Assembly: GCA_050084515.1 (NCBI GenBank)
Contig: CM114271.1
Span: 37,262,001 to 37,326,000 of the forward strand
Length of the DNA stretch: 64,000 nt
From: Blasia pusilla
Taxonomy: Eukaryota
Reading direction: 5' to 3'
Shown here: one piece after another, positions 1 through 64,000 of the stretch
Layout of the letters: each line of letters starts with the position of its first letter
Numbering within the stretch: position 1 is the first letter of the stretch
Position numbers and translations under genes: made by a program
Notes under the pieces: model-generated
What the model saw: the letters and a program-made list of their open reading frames with translations, nothing else
Databases searched by the model: none
Told to the model about the DNA's origin: nothing

Positions 1-908
1 CTGTCAAGTTTTACTGGAATGTTCAATTCCAAATATTTGTTGATGTCATTGTAGATTGTGAAGCTGTACACATTGTGCAACAAAAAATACTCAATTTGCA
101 GTTTCCAGTAAAAAGTTATAGTCAATCTTGCAAAATTGCCATTGCTAGGCAACTTTAGGGTTAAATTGTTCAAACCCTAAACCAGCCGCCACACCGGCGG
201 CGGCCGTCGCAGTCACCGTCATAGTCATCATCATCGGTCTACCGTCACCATCACTAGTCAACCATGACCTTCAATGTTCAACCGTCACCATCAACGGTCC
301 GTCGTCACCATCAACGGTCAACCATCACCGTCAACGTCAACGTCAACGTCAACGGTCCACCGTCGGCCGTTGCTGTTGCCCAGCGTTGCTTAGAGTCGCA
401 TTCAGCCGTTGTCCACCCTTTGGTTGCCATTGCCACTATTACGGAGTGCAGGGTCTTCCACGACGTTCGTTGATTCTCTGAATTGCATCGCCACCAAGTA
501 CTTTGTTTTGGTCGGCATCGTCATCGAAGTTTCGTCGTCAACCAATGACGGTAGATGACCTCTGGTTATGGTGTTTGAATTTTGATTTCATGCTGCTATG
601 TTGTGATTGGTAGCCGCTTGACGAAGATCGAGTACCATGCCGTGCGCTTGTAGCCACAACGCGCCGCCCATTGCCGCGCCGTGCCGCTCGTGGCCGCATC
701 GTACCGTCTCGATCGCGGAGTCGCACCGTCATTGTGGAGCAGAGTGTGGGTTTATTGTTGATTGAGGAGGGTATGCCACTGAGTGCTACATCCCACCATC
801 GAGGGCCGTGCCGTTCGTAGCCGTTCCGTGCCGCTTGCAACGCCGCACCGTTCCGCTGGAACCGCACTGTCTATGGAGGAGTTTTGAGCAGCGTCACTAC
901 AGGAGGAG
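1..908. repeat. Near-identical inverted copy of segments 44120-44375 and 45008-45632
   Basis: 1-~257 is the reverse complement of 44120-44375. 267-908 is the reverse complement of ~45008-45630. ORFs 538..867(-) and 45049..45378(+) are almost identical. Confidence 0.95.
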
Positions 909-1148
909 TATGACTTGCTGATTGGAGGAGTTGTCTCCACGACCGAGTTGGGGTTGAGATTTGTAGTTGCTGAGGAGCGACATCGACATGTGTTCAGGTT
1001 ACCTATTTTGGTCCTTTACCCTGCACGCGTGAGGGATTTTGGGATTTTGGGTAGTTTATTTGGGGATATTGGGTTGTGTGGATGCACGAGGGCCATCACA
1101 GCGTCCTTCAGGATTTTGAGAGGCGAGGTAGTGGACCTGAGAGTAGCT

Positions 1149-2420
1149 ATGGAGGGTTTACCCGGAGTGGTGCAAGGTTTTGAGGGTCTCCACGTGACAG
1201 ACCACCTCGATCTCCTTCTGTATTGTCTTCAGACAAGGGGGAGCGTGTAGAGAAGTGTGTTAGTGATCCATCGTACACATTGAGTGGTCCTACCAGTTGG
1301 GCATACAAGATGGACGACCGCGCTAGGGGACCGCATAGGTTTTCAAGTGCAGTAGGCACGATTGAGTTGCATGATTTCATAGCAGAGTTTAGGAGTTGGT
1401 GCGACTCCCAACGGGCCAGGAACTCTTGAGAGTTTAACCCTTTTACAACATGGAACGGTATGTTCCAACATTTAGCGAGGGTGCCCATGGATGATTACCA
1501 ATAGTTCTCTCAGAGATATTCACGTGAGATCGAGGCGTGGAGGCTCTACTATGACCCACATTATGTGTCATGGACGGAGCCATTCCCAGATGAGGAGGAG
1601 GTGTCAGGAGAGGCTACTTCCTCTTCCACTAGTGATGTTTTAGAGGGGTCACTCGCATGAGAGCGGTTGCACCAGCTAGTCGGGTTCGTCCCAAGTTCAA
1701 CCCTGTGGTTGAGTTCTTTGCTGAGTTGAGGGCGAGCTACTAGGGGATACAGACGGAGAAGTTGCGAAGCATCCACAACTTCCAGAGGTGCCCGTGTGAG
1801 AGTTTATGCGAGGCTTATACTCGCTTGCGCCGGTTGATCAATGTCACTCAAGGGGTGACAGAGGCTCAGGCTATCCAGTCATGGTACAAGATGTTGGACC
1901 AGACCCTGCGGACACGAGTGCGAGAGGGGGTGCTTCTTATGAACACCTCCCCTACGTTGAGAGATGTTTTTAGTACCACCCAGAATATTGAGCGCAACAT
2001 GGCGGAGGAGAGCATAGCCACCATGGGTTTTGGCGAGAGCGATCCACGATTGCTGCACTACCATGCGGCAAAGAACGTGGACTCCGAGATAGGTCGACTG
2101 TGGCACCACGAGCTCAGGGAGGATAGCGAGGGGCCGTGCCATAGAGACCTGCGCCTTCATATGCGGCTCAGCAACAGCCGCCTACTATTACTTGTTGGTC
2201 ATGTGGTGGAGCCCATCATCAGTACGATTGCACTCGTCAGGGTCATGGACGTGTGCCTCAACATGGAGGAGGAGATGGTGCTGCACTAGGAGGTTATTAG
2301 TGTGACTATTGTCAAAGGTATAGTCATACACGCACCAGGTGTTTCATTTTACATCTTGAGTTACGTCTCGACCGAGGGCCAGAGAGGGCACCAGAGTGAG
2401 TAGCCGGCCCGGGTGGGCCT
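1149..2420 (+). pseudogene. gag remnant
   Basis: Broken ORFs with retrotransposon gag-like text (ESLCEAYTRLRRLI, EAQAIQSWY) and degraded Cys/His knuckles at ~2190-2350. Confidence 0.7.
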
Positions 2421-2909
2421 AGAGATCGTGCACCAGGTGGTCCCATTGGGGGACGAGGAGCTGGAGTTTCTTGACAAGGTGGTGGAGCTGCCATGGAGGG
2501 GGTAGAGTCCCACCACCTAGACGCGTCGAGGGAGATGTCGGGCATAAGGCTAGGATGGCTGCTCAGATATATCAACTACAGAATAAGATTTCCGCTATGG
2601 CATTAAGATTACACGATGTCAGATCCGTGGCATCAACATCATATGGAGCAGCCAGAGATATGGAGGATCCTGGTTGGATGTGCGGGATTGCCCAGATGGA
2701 GGCACTCGTAGTTGTGATGTGTGGAGCATCCGCAGAGTTGGATCCACAGCGAGGGGAAGCCAGGAAATAGACTAGGCTTCCTCAGTCTTTCACATTGTCC
2801 GAGGCGATGAGGACCCCATCGATGGGTCCCGATCAGAGTTCTTGGAGAGTTGGTGATGTTGTTGGTGTGCAAGCACGGAGGGCTCGATAATCGAGGAGAG
2901 GTCTTCTAG

Positions 2910-3260
2910 TTGGTGAGTCCCGGAGATGGAGCTTTTAGTCCGAATCGCGTCTTGTTGGATTCAGGAGCACAACCCCTAATGTTGGGGAAAGTGTCATTCA
3001 GAGGATTGGGCTTAACGAGAGCCGATGTGGAGCGTTGTCCATTCCGGAAACAAACATCCTTGGGTGGAGCGAGTACCACACAATATATCACCCGACAAGA
3101 GGTTGTGGTGAGGATTCGCTCGGGACATCATATAGATGAGTCCGTGGTGTGAGCCAAGGCGATAGCGATTGATGCAGAGTCCTACAACGTCTTGGTTGGT
3201 GGAGCAATGTTATACCCGATGGGGTTTTCCATAGATTATTGAGCGTCCAACAGACCAGGA
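2910..3260 (+). pseudogene. Retroviral-type aspartic protease remnant
   Basis: RVLLDSGAQPLMLG (DSG catalytic motif), followed by YNVLVGGAMLY. Confidence 0.85.
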
Positions 3261-3600
3261 TGGCAGTGAGGTGATGGGCGCCTTAGCTCATTACCGGTTT
3301 GATTCACAAGTGCAGCGATCGAGCGACGGCCAAGAGAGGTGGCGACCTTAGCATCATTTAGCAGTGCCATCACTTGGCCTAGTGATTTGATTGAGGGACA
3401 TGTCCATGCAGAGGATACTCCCGTTCCTGAAATTTATATGGAGAGGAGTATTATGGTAGCCGCATCATTCCGTGGAGGAGAGGTGTTTGGATTGGAGCGT
3501 GACGAGTTTGAGGAACCCGAGGTAGCAAGGAGTGCTAAAATGCCCTTGGATACCACATCCATTGTGTGGTGTATCCTGGAGGAGGGTATTAGCATTGATG

Positions 3601-4165
3601 ACCAAATCAATGCTGGAGTTTTTGAAGAATGTGTCGATCTTAGGAGACTCCATGTCACGGGTGGTGACAAGTGCTCATTAGGTGCGTGCCTAGATCAACC
3701 CAACAGTGTTCTTGGATGCGGCGAGTGTAGGTTCTAGAGCCCATCGCCCGCGTCTACGGTGGACCAACTTGGTGCCCCATGTGGTGTTATGGAGGGCATA
3801 TGCGAGAGTGGAGTGCCCCTCCCATTTGTTAGTGGATTCCATTCAAGATCCAGGTCGTCGGTCACAGGTAGTGAGGCACGATGATCGACCAGCGTTGACA
3901 ATGGTCAACAGGGTAGGCAAGCTGCGGGCAACCTTTCCCACGTTCGTGAGTTTTCCCGCTTCCTATGCATATAAGGAGGCTGGTCCTTGCTTGGTTTGGG
4001 ATGACCAGGTTCAGAGGTTGGTGGAGCCCAACGCCGATGAGAGAGAGCAGGCGATGGGATTTCCCAGAGGAGTGACGGCAGTACCGTCAGTATTAGAGGC
4101 ATCACGACGCCATGTCTTGGGTTAGGTGATGGAGATGAATTGCTTGATATGGATCTTCAGCTTGG
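3601..4165 (+). pseudogene. C-terminal half of a DNMT3-like C5 cytosine methyltransferase domain inside pol
   Basis: One frame reads FLKNV (motif VI-like, ENV), FLDAASVGSRAHRPRLRWTNL (motif VIII), EREQAMGFPRGVT (motif IX) and RRHVLG*VMEMNCL (motif X). Confidence 0.82.
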
Positions 4166-4739
4166 GAGTGGCTGAGCAGCGTCGGAGGAGATCGTGACAT
4201 ATCATAGTGGTTGCGTTGGTGAGCCCCATGCCTACCGAGACGGCGGAGGTAGTGGCTGGGGGCGAGACCCGAGGAGATCGACACACCATGGGAGATCGGG
4301 AGAGACACCCTTGGACTTCTTGGGATGTTTTGCAGGTACAATAGGAGATGATAGCCACAACATCGAGCGTGGTTCAGGGCACTGCACGTGGAGGAGATCA
4401 GAGTTTGCAATTGGCTGCAGGAGAGCGGCCGAGTGTTGTTGTTTGAGACGGGGTTGCACAATAGCAACCACCGATACGCGCCCCGAAGAGTTCTACCGTA
4501 GTCACGATGGAGACTTGGGAGCCAGATATGGGCCCTAAGTTGACAGGAGGAGAGTGACACCGAATACATCAGTTCCTGAGGAGTTATAGGAGATGCTTTG
4601 TGTTCAGCATGGAGATTTGGATACGCTGAAGGGACCGGGGATCCGCATTGAGTTGTCGAGTGATACGCTGATCTTTGGACGACCCTACAGGTACAATGAT
4701 ATGGATAGGGCTCTAATTCACAGTAGGAGCCAGGACTTG

Positions 4740-5935
4740 GTCGGAGCAAGACTAGTGGAGATGTCGCATGGGGAGTATGCATCTGCCATTGTCATGCCCG
4801 CCAAGAAGGATGTGCATGGCAACTAGACGGATAGGCGGATGTGTGGGAATTACCGACCTATCAATCGGCAGACAAAGTCCGATAGGTATGCCATGCCCAT
4901 CGTTGAGGATATGTTTGATGCGAGTGGTCACGCAAAGGTATTCAGTTCATTGGATTTGCGAGCCAGATACCATCAGCTGCCTATCAGATTGGAGAAGAGG
5001 CAGAAGACGACATTTTGGGGCATCGATCCTCACGGGAAGGATTGTTTGTATCAGTGGCGGTTCTTACCATTTGGGTTAAATAACGCCCCGACTGAGTTTC
5101 AAAGGGTCATGGATAGGATCTTGGCTGGTCTGGATTTTGCTAAGTGTCATATTGATGACATCGTAGTCTTTAGCGCCACAGTTGAGGAACATGAGCGACA
5201 TCTAGAGGAGGTGTTTCGACGATTGCAATTACATGGGCTAAAGCTACATCCAGACAAGTGCAAGTTCTTCTACAATGAGATTGAGTACTGGGGTCATACG
5301 ATATACCCAAGGGGCCTTGGTTTTCATCAGACAAAGGTAGAGTCTATCTCACGCATTCCACGGCCTACAGATGTGAGCCGTGTTCGCGCATTCATGGGAT
5401 TGGCGAACTTCTATCGACGGTACGTCAAGGGATTCAGTTCGATTGCAAAGTTGCTGACCTTGCTGATCAAGGTGGATCACAAGTGGTACTGGGGGGATGA
5501 GCAAGAGCGAGCATTTCAATTGCTCAAGTATAGGTTGACGTCTACGCCCATCTTGAGGAGACCGATTAGGGGATGTCCTTTCCAATTGCACACAGATTGG
5601 AGCATGTTGGGGCTTGGAGCGGTGCTCATCCAACATGATGATGAGGGTAGAGAGTTCATGGTGGCTTACGCTAGCCGCTCGAACAACGATGCAGAGGCAA
5701 AGTACAGCTCGTATATGGGTGAGTGCTTGGCTGTAGTGTGGGTTGTCGCGCATTTCAAGTGTTACTTATTCGGCAACCCCTTTACCATCATCACTGATTA
5801 TCAACCATTGAAGTGATTGATGGAGTCCGACAAGCTTATAGGGAAGCTTGCGAGATGGGCTCTGTTGTTGTAGGAGTATGATTTTCAGATGGTACATAGA
5901 CTGGGACGCTTAACCAGGATGCACATGGGTTGAGT
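4740..5935 (+). pseudogene. Reverse transcriptase-RNase H (Ty3/gypsy)
   Basis: ORF 4839-5816 and flanks: MCGNYRPIN, DLRARYHQ, PFGLNNAP, HIDD, VRAFMGLANFYRRYV, TDWS, TDYQPLK. Confidence 0.95.
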
Positions 5936-6328
5936 CGTAACCCATGCCCGAGTCAGCGAGATGCGACTGGAGCTCGATGGCATGGAGAGAGTGATGAGGA
6001 GTTAGTGCCAAGATGGCACGCGTCAGCCTATTTAGACATTTTGGTTATGAAGAGCAAGAGTGTGGAGACTTCCATGATGAGGTCTAGTGGAGAATCCTTG
6101 GATCCTGAGGCCAGTGAGGAGACCACAGGTGGCCGAGATATTCATGATGATGGAGTAGTCTTGGAGTACCTTTGTACAGGTAGTGTTGCGAGCATCGTGG
6201 GTGCTAGAGAGCGGGATCGGATCCTACAGGGGGCCAGACGGTTCCGTTGGGAGGGGACACATGTTTTGAGGGTTTGGTAGGATGATAGAGTACGCGTAGT
6301 GCCGCATCCTTTGTAGAGAGCACGACTA

Positions 6329-6991
6329 GTGCAACATGCCCACGAGGAGTTGGGTCACTTTGGGGTGAAGCGGACGTATAACTTGCTCCAGATTCAGTAT
6401 TGGTGGCGAGGCATGCAGAATGACGTTCAACAGTTTGTTGCCCGGTGCATGCTGTGTGATCGGGTCCGAGCATTGTTTAATGCTCCAACTCCACAGTTGC
6501 ATCCATTACCTATCATGGGCTTAGGGTATAGATGGAGTTTGGATTTTGCAGTACCTTTGCCTTTGACGGAGCGTCATAGTCCTTATGTGTTGGTGATGGT
6601 CAAGCACTTCTCGAAGTGGATCGAGTTGGTTGCATTTCCTGACAAAGCAAGTGAGGGAGTAGCTTATGCCTTCCTTGACAGAGTGTTGAGTCATTATGGT
6701 GCACCGACTGAGGTGTTGATAGACCAGGTTACCGAGTTTCGCGGTGAGTTCCAGGCCTTGTGTGATTAGGCGCTGATCAACCACCGCACGACTTTGCGAG
6801 ATTATTTTGAGGCGGATGGATTAGCGGAGAGAGTTGTGCAGACGATGAATAGGGGTTTATGCAAGTTTGGCTTGCAAAGAGGTCACCTAGGAGATTGGGA
6901 CCTCCAATTGCCATGGTTGGCGATGGGATACAAATTCAGCACGCAGGCATCCTTAGCGTCTTTTTCACCGTACTTGCTACTTTATGGCTGA
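6329..6991 (+). pseudogene. Integrase (HHCC zinc finger + DDE core)
   Basis: AHEELGHFG...CMLC, WSLDFAVPLP, VLIDQVTEF, DGLAERVVQTM. Confidence 0.93.
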
Positions 6992-7002
6992 GAGCAACCA
7001 CG

Positions 7003-7107
7003 ATGCTAGTCTGTGATGGATGTTCGAGAGGTTGGCATATGGCATATCTGACGCCACCTCTCACTAGGGTTCCTCAAGGACGATGGATGTGTCCCACATG
7101 TACATAG
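7003..7107 (+). pseudogene. Partial PHD finger at the integrase C-terminus
   Basis: MLVCDGCSRGWHMAYLTPPLTRVPQGRWMCPTC matches the C-terminal part of the PHD consensus (LLCDxCxxxxHxxCLxPPLxxxPxGxWxCPxC). Confidence 0.85.
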
Positions 7108-7669
7108 AGGAGATACTAGGTAGGTTTTGATTCCGACTTTTTGTGTGACATGGATGATAGGAAGGCGACTAACAATGGGGCCACATGAGCACCCGACCTT
7201 TATGCTCTTAGCGTCCTACAGATGTATGTAATGGTAGGTAGGGATAGATGGCAATCTGGAATTAGAGGGACCTAACCACCGGCTAGGGTGGCGATTGGAG
7301 ATATTTTAGTACTTCTTGTCTCATTTTTTGGATGTCATGAGTTAGCATGGGATCGTACGTGTTTGTGTGTGTGTTCAGTGACAGCGATGTATGTTGTGTA
7401 GCGATGTGTATACGTACGACAGCTGTCACGTCTTTTAGGATATATAGGTGAGATCTAGTAGAGCGCCTTCGTAAGTAGTGGAGGACAGGCTTAGAAGGTC
7501 GAGGATGACCTGCTGAGGGCCCAAGAAACATGAGAGAGCAGGTTTCCCCTTCGTTTCGGCTCATTTGGAGCCATATTGAGCAGCTTACTATTTTAGGTAA
7601 GTACCATTTTGAGTATATGATCGACTTTCTATTTTGGTAAGTGGCCCTTGACCTCCTACATCAGGTCAA

Positions 7670-7936
7670 GAGCCAAGGAGGTGACTTGGGAGAATAGGCT
7701 ACCATAGAGAGAGCTTGGGAGAGGGGAGGGGTATACCTCAAGGAGAGAGAGCTTGAGAGCTCATTCTCTCTTTGTTGAACGTCTTCGCATGAGGCGGCGG
7801 AGCTATGGTCCCTTGCCTTGTGAGTGTAACCCAAGCCTCTTATTAGGAGAGTGGGTTTGGTTTGACATGAGAGAGAGTTCACACCTTTGAGAGCTATGGT
7901 GTGAGATGGTGTAGAGAGAGATTGGATCTTATTTTA
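7670..7936. repeat. Continuation of the same repeat (reverse complement of ~44745-45010)
   Basis: ORF 7661..7882(-) is almost identical to ORF 44798..45019(+). Confidence 0.95.
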
Positions 7937-8066
7937 ATTGGAGATATTTTAGTACTTCTTGTCTCGTTGTTTGGATGCCATGAGTTAGCATGGGATCGTG
8001 CGTGTTTGTGTGTGTGTGTTCGGTGACAGCGATGTATGTTGTGTACCGATGTGTATGCGCACGACA

Positions 8067-8511
8067 CTCGGAAGCAAAATCCTTATATACCAACGAGCCA
8101 AATCTTTGGTAGACTTTAAAATTCCTACAGATGCCATGTAATCTTGAAGATTCTTGCTCCTCCACAAAAATTGCTCCGTACTTTCTCCAACTAAAAACTT
8201 CTCGGACGTAAGTTGATTCCCAAGATTTTGAATCTGAGTCTCATTCATGGTTTCATACTAATTCTTCAGAATGTTCCACGCCTTAGCAGCAGTGGTCCTA
8301 TGTTGAATGAGAGTCTGTCACTAGATGAAGATGAACATGCATAACTCAAAGTAGCTTGTGGATTCGAGTCGACCCCTGTGGCCGCCTCCAAGATCTCAAA
8401 TGATTCGGGGATAATTCTCAAATTAAACTTCCATAATGTATAGTTAGACCCATCTAACTTCCCTTTACCTAGCATAGGAGGGCAATCACGAACTGACGAA
8501 GAAGTAGCCAT
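8067..8511 (-). pseudogene. Ty1/copia gag N-terminal fragment
   Basis: KLDGSNYTLWKFNLRI and GESTEQFL, typical of copia gag (UBN2-like). Confidence 0.7.
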
Positions 8512-8979
8512 TTCTCAAGAATTTGTGCAAACACGCTAGATCGCCAGATACAAAATACTGGAAAACCTATTGAGTATGAGAAAACAGAATGTGCCAGTGA
8601 TTTCATCATATTCTGAAATCTATTATAAATCTTGGAGATACAAAGTGGCCTAGTCCATCCGTGCGCTTACAGAAGAGCTTCCATGGAACCAGAACATGGA
8701 GATAACTTGACATACGAGAATGCGCTATCGCTGCAACTTCCGACTATTTCACTACTCAGGAAACTAGGCTTCTTCTCCTATTTTTCTTTGTTTCTATTTA
8801 TAGAAATGAAGAAAAATTTAGATAATCCTTATAACGCTACTCCATAAACCACCTACATCATATTACTATGACTCCTTCGACGTCTCAATCGAAACCATCA
8901 ATCTAGGCTTCTCCTTATACAAGGGGGCCGATCAGATTAATGGTGTTGAGAGAAGTGGATGTTGAGAATCCAACATAAA

Positions 8980-11215
8980 CCTCCTGTATTAGCTCAAAGT
9001 TACAAACACCCTCTCAAGTCATACCCGCGACTCTTACAGGAAAACCTCCCGATATCTATAATATTCTATATTTGAAATACGTCTACACTTAACACCATCT
9101 CTACGCCCATCTAGCCTAAGCTCTACCCAATACCCAACATACTCAATGACGCAAGAGAAGTGCCGGAAAAGGGACTCTAATGGGTAACTTGAACACGCAC
9201 GCCATGAGTATACTAAAAGATCAACATTGAGTGGTCCTTGTGGTGCAACAACCTCCACAACATGATAATCTCCTCGAATAGCACATCAAACCTTCCATCA
9301 ATGGATGCGGACTACCCATTGGTATGTTTCTCAACCTCACACACTCCATCTCAAAGTGTCTGTGCACATAACCCATCTTGATACTGGTCCACATAGTTTT
9401 TGTGAGCCAAAAATCCATCCAAACCCTTAATGGGAGGAAAATCTCACCACAAATCATGATCCACGGCCAAAAATACCAAGTCACGAAACTCATTATAATT
9501 CTCCACAACTAACCTCTTGCTACCTTGGAGATTCTCAGGTGGTAATCCCTTATGACCATGTTGCTTAACGATATAGCTACAATATATATCCACCACGTCC
9601 GAACGTTTCATGCCTACATTGGTTCAATACCCATGGCGGCTAGGCTACTACAACCACACCAAATCTCTTCCGCCGAATAGCTAGCTCTGCTCAGCATAGT
9701 CGAGATCAATCCCTATGTGCATCCCCCAATCTGGCTGCACCCTCCTGCCATAACGATATGCATGGCGACCCATGCACTGGCACCTCACTTCTTGGCAAGC
9801 ACGTACGCGCGTCATGCGACCTTAGTGGCTCTCCTTCCTTCTTGCACAATTCTGCCTATGTCGGCTCAACCGTTCTACTTCCTTTCACTAGGCTCTTACC
9901 ACAGGCTGCTCCTGCCACATTGTCCACCAAGCTTTGTCACGCTCTAACTCTCTCTCCAAGCTGGTTGCATGTGGACAAAGTCCATGTCTGCAACCATATC
10001 CATGTGCGTGAACTTACGTCCATCCTATGGAAGGACTTGTCCATGTCCATCTTCCCCTTCTTTCTCATCCCCCTACTTGCCTTTGTGTTCCATAATCTCA
10101 TGTTCCTTCCTCCCTCCACCTCCACTCCCTCCCACTTATTGCCCCACTTGCCCTTGCCCTGCCTTCCATCATGAATTATAAGTGTGGGTTTGACCTCTTC
10201 CAATCCATGTCCAGACTTTCTCGCCCATGTTCGTCCTAGGGATGGACTTGTCCATTTTTTTATAACCATGTCCGTTCCATGGCTCCTCAGGAAACTCCCA
10301 CCTAATTGGACCCCACACTCTTGCATGTTTGGCCCCTGTATGCCCTTTGCTTGCTTACGCCTCCATGCACAACCCAATTTCTTACTCCTACTTACAAACC
10401 CAACACTGGTAAACTTAAGCCCACCACCCTATGTAGGTGCACTCATTCCCTTGGACTTGCTATACCCTAACACCACGTCCTCTTGCCAACTTTATTCACC
10501 CATGCCTCAATCCTTTCACTTGTTATACCCTTGGAAATACGCATACCCAACAGGTACATACCAATGCACCTATCCCAATTTTCTCAAACCATAATGGCTC
10601 CTACTCTCCTCTTTCCTAACATGGTTCCCTTATCTCTATCCAAGGCACTATGTGTTGTTGTTCTCACATCCTTTTTTTTCCGGACTTCCTTTCACTCGTC
10701 TCAATCCTCCCTAACTTTGGAGCTCCATCTTCACTCCATTTAGCAAGACTTGATACCCTTTGAAGCGGCTCTTATGTACTCTCCTAGGCTCTAGTCTTGC
10801 TTCAGCTACATGGCACACTCCCCTTGGCTAATCGCCCCTCAGACGCTTAGCATACGTCCCTATGATGTTGGCCTCCTCTCAACCTTGCCTTTGACCTAGC
10901 TACATCACGGATCCCTTCAACGCACGCCCCCCTATGAGGCTTCGACACATCATTCCTTCTATCTCCACACTCTACGTCTCTATGAATGAGATGTACAATT
11001 TGAGAACTCTAATGGCTACTCCTACAACCTTAGCCTCTACGACCTAACCTAAGCCTTAGCTACATTTACTTGACATCCCCTTGGCAGTTGCAAGCCATAT
11101 AAGGTTCTCTTCCTTCTCTTTCCAAACACGCGTCACTCTTCCACCAATGCTACATGTGCACTACACCCAAGTGTTGATTCCCGCTACATTGCCACTACCC
11201 TAGCTCAATCTACTA
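8980..11215 (-). mobile_element. Highly decayed Ty3/gypsy remnant, probably the same family
   Basis: Faint knuckle-like text near 11080, integrase C-terminal-like text near 9700 and a PHD-like relic near 9160-9215. No intact ORF. Confidence 0.5.
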
Positions 11216-11759
11216 TCCACAAAAATTTGAGGAAAATGGGCAGCACTTCCACACACAACCTTCTGCATGAAAAAAGCGACAAAAGTTACCCCCTTTCATC
11301 TTTCCCATGTAAAATTGAAGTAAAAATGAGTCACAAAGTCAACTCCATGGTTTTTATTGTTCCCATCTTAGCATTGAAGCCACACTCCATTTCATTTCAT
11401 CATAGGGATTGATTCTTTGAGATCCTTTTGCATTGGAGATAAATTATGTGGCATTCCAGTTGGTATTGCTCTTATCTCAGCACTAAACCCCTTCTTTGAT
11501 TCATTGGAGGGCTTCATTGTCTCTGATCCTTCTACGCTCGAGAGAAACTACGTCGTATTTTAATTTGTGCTCCTCTCAACTCCGCTCTAAACACACTCTC
11601 CATATCATTGAAGCGCCTCCGAGAGAGAATTAGATTTGCTTTCGATTAATTTCTACTCCTCATATCTCACCATTTGAAGAAGCTGCACTCACGAGCTTCA
11701 AAAAATATTCCTTCCCTGTGGACTCTCCCAGCTTCTCAAATCTACATCGATATATCAAG

Positions 11760-12165
11760 TCACATACACCCTCCCTAATGAGGAAATATGGATCCTAACA
11801 CCTTAGTTCCTATCACACACCAGCGCGAGAGCTGCTCCAAGATGCCAACATGAGAAAGATGGCTTGAGAAAGCCATATCTTGTTCTCGTATAGCCTTGGA
11901 GAAAGTCAAAAAGCTCTTCCCCATAAGCAATCATCTCCCAACATAACATGTGTGCACATGTTACCAGGTAACTCTAACCTAGTCAACGAGTCATTTGGTT
12001 GGAAATAAAAGAAAAGAAAAGGGAATCGTAAAAAATGACGTTCTCGAGGCAACGGGCTTATTGTCAACCTTATGTGACACCTCGAGACAAAGTTACACCC
12101 AAACATCCCTTGAGGTTGTCAATGCAGTAAAACTCTACCTATTAGATAAATAAGATGTGATACCT
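11760..12165. repeat. Non-coding retroelement segment (LTR/UTR-like) shared with 48740-49155
   Basis: Colinear similarity, e.g. ccaacatgagaaagat(g/t)gcttgaga, ttctcga(g/t)gcaa, aatgca..a.aactctacc, taagatgtga. Confidence 0.75.
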
Positions 12166-12899
12166 TGTCTGGCCCCCAACAAGCCCACCTAACCTGCACC
12201 AACCCTCCCTAAGCTTGCACAAGGCCTGCACTAGCGTGCATAGGGCTTGCATATTGACGACCATGCATTGGCTAAATGGGGTCCTTTGTAAGCAAGGCCC
12301 CCATGGGGCTCGATGTGAGCTAAAAAATGGGTGGTAAGAACATACGATGGGTTATTCGACTAGATGTGGACTAGCCAAGCCCGGGTCTATGTTGCAAGCA
12401 AGATGGGCCCATGTCTGGACACGCACGGATAGATGATTCCACACGTATGTCCGTGCCGGTGGGATCCCATCCGCACAGACATGCCTATCCTAGGGATGGA
12501 CGTAAAATTTGTTCATATGCAACCTTGATATTAACAAAATGGATCTAAAGAATTTCATTCAATTTGTTACATATAACATTTTTGTTTGTAAGTAGGCATA
12601 TTCCTTTGTTATGGAAGCTTATCCTAATATCTAATGGGGCGGTTGTGTTGCTCATGGAATGGATTTGGTTTGCAAAAATTAGGGTAGAATTGGATGTTTT
12701 TCATTCATATTTTCTCAATGTCGTAATATGGTGAGATTCATAGAGAATCTTCATACCATACATTGTATATTTTTGGACTTGTTCTCTAATGGGTTGATGT
12801 TGCTTCATCCCCAAAGATAATATTTGTGAAAAATTACATATGTCTAAATCGACTTTTCAAGCTATGATTATGTTTAAAGCCAAAAGTTATTAGTGAGGA

Positions 12900-13620
12900 G
12901 TTTGAGACTTTCTTGGATGCCAAATTCTAGCCAAAGCCAAAACCACCATGGGTAATCAATTGTTAGTTGTGAAATGTGGAGAGGACAATACTAAATCAAA
13001 TATGTTTGTTTTCACTATCTTGAAAATCATTACGGAAATCTACTATCGAAGATGATATTTGAAAGATATGGATAAGCCAAACCATGCTAGCAAACTTATC
13101 ACATCATATGGCCAAATGTCTTAATTCGAGGTGGAGGGCATGGAATAGTATTTTGCATTGTGTTGCTATGTTGCTCAATTTAAATCATTATTCTCCATTG
13201 AGCACAAGCAATATATTTTTTTACCTAAATCTATGCAAGGCCTTAGAGACTATTTGAACTTATGGCTTATGCACGTGCTAGAATTAATAGGTGATGCTCA
13301 GAGTCTACGAGCTTTCAAAGTCAATTGTCTCGTAGAGCATAGCAGCATCCGCTCTCAATAGGATGCATTCCAAAACATAGATTGTAATTTCTTTCCATGA
13401 TTCAAACTATGCATGAATGATGCATGGCCTCCAAAGGCTTGGCTCCCAAATTACCACGCGGCTTAACATAGACACTCACTGCGTCTGCTTGCAAGAGAAG
13501 TTTGAGTGATCATGAATTTATTCACAACCAATATAGAAATTGAATAAAATATTTTACTGTATATGATCAATTTTATATGTATCACAACGGTTGCATGAAT
13601 TTTCAAACACCTATGTTTCA
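12900..13620 (+). pseudogene. hAT transposase remnant (dimerisation domain)
   Basis: ~13478-13590 translates TASACKRSLSDHEFIHNQYRN*..., resembling the hAT C-terminal S-A-C-E-R-x-x-S...IH...RN motif. Confidence 0.6.
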
Positions 13621-16277
13621 CACTTGGTGCACAAGTACTATGGATCAAGAGGCCAACAAAATTTTTAGAAAAGCAACGCAAAAGGAAGTACAACATGAGA
13701 AGTTTAGAAGACCAATGGATTTTGGGAAAAATCAACCCACTCGAGAAGGACTTGCTTCAAACCAAAATAACTTATCACAAAAGGAAAAAGGGAGTTGATT
13801 TTGATCATGAACTACAAGACAATGATTTTGAGGATGACAAGCCTCCTCTGCCTGAATATTTTGGATGTGAATATATTTAGAAGTTGGCCTCGAGAATTGT
13901 AAGGCATGGCCGTCTAAACATGACAATCACACATCATAGAAGGATGTATGTGAGGATGACCAAAGAGGAGCAACCCAAGACCAAGCATGTGATTGGATGG
14001 AGAAGAACGTGGTTAGAGGAAGTCAACTAGATATGCAATATGCTATTAACGAAGCCAATATAGAAAATATTTTTCCTTCACTAAATTTGATGGAAAATAC
14101 TTCTATCCAAGGAGTTGGCACTAGGGAACAACCACCTCGTAGAGTAATCGACAAAGGGTTCATGTATTCTTTCGAACCTATCATTCCATTTGATGAGGGT
14201 ATTAGCCTAAAGTTAGAAGACTTTGAAACCCCATATCAATCTCTACAAAGAAAACCTAGATTTAATGCTAAGTCCAAAGGAAAAGTGGAATAAAATATTT
14301 ATATATCTTTATCATAGTCTCTTAGCATGCATCTTTTTGTACATATGCATGTTCAATTTCCCCAAGTCTGTAATTTTTACTCTTACTCTGGTTCCGAAAA
14401 AAATTGAAAGCAAATGTAAGTCAATTTTAAAGCAAAACTAAATGAAGAGGTCTTTCTAGAAGGGCAAAGTAAGATATATTAAGAAGAACGAATTGTGAAT
14501 TTTCCATTTGTTCCTTATAAATGATACTGACGTGAAACATTTTCTTCTTGTCCATATGAGTATTTTTAACAATGTTGAAAACTTTCATGCCCAATGTAAT
14601 TTCTAACCAAAGCTCCATAATGAAAAGGTCATTAAAGATTTATGTGATAAGATGAAATCAGGAGAAACAACTTGTGTACTTTTCATTCCTCCCATATACA
14701 TGATCTTCAATTGAGGCTTGTTAAAGTTGTTCACAAGAGTGTTTAAAATTCGTTTTCAAAATTTCAAGCCAAATAGATCTTCCGTCTAAAGCCCAAAAAT
14801 GAAAAAAGCATATAACCTTGCGATAAGATATCTTCTTAAAAAAAAAACTTTGCATGAAAATGTATCAAATGGAACTTTCATCCAAAGGCAAAAAATGAAG
14901 AGGTCATCGAGATCCTTGTGACAAGTTTTACTAAGGAAACATTACTTGGAAATTTTCATCTTTTCCAAATATATGATATGGAAATAAAACTTTGTCAAAA
15001 TTTATAAGAGTGGTTTCAATGTCTTGGAAAATTTGGAAGTCAAGTGGAAATCTATACTATTAAGCAAACATAAGGGGATTACTAAAACCAGAAAGACAAC
15101 TTTTTTCCACTTTCTATAAGAAGTGAAGCACGAGGTATTCGACCTTATGGAATCGGGGTACCTTACTACTCACATTAAAAGGCTTCGATATGCGAGGATT
15201 CTATTCACACAAGTGTTGATATGGAATTGGTTAGAGGCTTGTGAGGTGGTCATCCGTAGTTACTTTCCAAGGCTTTGGCTCTCACATGTGCGTATGAGGT
15301 ACTGGCTACGGGGTTGTGAGGCCCTCACCTGCATATAGTTATTGTAGTAATTTTGTATAATTGTGGAATATTACAGGAGATTCGGGAGATCTCGAAGTTA
15401 GAGCCCAAGTTGGAGTCTTGGGTGGAAGGAAGGTGTGGAAGGAAGCTAAACAAGCCGAAGATCCGAAAAGCCCTGCTTCGATCCAAATGTGAGATTTGTG
15501 ACATTCCAACTTGCTCAATCCTAAGCATTGTGACGATTCACATTTGAGGCTTGCAAGAATGCTGTTTAGCGCATGTTGGCTATCTTGCGTGTACTCACCT
15601 GAATGTAGCATGTTGGCTATCTTTCATAGAAAACTAACTCCTCCCATAGAGATGCAAAGTTCCCAAACCAACCCAAATTATGAAGACTGTGTAGGAGATC
15701 ACCTTATGGTTTCCCAATCTTTGCCTATGAATTCTAAGTTCTTGACGTTGGACACGTTCTCGGTTATTTCTTAGGCAATTATGATATTCTCCCATTTTCT
15801 AAGACGGAAAAGCGGATGGGTCCCATGTTTATCCATGGCTCATATGCGATTCCGCCTAAAATCGACCGCGAAGAGAGTCGCATACATAAAGTATTTTGCA
15901 CCAAGAGTTCGCCTTAATTATTATCAAGATTAAATCCGAGAGAGTTTCTGGAGATGCATGTGGCATCCTTTGGATGGTATTCTTCGTAGCGCCTCCTTCC
16001 GTCGACGCCCACTACAACACTATGCGTCAACCTCAGGAACATGCGCTCGTCAATTATCATATCAGCAATCTAACTTTGGGCACCACAGACCAGAGGAGGA
16101 CATCGCGTAGGCTTTAGTTAGTACCCGTGCACCAATTCAGCAACGGACGAATTTCACAACAAAGAGATCTAGAGACACATACAAGCTACATGCGAGTCTT
16201 GGAGCTTAATCGAATGTCTGCTCTAGAAAGTTCACAAGATTACTAGCTTAGATTCTGCTCACCAGATTTCAACTGAA

Positions 16278-16308
16278 CTAGTAAGAATGCCCGTGCGATG
16301 CACCGACA
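16278..16308 (-). other. Helitron 3' terminus
   Basis: Minus strand reads gtcGGTGCatcGCACGGgcattcttaCTAG|t: a GC-rich hairpin ~10 nt before CTAG. Confidence 0.85.
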
Positions 16309-16414
16309 TCAAAATTTAGCATATACAAAATTAATCATACCAATGAGTGAAACATTACAAAATTTAGAAAATGCGTACCAATATAAAACTTCACATATAT
16401 AATGTTACTTTAAT

Positions 16415-19400
16415 TTAATTTAGCACTTCATTATATACAACATTCCTAGTGTAAATACCTATTTTGTTAGTAGCATTTTCATTATCTGTCATAATATGAA
16501 TAGAATTCCTCAAGCCTCCTCTTGACAAGGCAACATACAATTGCCCATGAGAAAATACTGGATTGGGAAAGTAAATACCAACTCTATCTAATGTTTGACC
16601 TTGAGACTTATTAATAGTCATTACAAAAGCAGGACGGATAGGAAATTGAAATCGTCGTAAATCAAAAGGTAGGCCCGAATCAGAAGCAATCAATGGAATG
16701 CGTGGAATGAAAACTCGAGCTCCAATGTTTTTTCCCGTGATAATTGTTGCATCTATAAGATGTCGACTAAAGCCAGCTATCACCACCCGAGTCCCATTTG
16801 CTTATCCCTTTGCTCCATTCATATTTCGTAATAGTATTATCGGAGCTCCAATATTCAAAGTCAAACAATGAGGTGGCAATCCAGATGGTAAACATGTATT
16901 CAAAAATTATGTTGGATAAACAAGTCTCATCTCATCGTCGGAAACATAATCAGCACTCAAGAAAGTATGCTCCTGCAAAAACAAAATAAATCATTAATAA
17001 TAAGAGAGATGATAGAAAAATGTAGCAATACAACAAGAATATATATATTCTTGAATAATGATATTCAAGAATATAAATATTACCTCTCTTGGAAATCGAG
17101 ACATGATTTCCGCGTTTATAATATCCACAGTAGTATTCTTGGTTGACAAAATGGATCTACCCCTCAAGAAATCAATGTCACTCCACTTATGAACATCGTG
17201 TCCATAAACAATGTCAATGAGATCATTGATCCTTGTGGTTTTAACAATTATCGCATCCGGAACTTGTATAAAATCCTCTCCAAGGTCCAAATGTTACGGT
17301 ACACGACCCTCTCCTACCTCTAATAACCACGTTGCAAACGCTTCTTGCTCTTCTCGTGCATACCTTGATAATAAATATAAGATGAAGGAATAAGTAAATA
17401 TTAAAAATAAACAAAAACCAGATGAAATGAAAAAGGTGAAATATTAGGTTTATTCTTTAATACCTTGTACAGTATTAACTCTCATGTTGGTAGTGAGTTT
17501 CAATAATCTCACGTCAAACCAAATAAGAGATCTCCTAAGTGTTGCACGCACAATTGTGGCCCGATCTCCACGACGATCAACTGGAAGAAGTTGTCGAAAG
17601 TCACCACCAAATAAAATGATCTTCCCCCCAAAAGGCAAATCTCGTACTCGAGAATCCATCAAACCCATGATATCTTGGAAAGTACCATGAACAGCCTCAA
17701 ATGCGTGACGATTGGTCATAGGAGCTTCATCCCACACGATCAAATTCGCCTTTTGTATAAGGCGGGCCATATGACTATTGACCGATAGGCTGGAAAATCG
17801 ATAACAAAAAAATATGTGAGGAACATTTATGAAGGATAATCAAAGAATAAAACAATAATATGCATGCCATAAAAGGAAAAGAAATCTTAAATCTAGACTT
17901 ACTTGCAAGTGGAACTTTCATGTACTTGGATAGGAATCTTGAATCGAGAATGAGCAGTACGACCTCCATCCAATAATAAAGCGGCAATCCCCGAAGATGC
18001 AACTGCAAGAGCTATATGACCCTCGCTCCGTACCATTGCAAGAAGAAGGTTGTACAAAAATGTTTTTCCTGTTCCGCCAGGACCATCGATAAAGAAAAGT
18101 TTTGCCTGAAAAATCCATATTTTTCGTTACAGACAAGCACTTTAAAAGAATAAAACTTAAAGAAATAAAAAATGTAATTAAAAAAAAAACTATATTTAAT
18201 ATCCACTTACAGAAGGTGGCGCATCCTGTAAGATATCGCAAAAAGCATTACAAATAACTTCCCAAATAGCTCGTTGTCCATCATTTAAAGACATCTCTCC
18301 TACTGTCACACGTTCACAAAGCATATCATGATCGTAGGAGAGCTCTTCCTCTTCTAGACGCGAAATAGATAAATCACGAGCTTGGAAATCTGGTTGAGGC
18401 ATGTCGGGGAAGTCCGCCATACTTTTACCATGATCTTGAAGATGGTAATGGACCTCCAATAACGCAAGATTAATAATATGAACATCCAATGGAAGGGTCA
18501 GAATACCAATTCTCTATTACAAGGAACAAATATAGAAGTTAAAACGTAAATAAAGTACCTAAAATATTCATAAGAGAAACAAGAAAAAAATTGACTTAAC
18601 AAAAGCCATGCATATTACGTCACGCCTTTGATGTAGAAGATCTTTTGTCAATGGAACCAAAAAATGTTCCCACACCATAGCCAGAAGGATAGGTGTATAA
18701 TATAGAAGACAAATGGCAAAGAGTAGACATAATGAATAGCCACTACGAATGACAACCGCCTCTTCAAAGCAAGAAAAGATCTCTCTATCGTCCTCCAAAA
18801 GTCCCATATGAATAGCGGTCTCTTTGAAGGTAGGATAAACTACACCATCGATGGTTCTCAAATCTTGATATGATTGAGCTCCTCTCTCATGATGGAGAAG
18901 TAATCGTAACCAATGACGCTCCCCTTCAGCTAGGATTAGCGAAAAAAAAGTATTAGCAAGGAAGCATGAATATGATTTTAACATTAACTCAAATTTTTCC
19001 TTAATAATTATATCTTAACAAAGAATAGAAAGTTTACCTGGATTTGTTATATACAGACGTCCAATAGGATGTCCACATCCTTTTCGTGCACGTTTACGCG
19101 GATGCCATTGCTTATTATTCCAAGAGTAATGAGAAGGGAACTCCAAATAAAGATATTGTCGCGCAGTCGAATAAAAAACATTTGTTGCAAACCATTGGGT
19201 GAGAGTGGTTTCCTTACTTCGCTCCAGAATATTACCCAATGAATCTTGCCCATGAAAATATACCATTTGACTGTTTGGAAGATGAACAATCAATCTCACA
19301 ATACTTGGTTGCTCTGCATGTAGACTAAACTTGAAGATTCGCCAACATGCTTCTGAAGAAGAAACGTACCTTCATACCATACAATATAAATATTGTTAGA

Positions 19401-21586
19401 GTCCCACATAATATCATAGGAAAAATTGGGAGATCTTGAAAGATATAAGGGATCAAAATACCTTGCATCAAGATATAATGATGTCTCATCAATAGTATTC
19501 TCTCCTGATGTAGTATTTGCCAAGGTATATGATGTGGCATCAGATCCTTTGTACACATACTTATAAAAGTACTTTACTGCCAAGATGCTATTTGTTATCT
19601 CCAGATTGATATGACAATCAAATAAAGTACATAACATTGGATTGTATGGAACCACCCAACGATTATCAAAGTCATGATTTGACTTATTAATCAATCTGCC
19701 ATTATCACGCCCGCATAAACACATCTAGAAGTATGTTAATAGTTGGGGAAAAAAGATAGCACACTAATAGAAGAACATTAAATGACAAAATAAACAACAA
19801 AACCAATGAATTACCTCTTATAAATAGGATATCCATCCTCATTCTCCATTTTCATTGATGCAAAGGGCATTGGGTATCCTTTGGAACACTTTTTGTCCTT
19901 TTATCCGTGCAAGGTGTAGTTGGATGTGCTACTCCACACGGACCATGAATCATACAATTTCTTACAGTAGAATGTAGCCTAGGATGAGTCATGGGATTCG
20001 GAATCTCTGCATATATGATATCGTCAAAATCAGAGGTTGTCCTTGGCTTATCCTTAGAAGCAAGAATAATTAGGATATGCACATGTGGTAGCCCTCTCTT
20101 TTAGAACTCGACCACATGAATGCATCCTACCACTCGACCCAAAATATGCTTATCCAATATAAGTCTCAACAACCCCTTCTTCTTTTGTTGGAAAATACGT
20201 ACAACCAGGTCAGGACGATCAGACGTTGATTGCCCATGAAGCAGAGCAGAAGTAATCTCTGGCCATTTAGGATTGCAAGTGATAGTCAAAAAGTAGTCAG
20301 GCTTCCCAAAATGTCTCACAATGGCCATAGCAGCATGGTACAATTGATGCATGTGACGCGGTCCTCCTATGAAAGATGAAGGTAAGATAATACGTCTTCC
20401 TATGCCTTGACCGTTCACATCATGCCGAGTCATGGCATCTCTGACACCTTGGTATAAATCAGCTCTCAACTCTTTTTGATGCAATCGTATCCAAGTTAGC
20501 CATTGCATTTCGATAGTCGCATACATATCCACCATATATTCTTGAGTAAGATGACCAAACCTCAACAACCAATTATTATCCATAGCATTAGCTCGCATTT
20601 GAAGTCTGAATGAAGCAAATTGTAAAGCTGTAATGGTCTTTGAACTCGCCTCATGAGTGGTAACCTCACCTTGAATTCCTCCTTGTACAATATAATCTCT
20701 ATCTTCGTCCATCATAGCATCCCCTCTTAACGACAGATCATCTCTATGATCATGTTGCCCTTGCAAAGGTATCCCAGGATGCCAACCTGCTTCACCATAA
20801 ACAAAAGGAAAAACAAAGTGCAATGGGATATATGCTTCATTCAAGTCGATGACATTTAATCCCTCCTCCATGTAAGCGAACAATAATATCACGTCCTTCT
20901 ACTGGCTCAATCCCATCTCCATGCAAGATAGTTGCAATCTCTGAAGCAACAGGCAAGGTGTATCGTTTTGCATCGAGATCTCGCTTAGTACCCTTAAGAA
21001 CAATATGAAAGTCAGAATTACATGGATCAATAGCCACATTTCGAAATAAAGCCACATATGGATTATGGGCATGTAACATATCTTGTAATCCCCTTAAGAT
21101 CTCTGGCCTCAATTGATCCCGATAATCTCCACTCATAATCCTTCTTCTATGTTCCATCTGATGCTCATCATCATGAATATAAATTTGCACAAATTGTGGA
21201 GGAGCACCACTTTCAGCATGAAGAGGTCCAATAGAATGATATACACCACCTTGAATCCTGAAGTTTCGTGTACCGCCTCGTTGCTCTGTCACATGTGCCC
21301 CAATAGATGCCAATTGAAGAGCACTATTATAGGCACCTACATTACGCAAAAAATGAAGACTATTTGAACTCATACCAGAAAGTAATTCTGCTAGTATAGA
21401 AGGTGAAGCTGTCAAATATGGTAATTGAATCTTACCATGCCCACAACACATACTAAAAGGAGAGCTTATAAACCTAGTATACTTCACTCTCTCATGCTTC
21501 CAATGTAGAGCATTGCAAGTCGGACAAACAACATTCATAAGTCCAACACTAAAACGACCAGTCATTCTATAAATACGATCTCCCAA
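16415..21586 (-). pseudogene. Helitron RepHel coding region (multi-exon)
   Basis: ORFs 20837-21586, 20101-20892, 19852-20082, 19296-19724, 18568-18984, 17450-17770 and 16415-16786, separated by AT-rich introns, frameshifts and stops. Confidence 0.92.
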
Positions 21587-24500
21587 CTTAAGAATTCAAA
21601 TGTGATTCTCTTCAAAGTTAGGAATATGTGCAATATTGAACAACTTTTTCAAGTTCACAACCCTCCTAGATCCCACATTTGGAATCAAGGCATGTACATT
21701 GTCTTATTTTCTTCCATGTGGCCTTCACGATTGGCTGCATTGGCATCGCTCCTTATCAACGGATCACAAACATGTGCAATCTCATGTACTTCATCCAAAT
21801 ATGGTCCCACATTTGGAATCGAGGCATGTACATTGTCTTCATTCACTTCCATGTGGCCTTCAAGATTAGGTCCATTGGCATCATTCCTTATCAATGAATC
21901 ACCAACATGTGCAATCTCATGTACTTCATCCAAATAAGCATGTCTTCTTCTTTGGCCCTCAGCTCGAGCAACTTGAAACATGTGAGATAATCGTAGAGGA
22001 TTGGTAGGAATTGCAAGCCTACAAGCAGAGGTTAAGAAATTAATATATATGATTATAATAAGAATAAATATACATACAAACATATCTATTTTAAATCTGA
22101 GTATATAGTTTAGAAATATACGTTGGAGATGGAAAGACCACAATCCTAGAGTTTGGAATAGCTTCAACTTCATGATATACCATAATTGGCCTACATTTGT
22201 TATTAGAAATCATTCATAAAAATTTAAGACCAAGTAGGAAACATCAATAATAAAAGTATGTAAAGCATACCTTGTATTAGCTTGAGTATGAAAGTCATTA
22301 GTAGTCATAGCGTCGACTTCCTCCCTAGGAAGAAGATTCACAGACAATTGATAAACATTCGCTTGGGCCAAATTATTCTGCCTTCTTCTCTGGCCTTGTG
22401 CTCGTACAACTTGAAGCATAGCATGTAATCCGCGAGGGTTGGACGGAAGTGGAAGATTGAGAAAAAAAATATTAATAAAAATCAAGTCAAACTAATTAAA
22501 TTTAAAAATCAAATTAAAAAAACCAATAAAAAATAATAAATTAATGAGTGGATGAAACATACATTGGAGACGATGTAGAGTCTATTAAAGCCTGAAGATT
22601 TCCTTTGGAAGGTGTTCCTACCAACCTGAACAAAGAATAAAAAAAAATCATAATACGAAAAAAATTTTATAACTATTATTATAATAAAAAGTAGAAATAT
22701 TATATATAAATAAATACCTTCTAGTATTTGCGCCTGGTGAGCCATCGATGATGGGTGGTTGTAATTCTTCCATCAATTGAACATTCACAACAGCTTCAAT
22801 AGATCTCAATTCAACTAATTTAGCATGTCTTCGCTTTTGTCCTTGAGCTCTCACAATTTGATGTATATCACGTAATCGTTGCGGGTTCGATGGATTTGGA
22901 AGTGTACATCACAAACATGAAAGATATTAAAGTCACACAAAAAATCTAGAGTGTGCACATATGGTTACGATATCATTCTATAATCATAATGCTAAGTATC
23001 CTTACATTGGAGATGACAAAGTCGTTGAATGAGTTACAAATCGCATATCTTGAAGCACCCTTCTTTTTCTTTGAGAAGCAACCCTTCTAGCCTTCTTATA
23101 TGCAAGCTTCTCTGTTTCCTCCGAAATCCGTATAGAAGATGGAGCACTACATGAAATGTGGTAATCATGCTCCACATTAGGTAAAGAGACTACATTGGTG
23201 ATGTCTGCGAATGGTCTTTTTTCATTTTTCCTGGATGGTTCCTCTTGAGATTCATGCATCTTGTGACAATATCAACCATCTGACCAAAATATGTATTGTC
23301 AATATATAAAAAAAAAAGAAAAAAATTTGTTAAAAAAACTTATACTCAAGATTTGGTCCCGAATATTATAATCTATATTAAAAAATAAATTTACACATAA
23401 CTGAAGTTTTTATAAAAATCTGAAATAGGAAAATCATTCTAACGGGCAATGAGACTCGGCCGTACTCATCTCACTTGAGTCCTCTGAGCAAATTGTATGA
23501 AAATCACTAATTTCCCATGACCCCGACCCGCAACAATCACGTACAAATGAATGGCTAGATGCTATAGGGTCTGAGGAAGGGATGCAATCATGTGTGGAAT
23601 CTGTATCTCCTTCTCCCTCCTGACCTCCAACTACTTCTTGTGAAATAGAATGATGATTCACCACAGGTGTGGTTAAAATCCTAGATGCACTCTCATCATA
23701 ACTACAACTCTGACCATTTCTCAAAGGGCTTATGCTAACATTAGGAGCATTAATCCCATTTTTGAAATTTGGCAATGGTACATAGCTAGGACTTAAAGCC
23801 TTATCCATATTTTCAAAAATCGGCGATGGAACATAGCCAGGACTTGAAGCATTATTCCTATTTTCAATGATCGGCGATGGGATATACTCCGGACTTGATA
23901 TTTGTATCACCTCTACGACGTCGACATCTATAGGTGTATAATCCCTTTCTTGTTCATCAAGAGGAACGTAGAATTCACCATGGCTAAAGCGTAATTCGTC
24001 AACACTCATTTATAAAGTATCATGCATTATCCACACAATTATTTTAATGAAAGAAATATTTCAAAATAATAAAAGAAATACTCAATAGAAAAGGATACTA
24101 AATCTCCATACCTGAATATTAGAACACAAGCAGAGAAGACTTACTTTTTTGAGTCACTCCACTCCCAAAGAAATGAAACTTGATCGTTTGCTCAACTCAA
24201 CAATCTCAAACAGACATATCTGAGAACAAAACGAACATGGATTTGATGATTAATTGGATAGGGTAGTACTCTCTAGGCTACTTATCTCCAATATCTCGAC
24301 TATCTGCACTTATGTCTAAATCCTCATAATCCATACATCTATATTCCAGGTCGAACTCATCACCAACATATCATCCCTCAGAATCATAGAGGGAAGTGGA
24401 GGAATATTCTCCATTGTTAAGTTCTTCAAGACCAAGACAAATATCTACAGAGTATCTCTCATTACTATTGAGAGTAATCACAATTTCCTCGCCTATTGAG

Positions 24501-25216
24501 ACTTCTCTAACCTCCTGAGTCTCATTGAAACCATTTGAAATAGGAGCAAAAAATTTAGCGCCCACATCAAACAATTTTCGTTTTCGTTCAGAGCGAGATA
24601 ATGAAAATCTATGTTCATCTCTCTCTACCAAATATTCATGACTCGTATTTATTACAATTTCTTCCACAATTATCGGCCTCTTGCATCTTGATGAGAGAGT
24701 TGACATCGCGTAAGCTAGTTAGGCTCACTCCGCATAGGCAATATTATTCACTGCAAATTTAAAAAGATCATATTAAAATTTCAATATAAATTAGATAATT
24801 CAAGTAAAAAAACATAACTACTAATATAATTTTATAAGACTCAAATATTAAAGACGCTATAAAATTTGTAAGAGAACCAAATCCGGGCATAAGAAAAAAG
24901 ATTTTCATAACTAAAACCCAAAGTCCCTCTAGCTCTTGACATATAGCAGGGTTATGTGAGTAAGGCCGAGTCATGAAGTGCGGGCCAAGTGGGTCGGGTT
25001 CGAGCCCCGCTCCGAGCAGGAATATGTTTCAACACTGCCCGTCCCCTAGCGGCATAAACAACTGATAAAGGTAACCCACGTAACCTGCAAGTGGCAAAAC
25101 GAGATGGTCGCGTTTTGCCGCTCTTGTAGTCTCCGCGGGTAGTTGAGGGATGAACTCCAATTCTGAGACGCCACCCCTAGACTGTCTGCATTCCCTCCTC
25201 TTCAACTCTACTTTCA

Positions 25217-25219
<3 letters not shown>

Positions 25220-25253
<34 letters not shown>
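25220..25253. repeat. (CT)n microsatellite
   Basis: Direct read. Confidence 0.95.
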
Positions 25254-25258
<5 letters not shown>

Positions 25259-25479
25259 TCAACCATGTTGTACAAATTTGGATTATTATAGTCTTTTTTT
25301 TCTATTTTGACGACCAATGAAAATTATATGCAATGCGGTCCTTTGTTCTAATTTTGTAGTTATATCTTCTTTGATATATGTATCCATTCTATGACTCTCG
25401 TTCGAGCTCTCATTTTTATTTTCAATAGTCTTTGTCCATTGACATATTTTGATTTTTTAGTCATCACGACTAACTCCTT

Positions 25480-28047
25480 AATATCTTGTTAAATGCATGG
25501 TTTCTTCTAACCCTCAGCAATTACATCACATGCTTTGAGCTGTACGAGCTCAAGGTCAAAGACGAATGCATGCTAATTTGATAGACCTTCAAGATGGTGG
25601 ATGTCCTTGTGATTCTAATGTTGGCATGGCACTTGCACCTATTAATAAAGCAGTGGCTCCAACGACTACCACTAGAATTAATTACTTTGATTATGAAGAT
25701 AATATGAGGTACTGTTATTATTCTTTATTATTTTTAATATCAAATTTCATATTTTTTCCTATTTTAATGTACTTTGGTATATTGTAAATTTTGCTTTCTT
25801 TCTAGGTTTGTAATAATTATTCCTCATATGCTTCCTCATTCGACAACTATAATCACTCTATCTCCAATTTATTCTTGCAATTTTTTTCCATCGTATTTAA
25901 TTCTTGCATGTTTTCTATTTATCATTATTAATTATCGTATCATAGTGATTTTATTTATAGTAATTTAATTTTGCAATGTTCCACTTCCTCCAAATCCTCA
26001 ATAGTAATAAGATATGTTTCATATCGCCCATATGTAAGGCCAAAAATGCAAGCATGCTAAGTTGCTTGATTACATTGTGGGGTGTGCATTGGTGAAATTT
26101 TGATAAGGATTGATACATTAGAAAATAATACTCATGTTGGGATAGATTTTGCACCAATCGAGGAAGTTCTAGCTCTTATTACTACAACTAGATTTGATGA
26201 CTTGGATCTTGAAGATAATATAAGCTAGAATTTTTAAATATTATATTATGTTATAAACTTGACTTTTTTGTCTATTTTTTACTGCTTGGGTATATTCTAA
26301 AATTTGGTTTTATTTCAAACCAATGATAACTACATTTGATGTTGTTGCTCGATTGAGGACTACTATCACTCCATCTCCAAGGTACACTTCTTTTTTACAT
26401 CCTTCATATTTTATTCTTGCATATTTTTTTATAATTGATTGTAATCATCCCATGAATATCACTATATTTTTTAAAATTTTATTTCTTATAGTCTTTTTGT
26501 TCCTTCCAACCCTTGAAAATTACATGATATGTTTCAAGTTGCTCAAGCAAATGGCCAAAGATGGAGGCATGTTGATTTGGGAGACATACATGAAGGTGGC
26601 TCTTTTGGTGATGGTCTAAACATGACTAATATAGATGAAGATAATTATTATGTTGAAATGGAATATCATCAAGTTCACAAGGAGGTAGATGAAGGTCATG
26701 TATCGGGTACCGTCTCAAATGTGGCATCAGAAGGGTGGTGGATTTAACGAAGTAAGTAAAATTGCGCGTAAATATGAGTTTGAAAGGAAACATATCTGAA
26801 TATGTTGGTTGGGAGATCGTATTGATAGTATGAGTGACCATTATATAATTAAATGTATGAATGATATTTTTCCATCTTGCAAAGCCCTATATTTGGAAGT
26901 GTAAGAGAGTAAAATCGTCCACGTCCCAAAGCTCTTCTTTTGGGATGTGTTGTAAGCATGATAAGGTTTAATAACCATATTTCGAGGCTTCACCTCCTTT
27001 TCTATTTAAGCTGATTTGATATGTTACGTCAAATAGTCTTCATTTTTTACATAATGCACGTACCTACAATAACGCACTTCAATAAATGTCCATAGGAGGA
27101 CATGTTATAGAGCATGGTTGAGTTATAGGAAACTTGAGGATTCAAGATAGTATTTATCATGCTAGTAGATCTCTCAATGCAAATATAGGTATTTCTCCAC
27201 AATTTGCAGAAATTTATATTCATGATGATGAGTATCAAATTGAATATAAGAGAACGATCACTAATAGAGATAATGATGAGCAATTGAGGGTTAAGATGTT
27301 GAGGGGATTAAAATATATGTTGCATATCCCGAATCGATATGTCACTCTCTTTCAATATGTGACTATGGATCCATGCAATCATGATTCTCATGTTGTTCTA
27401 AAAGGTAGTAATCAAGGGCTTTATGTGAAATGATATACGTTGCCTATTACTTTGGAGATTGTTGATGTCTCTTCTAGAGACAAAAAAGTGAGCTAAGAGA
27501 AGGACGTGAAATTAGCGTTTGTTTGCATGGAGGAAGATTCAAAACATTTATGACTTGAATGAGACCTAAAAACCATTGCACTTTGTATTGCCCTTTTTGT
27601 ACGATGAAAAAAGTTGGCATCTTGGGATACCTACGTCGTTGGCTGACCGTAGGGGAAATGATATAACAAGAGGGCATCTTGTGATGAACGACAACCATAG
27701 TGAGAATGAGGACAATAATATAGAAGAGGGAATTGAAGAAGAACACCTTCAATGTGGAGAATGACTCATGAGGCACTTTCAAAGTGTATCACATCTCTAC
27801 AATTTACTTCATTCTGACTCCCAATGCGAGCTAATCCTATGGATCATAAAAAGTTTTTGAGGTTTGGTTATCTTACTCAAGAAGATATGGTAGATATGTA
27901 TGCAAGTATTATCATACACCAATTAACTTGGATATGGCTACATCAAAAGGAGTTGAGAGCAGATTTATACCAAGGTGTGAGAAATGCGATGACTCGACAT
28001 GATAATGACAATCAGGCCATAGGGAGGTAAGTCATCTTACCTTCTTG
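25480..28047 (+). mobile_element. Second, more decayed Helitron fragment (N-terminal part of RepHel)
   Basis: PQFAEIYIHDDEYQIE and LHQKELRADLYQGVRNAMTRHD closely parallel ORFs 20837-21586 and 20101-20892. Truncated by a copia fragment. Confidence 0.88.
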
Positions 28048-28488
28048 ATGAAGACACGACAAGATCCACCTTAGGATATGCCTTCTTATTATGCAATGGT
28101 GCTATGAGTCGGAGCACTAAACTTCACAAAGTTGTCGCTTGTTCCTCATCACAGATAGAATACATTGGCATTGGTCATGCAAGAAAGGAATTATTGTGGC
28201 TTTGTTACTTTCTCAACAATATCGAGTTTTCGTGTGAAGGACCAATAATTCTCTATGGAGATAATGAAGGAAGTATTGTACTCTGCAATAATCCAATTTC
28301 TCATGCGAGAACTAAGCATATCAACGTTCGTCGCCACTTCATCAGAAATCTGATGGGGATTAAGATTGAGCTTAGGTTTATTGGGGCTGACGATATGGCA
28401 TCAGATTTCCTCACCAAATCATTGTCATCTATCAAGCATACAAAATGCTCAAGCAAAATAAGCATGATAAAATTTCCCTAAGTGGGAT
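28048..28488 (+). pseudogene. Ty1/copia RNase H 3' end plus polypurine tract
   Basis: LYGDNEGSI, HARTKHINVRRHFIR, ADDMASDFLTKSL, then aagtgggat and TGTTAG (likely LTR start at 28489). Confidence 0.9.
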
Positions 28489-28637
28489 TGTTAGGATATC
28501 ATATAAAATTGTCTACAATTCTAAATCTTTCCTCCATTTTTATTTAGTTTTAACTATTGTTTGTTCTACAAACTATGGTTGTAAGTTCACCACGGTTACA
28601 ATTCTCTTAGTTTAGTTAGATTACTAGTTATCTATTA

Positions 28638-28740
<103 letters not shown>

Positions 28741-31700
28741 TGCAAGATCAAATTGCGTGTGAGTGTCTGCGTTTGTTTTCTTGAAAATCAGGAAATTCAT
28801 GCGTAAGGAAGCCGGCGGTTTCCTTGGATGAATCTCTCGACGCCGATGCTCTGCTTGGACCACGGAACTCTGGAGGCGGAAACCGCTCAAGGGCCACACG
28901 ATTGATATTCCCGTAGAAGAGTGAATCCAATGCGAAAGTTCCAGGTTATATCACGGAGTCCAGGTAGGAGTAGATGAACATCGTCCGGGAGGACCTCTTC
29001 CGCGACCGCCCGAGATAGGATTGAAGCGATGCCGGATTTTCGCGAAGATCCTCCATGTCATCTGGCATGCTTGAAATGGTGCAATTCTGAAACACCAAGC
29101 GTGTGATTTGGCCCAGATCAGTCCGACCTTGAGCGTCAATACGCTCGACTAAACGTCAGCGCGACCCGATCTCACGAGCAGCTGAGTTTCCAAAAACAAA
29201 GAGGACCGTTCCCAAAATTGTGCACTTGGCTCCAAAGAAGAGGATTCAAGAATTTTGGTGATGTGTACAGGATTCCAATCCAGAGGAATCGAATAGCAAC
29301 GCAATGACGTAAATAAAAGTGAAATCCGTAAAGAGATGAAGCCTACAAAACCTCAACGGTGTTGGTGATCTGCAGGGCACTCATTGAAGCTTCAGAGGAA
29401 AGCCCCACTCCTAATCCATTCTCTTGTCAGATGAGTAACTGTCACAAACCACGGGCATTCTCTCCGACGCTAACAGGCGATCGGATGACGCAATCCCCAC
29501 CACGCCTCTCTACTAGCATAGACGATTGCTTCATTGGATCCAATGGCGGGAGTCAAAGTGTCCATGCAACAAGAGTAGTATGGGGTCATAAATGTGGGCT
29601 TTGCGAGAGGAGGAGTCATTTCACTCCACGATCTATACAAAAGCGGAGCTTCCTAGGGATCGTGAAGTAGGATAGAGTGCGAGACAAATAGCACTGGGGT
29701 GTTTGATGCTTGGGGAAACACCCTCACATCCTGCGCGCGAGGCCTCTTCCCCGAAGATCTCAACTAAACCCGACGCTCGTGGGGAAGGATCTAGTTGTGC
29801 GGCCCATTCTGGACGGATTAGACTCGAGGGAATGGCAAGCCAGCTGCGAGGAGCACCCACATTCGGAAAACAAGTCATGACACTACGGGCGGCCTCATAG
29901 CGAGCGGCAGCAATTCTCTCTTTCTCTCAAATTTGGCTGAAATTTGCACCCGCGCAGAGATTTGGCTCGGGTGGAAGGAGCTGTTCTGACAGAGGCCTCT
30001 TGATGAACAAGAGACGGATCGAGATTTGGTTCTCATAAGAAATTTCCTCCGAGCTTCTGCAAACAATTGAATCAAAGACTCCTCAAAATCTTTGCAGAAA
30101 TCTTCGATTTGGAGATAGGGTCTCGAATTCCATCACCGTCCATCTCGAATCCACAACCATAAGAATCAGGAATCCACAGCCATAAGAATTTTAACTTGAA
30201 ATTCCCTTTGCCCCTTTGTCGCGATTTCACCACCTTGGGCAGAGTTTCACCACCTTCAATGCCTTTTCACCACCTCTTGTGTCACGTTGTTCAGATCCTC
30301 TGACGATAGTGTGAAGACAGCTCCAACTTAGAGAGAGCGCATATTTTATGGGCCATTCTAAATTTCTCTACTCGTCTAGTAAGCTAATAGGTGTCATATT
30401 ACGGCTCGTTAGTTCAAAAGGGTGTGACAACTTTCCGATCAAATAAAATGTTCGTGAAATAGGACCCCTTCAAATATAAGGTTGTCTATTCAAATAGAAG
30501 GTCGTCTAGAATTTTTAACTCTTTCATGAAACGACATCCCCTCCATTTTGGGGGCTTCACTTCTTTGGGGGAGTTACCAAAAGAAGTAACCCCCTCCGAA
30601 CTTTCCCATAGATTTGATTTTTTTTATTTGTTTAAACTTTTTCTTCAAAGCGGCCATTTCAAGATGATTGCTTATGGAGGGCTTCACTTCTTTGGGAAAA
30701 AAAATAACCATAAGAGGTAACCCCCTCCTCCTCGCATTATAGTATAGATTATGGTGGAGATATCAGCTTAGCAATTTCAGAATTGATCCTTGCTTCAAGG
30801 CTTACCTTTAAATGGTTTTCCCATCCCCTTCTATTCTATTTGGTTTCCATCACATCCACAGTTAGGATACAGGATTTTTGCTGATCCAGCGCGTGCTCCT
30901 CATCTCGTGCAACGTGCAGCTACAACACCTTCTTTGTGAACCATTTCCTTGCTCGTCGTGGGTCTAACATTCAAAACTGGCTAGGCAAAGAAAGACATGG
31001 GTTTTTCTTCGAGCAAGCTTAATAGGACAAGCTCGCACGCAAGGAGACCGCGATACCCAAGCACTTAATATTAATAGATTTTTTTGTTTTCAAAGATTCC
31101 TCTTGTCGGTCTGACAACAATCAATGATAAACAACAAGGTCTTCAGAAACGTTCTACAACATGCGTGATCAAACCTTACCTTTAAATGGTTTTCCCATCC
31201 TCTTCTATTCTATTTGGTTTCGATCACATCCAGTGTTAGGATACACGATTGTTGTTGGAGCGAGGATTGGTTGCCTTTTGGATGTGGTTTCATGTGAGAG
31301 ATATGTTGTGGCTGCAGCAGCAGCTCCAATGAGCGATGGCGGGCCTTGTCTTGCTCTCGCTGTTTGGCCTTACTCTCTTGAGGTCGTGGAGCAAACCCAT
31401 TGCACCGCCGGCTTCCTATGAGATAAAAGCTCCACACTCCATTTTATTGAAGGGATGTAGTATGTGGGAAATTCCATTGCATTTCAGTTTGTTCTCCTCT
31501 CATCTCAGCAGTGAAGCCACACTCCATTTTATTTTGAAGGGATTGATTTTCTAAGACCCCTCTAAGCTCGAGAGAGATTCCGTTGGTTTTTTAGCTGCAT
31601 GGTTCGGCATCGGAAGTGGCATTGGGCTTTACTTCAGTTGGTATTCCTCCCATTTCATCCCTGAATCTCTTCCTGGATGGCGCTCTTGGATCAACTCTCT

Positions 31701-34700
31701 CTAATCGGCCTCCGCCATCATGAAAAGGCTAATAGCCTTGATAAAATGTTGACGAACCCTAAGAATGTTCTGATGCTCTCGACGTTCCTCTTCATGTCTA
31801 GATGGCAGTCTTCGATCGGCAAAGGCCAGAGGATGAGCAGTAGCTCGCTCGAGATCGGCATCGCCCATTGGTAGAGCAAGAATTGTGCTCTCAGCGAGGC
31901 TCGATCCTCGCCTACCCGGGCCACACTTGGCGACCTGCAACTCTTACCTAGTAGTGCTACATGTTGTAATACCGGAGGGTTCTTATAAATTTGGATGAAA
32001 ATCTACCACCAGGGATACGCTTTAGATATAGCCTCCTCCTTTGATTTTCGTGTTAATTTTTTTCTCCTCCGAAATTATTTTCAATCAATATTAAAAAATA
32101 AATTTCTGAAATTAATTTCAATTTATATTAAAAATAAATATATTTTATTATATTAAAAAATAAATATATGGTTTGGACATGTTTTTTTTTTTCAATGAAT
32201 ATGGGATTTTTGCCTTCCACACCCAAGTAAGGTATTGTTGAAGAGCAATACATCACGCCCTATCTTTTCCTATGAGGCATGTGGAAAACCTTCCATATAT
32301 ATGCTAATGACACTGCATCCAACAGACACCTTCACATTCAGATTTCAAACATTTATATTTGGGGCTCCCATACAGAAGATTTTTTTTTCAATGATGGCTT
32401 GGATATTTTTTCAAATTCTTGAGATTAAGTAATATATGTATGGTCAAAACAACTTCATTTCCTTGAAACAAAAAGGACCTTTTGATATTATTTTATCATA
32501 GAAGGCTCCTATAAAAGAGATATATTTTTCTTACCGTAAGACTCCTATAATTTTAATAGTCTTATATATGCAATCCATATTCAACTTGAGTTATCCCCAT
32601 TGGTATTCACATTACATGAGTTTCAATCCTTGTCCACTTGCACTCCGCTACTCAACAATATATTACCAAGATTGCAATTGCTATTGGGTGGGCTTGACCC
32701 TGTGAACATGCAACTAAAATTCAATCCTCTACGCCTCTTAAAGGTCCCATGCAACATGCCTAATTTTTGCTTCCAAAATAATACATATAAATTCTTAAGA
32801 CATTCTAGCATGTTGATATACTTACCTCAAAACAACGGCCAAAGATTCAAGACTTGGAACCTTTGCATGCAAAGCTTAATCTAAATCTTCTGTGGCAAGA
32901 TTAGTACGATGTCTATAATAACCTCATAAAGAGATTGTTTGACCCTAGTCTTATGATTTCGTGTACTTGGTAAATGTATCCCTCATTTGCGCAGAAGTGT
33001 ACATGATGTGGAACGCTCATGCGGTGGGGGTTCATGTCATAATTATATTTCCTATGCTATAGTCAATATAGCCATAAGTGGTTACAAACATGAGAGTGCT
33101 ACAAAGAGCAATAATCTTTCCATTGACATCTTCTCGAAGGAGATTACTAGTAAGAGTGTCTACACAATACATTGGCATAAATACATACCTTCAATGTTTT
33201 CCACTTTACAACGCCATCATTGTCAAGGTTGCACACGGACAGAGTCTGTTTCCACGGACTTATTTCAGTCCCTAGGACGGACATATCCATGTTAATATTC
33301 TTACCACATGGAACTATCATCAAGGTTGCACGGAAACAAACAAGTCCGAACTTGCCGCTGGGGAATCCGTGGCCCGCATCAGAGCCCGCCGATCATAGCG
33401 GGCACCCGATCTAGTCGAGTCCGGTCCGGTTTTGTGGCCCACGCAAGGCCTGTAGAGCGGGCCCCTGTTGGGCGGGCTCACGCCACGAGTCCGAGCCTGT
33501 GGGCCTTCAGCTCACCATGCGCGGGCCTGGAGTTCCATATTACTATTCTTACCATATCTCCACCACATCTCCTAATGGCTCCAACATCTCTAAACTCTAC
33601 TCTTCATATCCTCTAACCATGGATGGTGTTAAAGCTCCAATGTTAGTAAAAGTTTTATGGACGCTAGAAGAGATGTAATTTTATAGAAACAAACGTCCAT
33701 GCAACTAAATAACTCACTCTAATCTTAATAAGTATGAATTTACTACTTTAAAAAAAGATTCATTACTTTTGGAATAGAAGTACTAAAATAGGTAGCCCCT
33801 CTCCTCCCTCACCCTTGCCCACGAGATCCTATTTGCACGTAGATTTCACCCCACATATTTTTGAAAGTATGTTGTTGTAGGAAGCGAGGTTTCATTTCTC
33901 TTAATTACTCATTTTATCTTCCCCATTGAAAAATTGAATTTTCTTTAGGTATTATGATTTCACATTACAAACATTCAATCTCCATACTTATTCAAAGGCT
34001 CAATACCATCCAAATTTACTAGAGATTGAAACCATGTGAAATAGCAATGCTATTTTTTTTGCATGAAGAGTGGTGTTTGCCTACATAATGCACGAATTCA
34101 AATTACCTCCCAAAAATAATAGTTTGACTTTCGAAATTATCAAATGCCATTTGGTGACTCATTCACCCCAAATGTTATATGTCTACATTTACAATATAGA
34201 TCCAATCATAATGTAAATGTTCCTTTCACTAGTATTAGTCTATATAGTTTAAAGGTGGGGTGAGAATAAACCAGCCTCAATAGTTGACATCTATCCTTAG
34301 TAAGACACCTTTGTTGACAGTTGTCCTATTGACACATTTTATTGTTAACAAGATATTATTTTAAGACAATTAAGTTAATGAACAACCTCTCACTCGCATC
34401 GCACCTGCGGCGCTCTAGGGATTTAGGTGATGGTTTAGATTTGATTTTAAAAAGTTCCGGCGGTAATCTTCTCCCCTCTTCTCCCCCACCAAGTGTCCCT
34501 CACTCTTCCTGAAATCTTTCAAAGTGTTTCCCATCTTTCATGGTCATGTATTTCCGCCTAGTTTGAGAGTTTTTTTCAACAGCTCATATAATAGAGTGGA
34601 GAACTTCATGTACAAGTTGGATAGAAGAATATATTGCTTAACACTACTCAGTCATTCAAATGGAATACCTAAGGGTCAAGGTAATTCCAAAGATCCGTCA

Positions 34701-37071
34701 TGACACATCCCGTGTAGTACCTTTAATGAAATTTCACCGCATTAGTATCTTTCACAGGACCGCCAAGCATTACTTTGTTTCAAATTGCGATGAAAAAGTT
34801 AAAAGGGCCCTCTGATGGCAACATTCAATCACGGGACAGGTCAATCAGATGCCACAGGGATCCCCAGCTTCGTATGCCAATGTCTTTTAACATATGTTAT
34901 TGACATTCCATCTCGTTGTCTCCCACTGAACCAAAAAATATATTCCCTAGCAGTATTATACCTCTCAAATTCCCACTCCAGAGTGACCCCGGAACAGGTA
35001 CACAAAAATAACCAGTCACTCTCTTGGTAACTGAAGTACTGGGCTTTCACAGTAATAGGTTCTGTGTGAGATCATGGGGATCGGCCCATTTAAGATTTCT
35101 CGGTATTCGACCAACGTGAGATCAGCCCATTTTGGTATTCAACCAACCCGAAGAGCTCAGCGATAGGAAGATTACCGAGCTCCCATTAGAGATCAAGACC
35201 TGCCAAATCAGACAAAATTTAAAGTCTCCCAGACTCCCTGAAGTAGGAGACTCTGCCTAACAAAAGAGCATAGGGAAATCGATGCACTTCATAGCAGAAA
35301 CAACCCTCAGACCTGCAGAAAATATAACTGACAAAATGTCAGGTCGGAATATAGCATAGATACTTCAGGTAGGATTATCCATCAGCAAACGTCTTCTTTA
35401 AAATATTTCTCAGGGCATCCATCAGTCTCACATATATTCCTAACATCCTCCATCGGTACAAAAGTTGTAAGAAGTTATTGTCAAGTAGCTTGACCCCTGA
35501 AGCTGTTGCACAGTACAACTCCTGTTCTATCAGTCAATTCGATACCCTGCTTATTTCCACGTTCTCTTCCCATTGCTTACTGTTTAAAAGGGGACCAAAT
35601 CCAGACGTGATTGCAATCCCAAAAAACAAAACAGCATCTTTCCCACATTCTACAGTTTGCGAATCTCACATCACTGGGTCATCCCTACAGTATAGATCAC
35701 AGAACCCAACAATGGTGAGACGTGATTCCCATGTAAGCAGACATTACTAGTCTTGAAGCTGCTTCATATGTAAATAAACTCCAGTCATAACTTGGGCAAA
35801 AGCCCAATAAACTCTTCCCCTCCAAGCATGAAGCAAAAGTCTATTTACAAGCTCTGAGAGAAGAAGCTGGTGCTGAGAAATAATTAAGGACTCGAAACTT
35901 TGAACGATGCACTCACTATGCATGAGCCTGCAACAATACAAAAAGATACTGGTCCCAAAATTATAATCCTAGCTACCATGGATCCCTTTGGGCCAGCCTT
36001 CCTCGCGAGTATAAAATGTCGCAGCCCCATCCGAGAATTTCAATAAGTAATTGGTTGTTACAACCACATGTGCACCGAACATTCGGCCTCTGTGTTGTGA
36101 CCAAAATATAAAACTCTTCCACAGGTTGAGCACAGATTTCAGCACTTCCGAACAAAACAACCCAGGCAATGTTGAGGTCTTTGGGCATTTTAAAGATTGC
36201 AATACCCTACTGCTTTCCAAGCTCCCCTACTTGAAAATGCTAGCCTTTTCCATTTACTCTTGGCGGAAAGGGGATGTTTTCTCTACATGTTCTCCGCTGA
36301 AAGACCTATCTTGTACTACTTAATCCATGACATTTACAATTGTTGACTTCCTGGTGCTGTCAGCATATGCTGCTGCATCTGCAACTTCAGAAAACCGACC
36401 AAAAAGGATGTCATTATGGCTGACTCGACCCTACACTTGCAAATAGCCAATATGACATTATTATAACACCAAGAATATTAAAAAGCTCAATCGGATTTAA
36501 TCAAACCAGGTTCCACATGGCAGTCCCTAATGTATAGTGAATAACCACAACATAATTCCCTGAGAACAGTTGCAATCTCATACCTGATAGCTGCCAGGCG
36601 CCATCATCTGTGAACAGCAGATCATGACAACCAATCAAGGAAGAGAGTTCTGTTAGATTTAGAAACATGGCTCGATTCATGTATGAAAGCTCCAAAAACT
36701 GTGACTAATTACTCTATCCAAGCAACACAGCATGAAGACGCACCTTCATAGAATGAAAATGCCCTTGCCAGTCTCTCGACAAATAGCCCCATGCAATCCA
36801 CATGTATGTCCTTACTAGCAACAGCCATACTTTTTATTGAAAGACAGCTTAGCCACCAATTGTAAAGAAAGAGAGAACATGAGTGACCTTCAGGCAACTC
36901 GCCACTGATGACTTCCTACTCAGATTTAGAGTTGAAAGACTTCCTCAAGCCTTGCAGCACTGTCAGGCACAGGGTATGCAGTACGCACATCTGAGAGAAA
37001 GCTTGATAAATTTAAGTTCAACCCCATCGAGACGTGGGTGTGGTACATCTTGACAGCATTTAAAGACATAC

Positions 37072-38451
37072 CTGAGGTTGTAAGTAGCCCATCCCTGAGC
37101 TATATACACCTCCAGGACCCATCTGCACATGAGAAAATTTGCAATTGATCATATACAACAACTTTGATCATGTCACATGCAAAGCCTGTCCAAAGAATAA
37201 TGAGAACACTACGACCATTACCTGAACACCAGGAGACATGGGGAGACCCCCTCCCTCCTTCTTCCCAATGTTGGACTCCCCAGGTTTGTTCATAGTCGAG
37301 CCCTTATCACCCTAAGGAGCAGAGGTTTGGAGTCCAACACATCATCCTTCTTATCAGACTTCTCACCAATAACATCATGAAGCAGTAGTAAAAACCACCG
37401 ATACAGGTCTCTCCACTAGAATGAGATACCAGGAACCAGAATAAAGTACATGCTAGACATGCGCTTTAGTAATTTTGACCAGACTAGCAGAAGAGGTAAC
37501 AAAGAAGAGAGGCCACAGAAACTCCTCACCTCGGTCTGTGAAGATAGTATCCAAATATACAAAGCGCCAGAACACATGGACGAAAACAAGCAGAGATTAG
37601 CCCACATTACATGTGAAGAAGTCTGACGTACAAAACAAAATGCTAGAAAATCCCACTGGCACCCTTTTCCGCTCAGATTAAGGGCGTAGGTCGGGCTATG
37701 AAATAGAAGCTAAGACCGTTAAGCTTCCAACCGTCATTCAGCATATTAAACATGTGACCAACGACGACGGTGGCATACCTCTCTGTACTTGTGAAGGTAC
37801 ACCTTCAGCGGCTCCACATAGTCCTCAAACCCTAAGGTGCTCATCGCCCAGAGCAAGTCGTCGCCGTTGATGGTCTTCCTCTTCTCTCGTTGACACTTAT
37901 CACTCGCTCTATTGGCCGGTTTAGGAAACTCAACATGAACATATTGAAACATGGATGCGGCGAATCCAAACGGTCCTTTCCACGGCAAGATTATTTGGCC
38001 ACAAGAAACAGAACACGCTATCATAGAGTACGGACACAAGCCCTAAACAGGAAAAACTTCCTGTAAAATCTCGGCCGTTCATGCTCCTCTGGGACCACTC
38101 AAAGAAATGCTGCAGACTAGCCCAGACAACGGTTCAGACGACGACATGGAGGCTTCGGCCCGGAAGAAAGGGTAGAATAGCAGAGACAGAAGAAACCAGA
38201 CGAAGAAAAAGATACTCGCTCGTAATGAAGCTAATGAACTCGGACACGCACTCTTGCACCGTCTCCTTCGCATCCTTCGCAATCTTGGCGTTGGCAGGAA
38301 GCGCTTTCTTCATTATTCGACTTATGTTCGCAATCGGGAGAAATCGATCCTGCTCCCTGACATTTGAATTGTCTCTGTCTCCGCCACCTTGATTTCCATA
38401 CTCGTCTGAGTGCGAGTTGTCCTGGCTCCCAGGACTCGAAGCTTCCGCCAT
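37072..38451 (-). CDS. NF-YB: Nuclear factor Y subunit B (NF-YB/HAP3, histone-fold transcription factor). Exons 38451-38216, 37908-37779, 37535-37530, 37311-37222, 37122-37072; last coding exon uncertain (candidate 35312-35307)
   Basis: [91 protein letters not shown]. All listed junctions are GT-AG and in frame. Probable 5'UTR intron at 38461-38651. Confidence 0.95.
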
Positions 38452-41400
38452 AAATCAGACCTATTGCAAGGCCAAGAATGTGCAATGGTCAAGATCATGA
38501 TCATTGTCACTTGCGAGCTTACTTTAGCGCGAGCGGGCACCGGTGACTTGACCCTGGGACAGGGACAGGGACAGGGACCAACAGAGGAGGACGCTAGGAG
38601 AGACAGAATGGGGGCAACGACTCATCCATGAACATGCGTAAGGGCTCTTACCGCGTCTGGAAGAAACGGCGTTCAGGGAAGGGCCACCAAAATGAACCCA
38701 AAGAGAATGGCTCAAGGGGAGAAACAAATGGAACGAAACAACAAGGTGCCTCTGTAGTTGTCAGGAGTGCATGGAGGCTGACGTGGTGAGGAAATTCTTT
38801 CGAAAAGTACACTAAGCGCAAGAATGAGTGGCGAACGCCCAGCACGCTGTGCTAGTCATTGCTCGCTCGCGAAGTCCTTCCCGTGGTTCTCGACTACAAG
38901 TGCGTACGCTTCATCCAGGCTTCTCTTTATCACCTCCCTTCAACACAGACTCCGATTTTATTCGTTCAGTAGAGCATTTCAAGGCTCCTCGACACCACCC
39001 CTCGACGGACAGCAAGTAGAAAAGAAGAATGAGACAGAAGAAAAGAGGAAAAGGGGATTCTTGAATCCATTTTCTTTCTTCGCTTCGGCCTGACCGGTCA
39101 CAACAGCTAGTAGTCCTTCGCTTTGCTTCTCGAGGTCTGCATGCATGCATGGCTGCTTGCGTCTTTCATTCCTTCATTCATTCTTTCTTTCTTTCTACCA
39201 CGGAATGATCTGCTAGGCTTGCCTTTCTCTTCTCCTCAGCGTCCAGTCGCTGCTGAGATTGAGATGCCAACGCCGTTGCTCTTCGCTCCTCCTCTTGTGC
39301 TTTCGCTACTCCACCTCCTCCTCCTGCTGCTTGCTCCTCCTTGCGCCCCGTGCTCCACGACCATCGGCTCCCACACTGGCCTTCTATCCTCGCCGTTCAT
39401 CCCCTCGCCCTATCCCCCCCTCCCCTCGCCGTCGTGTGACATAAGCTCCGCTCTCAATGAGCTCCGATATGCCCCGAGCATCTTCCATTCCCCTGCTCCC
39501 CATTGTGCGCTCCTCTCCCCCTATCCCAGACCGACAACCGGAGGCCCCGTACCGTACCGCGGGCGTCTTCGCTCTCTTTCTTCCAGCTTCCTCCGCGCCG
39601 CTTCATTATTCAGTTTTATCCAACAACTATTATTTAATTGTTTGGAAGCAACTTCCCCCGATAATTGCGATTATTTCCTTCTATTGTATCGAATCGTTTT
39701 GCGCGCGATTCTTTATTTAAGTACGTTTATTATGCTTTATTATGTCGTTTATCTCCGAAAGCTTATTATTTATTATCAACTTTCAACATATCGACTTTTT
39801 CCCCTTTTTTTCTCGAGAGCATGCTCGCAATCTATCTGCCCCATTCCCTTACTCTCCGTACTTTATTTTGTGCAAATTTTTATTTATTTGGACAAAATTT
39901 CACAGATCAAGAAAAAAATTAACTGATAAATAATTTAGATTTTTAGTAATGAAAAAATGTTCAGTAATAAAACTAATGAGTAATTTTTAATGACAAAAAA
40001 TATTTTTTTAATTAACTTCTAAATATATATGGAGTCTTGAGGGCATTTTACAATATTCAACCCCTAAAATTATAGATTAATTTATTTCTGAGTTTGCATC
40101 TCTTTGGATATTGTATGGCTCACACCAATCAATAAGTTAATAAGTCAAGCCCAATTTGTTAGAGTTGTGTAAGAAGCATGATTGTGATAGGTACTCTTTT
40201 GGGTATCTTGTTTTTCATGTCTTTGGTTGACATTGTTCCAAGAGCAACCAATGTTGGGTTTGGAGGGCTATATTTTCCTTTTTCCCAACCTAACCAGTCC
40301 TTTTGACCTTGCACTTTCCCCTTTTTCTTGCTCATGGATTCTTTATTCTCTACAATTCATGATATCTTTGACTTGTTACGTATGCAATATGTCATTTCAT
40401 TTCTTTTCATGTTTGTTGTCTCATTTTCTTCTTTGCATCCATATGTCTCATCCCTTTTCCTTCTAAATTAGTTAATATTCATCATCTATTTTCTTACTTT
40501 CTTTAATTCTTAAACTAGTGTGTGTCCCTTTTCCTAAAGGGATTGGATGGATATAAAAATTAGTATTCCATGGAGGTAAGAAATCATTTAATTTAACTAA
40601 ACACGAACTGATAAAATTCAAATTCGTGTAAGCCATGTCGCTATGAAATTAAAGATCGTATTCGTGAGATTAGAATGACAAGAAAATAGCTAAATCATGC
40701 AAATCTTGTTAATTCTAAAATAAGGTCACACACAAACCTAGAAAATTCAAGTTTGTACAAGTCACGCCATAATGAAATTTGAATTTGTATCAGATTAGAA
40801 TTAAAATAAAATGACAATAAAACAACTAAATCACACTATTATTAATGACACGAACCTTATTAATTCTAAAAGAAAGCCACACAAATCCCATAACCATAAC
40901 GAATTCCATTTGTCACATGAATCCAATTAACTTCTCACGGATTAAAAAGTGTATCATTCATACAAAATCTTCAATCTATGCATAGTACACAAAATCACAC
41001 AAATCAAGTTGATGTGTTGAATAGCTTGCTAGGACATGAAACAAAACAAAATGTACATGTATGGCATGGGATGTAATCATAGAAATTTAATCTCAAAGAG
41101 GTTCATCTATGAAAAGGCATCCTTTTGAAAAATCTTTGAGTAGGAAGTACTTCCGGCCATAGTTGTAGAAAGAATAACTCAAAAATTTCCAAATCTCCTT
41201 TATAGTTTGTACAACATTTACATGACATTGAGTTTTTTCTATTGAAATGTTTCCAATGTTTTTCTCTTGGGCAATGAGACTCTCTCTCCTTGAATTTTCG
41301 TATTATTTTTCAATATAAGAGGATGCAAAGAATCTTGATTATTATATTGAGTATGGCAAGGATCAAGATGCTTTATGTATGCAATAGTGTGCTCATTCAA

Positions 41401-41965
41401 GTTCCGTGAAAACTTCATACCTTAAGTAGTTTTGCTCAAATTTGAACCATTATACTCTTTGCTTTTCTCACAAATATGATCCTCCAAGTAAAATTTCCTC
41501 ATACTAAGTTGTTGATCGCGCAATGCACTCGATCAAGTGGATGGAAACAAAAAGACCTCACAATTGGAGTATATAATAAGGCCATTAGAGACATGTTTAA
41601 TTTATAGAGTTGATGGATAAATTTCAGCTTAAACATATTAATAATCATACAACTCAAATTTTAAAATTTAAAAAAAATCCCTTGTTTTTTTTAAGAAATT
41701 AATGATCACTTATTTATCCAACCCTAGTCTCTCAATTAATAAATGAAGGTTACTCTTTTTGTTCAGAATTTTTTTCAAAATATTTGTTAGAAATCCCTCA
41801 CAACCAAGAACACTTAGAAATTTAAATAACTTCCATCCTTTTGAAAAATAATTCATTTCCTTTTTTCTTCTCTTTTATTCTTTCATTTTAAAAAATTTAA
41901 GGGGAAAACATCTCCCATTTCATATCCACACTCTTTCCATTAACCCCTTCCCAAATAAACCCTTA

Positions 41966-42572
41966 CTAGTTAGGACCCGTGAAGGGAAATTGCGATGCAC
42001 GGTCCCCTCCATGTTCCCCACCCCTAAGGCCTAAACTTGAATGCCCTCCCTTAACCACGCCATTCCTTACCCATGGGTCTTCTGGATTAAAAAAACACGT
42101 GTCTCGTTTTCTTGTGTCACCATAGGAAAACGCTCCTCTGTTAATAGTATAGATATGTCTCCCTACTCTTTCAACCCTTTCCTACTGCTAAAGATAGTTT
42201 TTGAAAGAGCCTAATTTTTTTATTATAAAGTTTAGCTCCATATGGAATACAAGATGATCAAGCTTTGTTTTCTTCTCTTATTGGAATTTGTTTACATTCA
42301 TCATACAATAGATTACAGCAAACAAGTCAATCTTTTTTTCTATATTCATAAAAATATCACTAGTTTATCTCTGACAAAGTATTATGATCACGATAATATA
42401 TCCATACTAGTGACGAAGGACTGCCTCCTGACGGTGGCACCTCTATGATTGATACTTGGTATCAACCATGCCCTCCCCTTCCAACGCCATCAAATTTAAA
42501 AATGAGGTTTGGTTAATTTTGTTAAGCGGGTTTAAGTTTGCATAATGTGCATCGCACATGAACCTTACTAGT
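41966..42572. mobile_element. Short non-autonomous Helitron-like sequence(s)
   Basis: atgtgcatcgcacat hairpin + CTAGT at 42545-42572 (+ strand). A similar gtgcatcgca..cacggg..CTAGT end reads on the minus strand at 41966-42006. Confidence 0.55.
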
Positions 42573-43079
42573 TTTTATTTATGTGTAATTAGTTAGAATT
42601 TGAGACATTTGAGACATTTCTTATGGTATTTGATTATCAAAATATTCATAACATTGTTGGACTTTTCTCGTACCATCATACAATTGTGATGTTATATAAA
42701 TAAATTTCCATACATTTTCCTTAACGACATTTAGAATCACTTGTTTACTTTTTATATACCTAGCACCAACACATTTAGAGGGATCTGGCAAGTCATAAGA
42801 GTTGTACCATAGTCGAACTATAGCCACAACATTGCAAGTGATGCACTCACATCCAACTCACCAGAATGAGCATTTGACTCACAGTTTGCCGCTCCAACAT
42901 GAGTATGAAGTTCTATTTTATTAAACTCATAGTCTTATCACGATTACTCGTATTTGGCTCATAATAATGTAGCTCACTTTTTTTTCCAAAATTCATAAAT
43001 TTGCATATTTTTTTCCAAATTCAGAAAATTTTAAACTTATAATAAATAATATAATTTTATTGAAATTTCATCCAATGCA

Positions 43080-44030
43080 TTTGACATTCAAATCACACCA
43101 GCCAAATGATGTAAGAAGGAAAGTATTTGCGCCTATATTGAAAAGTTTTGTACAAAACTGGCAATAGTGTCATGAATCTTAGCTATGTTGTTAGCTTCCA
43201 ACTAATGTGCAACACATGCATGAGAGGCCATGTTGGACTTGAAGAAGGTTCAAACCTTGAAGGTTTCCCAATAAACTTTATCGTCACCAACCTATTCCCA
43301 CTACCAATAGCTATAGCCTCCATAATAGGGTAAGTTGCTGCCATCAGATCTCATGTGACAACGCATAGGCACAAAGCATCTAGTGTATGCACTATATATT
43401 TAATGAGGACCTCCTACTATACAGTAGAGTGGCTACACGCTTTGTGCGGCGGATCTTCTCATATTCCTCGACCTCATCCTTGTTGTAGGAGCCATCATCA
43501 GAATGGTCATATCCTTCAACAAGCCAATCTAAAAGTTAAGCAGATCCAAGCCTATCAATGTTGGTATGTGTACCCGTAGTCCCTCCTCCTCCATCTTCGT
43601 ATCATCAACATGTCATGTTGCACCATAAATGAAAACGGAGTTGATAACTTTGTTGAAAATAGTAATTTAGAAGACATTACATGAATACTAAAGTTTCAAG
43701 AACCCAACATGGATGCCATAACATCTTGATCAACAAAGAGATTATCTCTAGTCTTTCACCCTTAGTGCACATCATCCACAACTTGATGATCTGGGAACTT
43801 CCCATACCTCATAAACTACACAAGCCACCCATATAGTTAGTTAAGTATTATATGATACAAACTAATTAATCCCTACATTCTAAGGGCGCTACAAGGTAAA
43901 AGTTACCATCAAATGCATGTCAAAATGCCTACTTTCCTTCTTGACTAAAGGAGTGAACCCCCTTCAACATTGAAGCAAACGCCTTGCTTCCATCAATCAT
44001 TGTTAATCCACCCGCTCTATCCGCGAGTCT
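43080..44030 (-). pseudogene. Possible decayed hAT transposase remnant
   Basis: Only faint motif resemblance (QVVDD-like text near 43780). No intact ORF. Confidence 0.3.
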
Positions 44031-44119
44031 CCTACTAGTCCCAACTCCCTATATAGGATCGACATCCACAATGCTCTATTGCAGTTTGTTTGTGCTTTTA
44101 TATTCAACACCTACGTCTC

Positions 44120-45632
44120 TAGTGATGGTGACGGTAGACCGATGATGATGACTATGACGGTGACGGCTACGGCCGCCGCCGGTGTGGCGGCTGGTTTAGG
44201 GTTTGAACAATTTAACCCTAAAGTTGCCTAGCAATGGCAGTTTTGCAAGATTAACTATAACTTTTTACTGGAAACTCCAAATTGAGTATTTTTTGTTGCA
44301 CAATGTGTACAGCTTCACAATCTACAATGACATCAACAAATATTTGGAATTGAACATTCCAGTAAAACTTGACAGAGACTGTTGTAAAGCCCAATATCTC
44401 TTTCTCCTACACAAAATTTGGCAGCGCTTTTGCGCTTATTTCTCTCAACCAAAATGTAAAACCTATAAAAATACAAATCAGCAAGCTACATGGTGCTCCC
44501 GAGAGAATTGGCATGGGGAAACCCGCCCCAATAATCAATCCCTATCAGAAATTGGGCAGCGCTTTCGCACGCCACTCTTCCACACGAAAAATCGGCAAAT
44601 GCAAAGAACAATCAAAGCAGCCCTTGCTCTGGTGAGCACTCCCATGAGTTGTTGAACGGGGATCACGGTCCCGAACCTGCAAAAAGAGCGAGTGACTAGC
44701 GAGCTCCCCCATTAAGCTCTCTCACTCTCTCATTTTCTCTTTGTAAAATAAGATCCAATCTCTCTCTACACCATTTCACACCATAGCTCTCAAAGGTGTG
44801 CACTCTCTCTCATGTCAAACAAAACCCACTCTCCTAATGAGAGGCTTGGGTTACACTCACAAGGCAAGGGACCATAGCTCCGCCGCCTCATGCCAAGACG
44901 TTCAACAAAGAGAGAATGAGCTCTCAAGCTCTCTCTCCTTGAGGTATACCCCTCCCCTCTCCCAAGCTCTCTCTATGGTAACTTGTTCTCCCAAGTCACC
45001 TCCTTGGCTCCTCCTGTAGTGACGCTGCTCAAAACTCCTCCATAGATAGTGCGGTTCCAGCGGAACGGTGCGGCGTTGCAAGCGGCACGGAACGGCTACG
45101 AACGGCACGGCCCTCGATGGTGGGATGTAGCACTCAGTGGCATACCCTCCTCAATCAACAATAAACCCACACTCTGCTCCACAATGACGGTGCGACTCCG
45201 CGATCGAGACGGTACGATGCGGCCACGAGCGGCACGGCGCGGCAATGGGTGGCGCGTTGTGGCTATAGGTGCACGGCATGGTACTCGATCTTCGTCAAGC
45301 GGCTACCAATCACAACATAGCAGCATGAAATCAAAATTCAAACACCATAACCAGAGGTCATCTGCCGTCATTGGTTGACGACGAAACTTCGATGACGATG
45401 CCGACCAAAACAAAGTACTTGGTGGCGATGCAATTCAGAGAATCAACGAACGTCGTGGAAGACCCTGCACTCCGTAATAGTGGCAATGGCAACCAAAGGG
45501 TGGACAACGGCTGAATGCGACTCTAAGCAACGCTGGGCAACAGCAACGGCCGACGGTGGACCGTTGACGTTGACGTTGATGTTGACGGTGATGGTTGACC
45601 GTTGATGGTGACGGTTGAACATTGAAGGTCAC
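44120..45632. repeat. Uninterrupted ~1.5-kb copy of an unclassified repeat
   Basis: Matches 1-908 and 7670-7936 in inverted orientation, with no gypsy insertion. Confidence 0.9.
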
Positions 45633-47239
45633 AACTCTCTTCCAAAGTTGGAGGAGGAGCAATGCCTTGTGGGTCGTTATCATAGCATAGTAACATTAAT
45701 CAAATGTGAACCTATTGATCATATTTTGGATGCACTTCGAGTAAATGGAAGCTCCATCATAGTTCTCAACCATAATGGTCGGTCCATCCACATATTACAT
45801 ACAAGCATACGCTCATACACTTGCCACACAATCAGGAAAATAAATTTCTCTACTCGTCATGTTGTCGGATAACCTAGGGCACTCAACATAATACTCCATA
45901 AGCTCCCAAATGTGGAATGCCCTTATCCCATGTGTGGAGATTTTAATGCCTTATTGGTCATATTCAACCCTATTGTTGTGGCCCTCATAGCCCAACATGC
46001 GATGATGCAAAACATAAAAACTCTAGTGAGCTCACATTAGGATGTCAACACGTCAGCTCGCGTGTCAGAGTCCCTAGAATGAGATTTGAGTTGTAAGAAA
46101 TATGCAAGCCATGTTGGGCATCTCAAGTGATGATGTAACCTAATAAACTAGACCAAATACCAAGCAAGACTTGAGAGAAGCTTAAGTCCCACAAGAGCTG
46201 GGCACCAAAAGGATTACAACCGGACTTGGAACATGACTAAGCGTTTGGGGGTTTGCCACATTTGATGTCATAACGGATAGATCCAAGATTCTTTTGGGAT
46301 GAATAAGGTGGTGTTGGAAAGCTTACAAGAAGAAAATTCCAATGCACTAAAGATTCACACAAAGGCATAAGAAGAGATTGAGAAACCATCCCTAAACTAT
46401 CAGAATGAAAGTTGGCTTGAGGGCCACAAGGAGCGTCCTAAGAGGACTTACCCAAATGTAGGGAGGGGGGGAGATCTCTATACCTATATATAAGGGGGAG
46501 GGTATCCAATAAAGTCTAGGACCCCACCTTGGAGAACCATGGGGATCAAGCAAGGGCATAATGACTACAACACTTGCAACCACCAAAATGCAATAGCACA
46601 CACTCCCCTCTCCTCCCTCTCTATAATGGAGTTCTTCCAAGCTAAAGAGTCCCCAATATTTTAAGCAAAGATTGGGTAAGAGTGTACGAAAGTTACATGT
46701 GAGTTGATCATTGCTACTCACGGAATGAGAGAGGCGCATGAAATTCAACATTGATACGGCATTTTAGATAAAGAGCTCGGGGGAGAGATTAGACGGAATG
46801 TTGCTAAAAACAACAATGCCCATATTACAGATGGTCTTCAAGTTGTTTAAGCGGATTGAGCTCAACATGAACGAGGAGCATGTAAAGACCACCTGATTCC
46901 CATGAGAGTTAGGAAGTCCACAAGTGTTAGTAGCCTACAAGTTTCCCAACATATACAAATCCATAACAGCGATTCAATGAGTAGAACGCATATCTTGAGC
47001 CCATGAGGAAATGGTCAATGCAACATACATTGGTCAACAGGGATCAAGTTTGGTCTAGTGGACATGTGGTGGATCCCATAGAGGGGGGGGATTGTAGACA
47101 ACATGAAGAATAGTGGGGTGTAGAGAGCACCTTACATGGCTCAAGAAACACCTCACATGGCACTACCACAATCATAGAGTGATGATTATGTTTGTGTGAT
47201 ATTATATAGATGTGAGAGTATTTGTAATGTTACATACAT

Positions 47240-48445
47240 CTATTAGGGGTTGCGCATTCGAATTGCATGTAGATTGGAGCATGTTTGGTCTAGGAGTGAT
47301 GCTTACTTGGAGAGATGACAAGCAAAGAAAGTTCATTGTGGCTTATGCGAGCCTATCAAACAATATTGCATAGGCAAAATACAACTCCTACAAGGGAGAG
47401 AACTTAGTTGTAGTGTGGGGTGTGGCACATTTCAAGTTGCTACATATTTGGCGATCCTATCATGCTCATCGTTGATCATCAACCATGGAGATGGTTGATG
47501 GAGGTCGACAAGCTTACATGGAAGATTGTGAAGTGGGCTCTACTACTATTGGAGTATGACTTTAGATGGTTCATAGGCGAGGACAGTTGAACAAAGATGC
47601 AGATAGTTTGATCATGAGTTGAAACCCATGCATGAGTTAGAGAGACAATACAAAACTTAGATGGCCTTGAGAGAGTGATGAGGAGACGATGCTCGATTGG
47701 AGTGCATCTACCTTCCTTTGTTGGTTGACTATGCCAAGCCAACCGTAGGTCCCGGCTCCAATAGTGAGCCGTATGATAAGTCTTCAATTCCAAAGGTCAA
47801 TGAGGAGGCAATGTGTAGTCATGATATCCATTATGATATGAAGGTTTTGGATCCCCTACTTACTAGCATCACAATAAGCATAGTGAGTACTAAGAAGTGA
47901 GACTAATTCCTACGAAGAGACTAGAGGCTTGGGTGGGAGCTGACACACCTTTTATGATAGCGGGGGAATGATAGGGTGTGGATGGTGCCTCATCCTTCCT
48001 AGCAATCATGTGTTGTGTGACATGCCCATGAGGATTTGGGGCCTTCTATAGTAAAGCATACTTACAACTTCCTCTAGTTTTGGTATTGGGGATATACATA
48101 CTGAGATTTAGCTTTTTATAACCAGATGTATGGTTTGTGAACAAGTAAGAGCATCCTTTAATGCTCCCAATCTATAGCTATATCCTTTGATGATTGTGAG
48201 GTTAGGCTCTCGTTAGACTTTATGGGCCCCTTGCCATTAACACGTCATCATCAAAGATATATGTTGTTCATGGTGTAGCATTCCTCCAAGTGGATAGATT
48301 TGGTGGCACTAATGGACAAGGTAAGCAAGATAGCAACTTGTGCATTTTTTGATCGCATGTTTACTCATTATGGTGCATCAACGAAGGTGGTTACAGAAGA
48401 TGGTACCAAATTTAGAGGGAAGTTTCAAGCCTTGTGTGATCAAGG
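47240..48445 (+). pseudogene. Decayed Ty3/gypsy RNase H-integrase of the same family as 909-7669
   Basis: DNA colinear with 5570-6770 (gattggagcatgtt, gtggcttatgc, gcacatttcaag, catgcccatgagga, gccttgtgtgat). Confidence 0.88.
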
Positions 48446-48539
48446 TGGAGTAGTAAGAGGAGACAAAGAGAGGAGAGAAGAAACTATCCTCAACCCAAAG
48501 AGATACTTTTTAAGAGAGTTTCTTGTGATTTGAAAGATG

Positions 48540-50185
48540 TCTTGTGCTAACGCATTGCTACACAATCCTCATCGCAGGTCAAATCTACACATCACGCAAC
48601 ACCAATCTTCCCAACGTATAGGTAGATCCCTTCATATACAAAACTAACTCGCGCATATATATTGAGACCCCACAACAAAAATCAGAGTAAAAAGCGCTCA
48701 CTTGACCTAAGACTCAATTCCTAAATCTACATCAGCATATCGAGCCACACCCACCCTCTGCTCTGAGGGAATCCGGATGCTGGCACCCTAGTTCCTACCT
48801 ATACAAGCAAGAGAGGTGCTCCCAAGGCCCAACATGAGAAAGATTGCTTGAGATATCCATCTCTCCCTCTCTTATACCTTGAGAAGAGCCTTTTGGCTCT
48901 TCCTCCAAAAATAGCCATCCCAACCGTAATCTACGTGCACCTTCATAGGTTTCCAGATGACTGTTGACTCAATCAACGGATCACCTAGCTGACAAAGACC
49001 AAAATAGAGAGATTATCATAGATAATGTTCTCGATGCAAGAGACTTGTTGCCAATATCATCCGACATCTTAGGACGAAGCCACATCCGAATAGCCCGTTG
49101 ACCCTCTATGTCGTTAATGCAATAGAACTCTACCAACGTCCAACTAAGATGTGACAATTATTATGCGCAAACACATGGCTACAAAATCCACATCATTGGT
49201 CATATCTACACACCACACAACATCAATCTTCCCAACGCACTGGTTGATACATCCATAAACAAAATGAACTCACGCATATACATTGAGACCCGGCAACCGC
49301 CCCCCTAGCTGAAATTTGGGTCCCCCTAACTCCAGATGGCACTCACATACCTACCTAACATGATTTACTATCCTACACACATCTAGCACCATCACTGCCA
49401 TCGTCCTTGCAACACGGCAACACTATAGCCATATGTCGTGTTGATCCCTCCAAAGAGATCTAGCACTCTCGTACTGTACTCCAACGCTGCCACGCAACAT
49501 ATGTAGTACCCAAAGATATGAAATCACCAATCTAAGAGCACGATTGTCACCCGACTCTATATGCTCTAATAGATAGGCATGGCTCCACACATACCTCATA
49601 AGTTCGTCTGCACTCCAAGCATCTCAATGCTCGTTCCCAACAATAGTAAATAGGTCTTTGCACCATGGGAAGAGACATCTACTCTAGCATGTCTCTCCGC
49701 AATGGGAATTTCCTTTGCGTGTGTGCTCCTCTCTAACAACTCTCTTGATAAGCTAAAACCACATGTGAATGTTGCCAACGTGGTCATCGTATCCTCATGT
49801 GGTCGAACACTACTATCTTATGCAAATTGCACTTGTAGATGGCTTACCCTTCCATCATCTGATCGCCACCCTGGCCCATAAGAAACCGTCTCCTTCAAAA
49901 AATCCAAGATGAAACCAAGGGGGTACAACACCATAATCTCTACCAACATATCACATGACTTTGTCAATGTTGTAATCACCCGAGTGCGCACTATCGCACT
50001 ATCAGACTTATGCTCTGCTTGGAGTCTAACCACCACCTCCTTTCAAGTCATGTATTGCATGGATGATGCACCCCCAATAGAGGTCCGTATCTAAAAGGGA
50101 AAATGCTCAATATCGCCTTTCCGTAAACCCAACGTAGAACACATTGCCTTCCCTAACATCAAGGGCTACAGATTATAATCAATGC
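48540..50185 (-). mobile_element. Internally deleted Ty3/gypsy copy: protease region, methyltransferase motif I, then PPT and LTR-like sequence
   Basis: ORFs 49818-50036 and 49596-49787 parallel 3100-3450. RVLDLFGGINT is at ~49469-49437. The PPT region gctaggggggcgg matches 7250-7293, followed by TG at ~49295. Confidence 0.8.
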
Positions 50186-50647
50186 ATAGCTAGAACTCCT
50201 CTTGAGATAAAGTCCATATTTGTGGGGACATTCGTGGATGTGTTTCAAGACGTCGCATACAAATGGTGGTAGAGTCTGAGAGAGACTCTTGGAAACCAGA
50301 TAAGTACCTTGACTTCATACAAGTCACACGTCAACATCGAGGAACAAATGCAATGATTGATCTGGATGATAAAATCCCCCCACCAAGATATTCAAAAATA
50401 CCAAATAGCTCCCAAGTTTGAGTTTGAGTGTCTTTTGAAAAATCCTTGAATATCTTATTTATGAATTATTCTGTTGCTAGGGCTTCCCATAATCCTAGCT
50501 CGGGGATTATTCTACAATATGATATTCCTGTCATAGAGGCAAATTGCAATCTCAAAAGATGGTGTATTTTTGGAAGTAACCCTACACGCGGAGCCACCTA
50601 TACGGCTGGATTTGATGGAATAAGAAGAGCAAAGATATACATCTCGT

Positions 50648-52403
<1,756 letters not shown>

Positions 52404-53479
52404 GCACGCCATCCTATGTGGCTTTCTCCCCAACCCTCACTCCTGTCTCTAAACCTGCGAACTCCAGCGCACACATCCTTATGCCGGCTTGCTCTTCCCA
52501 GCCCTTTGCTTCTTCACTTACCCTGTGAGACCCCCAGTTGCCTTCCCTGCACTGTGCCATGTGCACCTTCCTTTATCTTTAGAGTGAGAATAGTTTCTCC
52601 CCCCGTTATCTCGGAGCCTTAATGGTTGCCCCTAAATCTGTGGATGACCCCAAACTCTCCTTCCTTCAACTCCGGGCACCTGCATGGGCACGTATACCTA
52701 TGCGCCTTGCCCCCAACCCCGTTCCTGCCCTCAGGTAGAGTGTACCTAGTAGGTACACATATACCTGCTAGATATAAAATAAAAATATATATATGTAGAA
52801 AAAGGATGGGAAACCCATCACGATACAAAAGAGGGGGCATGGAGACCCAAAAAATAGACCTCAAGAAGCCGGAACCGGCCCCGAGGAGAAAGAAGGGGGC
52901 CTTCCCCCCTAGCGACCAAAATCACCAACAGCAGAGACAATATCAGCAACACCTAAAGAACTATGACTACTACTAAGTGGGCCTCTAGCATTGGCGTCTC
53001 CAACCGCCTGAGCCCGCCGCAGAAGCCCATTTGCCTAGGCGCGCTGCAAAGCTATGGAGACCCGTTGCTTACAATAAATCCAATAGGTTAATTCACATGA
53101 AGAAATAAAAAGGGCTTAAAAGGATAGCTTCACAAGCTACATCGAGAAATGCAACATGTCAGAATCCGACGGGTTGCAGGACTCGTCAAGATAAGTTTTG
53201 CTTATCATCCTATCGTAAGAATTTCTGTCGAGGTCTGCAAATATCGCAAGACACGAGAATTTTTGCATCCATCTTCAGTCATCAAAGTTCAGTTTTGGCC
53301 ACCCTAAAGGAGAAACAAAAACACAGACCATTACAGGAAAATATAACAGACAAGTCCCATACATGAGAAATAAGAAGAGAATAAACACTGTCAACTCTTA
53401 TAATATGTTGCAACCCGATCTTTGGTTTGCAGCGCATCAGAATCCATATCTCTAATGTAGCAGGACTCGCTAATTTAGG

Positions 53480-55740
53480 GAGTCCTATTACTATATTAGA
53501 TGATGAAAGACTCTATAATCTTTGAAGATTCATATGTCCAATTCTTTCATTCCACACATTTAAATCTGTGACTTATTGGCCGGTTTGACCATACATTGCT
53601 ATTTGAATCTCTCGCATGGAAACATCTAATTTGAACATTCTGCCAGATCTAGTTCCTTTGGCTATTGTTGTCTGGTCATCCATTGTTTGAATGAAATAAC
53701 CATCTGCGTTAAACTTCACTTGATAACCCTATTCTACTATCTGTCCTACAGAGATCAGATTTCTTGCAATGGTACGAACATAGAAAATATTTCTAAGAGC
53801 ACAAAGACCATCTGATGCTATTGGAATTTTACCGGTATGCGTGATATGATGTTGAGTGTCATCTCTTGTGAGCACAATTGCTTGATCATTCACCGGCTCC
53901 AAACTACTGAACTATTTAGCTTGTGAGGTCATGTGATTTGATGCACCAGAGTCAAAGTACCAATCTACTGTCGAGTCTTTCTTGACCATTGCTCCCATAT
54001 GATGAGTCATAACCAAGAGATGCTCCGTTTGTGAATGTTGTTGTTCTTGGTACTGCTCTTGGTATTATTGCTCCAAATAGTTTGGTTGTTGTAAGGCTAA
54101 TGTTCTCATATGTGCCTTCTTCTTGAAACAAAACTTTGCATAGTGATCCTTTATCCCATAATAATTGCAAGATCCAATGATCCTCTACTGTTGACCTCGA
54201 CCCCAACGGTTTCCACCATCACTACCTTGTGATTGTGTCTGGTACTGGTTCGTAGTTGATTGAGTGACGTTGTATTGAGTGCTTCTTCCTCCATATGCTT
54301 GGTATCCAACACGAGCACATAAACTTCTACCACGACCCTTGCCTCTGTTTGATCCATAACCTGCAAATAGGGCACTCTTTTGCAGACTAGACAAGCTACT
54401 GCTGCCTACTAGGTACATCTCTTCACTGATTAACAAAGGGACTAACTCTTGGAAGGTTGGATACTTCTCTCTCACAAAGATAGAGATCTCAAAGGACTTG
54501 TAATACTTTGGAAGGCCTTGAAGAGTGAACAAAATCAGATCATCATCTTCTATTGTCACTCCAATACTATTCAACTGATCAACAATATGTTTGATACTCA
54601 AAATATAATCATTGATGCTCTGCGATCCTTTCCTCACTTTGTTCGATTACTTTTTGAATTGAATCTTTTTGGCCCTTGTAGATGTTTAGAGTAGCTTTTC
54701 CAATGCATCCCAGGCCTGTTTTGGAGTATCAACATATTGAATGTGACGTATCATTGGCGAACTGATCGTTATTGAAATGTAGTGGATTACTTGCCTTGTG
54801 CGTTTGTTCCAGACGCGAACATTCAAGTTTGTTGAGTCACCTTCTAGTTTGGCCTCATCATATATGACAAGCTCCCATAGTTCTTGACCCATCAAAAATG
54901 GTTTCATGCCAAACTTCTAGACATTGTAATTTTTCTTATCTAGCTTCTTGCCTGTGATTGTTGTTGAGGAATACTCCATGACGAACGATTTCTCTCAAAA
55001 AAATGTAATTTCAGGTTCTCTACTGCTCCAATTGAAGCATAAACCACTCCTACATAGAAATCGATCTGAAATCTGCCAAAAATTGATCAAAAATATCAAA
55101 GAACTAGTCAAAATTGGCATGTAGAGAGCAAACTCCACAACTTTTCTTCACTAATTGCACTTTCCAACACTGAAATTACTATTGCATGAGCTTAGAATGT
55201 CAAAATTGAGCGATTTTGGATGCAATAGAAAGCTCTCGACGAGCTCTACAAGACGACTAGAACAAGCCTTTCGCATTATTCTAGCCGCTGCAAACCTAGA
55301 AGGCTAAATTGACCGGGAGAGCCCTTAAAAATGCCTCCAAAGTTTTATCACCGTCAAAGCTCCACGTGAAATTTGCACCCACTGAGCTCTGAACAAAATG
55401 ACCTTCTCCCAAATTGAAATCGTGACTTCTCTTGCCTCTCTTCTCTCCTCAAACACCAAGAATTTCAAGTGATGTTCTCCTATCGTTCTGATACCATGTG
55501 GAAAACTGCTAAAGAAGCATAATTGGTGGGAAACGACTCTCACATTCACACCACCATGGAGAAAAAAATTTGCAATAAGAGAATAAGTGGAGGCTGGTCC
55601 TCTTCTCAATTATATAGGGTATGTACAAGCAACCCTAACTCTAACCTTAACCATAGTCTCGAGTTAGACTAACTATGATTAACTAACCCTAGTTAAGATA
55701 ATCGCGCTTAAGTGACTAAACAAGATTAAACTTCCCTACT
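53480..55740 (-). mobile_element. Ty1/copia 5' portion: LTR, tRNA-Met PBS, gag, zinc knuckle, protease
   Basis: Minus strand ...CA|TGGTATCAGAAC at 55485-55496. gag motifs AWDALEK and LILFTLQGLPKYY, knuckle CNYYGIKDHYAKFC, protease WYFDSGASNHMT (~53930-53965), then RNLISVGQ. Confidence 0.9.
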
Positions 55741-56569
55741 TTGTGTGAGTACCAAATTTAGCAGTTCATGTGTCTCATGAGCTTGACTGTAACTCAATAA
55801 CTAGTAGCCGCTTTGCATTGATCGAGAATAATGTCATGAAGCCATAGTTGCAATCTGCTTTTGATCGTTTTGTTGTGCTGATCGGGGAAAAAACACATCG
55901 TCTGGATCACGGAGCTATGCCATCTCTAAGGAATATAAAATGTATTTTGACAATAGAATAGGGGATGACCATAGTTGCCACATCTTTTCATCGAGTGTTG
56001 TGTTGTTTGTAGATGTATCTTGCCGTCGTAACCGTATCACACCATCAAGGAGGACTAAGTTCCGTTATCATGGAGGAGTAAAATTGGCTAACGATTAGAC
56101 GATTTTTTTTTCACAACTAAGTTCAAGACAATTTTCATTTTTTGAGGAGAAACATTGATATCAAGTTTCAAGTAACTCATTGTAGTCTTTCGGCTTGAAC
56201 TTATAAGAGATTTCTAGATATTGGATATTTGTTGTAGTCTGTAATTTTGTAGGGATGTTGGGAGCATCATTAATGTACGACAATAGGAGAAATAGATCTA
56301 TGTGGGATGTCCCAATTGATAGTTATCCAATATTGATGAGAGGATAGCTTAGTATCAAGGATTGTTGCACTACGCCAACTTGTTATCATGTTGTACACGT
56401 CTAAGGGAGAGAGTCCGTAGGATGAGTGTTGCACATGTTAGTTTCGAGTGATCGAAAAATTACATGTAGGTTTGAGATTGATGAACCTTATGCCAGGAGG
56501 CATGAGGTTCATCATGATGTCCTTTTGGGATTTTGAGATATGATTGAGGTGGTACACTAGAGAGTATTA

Positions 56570-56825
56570 CTAGAGCGTTTATGCGAGGTTGCGCAAGGTA
56601 TTAAAGATCCCCATGCGAGGGACCGCCTCAACCTTCTTTTGTGTCATCCTAAGATGGGGGAGAGGTCTTAGAGGAAGATTTTTGCAATAAGTCACTACTA
56701 TGTTAAGCGGTCCTATTGCTTGGGTATACAAGATGGACGACCCAAGTAGAGAATTGCACAAGTTTTCATGGGCTATAGTAATCATTTAGTTACGTGACTT
56801 CATCGTTGAGTTTAGGAGTTGGTAG
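56570..56825 (+). pseudogene. gag 5' fragment of the same gypsy family
   Basis: tacaagatggacgacc and ttcat...gagtttaggagttggt are shared with 1150-1400. Confidence 0.8.
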
Positions 56826-57981
56826 AAAACATAATCAACACACTTGCCACTTTATCCTAGATGATAGACTATTCATATAGTCCCATGAACCTACATAATT
56901 CACTTTTGACTTATAACGATGTTAATATATAAGAAACAACTTGAGTTTGGAGATATATCAATAGTCCTCCTTAATCTCAACCTAGTACCTCTCATAAGGA
57001 TGAAACTTATATCTACAAAGTCAATTGGTCCAATTGCTAATTTGTTGTAGAATTCCTCTCACTTTCTTATAACTTCCTAGCGTTAATAGATGACTCAATT
57101 TTTTTTATAGATAGTTCATTCCACACTTCTTTCGGTATCTTTGCATTTTCAATGCAACATATCATATATGTAATAATTGATGGTTATGGATTACTTGCCT
57201 TACCTTCTTGTTTCATTTTTTGACTTAAGGATCAATAGAATTTCATTTGGGAATAGAAATTTGGAAGGATCAACTCATAGAGACCATAAATAGTACTTTA
57301 ACCACATATTGCATAAAGGTTTAGAAAGGTCACTCTCCAACCCTAGAAACAAGAGAAAGGCCCAAAGTTTAAGAGAATTAATATGTTGCTTTCCTCTCAA
57401 AGAGAAGAAAAAGTGGACTAGGTCGCAAGTATTATTTATGCCCTCTATAGGTGGCCTTCATCTTCTTTTTCCTAGCCAAGTAGACTATCCAACATATCAT
57501 CCCATCTCGTGTGCTTATGTCTACCAATTCATACTTTGGTTTTGAGATCCACACTCGTGTAAACTGATTATTCTTAATTGGCTTGTGTGAACTAATTTTT
57601 GTCATGTAAACTTGACACAATCAAGTTTATGACGCTACCAATCACTCTTACGCAAGCTTCTCTCGTATTTGGATGTGCCTTTCCTTTTTGTGTTTGTATA
57701 AAGGACCCCATCCTAAACCTCTTCCTTTCCCCATTTGAGTTGGGATGATGAACCCTAAACATGCATGGGTCCTCCAAACGGCATCGCAAATTGGATTATG
57801 AAAATATGCTCAAAGTTTGGATAAATTTTGTACCATTCAATTAGGACACCTTTCATGAACAATAATGAAAATGATGATTTTATTATTACTAGTTAGGTCC
57901 CATGAAAGATGAGAGACTATGCGATGCATTAGTCTTTGGAACCCTAAACACCAAGTTATGCCACTTTAATGCCCAATTATG

Positions 57982-58059
57982 CCACGTGTCTTACATTTTG
58001 AGTTTAAAAGACACTTAACTCCACGTGTCTTACATTTTGAGTTTAAAAGACACTTAACT
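57982..58059. repeat. Perfect 39-bp tandem duplication
   Basis: ccacgtgtcttacattttgagtttaaaagacacttaact x2. Confidence 0.95.
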
Positions 58060-59651
58060 GTCGCCATTCCTCCAATAGTAGTACATCAGATTATTTTGCT
58101 TCATTAGTAGAGGGTGGGCTTTTGTAGTAATGGCTCCATGACAATCGGTAGATTCAGTTGGATTGATGTTGGAAACGCATAATTCTTAATCATCCCGATG
58201 GATGAGTATAAATAAAACTTTAGGAAGAGAGGTGTGCTAGCAAGCAAGGATTGATGAGGGATCCTTTACGGATAATTTAAAATAGAATGGAAATTCAGGA
58301 AGTGATAGAGTGCAAGAGGAATGGCAGCAATGAACGTGTAACACGGTGAAAAGACCTCGCTAAATTGGAGACGTCATTGAATGAATCTCAAAGTCTGTTC
58401 CTTCCGCGAGGGATCTTTGGTGTGCTCTCGACATTGTTCATTAGGAGGTTCGTGTTCGATCTCCTCTTCCCAATCCAATAGATCCGATGGCGAATTTGAC
58501 ACTACGATCCACATGCATATTGGAAGAGGATCTGTTCACAGGAGGAAGATCTTGTGAAAGGTATCCAATGAAAACATTGCCTCGACATTTGTAGACCTAA
58601 TGAAATGTTCCGATCAATGCAAACGTGACAATCATCCTATCATCTGTAATTGACTTAGAAGGTCTCGCAAGCGGTTCTCAAAACCCTAATATCACCGGAC
58701 TTAACTTCAGTTGCGATCAAACATTCATCCTCTCAAGGTTTCAGAAGGTTCGCAACTTCCGCTTCACCACCCCAGTGTCACCCGAAGCCCATACTTTGTC
58801 CCGGAATCGCATTCAAGGCGCCTAGGGTAGCGTCTACCTCGAGCTGGGTCAGGCCTAGGTTTCAGGTTCGGGAGCCCCGGTATGGAGAGGTCGCGACTCA
58901 GGGTAAAGAGGTCGCGACGGAGGACAGGGAGGACAGCATTCGGAGACGGACGGATCTAAACGAGACGGCGCTAATCGGGTGGACGGAGTCCGGAGACGGA
59001 CGACGTCCGTCCGTACTACGTTCGGTCCACTTCAAATGATAGAATTTGTCGACGGGTATTAGGGCGGGAATTAGGGGATTCGATCATTTTGGAAAGAACG
59101 GAGAAGAGCGGTAGAAACCAAACACAGAGGGATTAGCATTTTATTACGAGCATATTAGCATTTGATTACGAGCGGAAGACCCGGAACCGAGGAATACGAA
59201 GGGCGCGCGAGGAGAAACAGGGAAGGAGGAAGAGCAGAGACCGTGATTAGCTGTGATTATCAGCGTATTAGCATTTCATTACGAGCTTGATTAGTTGTAA
59301 GTCGAACTGCTGCGAGCTGCGGACCGCGGATTTCAAGCCGGATTAGGCGGATGGGGTCCACTCCGTAACTTTCATGTAAGAGATTCTTTGCGTCCGTGAG
59401 TATCATTTGCCAATTTGCACGTAAGTAGCTATCAGTGCCACACATTCAGCCATGGTGATAGCTAAAAGCTTAGATCGTAATCCAAGAAAACATGTCTATT
59501 ATTATGTGCACTATAATTTTGGTGTTCGGTTCCATTTATGTACTGTCCGGTCTTGCCCAGGTCGAATGGACAAAATTCACACTTTAAGCCTGCACTTGAA
59601 GTTTGCACTTTAATTGGAGCCTGCACTTGAATCCCTGAACAACTTATAGCC

Positions 59652-62600
59652 ATGGTGAAATTCAAGAAATATTCAGCTGCATTTGAATGCGATGTCATCC
59701 AAAACCCTCTCCCTGGTCCTCTTTTGAGCGAGCATTTGATTTGGTATGGCAATAGAAAAGAGGCATGGATTCCCTCAGATAGGGTTGAAGACTTCATTCA
59801 TGGTGAAGAACAAAGACCACATTTAGGAAAAGGAATACCGACAAATCAGGGAACATACATGTTACAGTTCGATACTGGTGTTCATATGGACCCCAGGATC
59901 ATAGGAATACCGTCTGGACCTCTCTGCCAAGTGAGGTTTTTGATTCAAACTTGCGCTGCAAGGGAGGTAAGGGTAGTAGGCCAGAAAGCCAAAGTACACG
60001 GCTTGGGCTGTCTCAGGGACGTGGATGCCAATTTCACTTTGCCGTTGTAACCTCAAAGGACCATACAGGTGTTCTATGTTGAGGCATATGCATTCCAAGC
60101 ATGTCGATAAGGCGGGCTGTATATGCCATGGGGACTTAGACAGGACTGCAAACATTGCGAATGCTATTGTTGCCCCGAAGTTGAGTTCTCATTGTAGGGA
60201 TTTTGTTGAACGGTTATTGCGAGTGAACGTGAGCCCCTTAAATATCATGAAGGAGCATAGGAGATGGATTCGTGAACACATTCTCGATAATCCTAATGAG
60301 GCACAAGCTTGGGGCAGGGACGCTATGTTAAAACCACAAGACATCCTTAATATCAAGCATTCAATGCGAAGACGCAAAGGGGGGTATGATGGAACCGATG
60401 ACGCCACTGCAATCCAACATTGGGTTGCAGCTCATCCTGAAAATGTCATACACTACAGGGAGGCCATTTCAAGTTTAGGCCAATCTTTCATCCTGGTCAT
60501 TTCTACACCTTGGATGCTTCAGAATCTTTTGCATCTTGGTAACGGTGGAGCCATCTCCATGGATGCCACTCATGGCACAAACACATATGAGGTAATTTCA
60601 AACATTCTCAGAACTGTAATGTCATTCTCTTAGAGGAGTTTATAGGCTACATTACTTCTGTGCTATCATTTGAAAATTGCTGCACGATCTGGCAGAAATG
60701 GTAACATTTGGAACGTTGTGTTCACTTTAATAGATATGTACATGAACAATCGGATTCCTGAACACACTCTTTTCTATGTTCACAGTATCAGCTATTCACG
60801 TTGCTGGGTTTTGACAAGTTTCAAAACGGATTACCTCTAGTATGGGCCATTTTACAGAGGCATCAACATCGGGATCTAGTGGATGCATTGGCCCATATCA
60901 AGGATTGATTGGGCAGATACATATATGACAAGAGATTTTGCGTCGGTTGGTAGCCCGGTTGGAAACCGTCATGCTTCATAGTTGGCGACTCCAAAGAGGA
61001 ACAATGCAATCGAGAAGTCTTCCTCGATGTTCCCATAGACCTGTGTCTATGGCATGTCAGGAAGAATTGGTTAAAGCAATTGCACCAACGAGTCCGTTGT
61101 CCAATTACAAAAGCAGACATGAACAGGGACTTGGGTGGTATCATGTACTCACGTGAAGAAGGTATGTTCTATGTGAGTCAATAATAGTAGTTCGTTTCAT
61201 TGTTTCTCAGCTATGTCCGTTGTGGGAGTAGGGTTCATATTAATTAAGCAATGGTTGCCTGTCCCAGATCCTATGGATGTCTCGTATCGTTTCATGCGCA
61301 AGTGGGCTGCAACTGAACGTCTCTTTGTGAAATACTATTTAAACTATTGGCATCCTAAGATTGTTACTTGGGCAAAGGGCTATCGTAAGCATGCAAGATC
61401 CAACCAAGATACAAATGCCTCGATAGAAAGGTGGCACCACACTCTGAAGATGCATCTCACTTCTAGCATGCCTACAAAACCCACCAGGAAGCTCATATGG
61501 CTTGTGCAGATCTTATGCGGGGAAATAGAAGATTTCTTTTGGTACTTGGGATTTTTGAAACGAGAGGGTATGGTGAGGAACAAGGCAATCCAAAAAGTCA
61601 TTCTCATGGCTATTAGAAGGGCAAATGATATCCCAGAGAGCCATGTCACATTTCAATTGGTAGATGGGAGGAAATGCGCAATGGTGAAGAGTTGCTCCAA
61701 GCCCGACTATTGGCATGATGTGGTTGACTACGACAAGAAAGATGTTGCTTGTACATGCTCTCGTGCCAATGAAGGATTCACGTGCAAACATCAGGTGTGT
61801 TTCTTGCACCCCAGATTTGGTGACCAAGCTATAGTCCCACCTGGAATCAAACAATCCTATGTATTAAGTATGTCTTATTCCTGCACTAGATGTACGAGGA
61901 TTTTACATGCACCCTCATGAGACTTTTTAATTGTATCAGGTGAAGTGCTTACTGTTGAGTGGGCACTCTGAAGTAGAGTTGTTGTCTTTCCTTGGCACAC
62001 GTTTTGGTAGCAAAGCTGGTGGGTTGGAAAACATGGTGCAAAGGCATGCACAGGAGCAACATGGAGACACACCACTGGAATCAAACTTGTCTTACGGTGT
62101 TGGTTATCCGAGAAGAGGTGCAAGCTACTACTCCCTGACGGTTGTATCACAAGCAACAACTCAGGAAGATGTTCGAGAGATGGTGGAAAAATGCTTGGCC
62201 ACAACCATTGGAGTCCCATTCTGCAGTGTTCTTCTTGAACATTTGTATGTACTTTTGCAGAAGGATATGGACTCACTTCTGAACCTGAAGGCGCGGATAG
62301 AGACGAACACAGAACTTCCAAAAAATGTAATGAACATTGGACAACACTTCCCTGAACCCTTTGTTGGAGGCAATTCTCAAGAGATTAAATTTGCGTCGGG
62401 CAGATGGGTTGGTTTGAGCGGATGAATCAGAGAAGGAATTCACATTCCACACGTTCCACATGGAAGAATCAACCCCAAGCAACAATGAATCAGGTGGAGT
62501 CCTTTCCCAGAGTGAAACGATCAAAATATCAGAACATGGAGGCGGAATTGGAAGCAGATGCATGTAATCATCTTGATTTGGACGCTATCGTGAGCCAATA

Positions 62601-62800
62601 TGAAAGCGAGGCAACTAAGGAGAATACTCAACAGTCAGAATGGCCTCTGGTTGATACAAGGCCACATAAGAACTACAAAATCAGTACTACTACAAAGAGA
62701 ACCACTGCAGATGTCATACTTGATAGTCTGTTGGATGAAGAGCGATATGTTGCGGAGGGTAGTCAATCCGATGAGTACTCAAGAAGACCGGATAATTTGT
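59652..62800 (+). pseudogene. Mutator-like (MULE) DDE transposase with SWIM zinc finger, intron-containing and disrupted
   Basis: ISMDATHGTN|YQLFTLLGFD..GLPLVW, CFIVGD, LCLWHVRKNW, DTNASIERWHHTLK and SWIM CTCSRANEGFTCKH. GT-AG introns at 60592-60785, ~61162-61268 and ~61795-61939. An in-frame stop near 60906 and frameshifts. Confidence 0.85.
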
Positions 62801-63168
62801 ATGTAGTCAGATTCCTATTCATGATTCATGAAGCATTTCCAAATTTCACATATTAGCACAGAACACAAGAAATGTGGTGTTCAACAAAAAAAATGTATTT
62901 TTTATGTATCGGATGTTTACGCACGAGAAATGTGTTCCCTTCTCATGTTCATGTCCACCATGTCCCATTTTCATGTACGGCGAGCAATCATGTTCTGTTT
63001 TTACCCTAGCATCCAAACGATAGTAACCATCGTGTAGGCCATATTGTGAACCATAGTAACCTGTCTTCACGGTTTTGTATAGTAATAGTTCGAACCCAAT
63101 TCAATTAATATTCAAGCATCCAAACTATGGTTACCACAGTCGGTTTTCTATGGATGTAGTAAACGTAT

Positions 63169-63300
63169 GAGGTATGTTTGAACCCGAACCATGTCCGCAA
63201 CGAGGTATGTATGAACCCGAACCACGTCCGCAACGAGGTATGTTTGAACCCGAACCACGTCCGCAACGAGGTATGTTTGAACCCGAACCACGTCCGCAAC
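63169..63300. repeat. 33-bp minisatellite x4
   Basis: gaggtatgtttgaacccgaaccacgtccgcaac repeated four times head to tail with minor variants. Confidence 0.95.
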
Positions 63301-64000
63301 ACCGTGCGGCATACTTTAGGGGCATGTCCGCACCGCCACGCGCTTGTGTCAATTTTAGAGAACTTATGTAATATAGTTCTGACTACTTCTATAGTCATAA
63401 CTAAAAAAAAACACCTCAGAAGGCCCACGAACCCTACCCCTGAGGGTCGTGCCTCTTCGTAAACATTTAGCGGTGTGAGGTGACCTTCCCCTAATTAGGG
63501 CTTGATTAAAATCGTATCTAACCGAGATTGTCACAGTGGATTGACGACTGGGGGATACCCAACAAGAAGGCTAGAATTGATTGTCCGATGTATGAAGCAA
63601 ATGCCCTTGAAACACAGCCTTTGAGGTGTTCATGAATGAACACCTACATTTCGTTGTTCATACATTTTTCGTGTCATTGCATTTCTGATCACTAAACTTG
63701 TATTTGCTCTGAGTGTTTTGACCATTTGTATTTTATTTTTGAACAGGGTGTCATGGACTCTATCTATTCATGAGGTGATTACACATGAGTGCTTTACTTT
63801 CTTGGAAATTCAGGAATCGATAAGCGTGGGACAAAACATTGATCCTCACAGGATTACAAAGTTTACCACCAATTACAGGTGGAGGCACATGTGATCATTC
63901 ATAACATGTAAGACACATCGGAATAAGGTAAGGAGGAATTTGTTAAGGTATCATTCAAGAGTACAAACTTAGGGACAAAGATCAAGAATAGCTTTGCAAG

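What the first reader, a model, noticed from the sequence alone, without database searches (positions are those of the whole stretch)
3540..4165. Ty3/gypsy pol carries a DNMT3-like cytosine methyltransferase between protease and RT
Seen: about 1.5 kb of extra coding-like sequence separates protease (~2910-3260) from RT (~4740), where gypsy elements normally have only a short linker. One frame gives FLKNV (KNV 3625-3633), DAASVGSRAHRPRLRWTNL (3715-3771), EREQAMGFPRGVT (4039-4077) and RRHVLG*VMEMN (4105-4140). Established: these match C5-methyltransferase motifs VI, VIII, IX and X in the right order. They are closest to the DNMT3 type (recalled DNMT3A: DAKEVSAAHRARYFWGNLP, EMERVFGFPVHYT, RQRLLGRSW). 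To my recollection, retrotransposon-borne DNMTs have been reported in dinoflagellates and the charophyte Klebsormidium; I do not know of a characterised land-plant family. Inference: the active family packages its own methyltransferase, perhaps methylating its cDNA or insertion sites. This copy has stops and appears to have lost motifs I-IV by a deletion near 3590.
Basis: partly seen in the sequence, partly recalled or inferred. Interest (0 to 1): 0.93.

Follow-up and report, generated by a model that had tools for sequence, protein, structure and literature searches.

The report
Decayed DNMT3-carrying gypsy retrotransposon copy
This is a broken copy of a plant retrotransposon family that carries its own DNMT3-type DNA methyltransferase gene, a kind so far described only in the alga Klebsormidium but here found to be common and transcribed in liverworts and peat mosses.

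Summary
The 143-aa frame 3694-4125 has 517 relatives at E<=1e-3, the best at 7e-44. Alone it matches neither Pfam PF00145 nor any solved structure. Its intact relatives do: the family profile hits DNMT3A at 9e-27, ahead of DRM at 4e-17 and M.HhaI at 2e-10. A folded relative matches DNMT3A/B/C only.

The order gag-CCHC, protease, DNMT, RT, RNase H, integrase is the family norm. RT follows the DNMT in 49 of 54 metagenome loci with enough flank, and single 2138-2188-aa frames exist.

Named relatives come from Marchantia, Calypogeia, Riccia, Sphagnum, Closterium and Klebsormidium. The Klebsormidium protein shares the CCHC-PR-DNMT order and a clade. So this is the land-plant branch of the published Gypsy-DNMT3 lineage, not a new kind.

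The window copy is dead. About 124 aa holding motifs I-V are lost at 3597-3618, ENV reads KNV, and there are three in-frame stops. RNA reads 90-95% alike show that other copies are transcribed. What the enzyme does remains inference.

The parts
1..1303 (+). 5' leader of the element. The 5' repeat A1 is inferred to lie off-window, about 370 bp to the left. A 20-bp tandem repeat lies at 224-337.
   Evidence: In a paralogue at 45010-44119 (-) the last 267 bp of the A repeat are followed by 368 bp and then by a 98% copy of 1-257. RNA and DNA reads that end at 7936 run on into the first letters of that 368-bp stretch.
1304..2378 (+). gag with a CCHC zinc-knuckle remnant (about 2301-2378). Broken by stops and frameshifts.
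   Evidence: tblastn: P0312 residues 2-69 match 1304-1540. Marchantia P0286 residues 9-246 match 1325-2031 at 51-55% identity and residues 290-354 match 2151-2363. P0163 residues 5-30 match 2301-2378.
2883..3467 (+). Aspartic protease, with DSG at about 2958-2966.
   Evidence: P0163 residues 287-554 match 2883-3602 and P0286 residues 604-812 match 2847-3467. Pfam Asp_protease_2 reaches only E 0.14, below its cut-off.
3468..3596 (+). Protease-DNMT linker. It ends in PLDTTSIVWCILEEGISI (3543-3596), the stretch that precedes motif I in intact relatives.
   Evidence: Aligned to P0163 '...NTTTILWQYPDEGVCV|LDLFGG' and to P0013 'PLDTSTVQLATPPEGITV|VELFGG'.
3597..3618 (+). Deletion joint with a frame change. 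About 124 aa (about 370 bp) holding motifs I-V (FxGxG to after PC) are missing.
   Evidence: About 129-131 residues of P0163, between about 553 and 683, have no counterpart. The reading frame changes between 3596 and 3619.
3619..4182 (+). C-terminal half of a DNMT3-type methyltransferase domain. It holds motif VI as KNV (3625-3633), motif VIII (3715-3771), motif IX (4039-4077) and motif X (4105-4140). TAG stops lie at 3679, 3691 and 4123.
   Evidence: (69% identity to Calypogeia P0156). In 133 full-length relatives the E of ENV is kept in 132, and the D of motif X in 132; the window has E there.
4183..4589 (+). DNMT-RT linker, conserved up to about 4398, with further stops.
   Evidence: P0156 residues 449-703 match 3619-4398. 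Stops at 4195, 4342, 4444, 4462 and 4555.
4590..5906 (+). Reverse transcriptase and RNase H.
   Evidence: Pfam RVT_1 1.9e-27, RT_RNaseH_2 1.3e-30 and RT_RNaseH 7.1e-25 on frame 4827-5816. 64-68% identity to Marchantia P0292 and P0299.
6116..6994 (+). Integrase (H2C2 zinc domain and rve core). A deletion of about 470 bp lies at 6991/6992 relative to relatives.
   Evidence: Pfam Integrase_H2C2 3.2e-17 and rve 4.7e-9. Window 6905-6991 matches L073 13790-13876 and window 6992-7294 matches L073 14349-14637. Loose read ends at 6995 and 6998.
6997..7101 (+). PHD finger at the C-terminus of the integrase.
   Evidence: Pfam PF00628 E 6.4e-8, 32.9 bits against a cut-off of 24. The same domain is in relatives P0039, P0063 and P0029.
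7294..7424 (+). Repeat B1, the first copy of the short split direct repeat, directly before the 3' long repeat.
   Evidence: 92% identical over 130 bp to 7937-8066. Homologous to the B1 stretch of L073, L056 and L040.
7425..7936 (+). Repeat A2, the 3' long terminal repeat, starting TGTCACG.
   Evidence: The start is set by homology to the relatives' junction '...CGCACGACAGC|TGTCATGACC'. The end is set by the start of B2 and by the junction to leader sequence seen in the paralogue and in reads.
7937..8066 (+). Repeat B2, the second copy of the short repeat, taken as the 3' end of the element.
   Evidence: The same A1...B1-A2-B2 layout is in L073 (B1 14637-14751, B2 15091-15205, 93%) and L056 (88%).

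Best explanation
What it is. The window holds the right-hand 8.07 kb (1-8066, + strand) of a Ty3/gypsy-type retrotransposon. Its Gag-Pol reads gag-CCHC, protease, DNMT3-type cytosine-C5 methyltransferase, RT, RNase H, integrase, PHD finger. It ends in split direct repeats (B1-A2-B2).

Its lineage. It belongs to the streptophyte Gypsy-DNMT3 lineage first described in Klebsormidium nitens. Relatives are numerous in liverworts (Marchantia, Calypogeia, Riccia) and Sphagnum mosses.

This copy is a fossil (shown).
- The methyltransferase has lost motifs I-V, which hold the SAM pocket and the catalytic Cys, through a deletion of about 370 bp at 3597-3618.
- The invariant Glu of ENV is Lys.
- Three TAG stops interrupt what remains.
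- gag, pol and the integrase C-terminus carry further stops, frameshifts and a deletion of about 470 bp.
- It can therefore make no enzyme.

How intact members most likely work (inferred, not shown). The DNMT domain is translated inside Gag-Pol and so travels with RT and integrase. It uses S-adenosylmethionine to methylate the newly made double-stranded cDNA, so that a new insertion arrives already methylated. I put this at about 35-40%. Alternatives are action in trans on host chromatin at or near the insertion site (about 20%), self-limitation of copy number, and RNA methylation. The PHD finger on the integrase probably tethers integration to a particular histone H3 tail state, as chromodomains do in chromoviruses (inferred).
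For: Homology.
- 517 relatives at E<=1e-3, best 7e-44.
- 69% identity to a Calypogeia protein that carries PF00145.

Enzyme type.
- The P0013 domain hits DNMT3A at 6e-13, DRM at 7e-6 and HaeIII/HhaI at 5-7e-4.
- The profile of 18 relatives hits DNMT3A at 8.6e-27, DNMT3B/C at about 1e-24 to 1e-25, DRM at 4e-17 and HhaI at 2e-10. No DNMT1 is among the 57 sequences at <=1e-3.
- The AlphaFold model of P0164 has pLDDT 86. Every listed Foldseek match (to rank 50) is DNMT3A/B/C, best E 1.8e-18 and TM 0.84.

Architecture.
- Single frames: P0053 (2188 aa) reads CCHC-PR-DNMT(978-1226)-RT-RH-IN, and P0344 (2138 aa) reads the same.
- The window is collinear with them and with Marchantia models.
- In the 80 metagenome loci, RT lies within 1.5 kb downstream of the DNMT in 49 of 54 loci with enough flank. 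PR lies upstream in 45 of 57.

Constraint.
- In 133 full-length domains the catalytic Cys is kept in 126. ENV is kept as E in 132 and N in 130. The two Arg of RxR are kept in 128 and 131, and the G and D of motif X in 131 and 132, at overall identities down to about 35%.
- DNMT identity to Marchantia (52-55%) equals that of gag and PR (44-55%). RT is 64-68%.

Lineage.
- In the DNMT tree the window sits in an 18-row liverwort, moss and metagenome clade (support 99).
- Closterium and Klebsormidium proteins join in successively wider clades (support 96).
- Klebsormidium GAQ93235.1 reads CCHC-PR-DNMT.

Repeats. The A1...B1-A2-B2 layout is in L073 and L056, and B1-A2-B2 is in the window. This fits the 2018 legend's wording that the Klebsormidium element has the repeat structure of a DIRS retrotransposon (PMC5890265, section 9 read).

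Expression. Two RNA runs with the same species label as the best DNA holder each gave about 3800 reads at >=88% likeness. Most were 90-95% alike. First mates lay roughly 10:1 on the minus strand, which means sense transcripts in the usual library type. The reads cover the DNMT region at depth 17-33.
Against: - The window fragment alone gives no Pfam or PDB hit, so its identity is transitive.
- No copy with an uninterrupted PR-DNMT-RT frame was seen among the 80 bryophyte-type metagenome loci. The longest stop-free frame through the DNMT is 451 aa, and only 2 of 46 full-length DNMT regions lack stops.
- The pairwise Nei-Gojobori dN/dS of the DNMT region (0.54; 46 loci, 721 pairs) cannot be told from the same columns read out of frame (0.52 and 0.64). 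It is no evidence of selection.
- The tree has no host DNMT3, DRM or DNMT1 outgroup and was made with FastTree only. One capture, as against several, is therefore not proven.
- The one published activity test of the Klebsormidium domain in yeast showed no methylation. The authors called it inconclusive (PMC5890265, section 10 read).
- A1 is not in the window, so the 5' end is inferred.
- No PBS or PPT was looked for. The letters before A2 are not purine-rich.
Confidence: 0.87

Rival explanations
1. The bryophyte branch is extinct as a mobile element. All copies are decaying fossils, the RNA is read-through or silencing-related transcription of dead copies, and the DNMT domain has no present function in land plants.
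For: - 44 of 46 full-length DNMT regions in the metagenome loci carry 1-14 stops.
- No uninterrupted PR-DNMT-RT frame occurs in the 80 loci.
- The window copy is dead.
- B1 and B2 of this copy are only 92% alike.
- dN/dS is inconclusive.
Against: - RNA reads run roughly 10:1 in the sense direction over the whole element, and most are 90-95% like this copy. They come from other copies.
- Several Marchantia gene models of 961-1278 aa keep all six motifs, e.g. P0286, P0293 and P0295.
- L004 and L006 have stop-free DNMT frames of about 450 aa.
- Metagenome contigs sample only part of a genome.
Confidence: 0.3
2. Land-plant gypsy elements captured a DNMT3 independently. The likeness to the Klebsormidium element would then be convergence, as for dinoflagellate DIRS-Dnmt3.
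For: - Retrotransposons have taken up DNMTs more than once (PMC5890265, abstract and sections 9 and 11 read).
- My tree lacks host outgroups.
- A second domain order, RT-RH-DNMT-IN-PHD, exists in chlorophyte elements.
Against: - The domain order CCHC-PR-DNMT is the same in Klebsormidium, Closterium and bryophyte proteins.
- They share family-specific motif forms such as GWPCQ/GFPCQ, AHRxRxWWTN, ERERAMGF and LGxxMD.
- The clades nest in an order that follows host relationships, with support 96-99.
- The split-repeat layout is shared (PMC5890265 Fig. 4 legend).
Confidence: 0.08
3. A host DNMT3 fragment was captured once by this single copy, or a host gene happens to lie beside a transposon.
For: None after testing.
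Against: - The segment sits at the same place in 49 of 54 (RT side) and 45 of 57 (PR side) independent loci.
- It also lies inside single 2138-2188-aa frames.
Confidence: 0.01
4. The motif likeness is chance in non-coding linker sequence.
For: No Pfam or PDB hit for the fragment alone.
Against: - 229 relatives at E<=1e-10, best 7e-44, over the full 143 residues.
- 52-56% identity over 254-263 aligned columns to P0163 and P0156.
Confidence: 0.005

Closest known systems
KnitGypsy-Dnmt3 of Klebsormidium nitens (de Mendoza et al. 2018, PMC5890265; sections 9-11 read)
   Same: - A DNMT3-type, non-rearranged methyltransferase lies inside the Pol frame of a gypsy element.
- The K. nitens protein GAQ93235.1 (P0100) reads CCHC-PR-DNMT like the window and shares a DNMT clade with it.
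- The repeats have a DIRS-like split layout (and the paper's Fig. 4 legend).
   Different: - The host is a land plant; the closest named relatives are liverworts.
- The window copy is decayed.
- A PHD finger follows the integrase. The word PHD does not occur in the 2018 main text.
- Whether GAQ93235.1 is one of the published copies could not be checked, because the supplements are closed.
Unnamed chlorophyte elements with the order RT-RNase H-DNMT-integrase-PHD (e.g. Scenedesmus sp. 'pol' KAF8056149.1, Cymbomonas KAK3250090.1)
   Same: The DNMT domain is homologous (E about 1e-16 to 1e-20 to the window frame). They have the same integrase with a C-terminal PHD finger.
   Different: The DNMT lies after RNase H, not before RT. 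The two orders separate almost cleanly on the DNMT tree: 2 changes where 1 is the minimum.
SymbioDIRS-Dnmt3 of dinoflagellates (PMC5890265)
   Same: A DNMT3-type domain lies inside a retroelement Pol, flanked by split direct repeats. It is the only retroelement DNMT shown to methylate CG de novo in yeast (section 10 read).
   Different: It is a DIRS element with a tyrosine recombinase instead of a DDE integrase, in an unrelated host lineage. The authors regard it as an independent capture.
Host DNMT3A/3B/3C (animals) and plant DRM
   Same: The catalytic fold and motif order I-IV-VI-VIII-IX-X match DNMT3.
   Different: - There are no PWWP or ADD domains.
- The element domains are about 20-23% identical to DNMT3A/B in the structural alignment.
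- The stretch between motifs VIII and IX is longer: about 89 residues against 64.
- The domain is not circularly rearranged as in DRM.
Chromoviruses (Ty3/gypsy elements with a chromodomain on the integrase; from my own knowledge)
   Same: A chromatin-reader module is fused to the integrase C-terminus.
DAM-LTR and EpiLTR elements (bioRxiv 10.64898/2026.05.21.726589; passages read)
   Same: They are gypsy-type elements that carry DNA methyltransferase modules. The preprint lists the streptophyte Gypsy-DNMT3 as a known case.
   Different: Those carry adenine methyltransferases. Where they hold a DNMT, it is reported as sister to DNMT4.

Membership tests
C5 cytosine methyltransferase, DNMT3 type | Significant profile match of the sequence itself to PF00145 or to a solved DNMT | tested here: not met
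   The window frame 3694-4125 matches 0 Pfam families at E<=10 and has no real PDB hit. Identity is transitive, through relatives at E 7e-44 that match PF00145.
C5 cytosine methyltransferase, DNMT3 type | Motif I (FxGxG, SAM binding) and motif IV (PC, catalytic Cys) | tested here: not met
   Both are deleted in the window at 3597-3618. They are present in relatives: Cys in 126 of 133, and the second G of motif I in 131 of 133.
C5 cytosine methyltransferase, DNMT3 type | Motif VI ENV | tested here: not met
   The window reads KNV (AAG at 3625). Relatives have E in 132 of 133.
C5 cytosine methyltransferase, DNMT3 type | Motifs VIII, IX and X present, in the DNMT3 order | tested here: met
   SRAHRPRLRWTN, DEREQAMGF and LG*VME align column by column with relatives and with DNMT3A in the relatives' alignments. 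Motif X carries a stop, and E stands in place of the near-invariant D.
C5 cytosine methyltransferase, DNMT3 type | Closer to DNMT3 than to DRM, DNMT1, DNMT2 or bacterial enzymes | tested here: met
   Tested on relatives. The profile hits DNMT3A at 8.6e-27, DRM at 4e-17, HhaI at 2e-10 and DNMT2 at 4e-7, with no DNMT1. All listed Foldseek matches are DNMT3A/B/C. There was no tree with host enzymes.
C5 cytosine methyltransferase, DNMT3 type | Catalytic activity on DNA | not testable with these tools
   The window copy cannot be active. For the family, the only published test (the Klebsormidium domain in yeast) was negative and called inconclusive.
Streptophyte Gypsy-DNMT3 retrotransposons (KnitGypsy-Dnmt3 type) | DNMT3-type domain within the Pol frame of a gypsy element | tested here: met
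   There are single frames in P0053 and P0344. The window is collinear with them but broken. RT follows the DNMT in 49 of 54 loci.
Streptophyte Gypsy-DNMT3 retrotransposons (KnitGypsy-Dnmt3 type) | DNMT domain groups with that of Klebsormidium elements | tested here: met
   In the FastTree tree of 134 rows, K. nitens P0100 and P0131 join the clade that holds the window, with support 96. There is no outgroup and no bootstrap.
Streptophyte Gypsy-DNMT3 retrotransposons (KnitGypsy-Dnmt3 type) | DIRS-like split direct repeats (A1-internal-B1-A2-B2) | tested here: inconclusive
   B1-A2-B2 is present in the window. The full layout is in L073 and L056. A1 of the window copy lies off-window.
Streptophyte Gypsy-DNMT3 retrotransposons (KnitGypsy-Dnmt3 type) | [quoted passage not shown] | tested here: inconclusive
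   NG86 gives 0.54 in frame against 0.52 and 0.64 out of frame. Motif conservation across 133 domains argues for constraint.
Ty3/gypsy (Metaviridae) LTR retrotransposon | Pol order PR-RT-RNase H-integrase with a DDE integrase | tested here: met
   RVT_1, RT_RNaseH, Integrase_H2C2 and rve occur in that order. Protease identity rests on homology to relatives, because the Pfam match is weak (E 0.14).
Ty3/gypsy (Metaviridae) LTR retrotransposon | Two identical long terminal repeats with PBS and PPT | tested here: inconclusive
   Only the 3' repeat A2 is in the window. Relatives have A1 and A2 of about 340 bp at 86-94% identity, plus the extra B repeats. PBS and PPT were not examined.

The most novel reading that the evidence does not exclude
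Bryophytes, including the genetic model Marchantia, carry a still-transcribed branch of an ancient green-lineage gypsy family. Each element would bring three things: its own working DNMT3-type de novo methyltransferase, a PHD-finger integrase, and DIRS-like split repeats despite a DDE integrase. Intact members would methylate their own cDNA or insertion site. They would be the first transposon-encoded DNA methyltransferases known in land plants, inherited from streptophyte algae over more than 450 million years.
Probability: 0.3. Interest if true: 0.8.

Novelty: new member of a known kind. Interest (0 to 1): 0.58.

Why it matters
DNA methylation is the host's main weapon against transposons, so a transposon that carries its own de novo methyltransferase is a paradox. 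Its purpose is still unknown. The one published test of the streptophyte enzyme, the Klebsormidium domain in yeast, was inconclusive.

This work shows that the same lineage is abundant in liverworts and Sphagnum, is annotated only as 'hypothetical protein' in Marchantia, and is transcribed in this host. That moves the question into plants where knock-outs, methylome maps and transposition assays are routine.

The family also combines a DNMT3 catalytic domain with a PHD reader on the integrase, and it uses split direct repeats with a DDE integrase. Both are unusual for gypsy elements.

In eight full-text searches I found no paper describing these elements in land plants. Subscription journals and supplements were not searchable.

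Tried and rejected
- Own genome: none is held for this window, so I could make no census of copies in the host. Earlier findings were not open.
- Fragment alone: Pfam and PDB searches found nothing.
- Selection test: pairwise Nei-Gojobori dN/dS was run on single-HSP codon alignments from the metagenome loci. DNMT gave 0.54 (46 of 80 loci, 721 pairs with dS 0.05-1), RT 0.38 (16 loci) and PR 0.66 (27 loci). The same columns read out of frame gave 0.52 and 0.64, 0.55 and 0.77, and 0.33 and 0.53. I rejected it as evidence either way. The differences are mostly post-insertion decay with a strong transition bias.
- Boundaries: I first read 909-7669 as a clean insertion, because 284-908 and 7670-7936 are contiguous in a paralogue at 45632-44744. 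I dropped this reading for three reasons. The relatives show that the 3' repeat starts at 7425. B2 follows at 7937. Reads and the paralogue show that 7936 joins to leader sequence. The paralogue is better read as a permuted, internally deleted copy.
- Terminal repeats: I looked for LTR likeness between 850-1800 and 7050-8300 and found none.
- Sequencing runs: no RNA holder was listed by the index search. The RNA evidence comes only from laying raw reads of runs added by species label.
- Loose read ends at 3485 first suggested a second deletion in the linker. The alignment shows only local divergence and small gaps of 3, 14 and 5 aa.
- Not attempted: a tree with host DNMT3, DRM and DNMT1 references (no tool gave me those sequences), a PBS/PPT analysis, and classification of the RT among named gypsy clades.
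Full report
1. THE OBSERVATION

- FLKNV at 3619-3633
- DAASVGSRAHRPRLRWTNL at 3715-3771
- EREQAMGFPRGVT at 4039-4077
- RRHVLG*VMEMN at 4105-4140

TAG stops lie at 3679, 3691 and 4123.

The 143-aa stop-free frame 3694-4125 matches no Pfam family on its own, even at E<=10. It has no real PDB match either, so a direct PF00145 test fails.

It is nevertheless a conserved protein segment. phmmer against 1.84 billion representative proteins found 517 relatives at E<=1e-3, 229 at <=1e-10 and a best of 7e-44. Many of these relatives carry PF00145 just upstream of the matched part.

2. WHAT THE DOMAIN IS

I used three tests on intact relatives.
- The domain of P0013 (typed as stored) hits DNMT3A at 6e-13, tobacco DRM at 7e-6 and HaeIII/HhaI at 5-7e-4.
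- A profile of 18 relatives (A1) hits DNMT3A at 8.6e-27 and DNMT3B/3C at about 1e-24 to 1e-25. It hits DRM at 4e-17 to 2e-14, M.HhaI at 2e-10 and DNMT2 at about 4e-7. No DNMT1 is among the 57 sequences listed.
- An AlphaFold model of P0164 has pLDDT 86 and pTM 0.87. Every listed Foldseek match, to rank 50, is DNMT3A, 3B or 3C, with best E 1.8e-18 and TM 0.84 on the target.

The motif order is the plain I-IV-VI-VIII-IX-X, not the rearranged DRM order.

In 133 full-length domains taken from 337 matching proteins, the key residues are conserved as follows:

| Residue | Kept in (of 133) |
|---|---|
| Catalytic Cys | 126 |
| ENV, Glu | 132 |
| ENV, Asn | 130 |
| RxR, first Arg | 128 |
| RxR, second Arg | 131 |
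| Motif X, Gly | 131 |
| Motif X, Asp | 132 |

Overall identity among these domains falls to about 35%.

3. ANATOMY OF THE ELEMENT

Long single frames show the architecture.
- P0053 (2188 aa) reads CCHC, protease, DNMT, RT, RNase H, integrase.
- P0344 (2138 aa) reads the same.

The window is collinear with these and with Marchantia gene models:

| Part | Window coordinates |
|---|---|
| gag | 1304-2378 |
| Protease | 2883-3467 |
| DNMT remnant | 3619-4182 |
| RT and RNase H | 4590-5906 |
| Integrase | 6116-6994 |
| PHD finger (PF00628, E 6e-8) | 6997-7101 |

A scan of metagenome contigs with P0164 found 160 stretches that encode a relative, and the best 80 were kept.
- RT lies within 1.5 kb downstream of the DNMT in 49 of the 54 loci with at least 1.5 kb of downstream flank.
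- Protease lies within 0.9 kb upstream in 45 of the 57 loci with at least 1 kb of upstream flank.
- The misses are mostly a subfamily only 42-48% identical to the query.

So the segment is the family norm, not a one-off capture.

4. THE TERMINAL REPEATS

Relatives L073 and L056 have a long repeat at both ends. A1 and A2 are about 340 bp and 88-91% alike. They also have a short repeat directly before and directly after A2. B1 and B2 are about 115 bp and 88-93% alike.

The window has the same 3' layout:
- B1 at 7294-7424
- A2 at 7425-7936
- B2 at 7937-8066

This is the split-repeat layout of DIRS-type elements. The 2018 paper's Fig. 4 legend says that the Klebsormidium element has "the same" repeat structure as a DIRS retrotransposon.

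A1 is not in the window. A paralogue at 45010-44119 (-) shows the end of A followed by 368 bp and then by a copy of 1-257. RNA and DNA reads that end at 7936 continue into the first letters of that 368-bp stretch. I therefore infer that the element's 5' repeat lies about 370 bp left of the window.

My first reading, a clean insertion at 909-7669, was wrong. See Tried and rejected.

5. STATE OF THIS COPY

P0163 residues 287-554 align to 2883-3602 and residues 684-929 to 3619-4377. The residue-level alignment shows that the window keeps the linker up to '...EEGISI' (3596). That stretch directly precedes motif I in relatives. The window resumes at 'FLKNV' (3619) in another frame.

About 124 aa (about 370 bp), holding motifs I to V, are gone. 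Further damage:
- The invariant Glu of ENV is Lys.
- Asp of motif X is Glu.
- Three TAG stops fall where the aligned relative P0156 has Gln, Trp and Gln.
- More stops follow up to the RT.
- gag and pol are broken in several frames.
- About 470 bp are missing at 6991/6992.
- B1 and B2 are 92% alike, which suggests an old insertion (inference).

6. WHOSE FAMILY IT IS

Named sources of close relatives:
- Calypogeia fissa, 69% identity to the window frame
- Marchantia polymorpha, with at least 15 gene models of 949-1333 aa, most called 'hypothetical protein'
- Riccia sorocarpa
- four Sphagnum species

Further out are Closterium spp. and Klebsormidium nitens. Further still are chlorophyte elements in which the DNMT sits after RNase H.

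On a FastTree tree of 134 DNMT domains:
- The window falls in an 18-row bryophyte and metagenome clade (support 99).
- Closterium proteins join in a wider grouping of 58 rows, whose own fork has low support (47). Two Klebsormidium proteins then join in a 63-row clade (support 96).
- The two domain orders need 2 changes, where 1 is the minimum.

The Klebsormidium protein GAQ93235.1 reads CCHC-PR-DNMT. No vascular plant appeared among the named sources I saw. Only the best 150 of the 517 hits were visible, so absence from vascular plants is not shown.

I infer a liverwort or other bryophyte from the closest relatives.

7. EXPRESSION

Two stranded RNA runs carry the same coded species label as the best DNA holder. 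Each gave about 3800 reads at >=88% likeness.
- Only 15-16 reads per run were 99% or more alike. About 2400 per run were 90-95% alike, so the RNA comes from other copies.
- First mates lie roughly 10:1 on the minus strand. In the usual library type that means sense transcripts.
- Coverage spans the whole element, including the DNMT remnant at depth 17-33.

Genomic contigs of the same species pile up on the stretch in great numbers, most over the A repeat. The tool warns that this depth is not a copy number.

8. SELECTION

My pairwise dN/dS test is uninformative. The in-frame value of 0.54 cannot be told from the out-of-frame controls of 0.52 and 0.64.

The case for constraint rests instead on three points:
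- near-invariant catalytic residues across deep divergence;
- DNMT identity between the window and Marchantia (52-55%) on a par with gag and protease (44-55%);
- long open frames in algal-type members.

Against present activity in bryophytes: only 2 of 46 full-length DNMT regions in the metagenome loci lack stops. None of the 80 loci has an open PR-DNMT-RT frame.

9. MECHANISM

Shown: the domain is a DNMT3-type fold encoded inside Gag-Pol between protease and RT.

Inferred: it is packaged with RT and integrase and methylates new cDNA. This is the idea of the 2018 discussion. I put it at about 35-40%.

Alternatives are methylation in trans near insertion sites, self-limitation of copy number, and RNA methylation.

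The only published assay of the streptophyte domain was negative and called inconclusive.

The PHD finger probably targets integration to a histone state, by analogy with chromoviruses (from my own knowledge). This copy does nothing.

10. COMPARISON AND NOVELTY

The finding works like, and by my tests belongs to, the streptophyte Gypsy-DNMT3 lineage of de Mendoza et al. 2018 (PMC5890265; abstract and sections 9-11 read).

Later papers mention only 'streptophytes', citing that work:
- PMC12344493, passages read
- bioRxiv 10.64898/2026.05.21.726589, passages read

Eight full-text searches found no description in liverworts or mosses. A liverwort TE survey (PMC9985172) holds none of the words methyltransferase, methylase, DNMT or PHD. 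Subscription journals and all supplements were out of reach. The supplements of the 2018 and 2025 papers may list bryophyte sequences.

Verdict: a real feature, correctly read by the first stage. It is a new (land-plant) member of a known kind, and this particular copy is dead. The family-level lead is of moderate to good interest.

Noticed in passing
window 6997-7101; also relatives P0039, P0063, P0029, P0246: A PHD finger (PF00628, E 6e-8) follows the integrase, where chromoviruses carry a chromodomain. It occurs in both domain-order types of the DNMT-bearing elements. The word PHD does not occur in the 2018 paper's main text.
   Followed up: partly
window 7294-8066; L073 14637-15205; L056 14514-15082: The family has split direct repeats (A1...B1-A2-B2) like DIRS/PAT elements, although it encodes a DDE integrase. 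The letters before A2 are not a purine-rich tract. How such an element replicates is unexplained.
   Followed up: partly
window 45632-44119 (- strand): A permuted 1.5-kb paralogue reads [copy of 284-908][copy of 7670-7936][368 bp][copy of 1-257], at 97-98% identity. Both of its ends fall in or beside the 20-bp tandem repeat at 224-337. It looks like an internally deleted one-repeat circle or tandem form of the element, opened in the tandem repeat.
   Followed up: partly
relatives P0039, P0063, P0029, P0089 (no window coordinates): A second architecture, RT-RNase H-DNMT-integrase-PHD, has a homologous DNMT. Named sources are the chlorophytes Scenedesmus and Cymbomonas. Chromochloris and Haematococcus proteins, and a Mesostigma protein with only PF00145, also matched, but their domain order was not worked out. 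The two orders form nearly separate clades on the DNMT tree.
   Followed up: partly
window 49671-50189 (- strand): A second protease fragment of the same family (34-39% identity to P0163 and P0286). No DNMT, RT or integrase of the family lies next to it.
   Followed up: no
window 47227-48452 (+ strand): RNase H and integrase remnants of a different gypsy family, 66% DNA identity to 5565-6766.
   Followed up: no
window 20101-20898 (- strand): An open frame with a Helitron_like_N domain (PF14214, E 4e-47). This is a Helitron transposon remnant.
   Followed up: no
window 909-7424: The sense strand of the element is G-rich and C-poor (G 31%, C 20%; GC skew 0.14-0.24), against a background of about 38% G+C. 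Against the genomic contigs of run X1 the window has A or T where the contigs read G or C at 254 places, and the reverse at 145. That suggests excess C-to-T and G-to-A decay in this copy.
   Followed up: partly
protein P0208 (no window coordinates): One relative is labelled as a DNA cytosine methyltransferase of a 'Candidatus Obscuribacterales' metagenome bin, on a 2.4-kb contig. It is most likely a plant or algal contig mis-binned into a bacterial genome.
   Followed up: no
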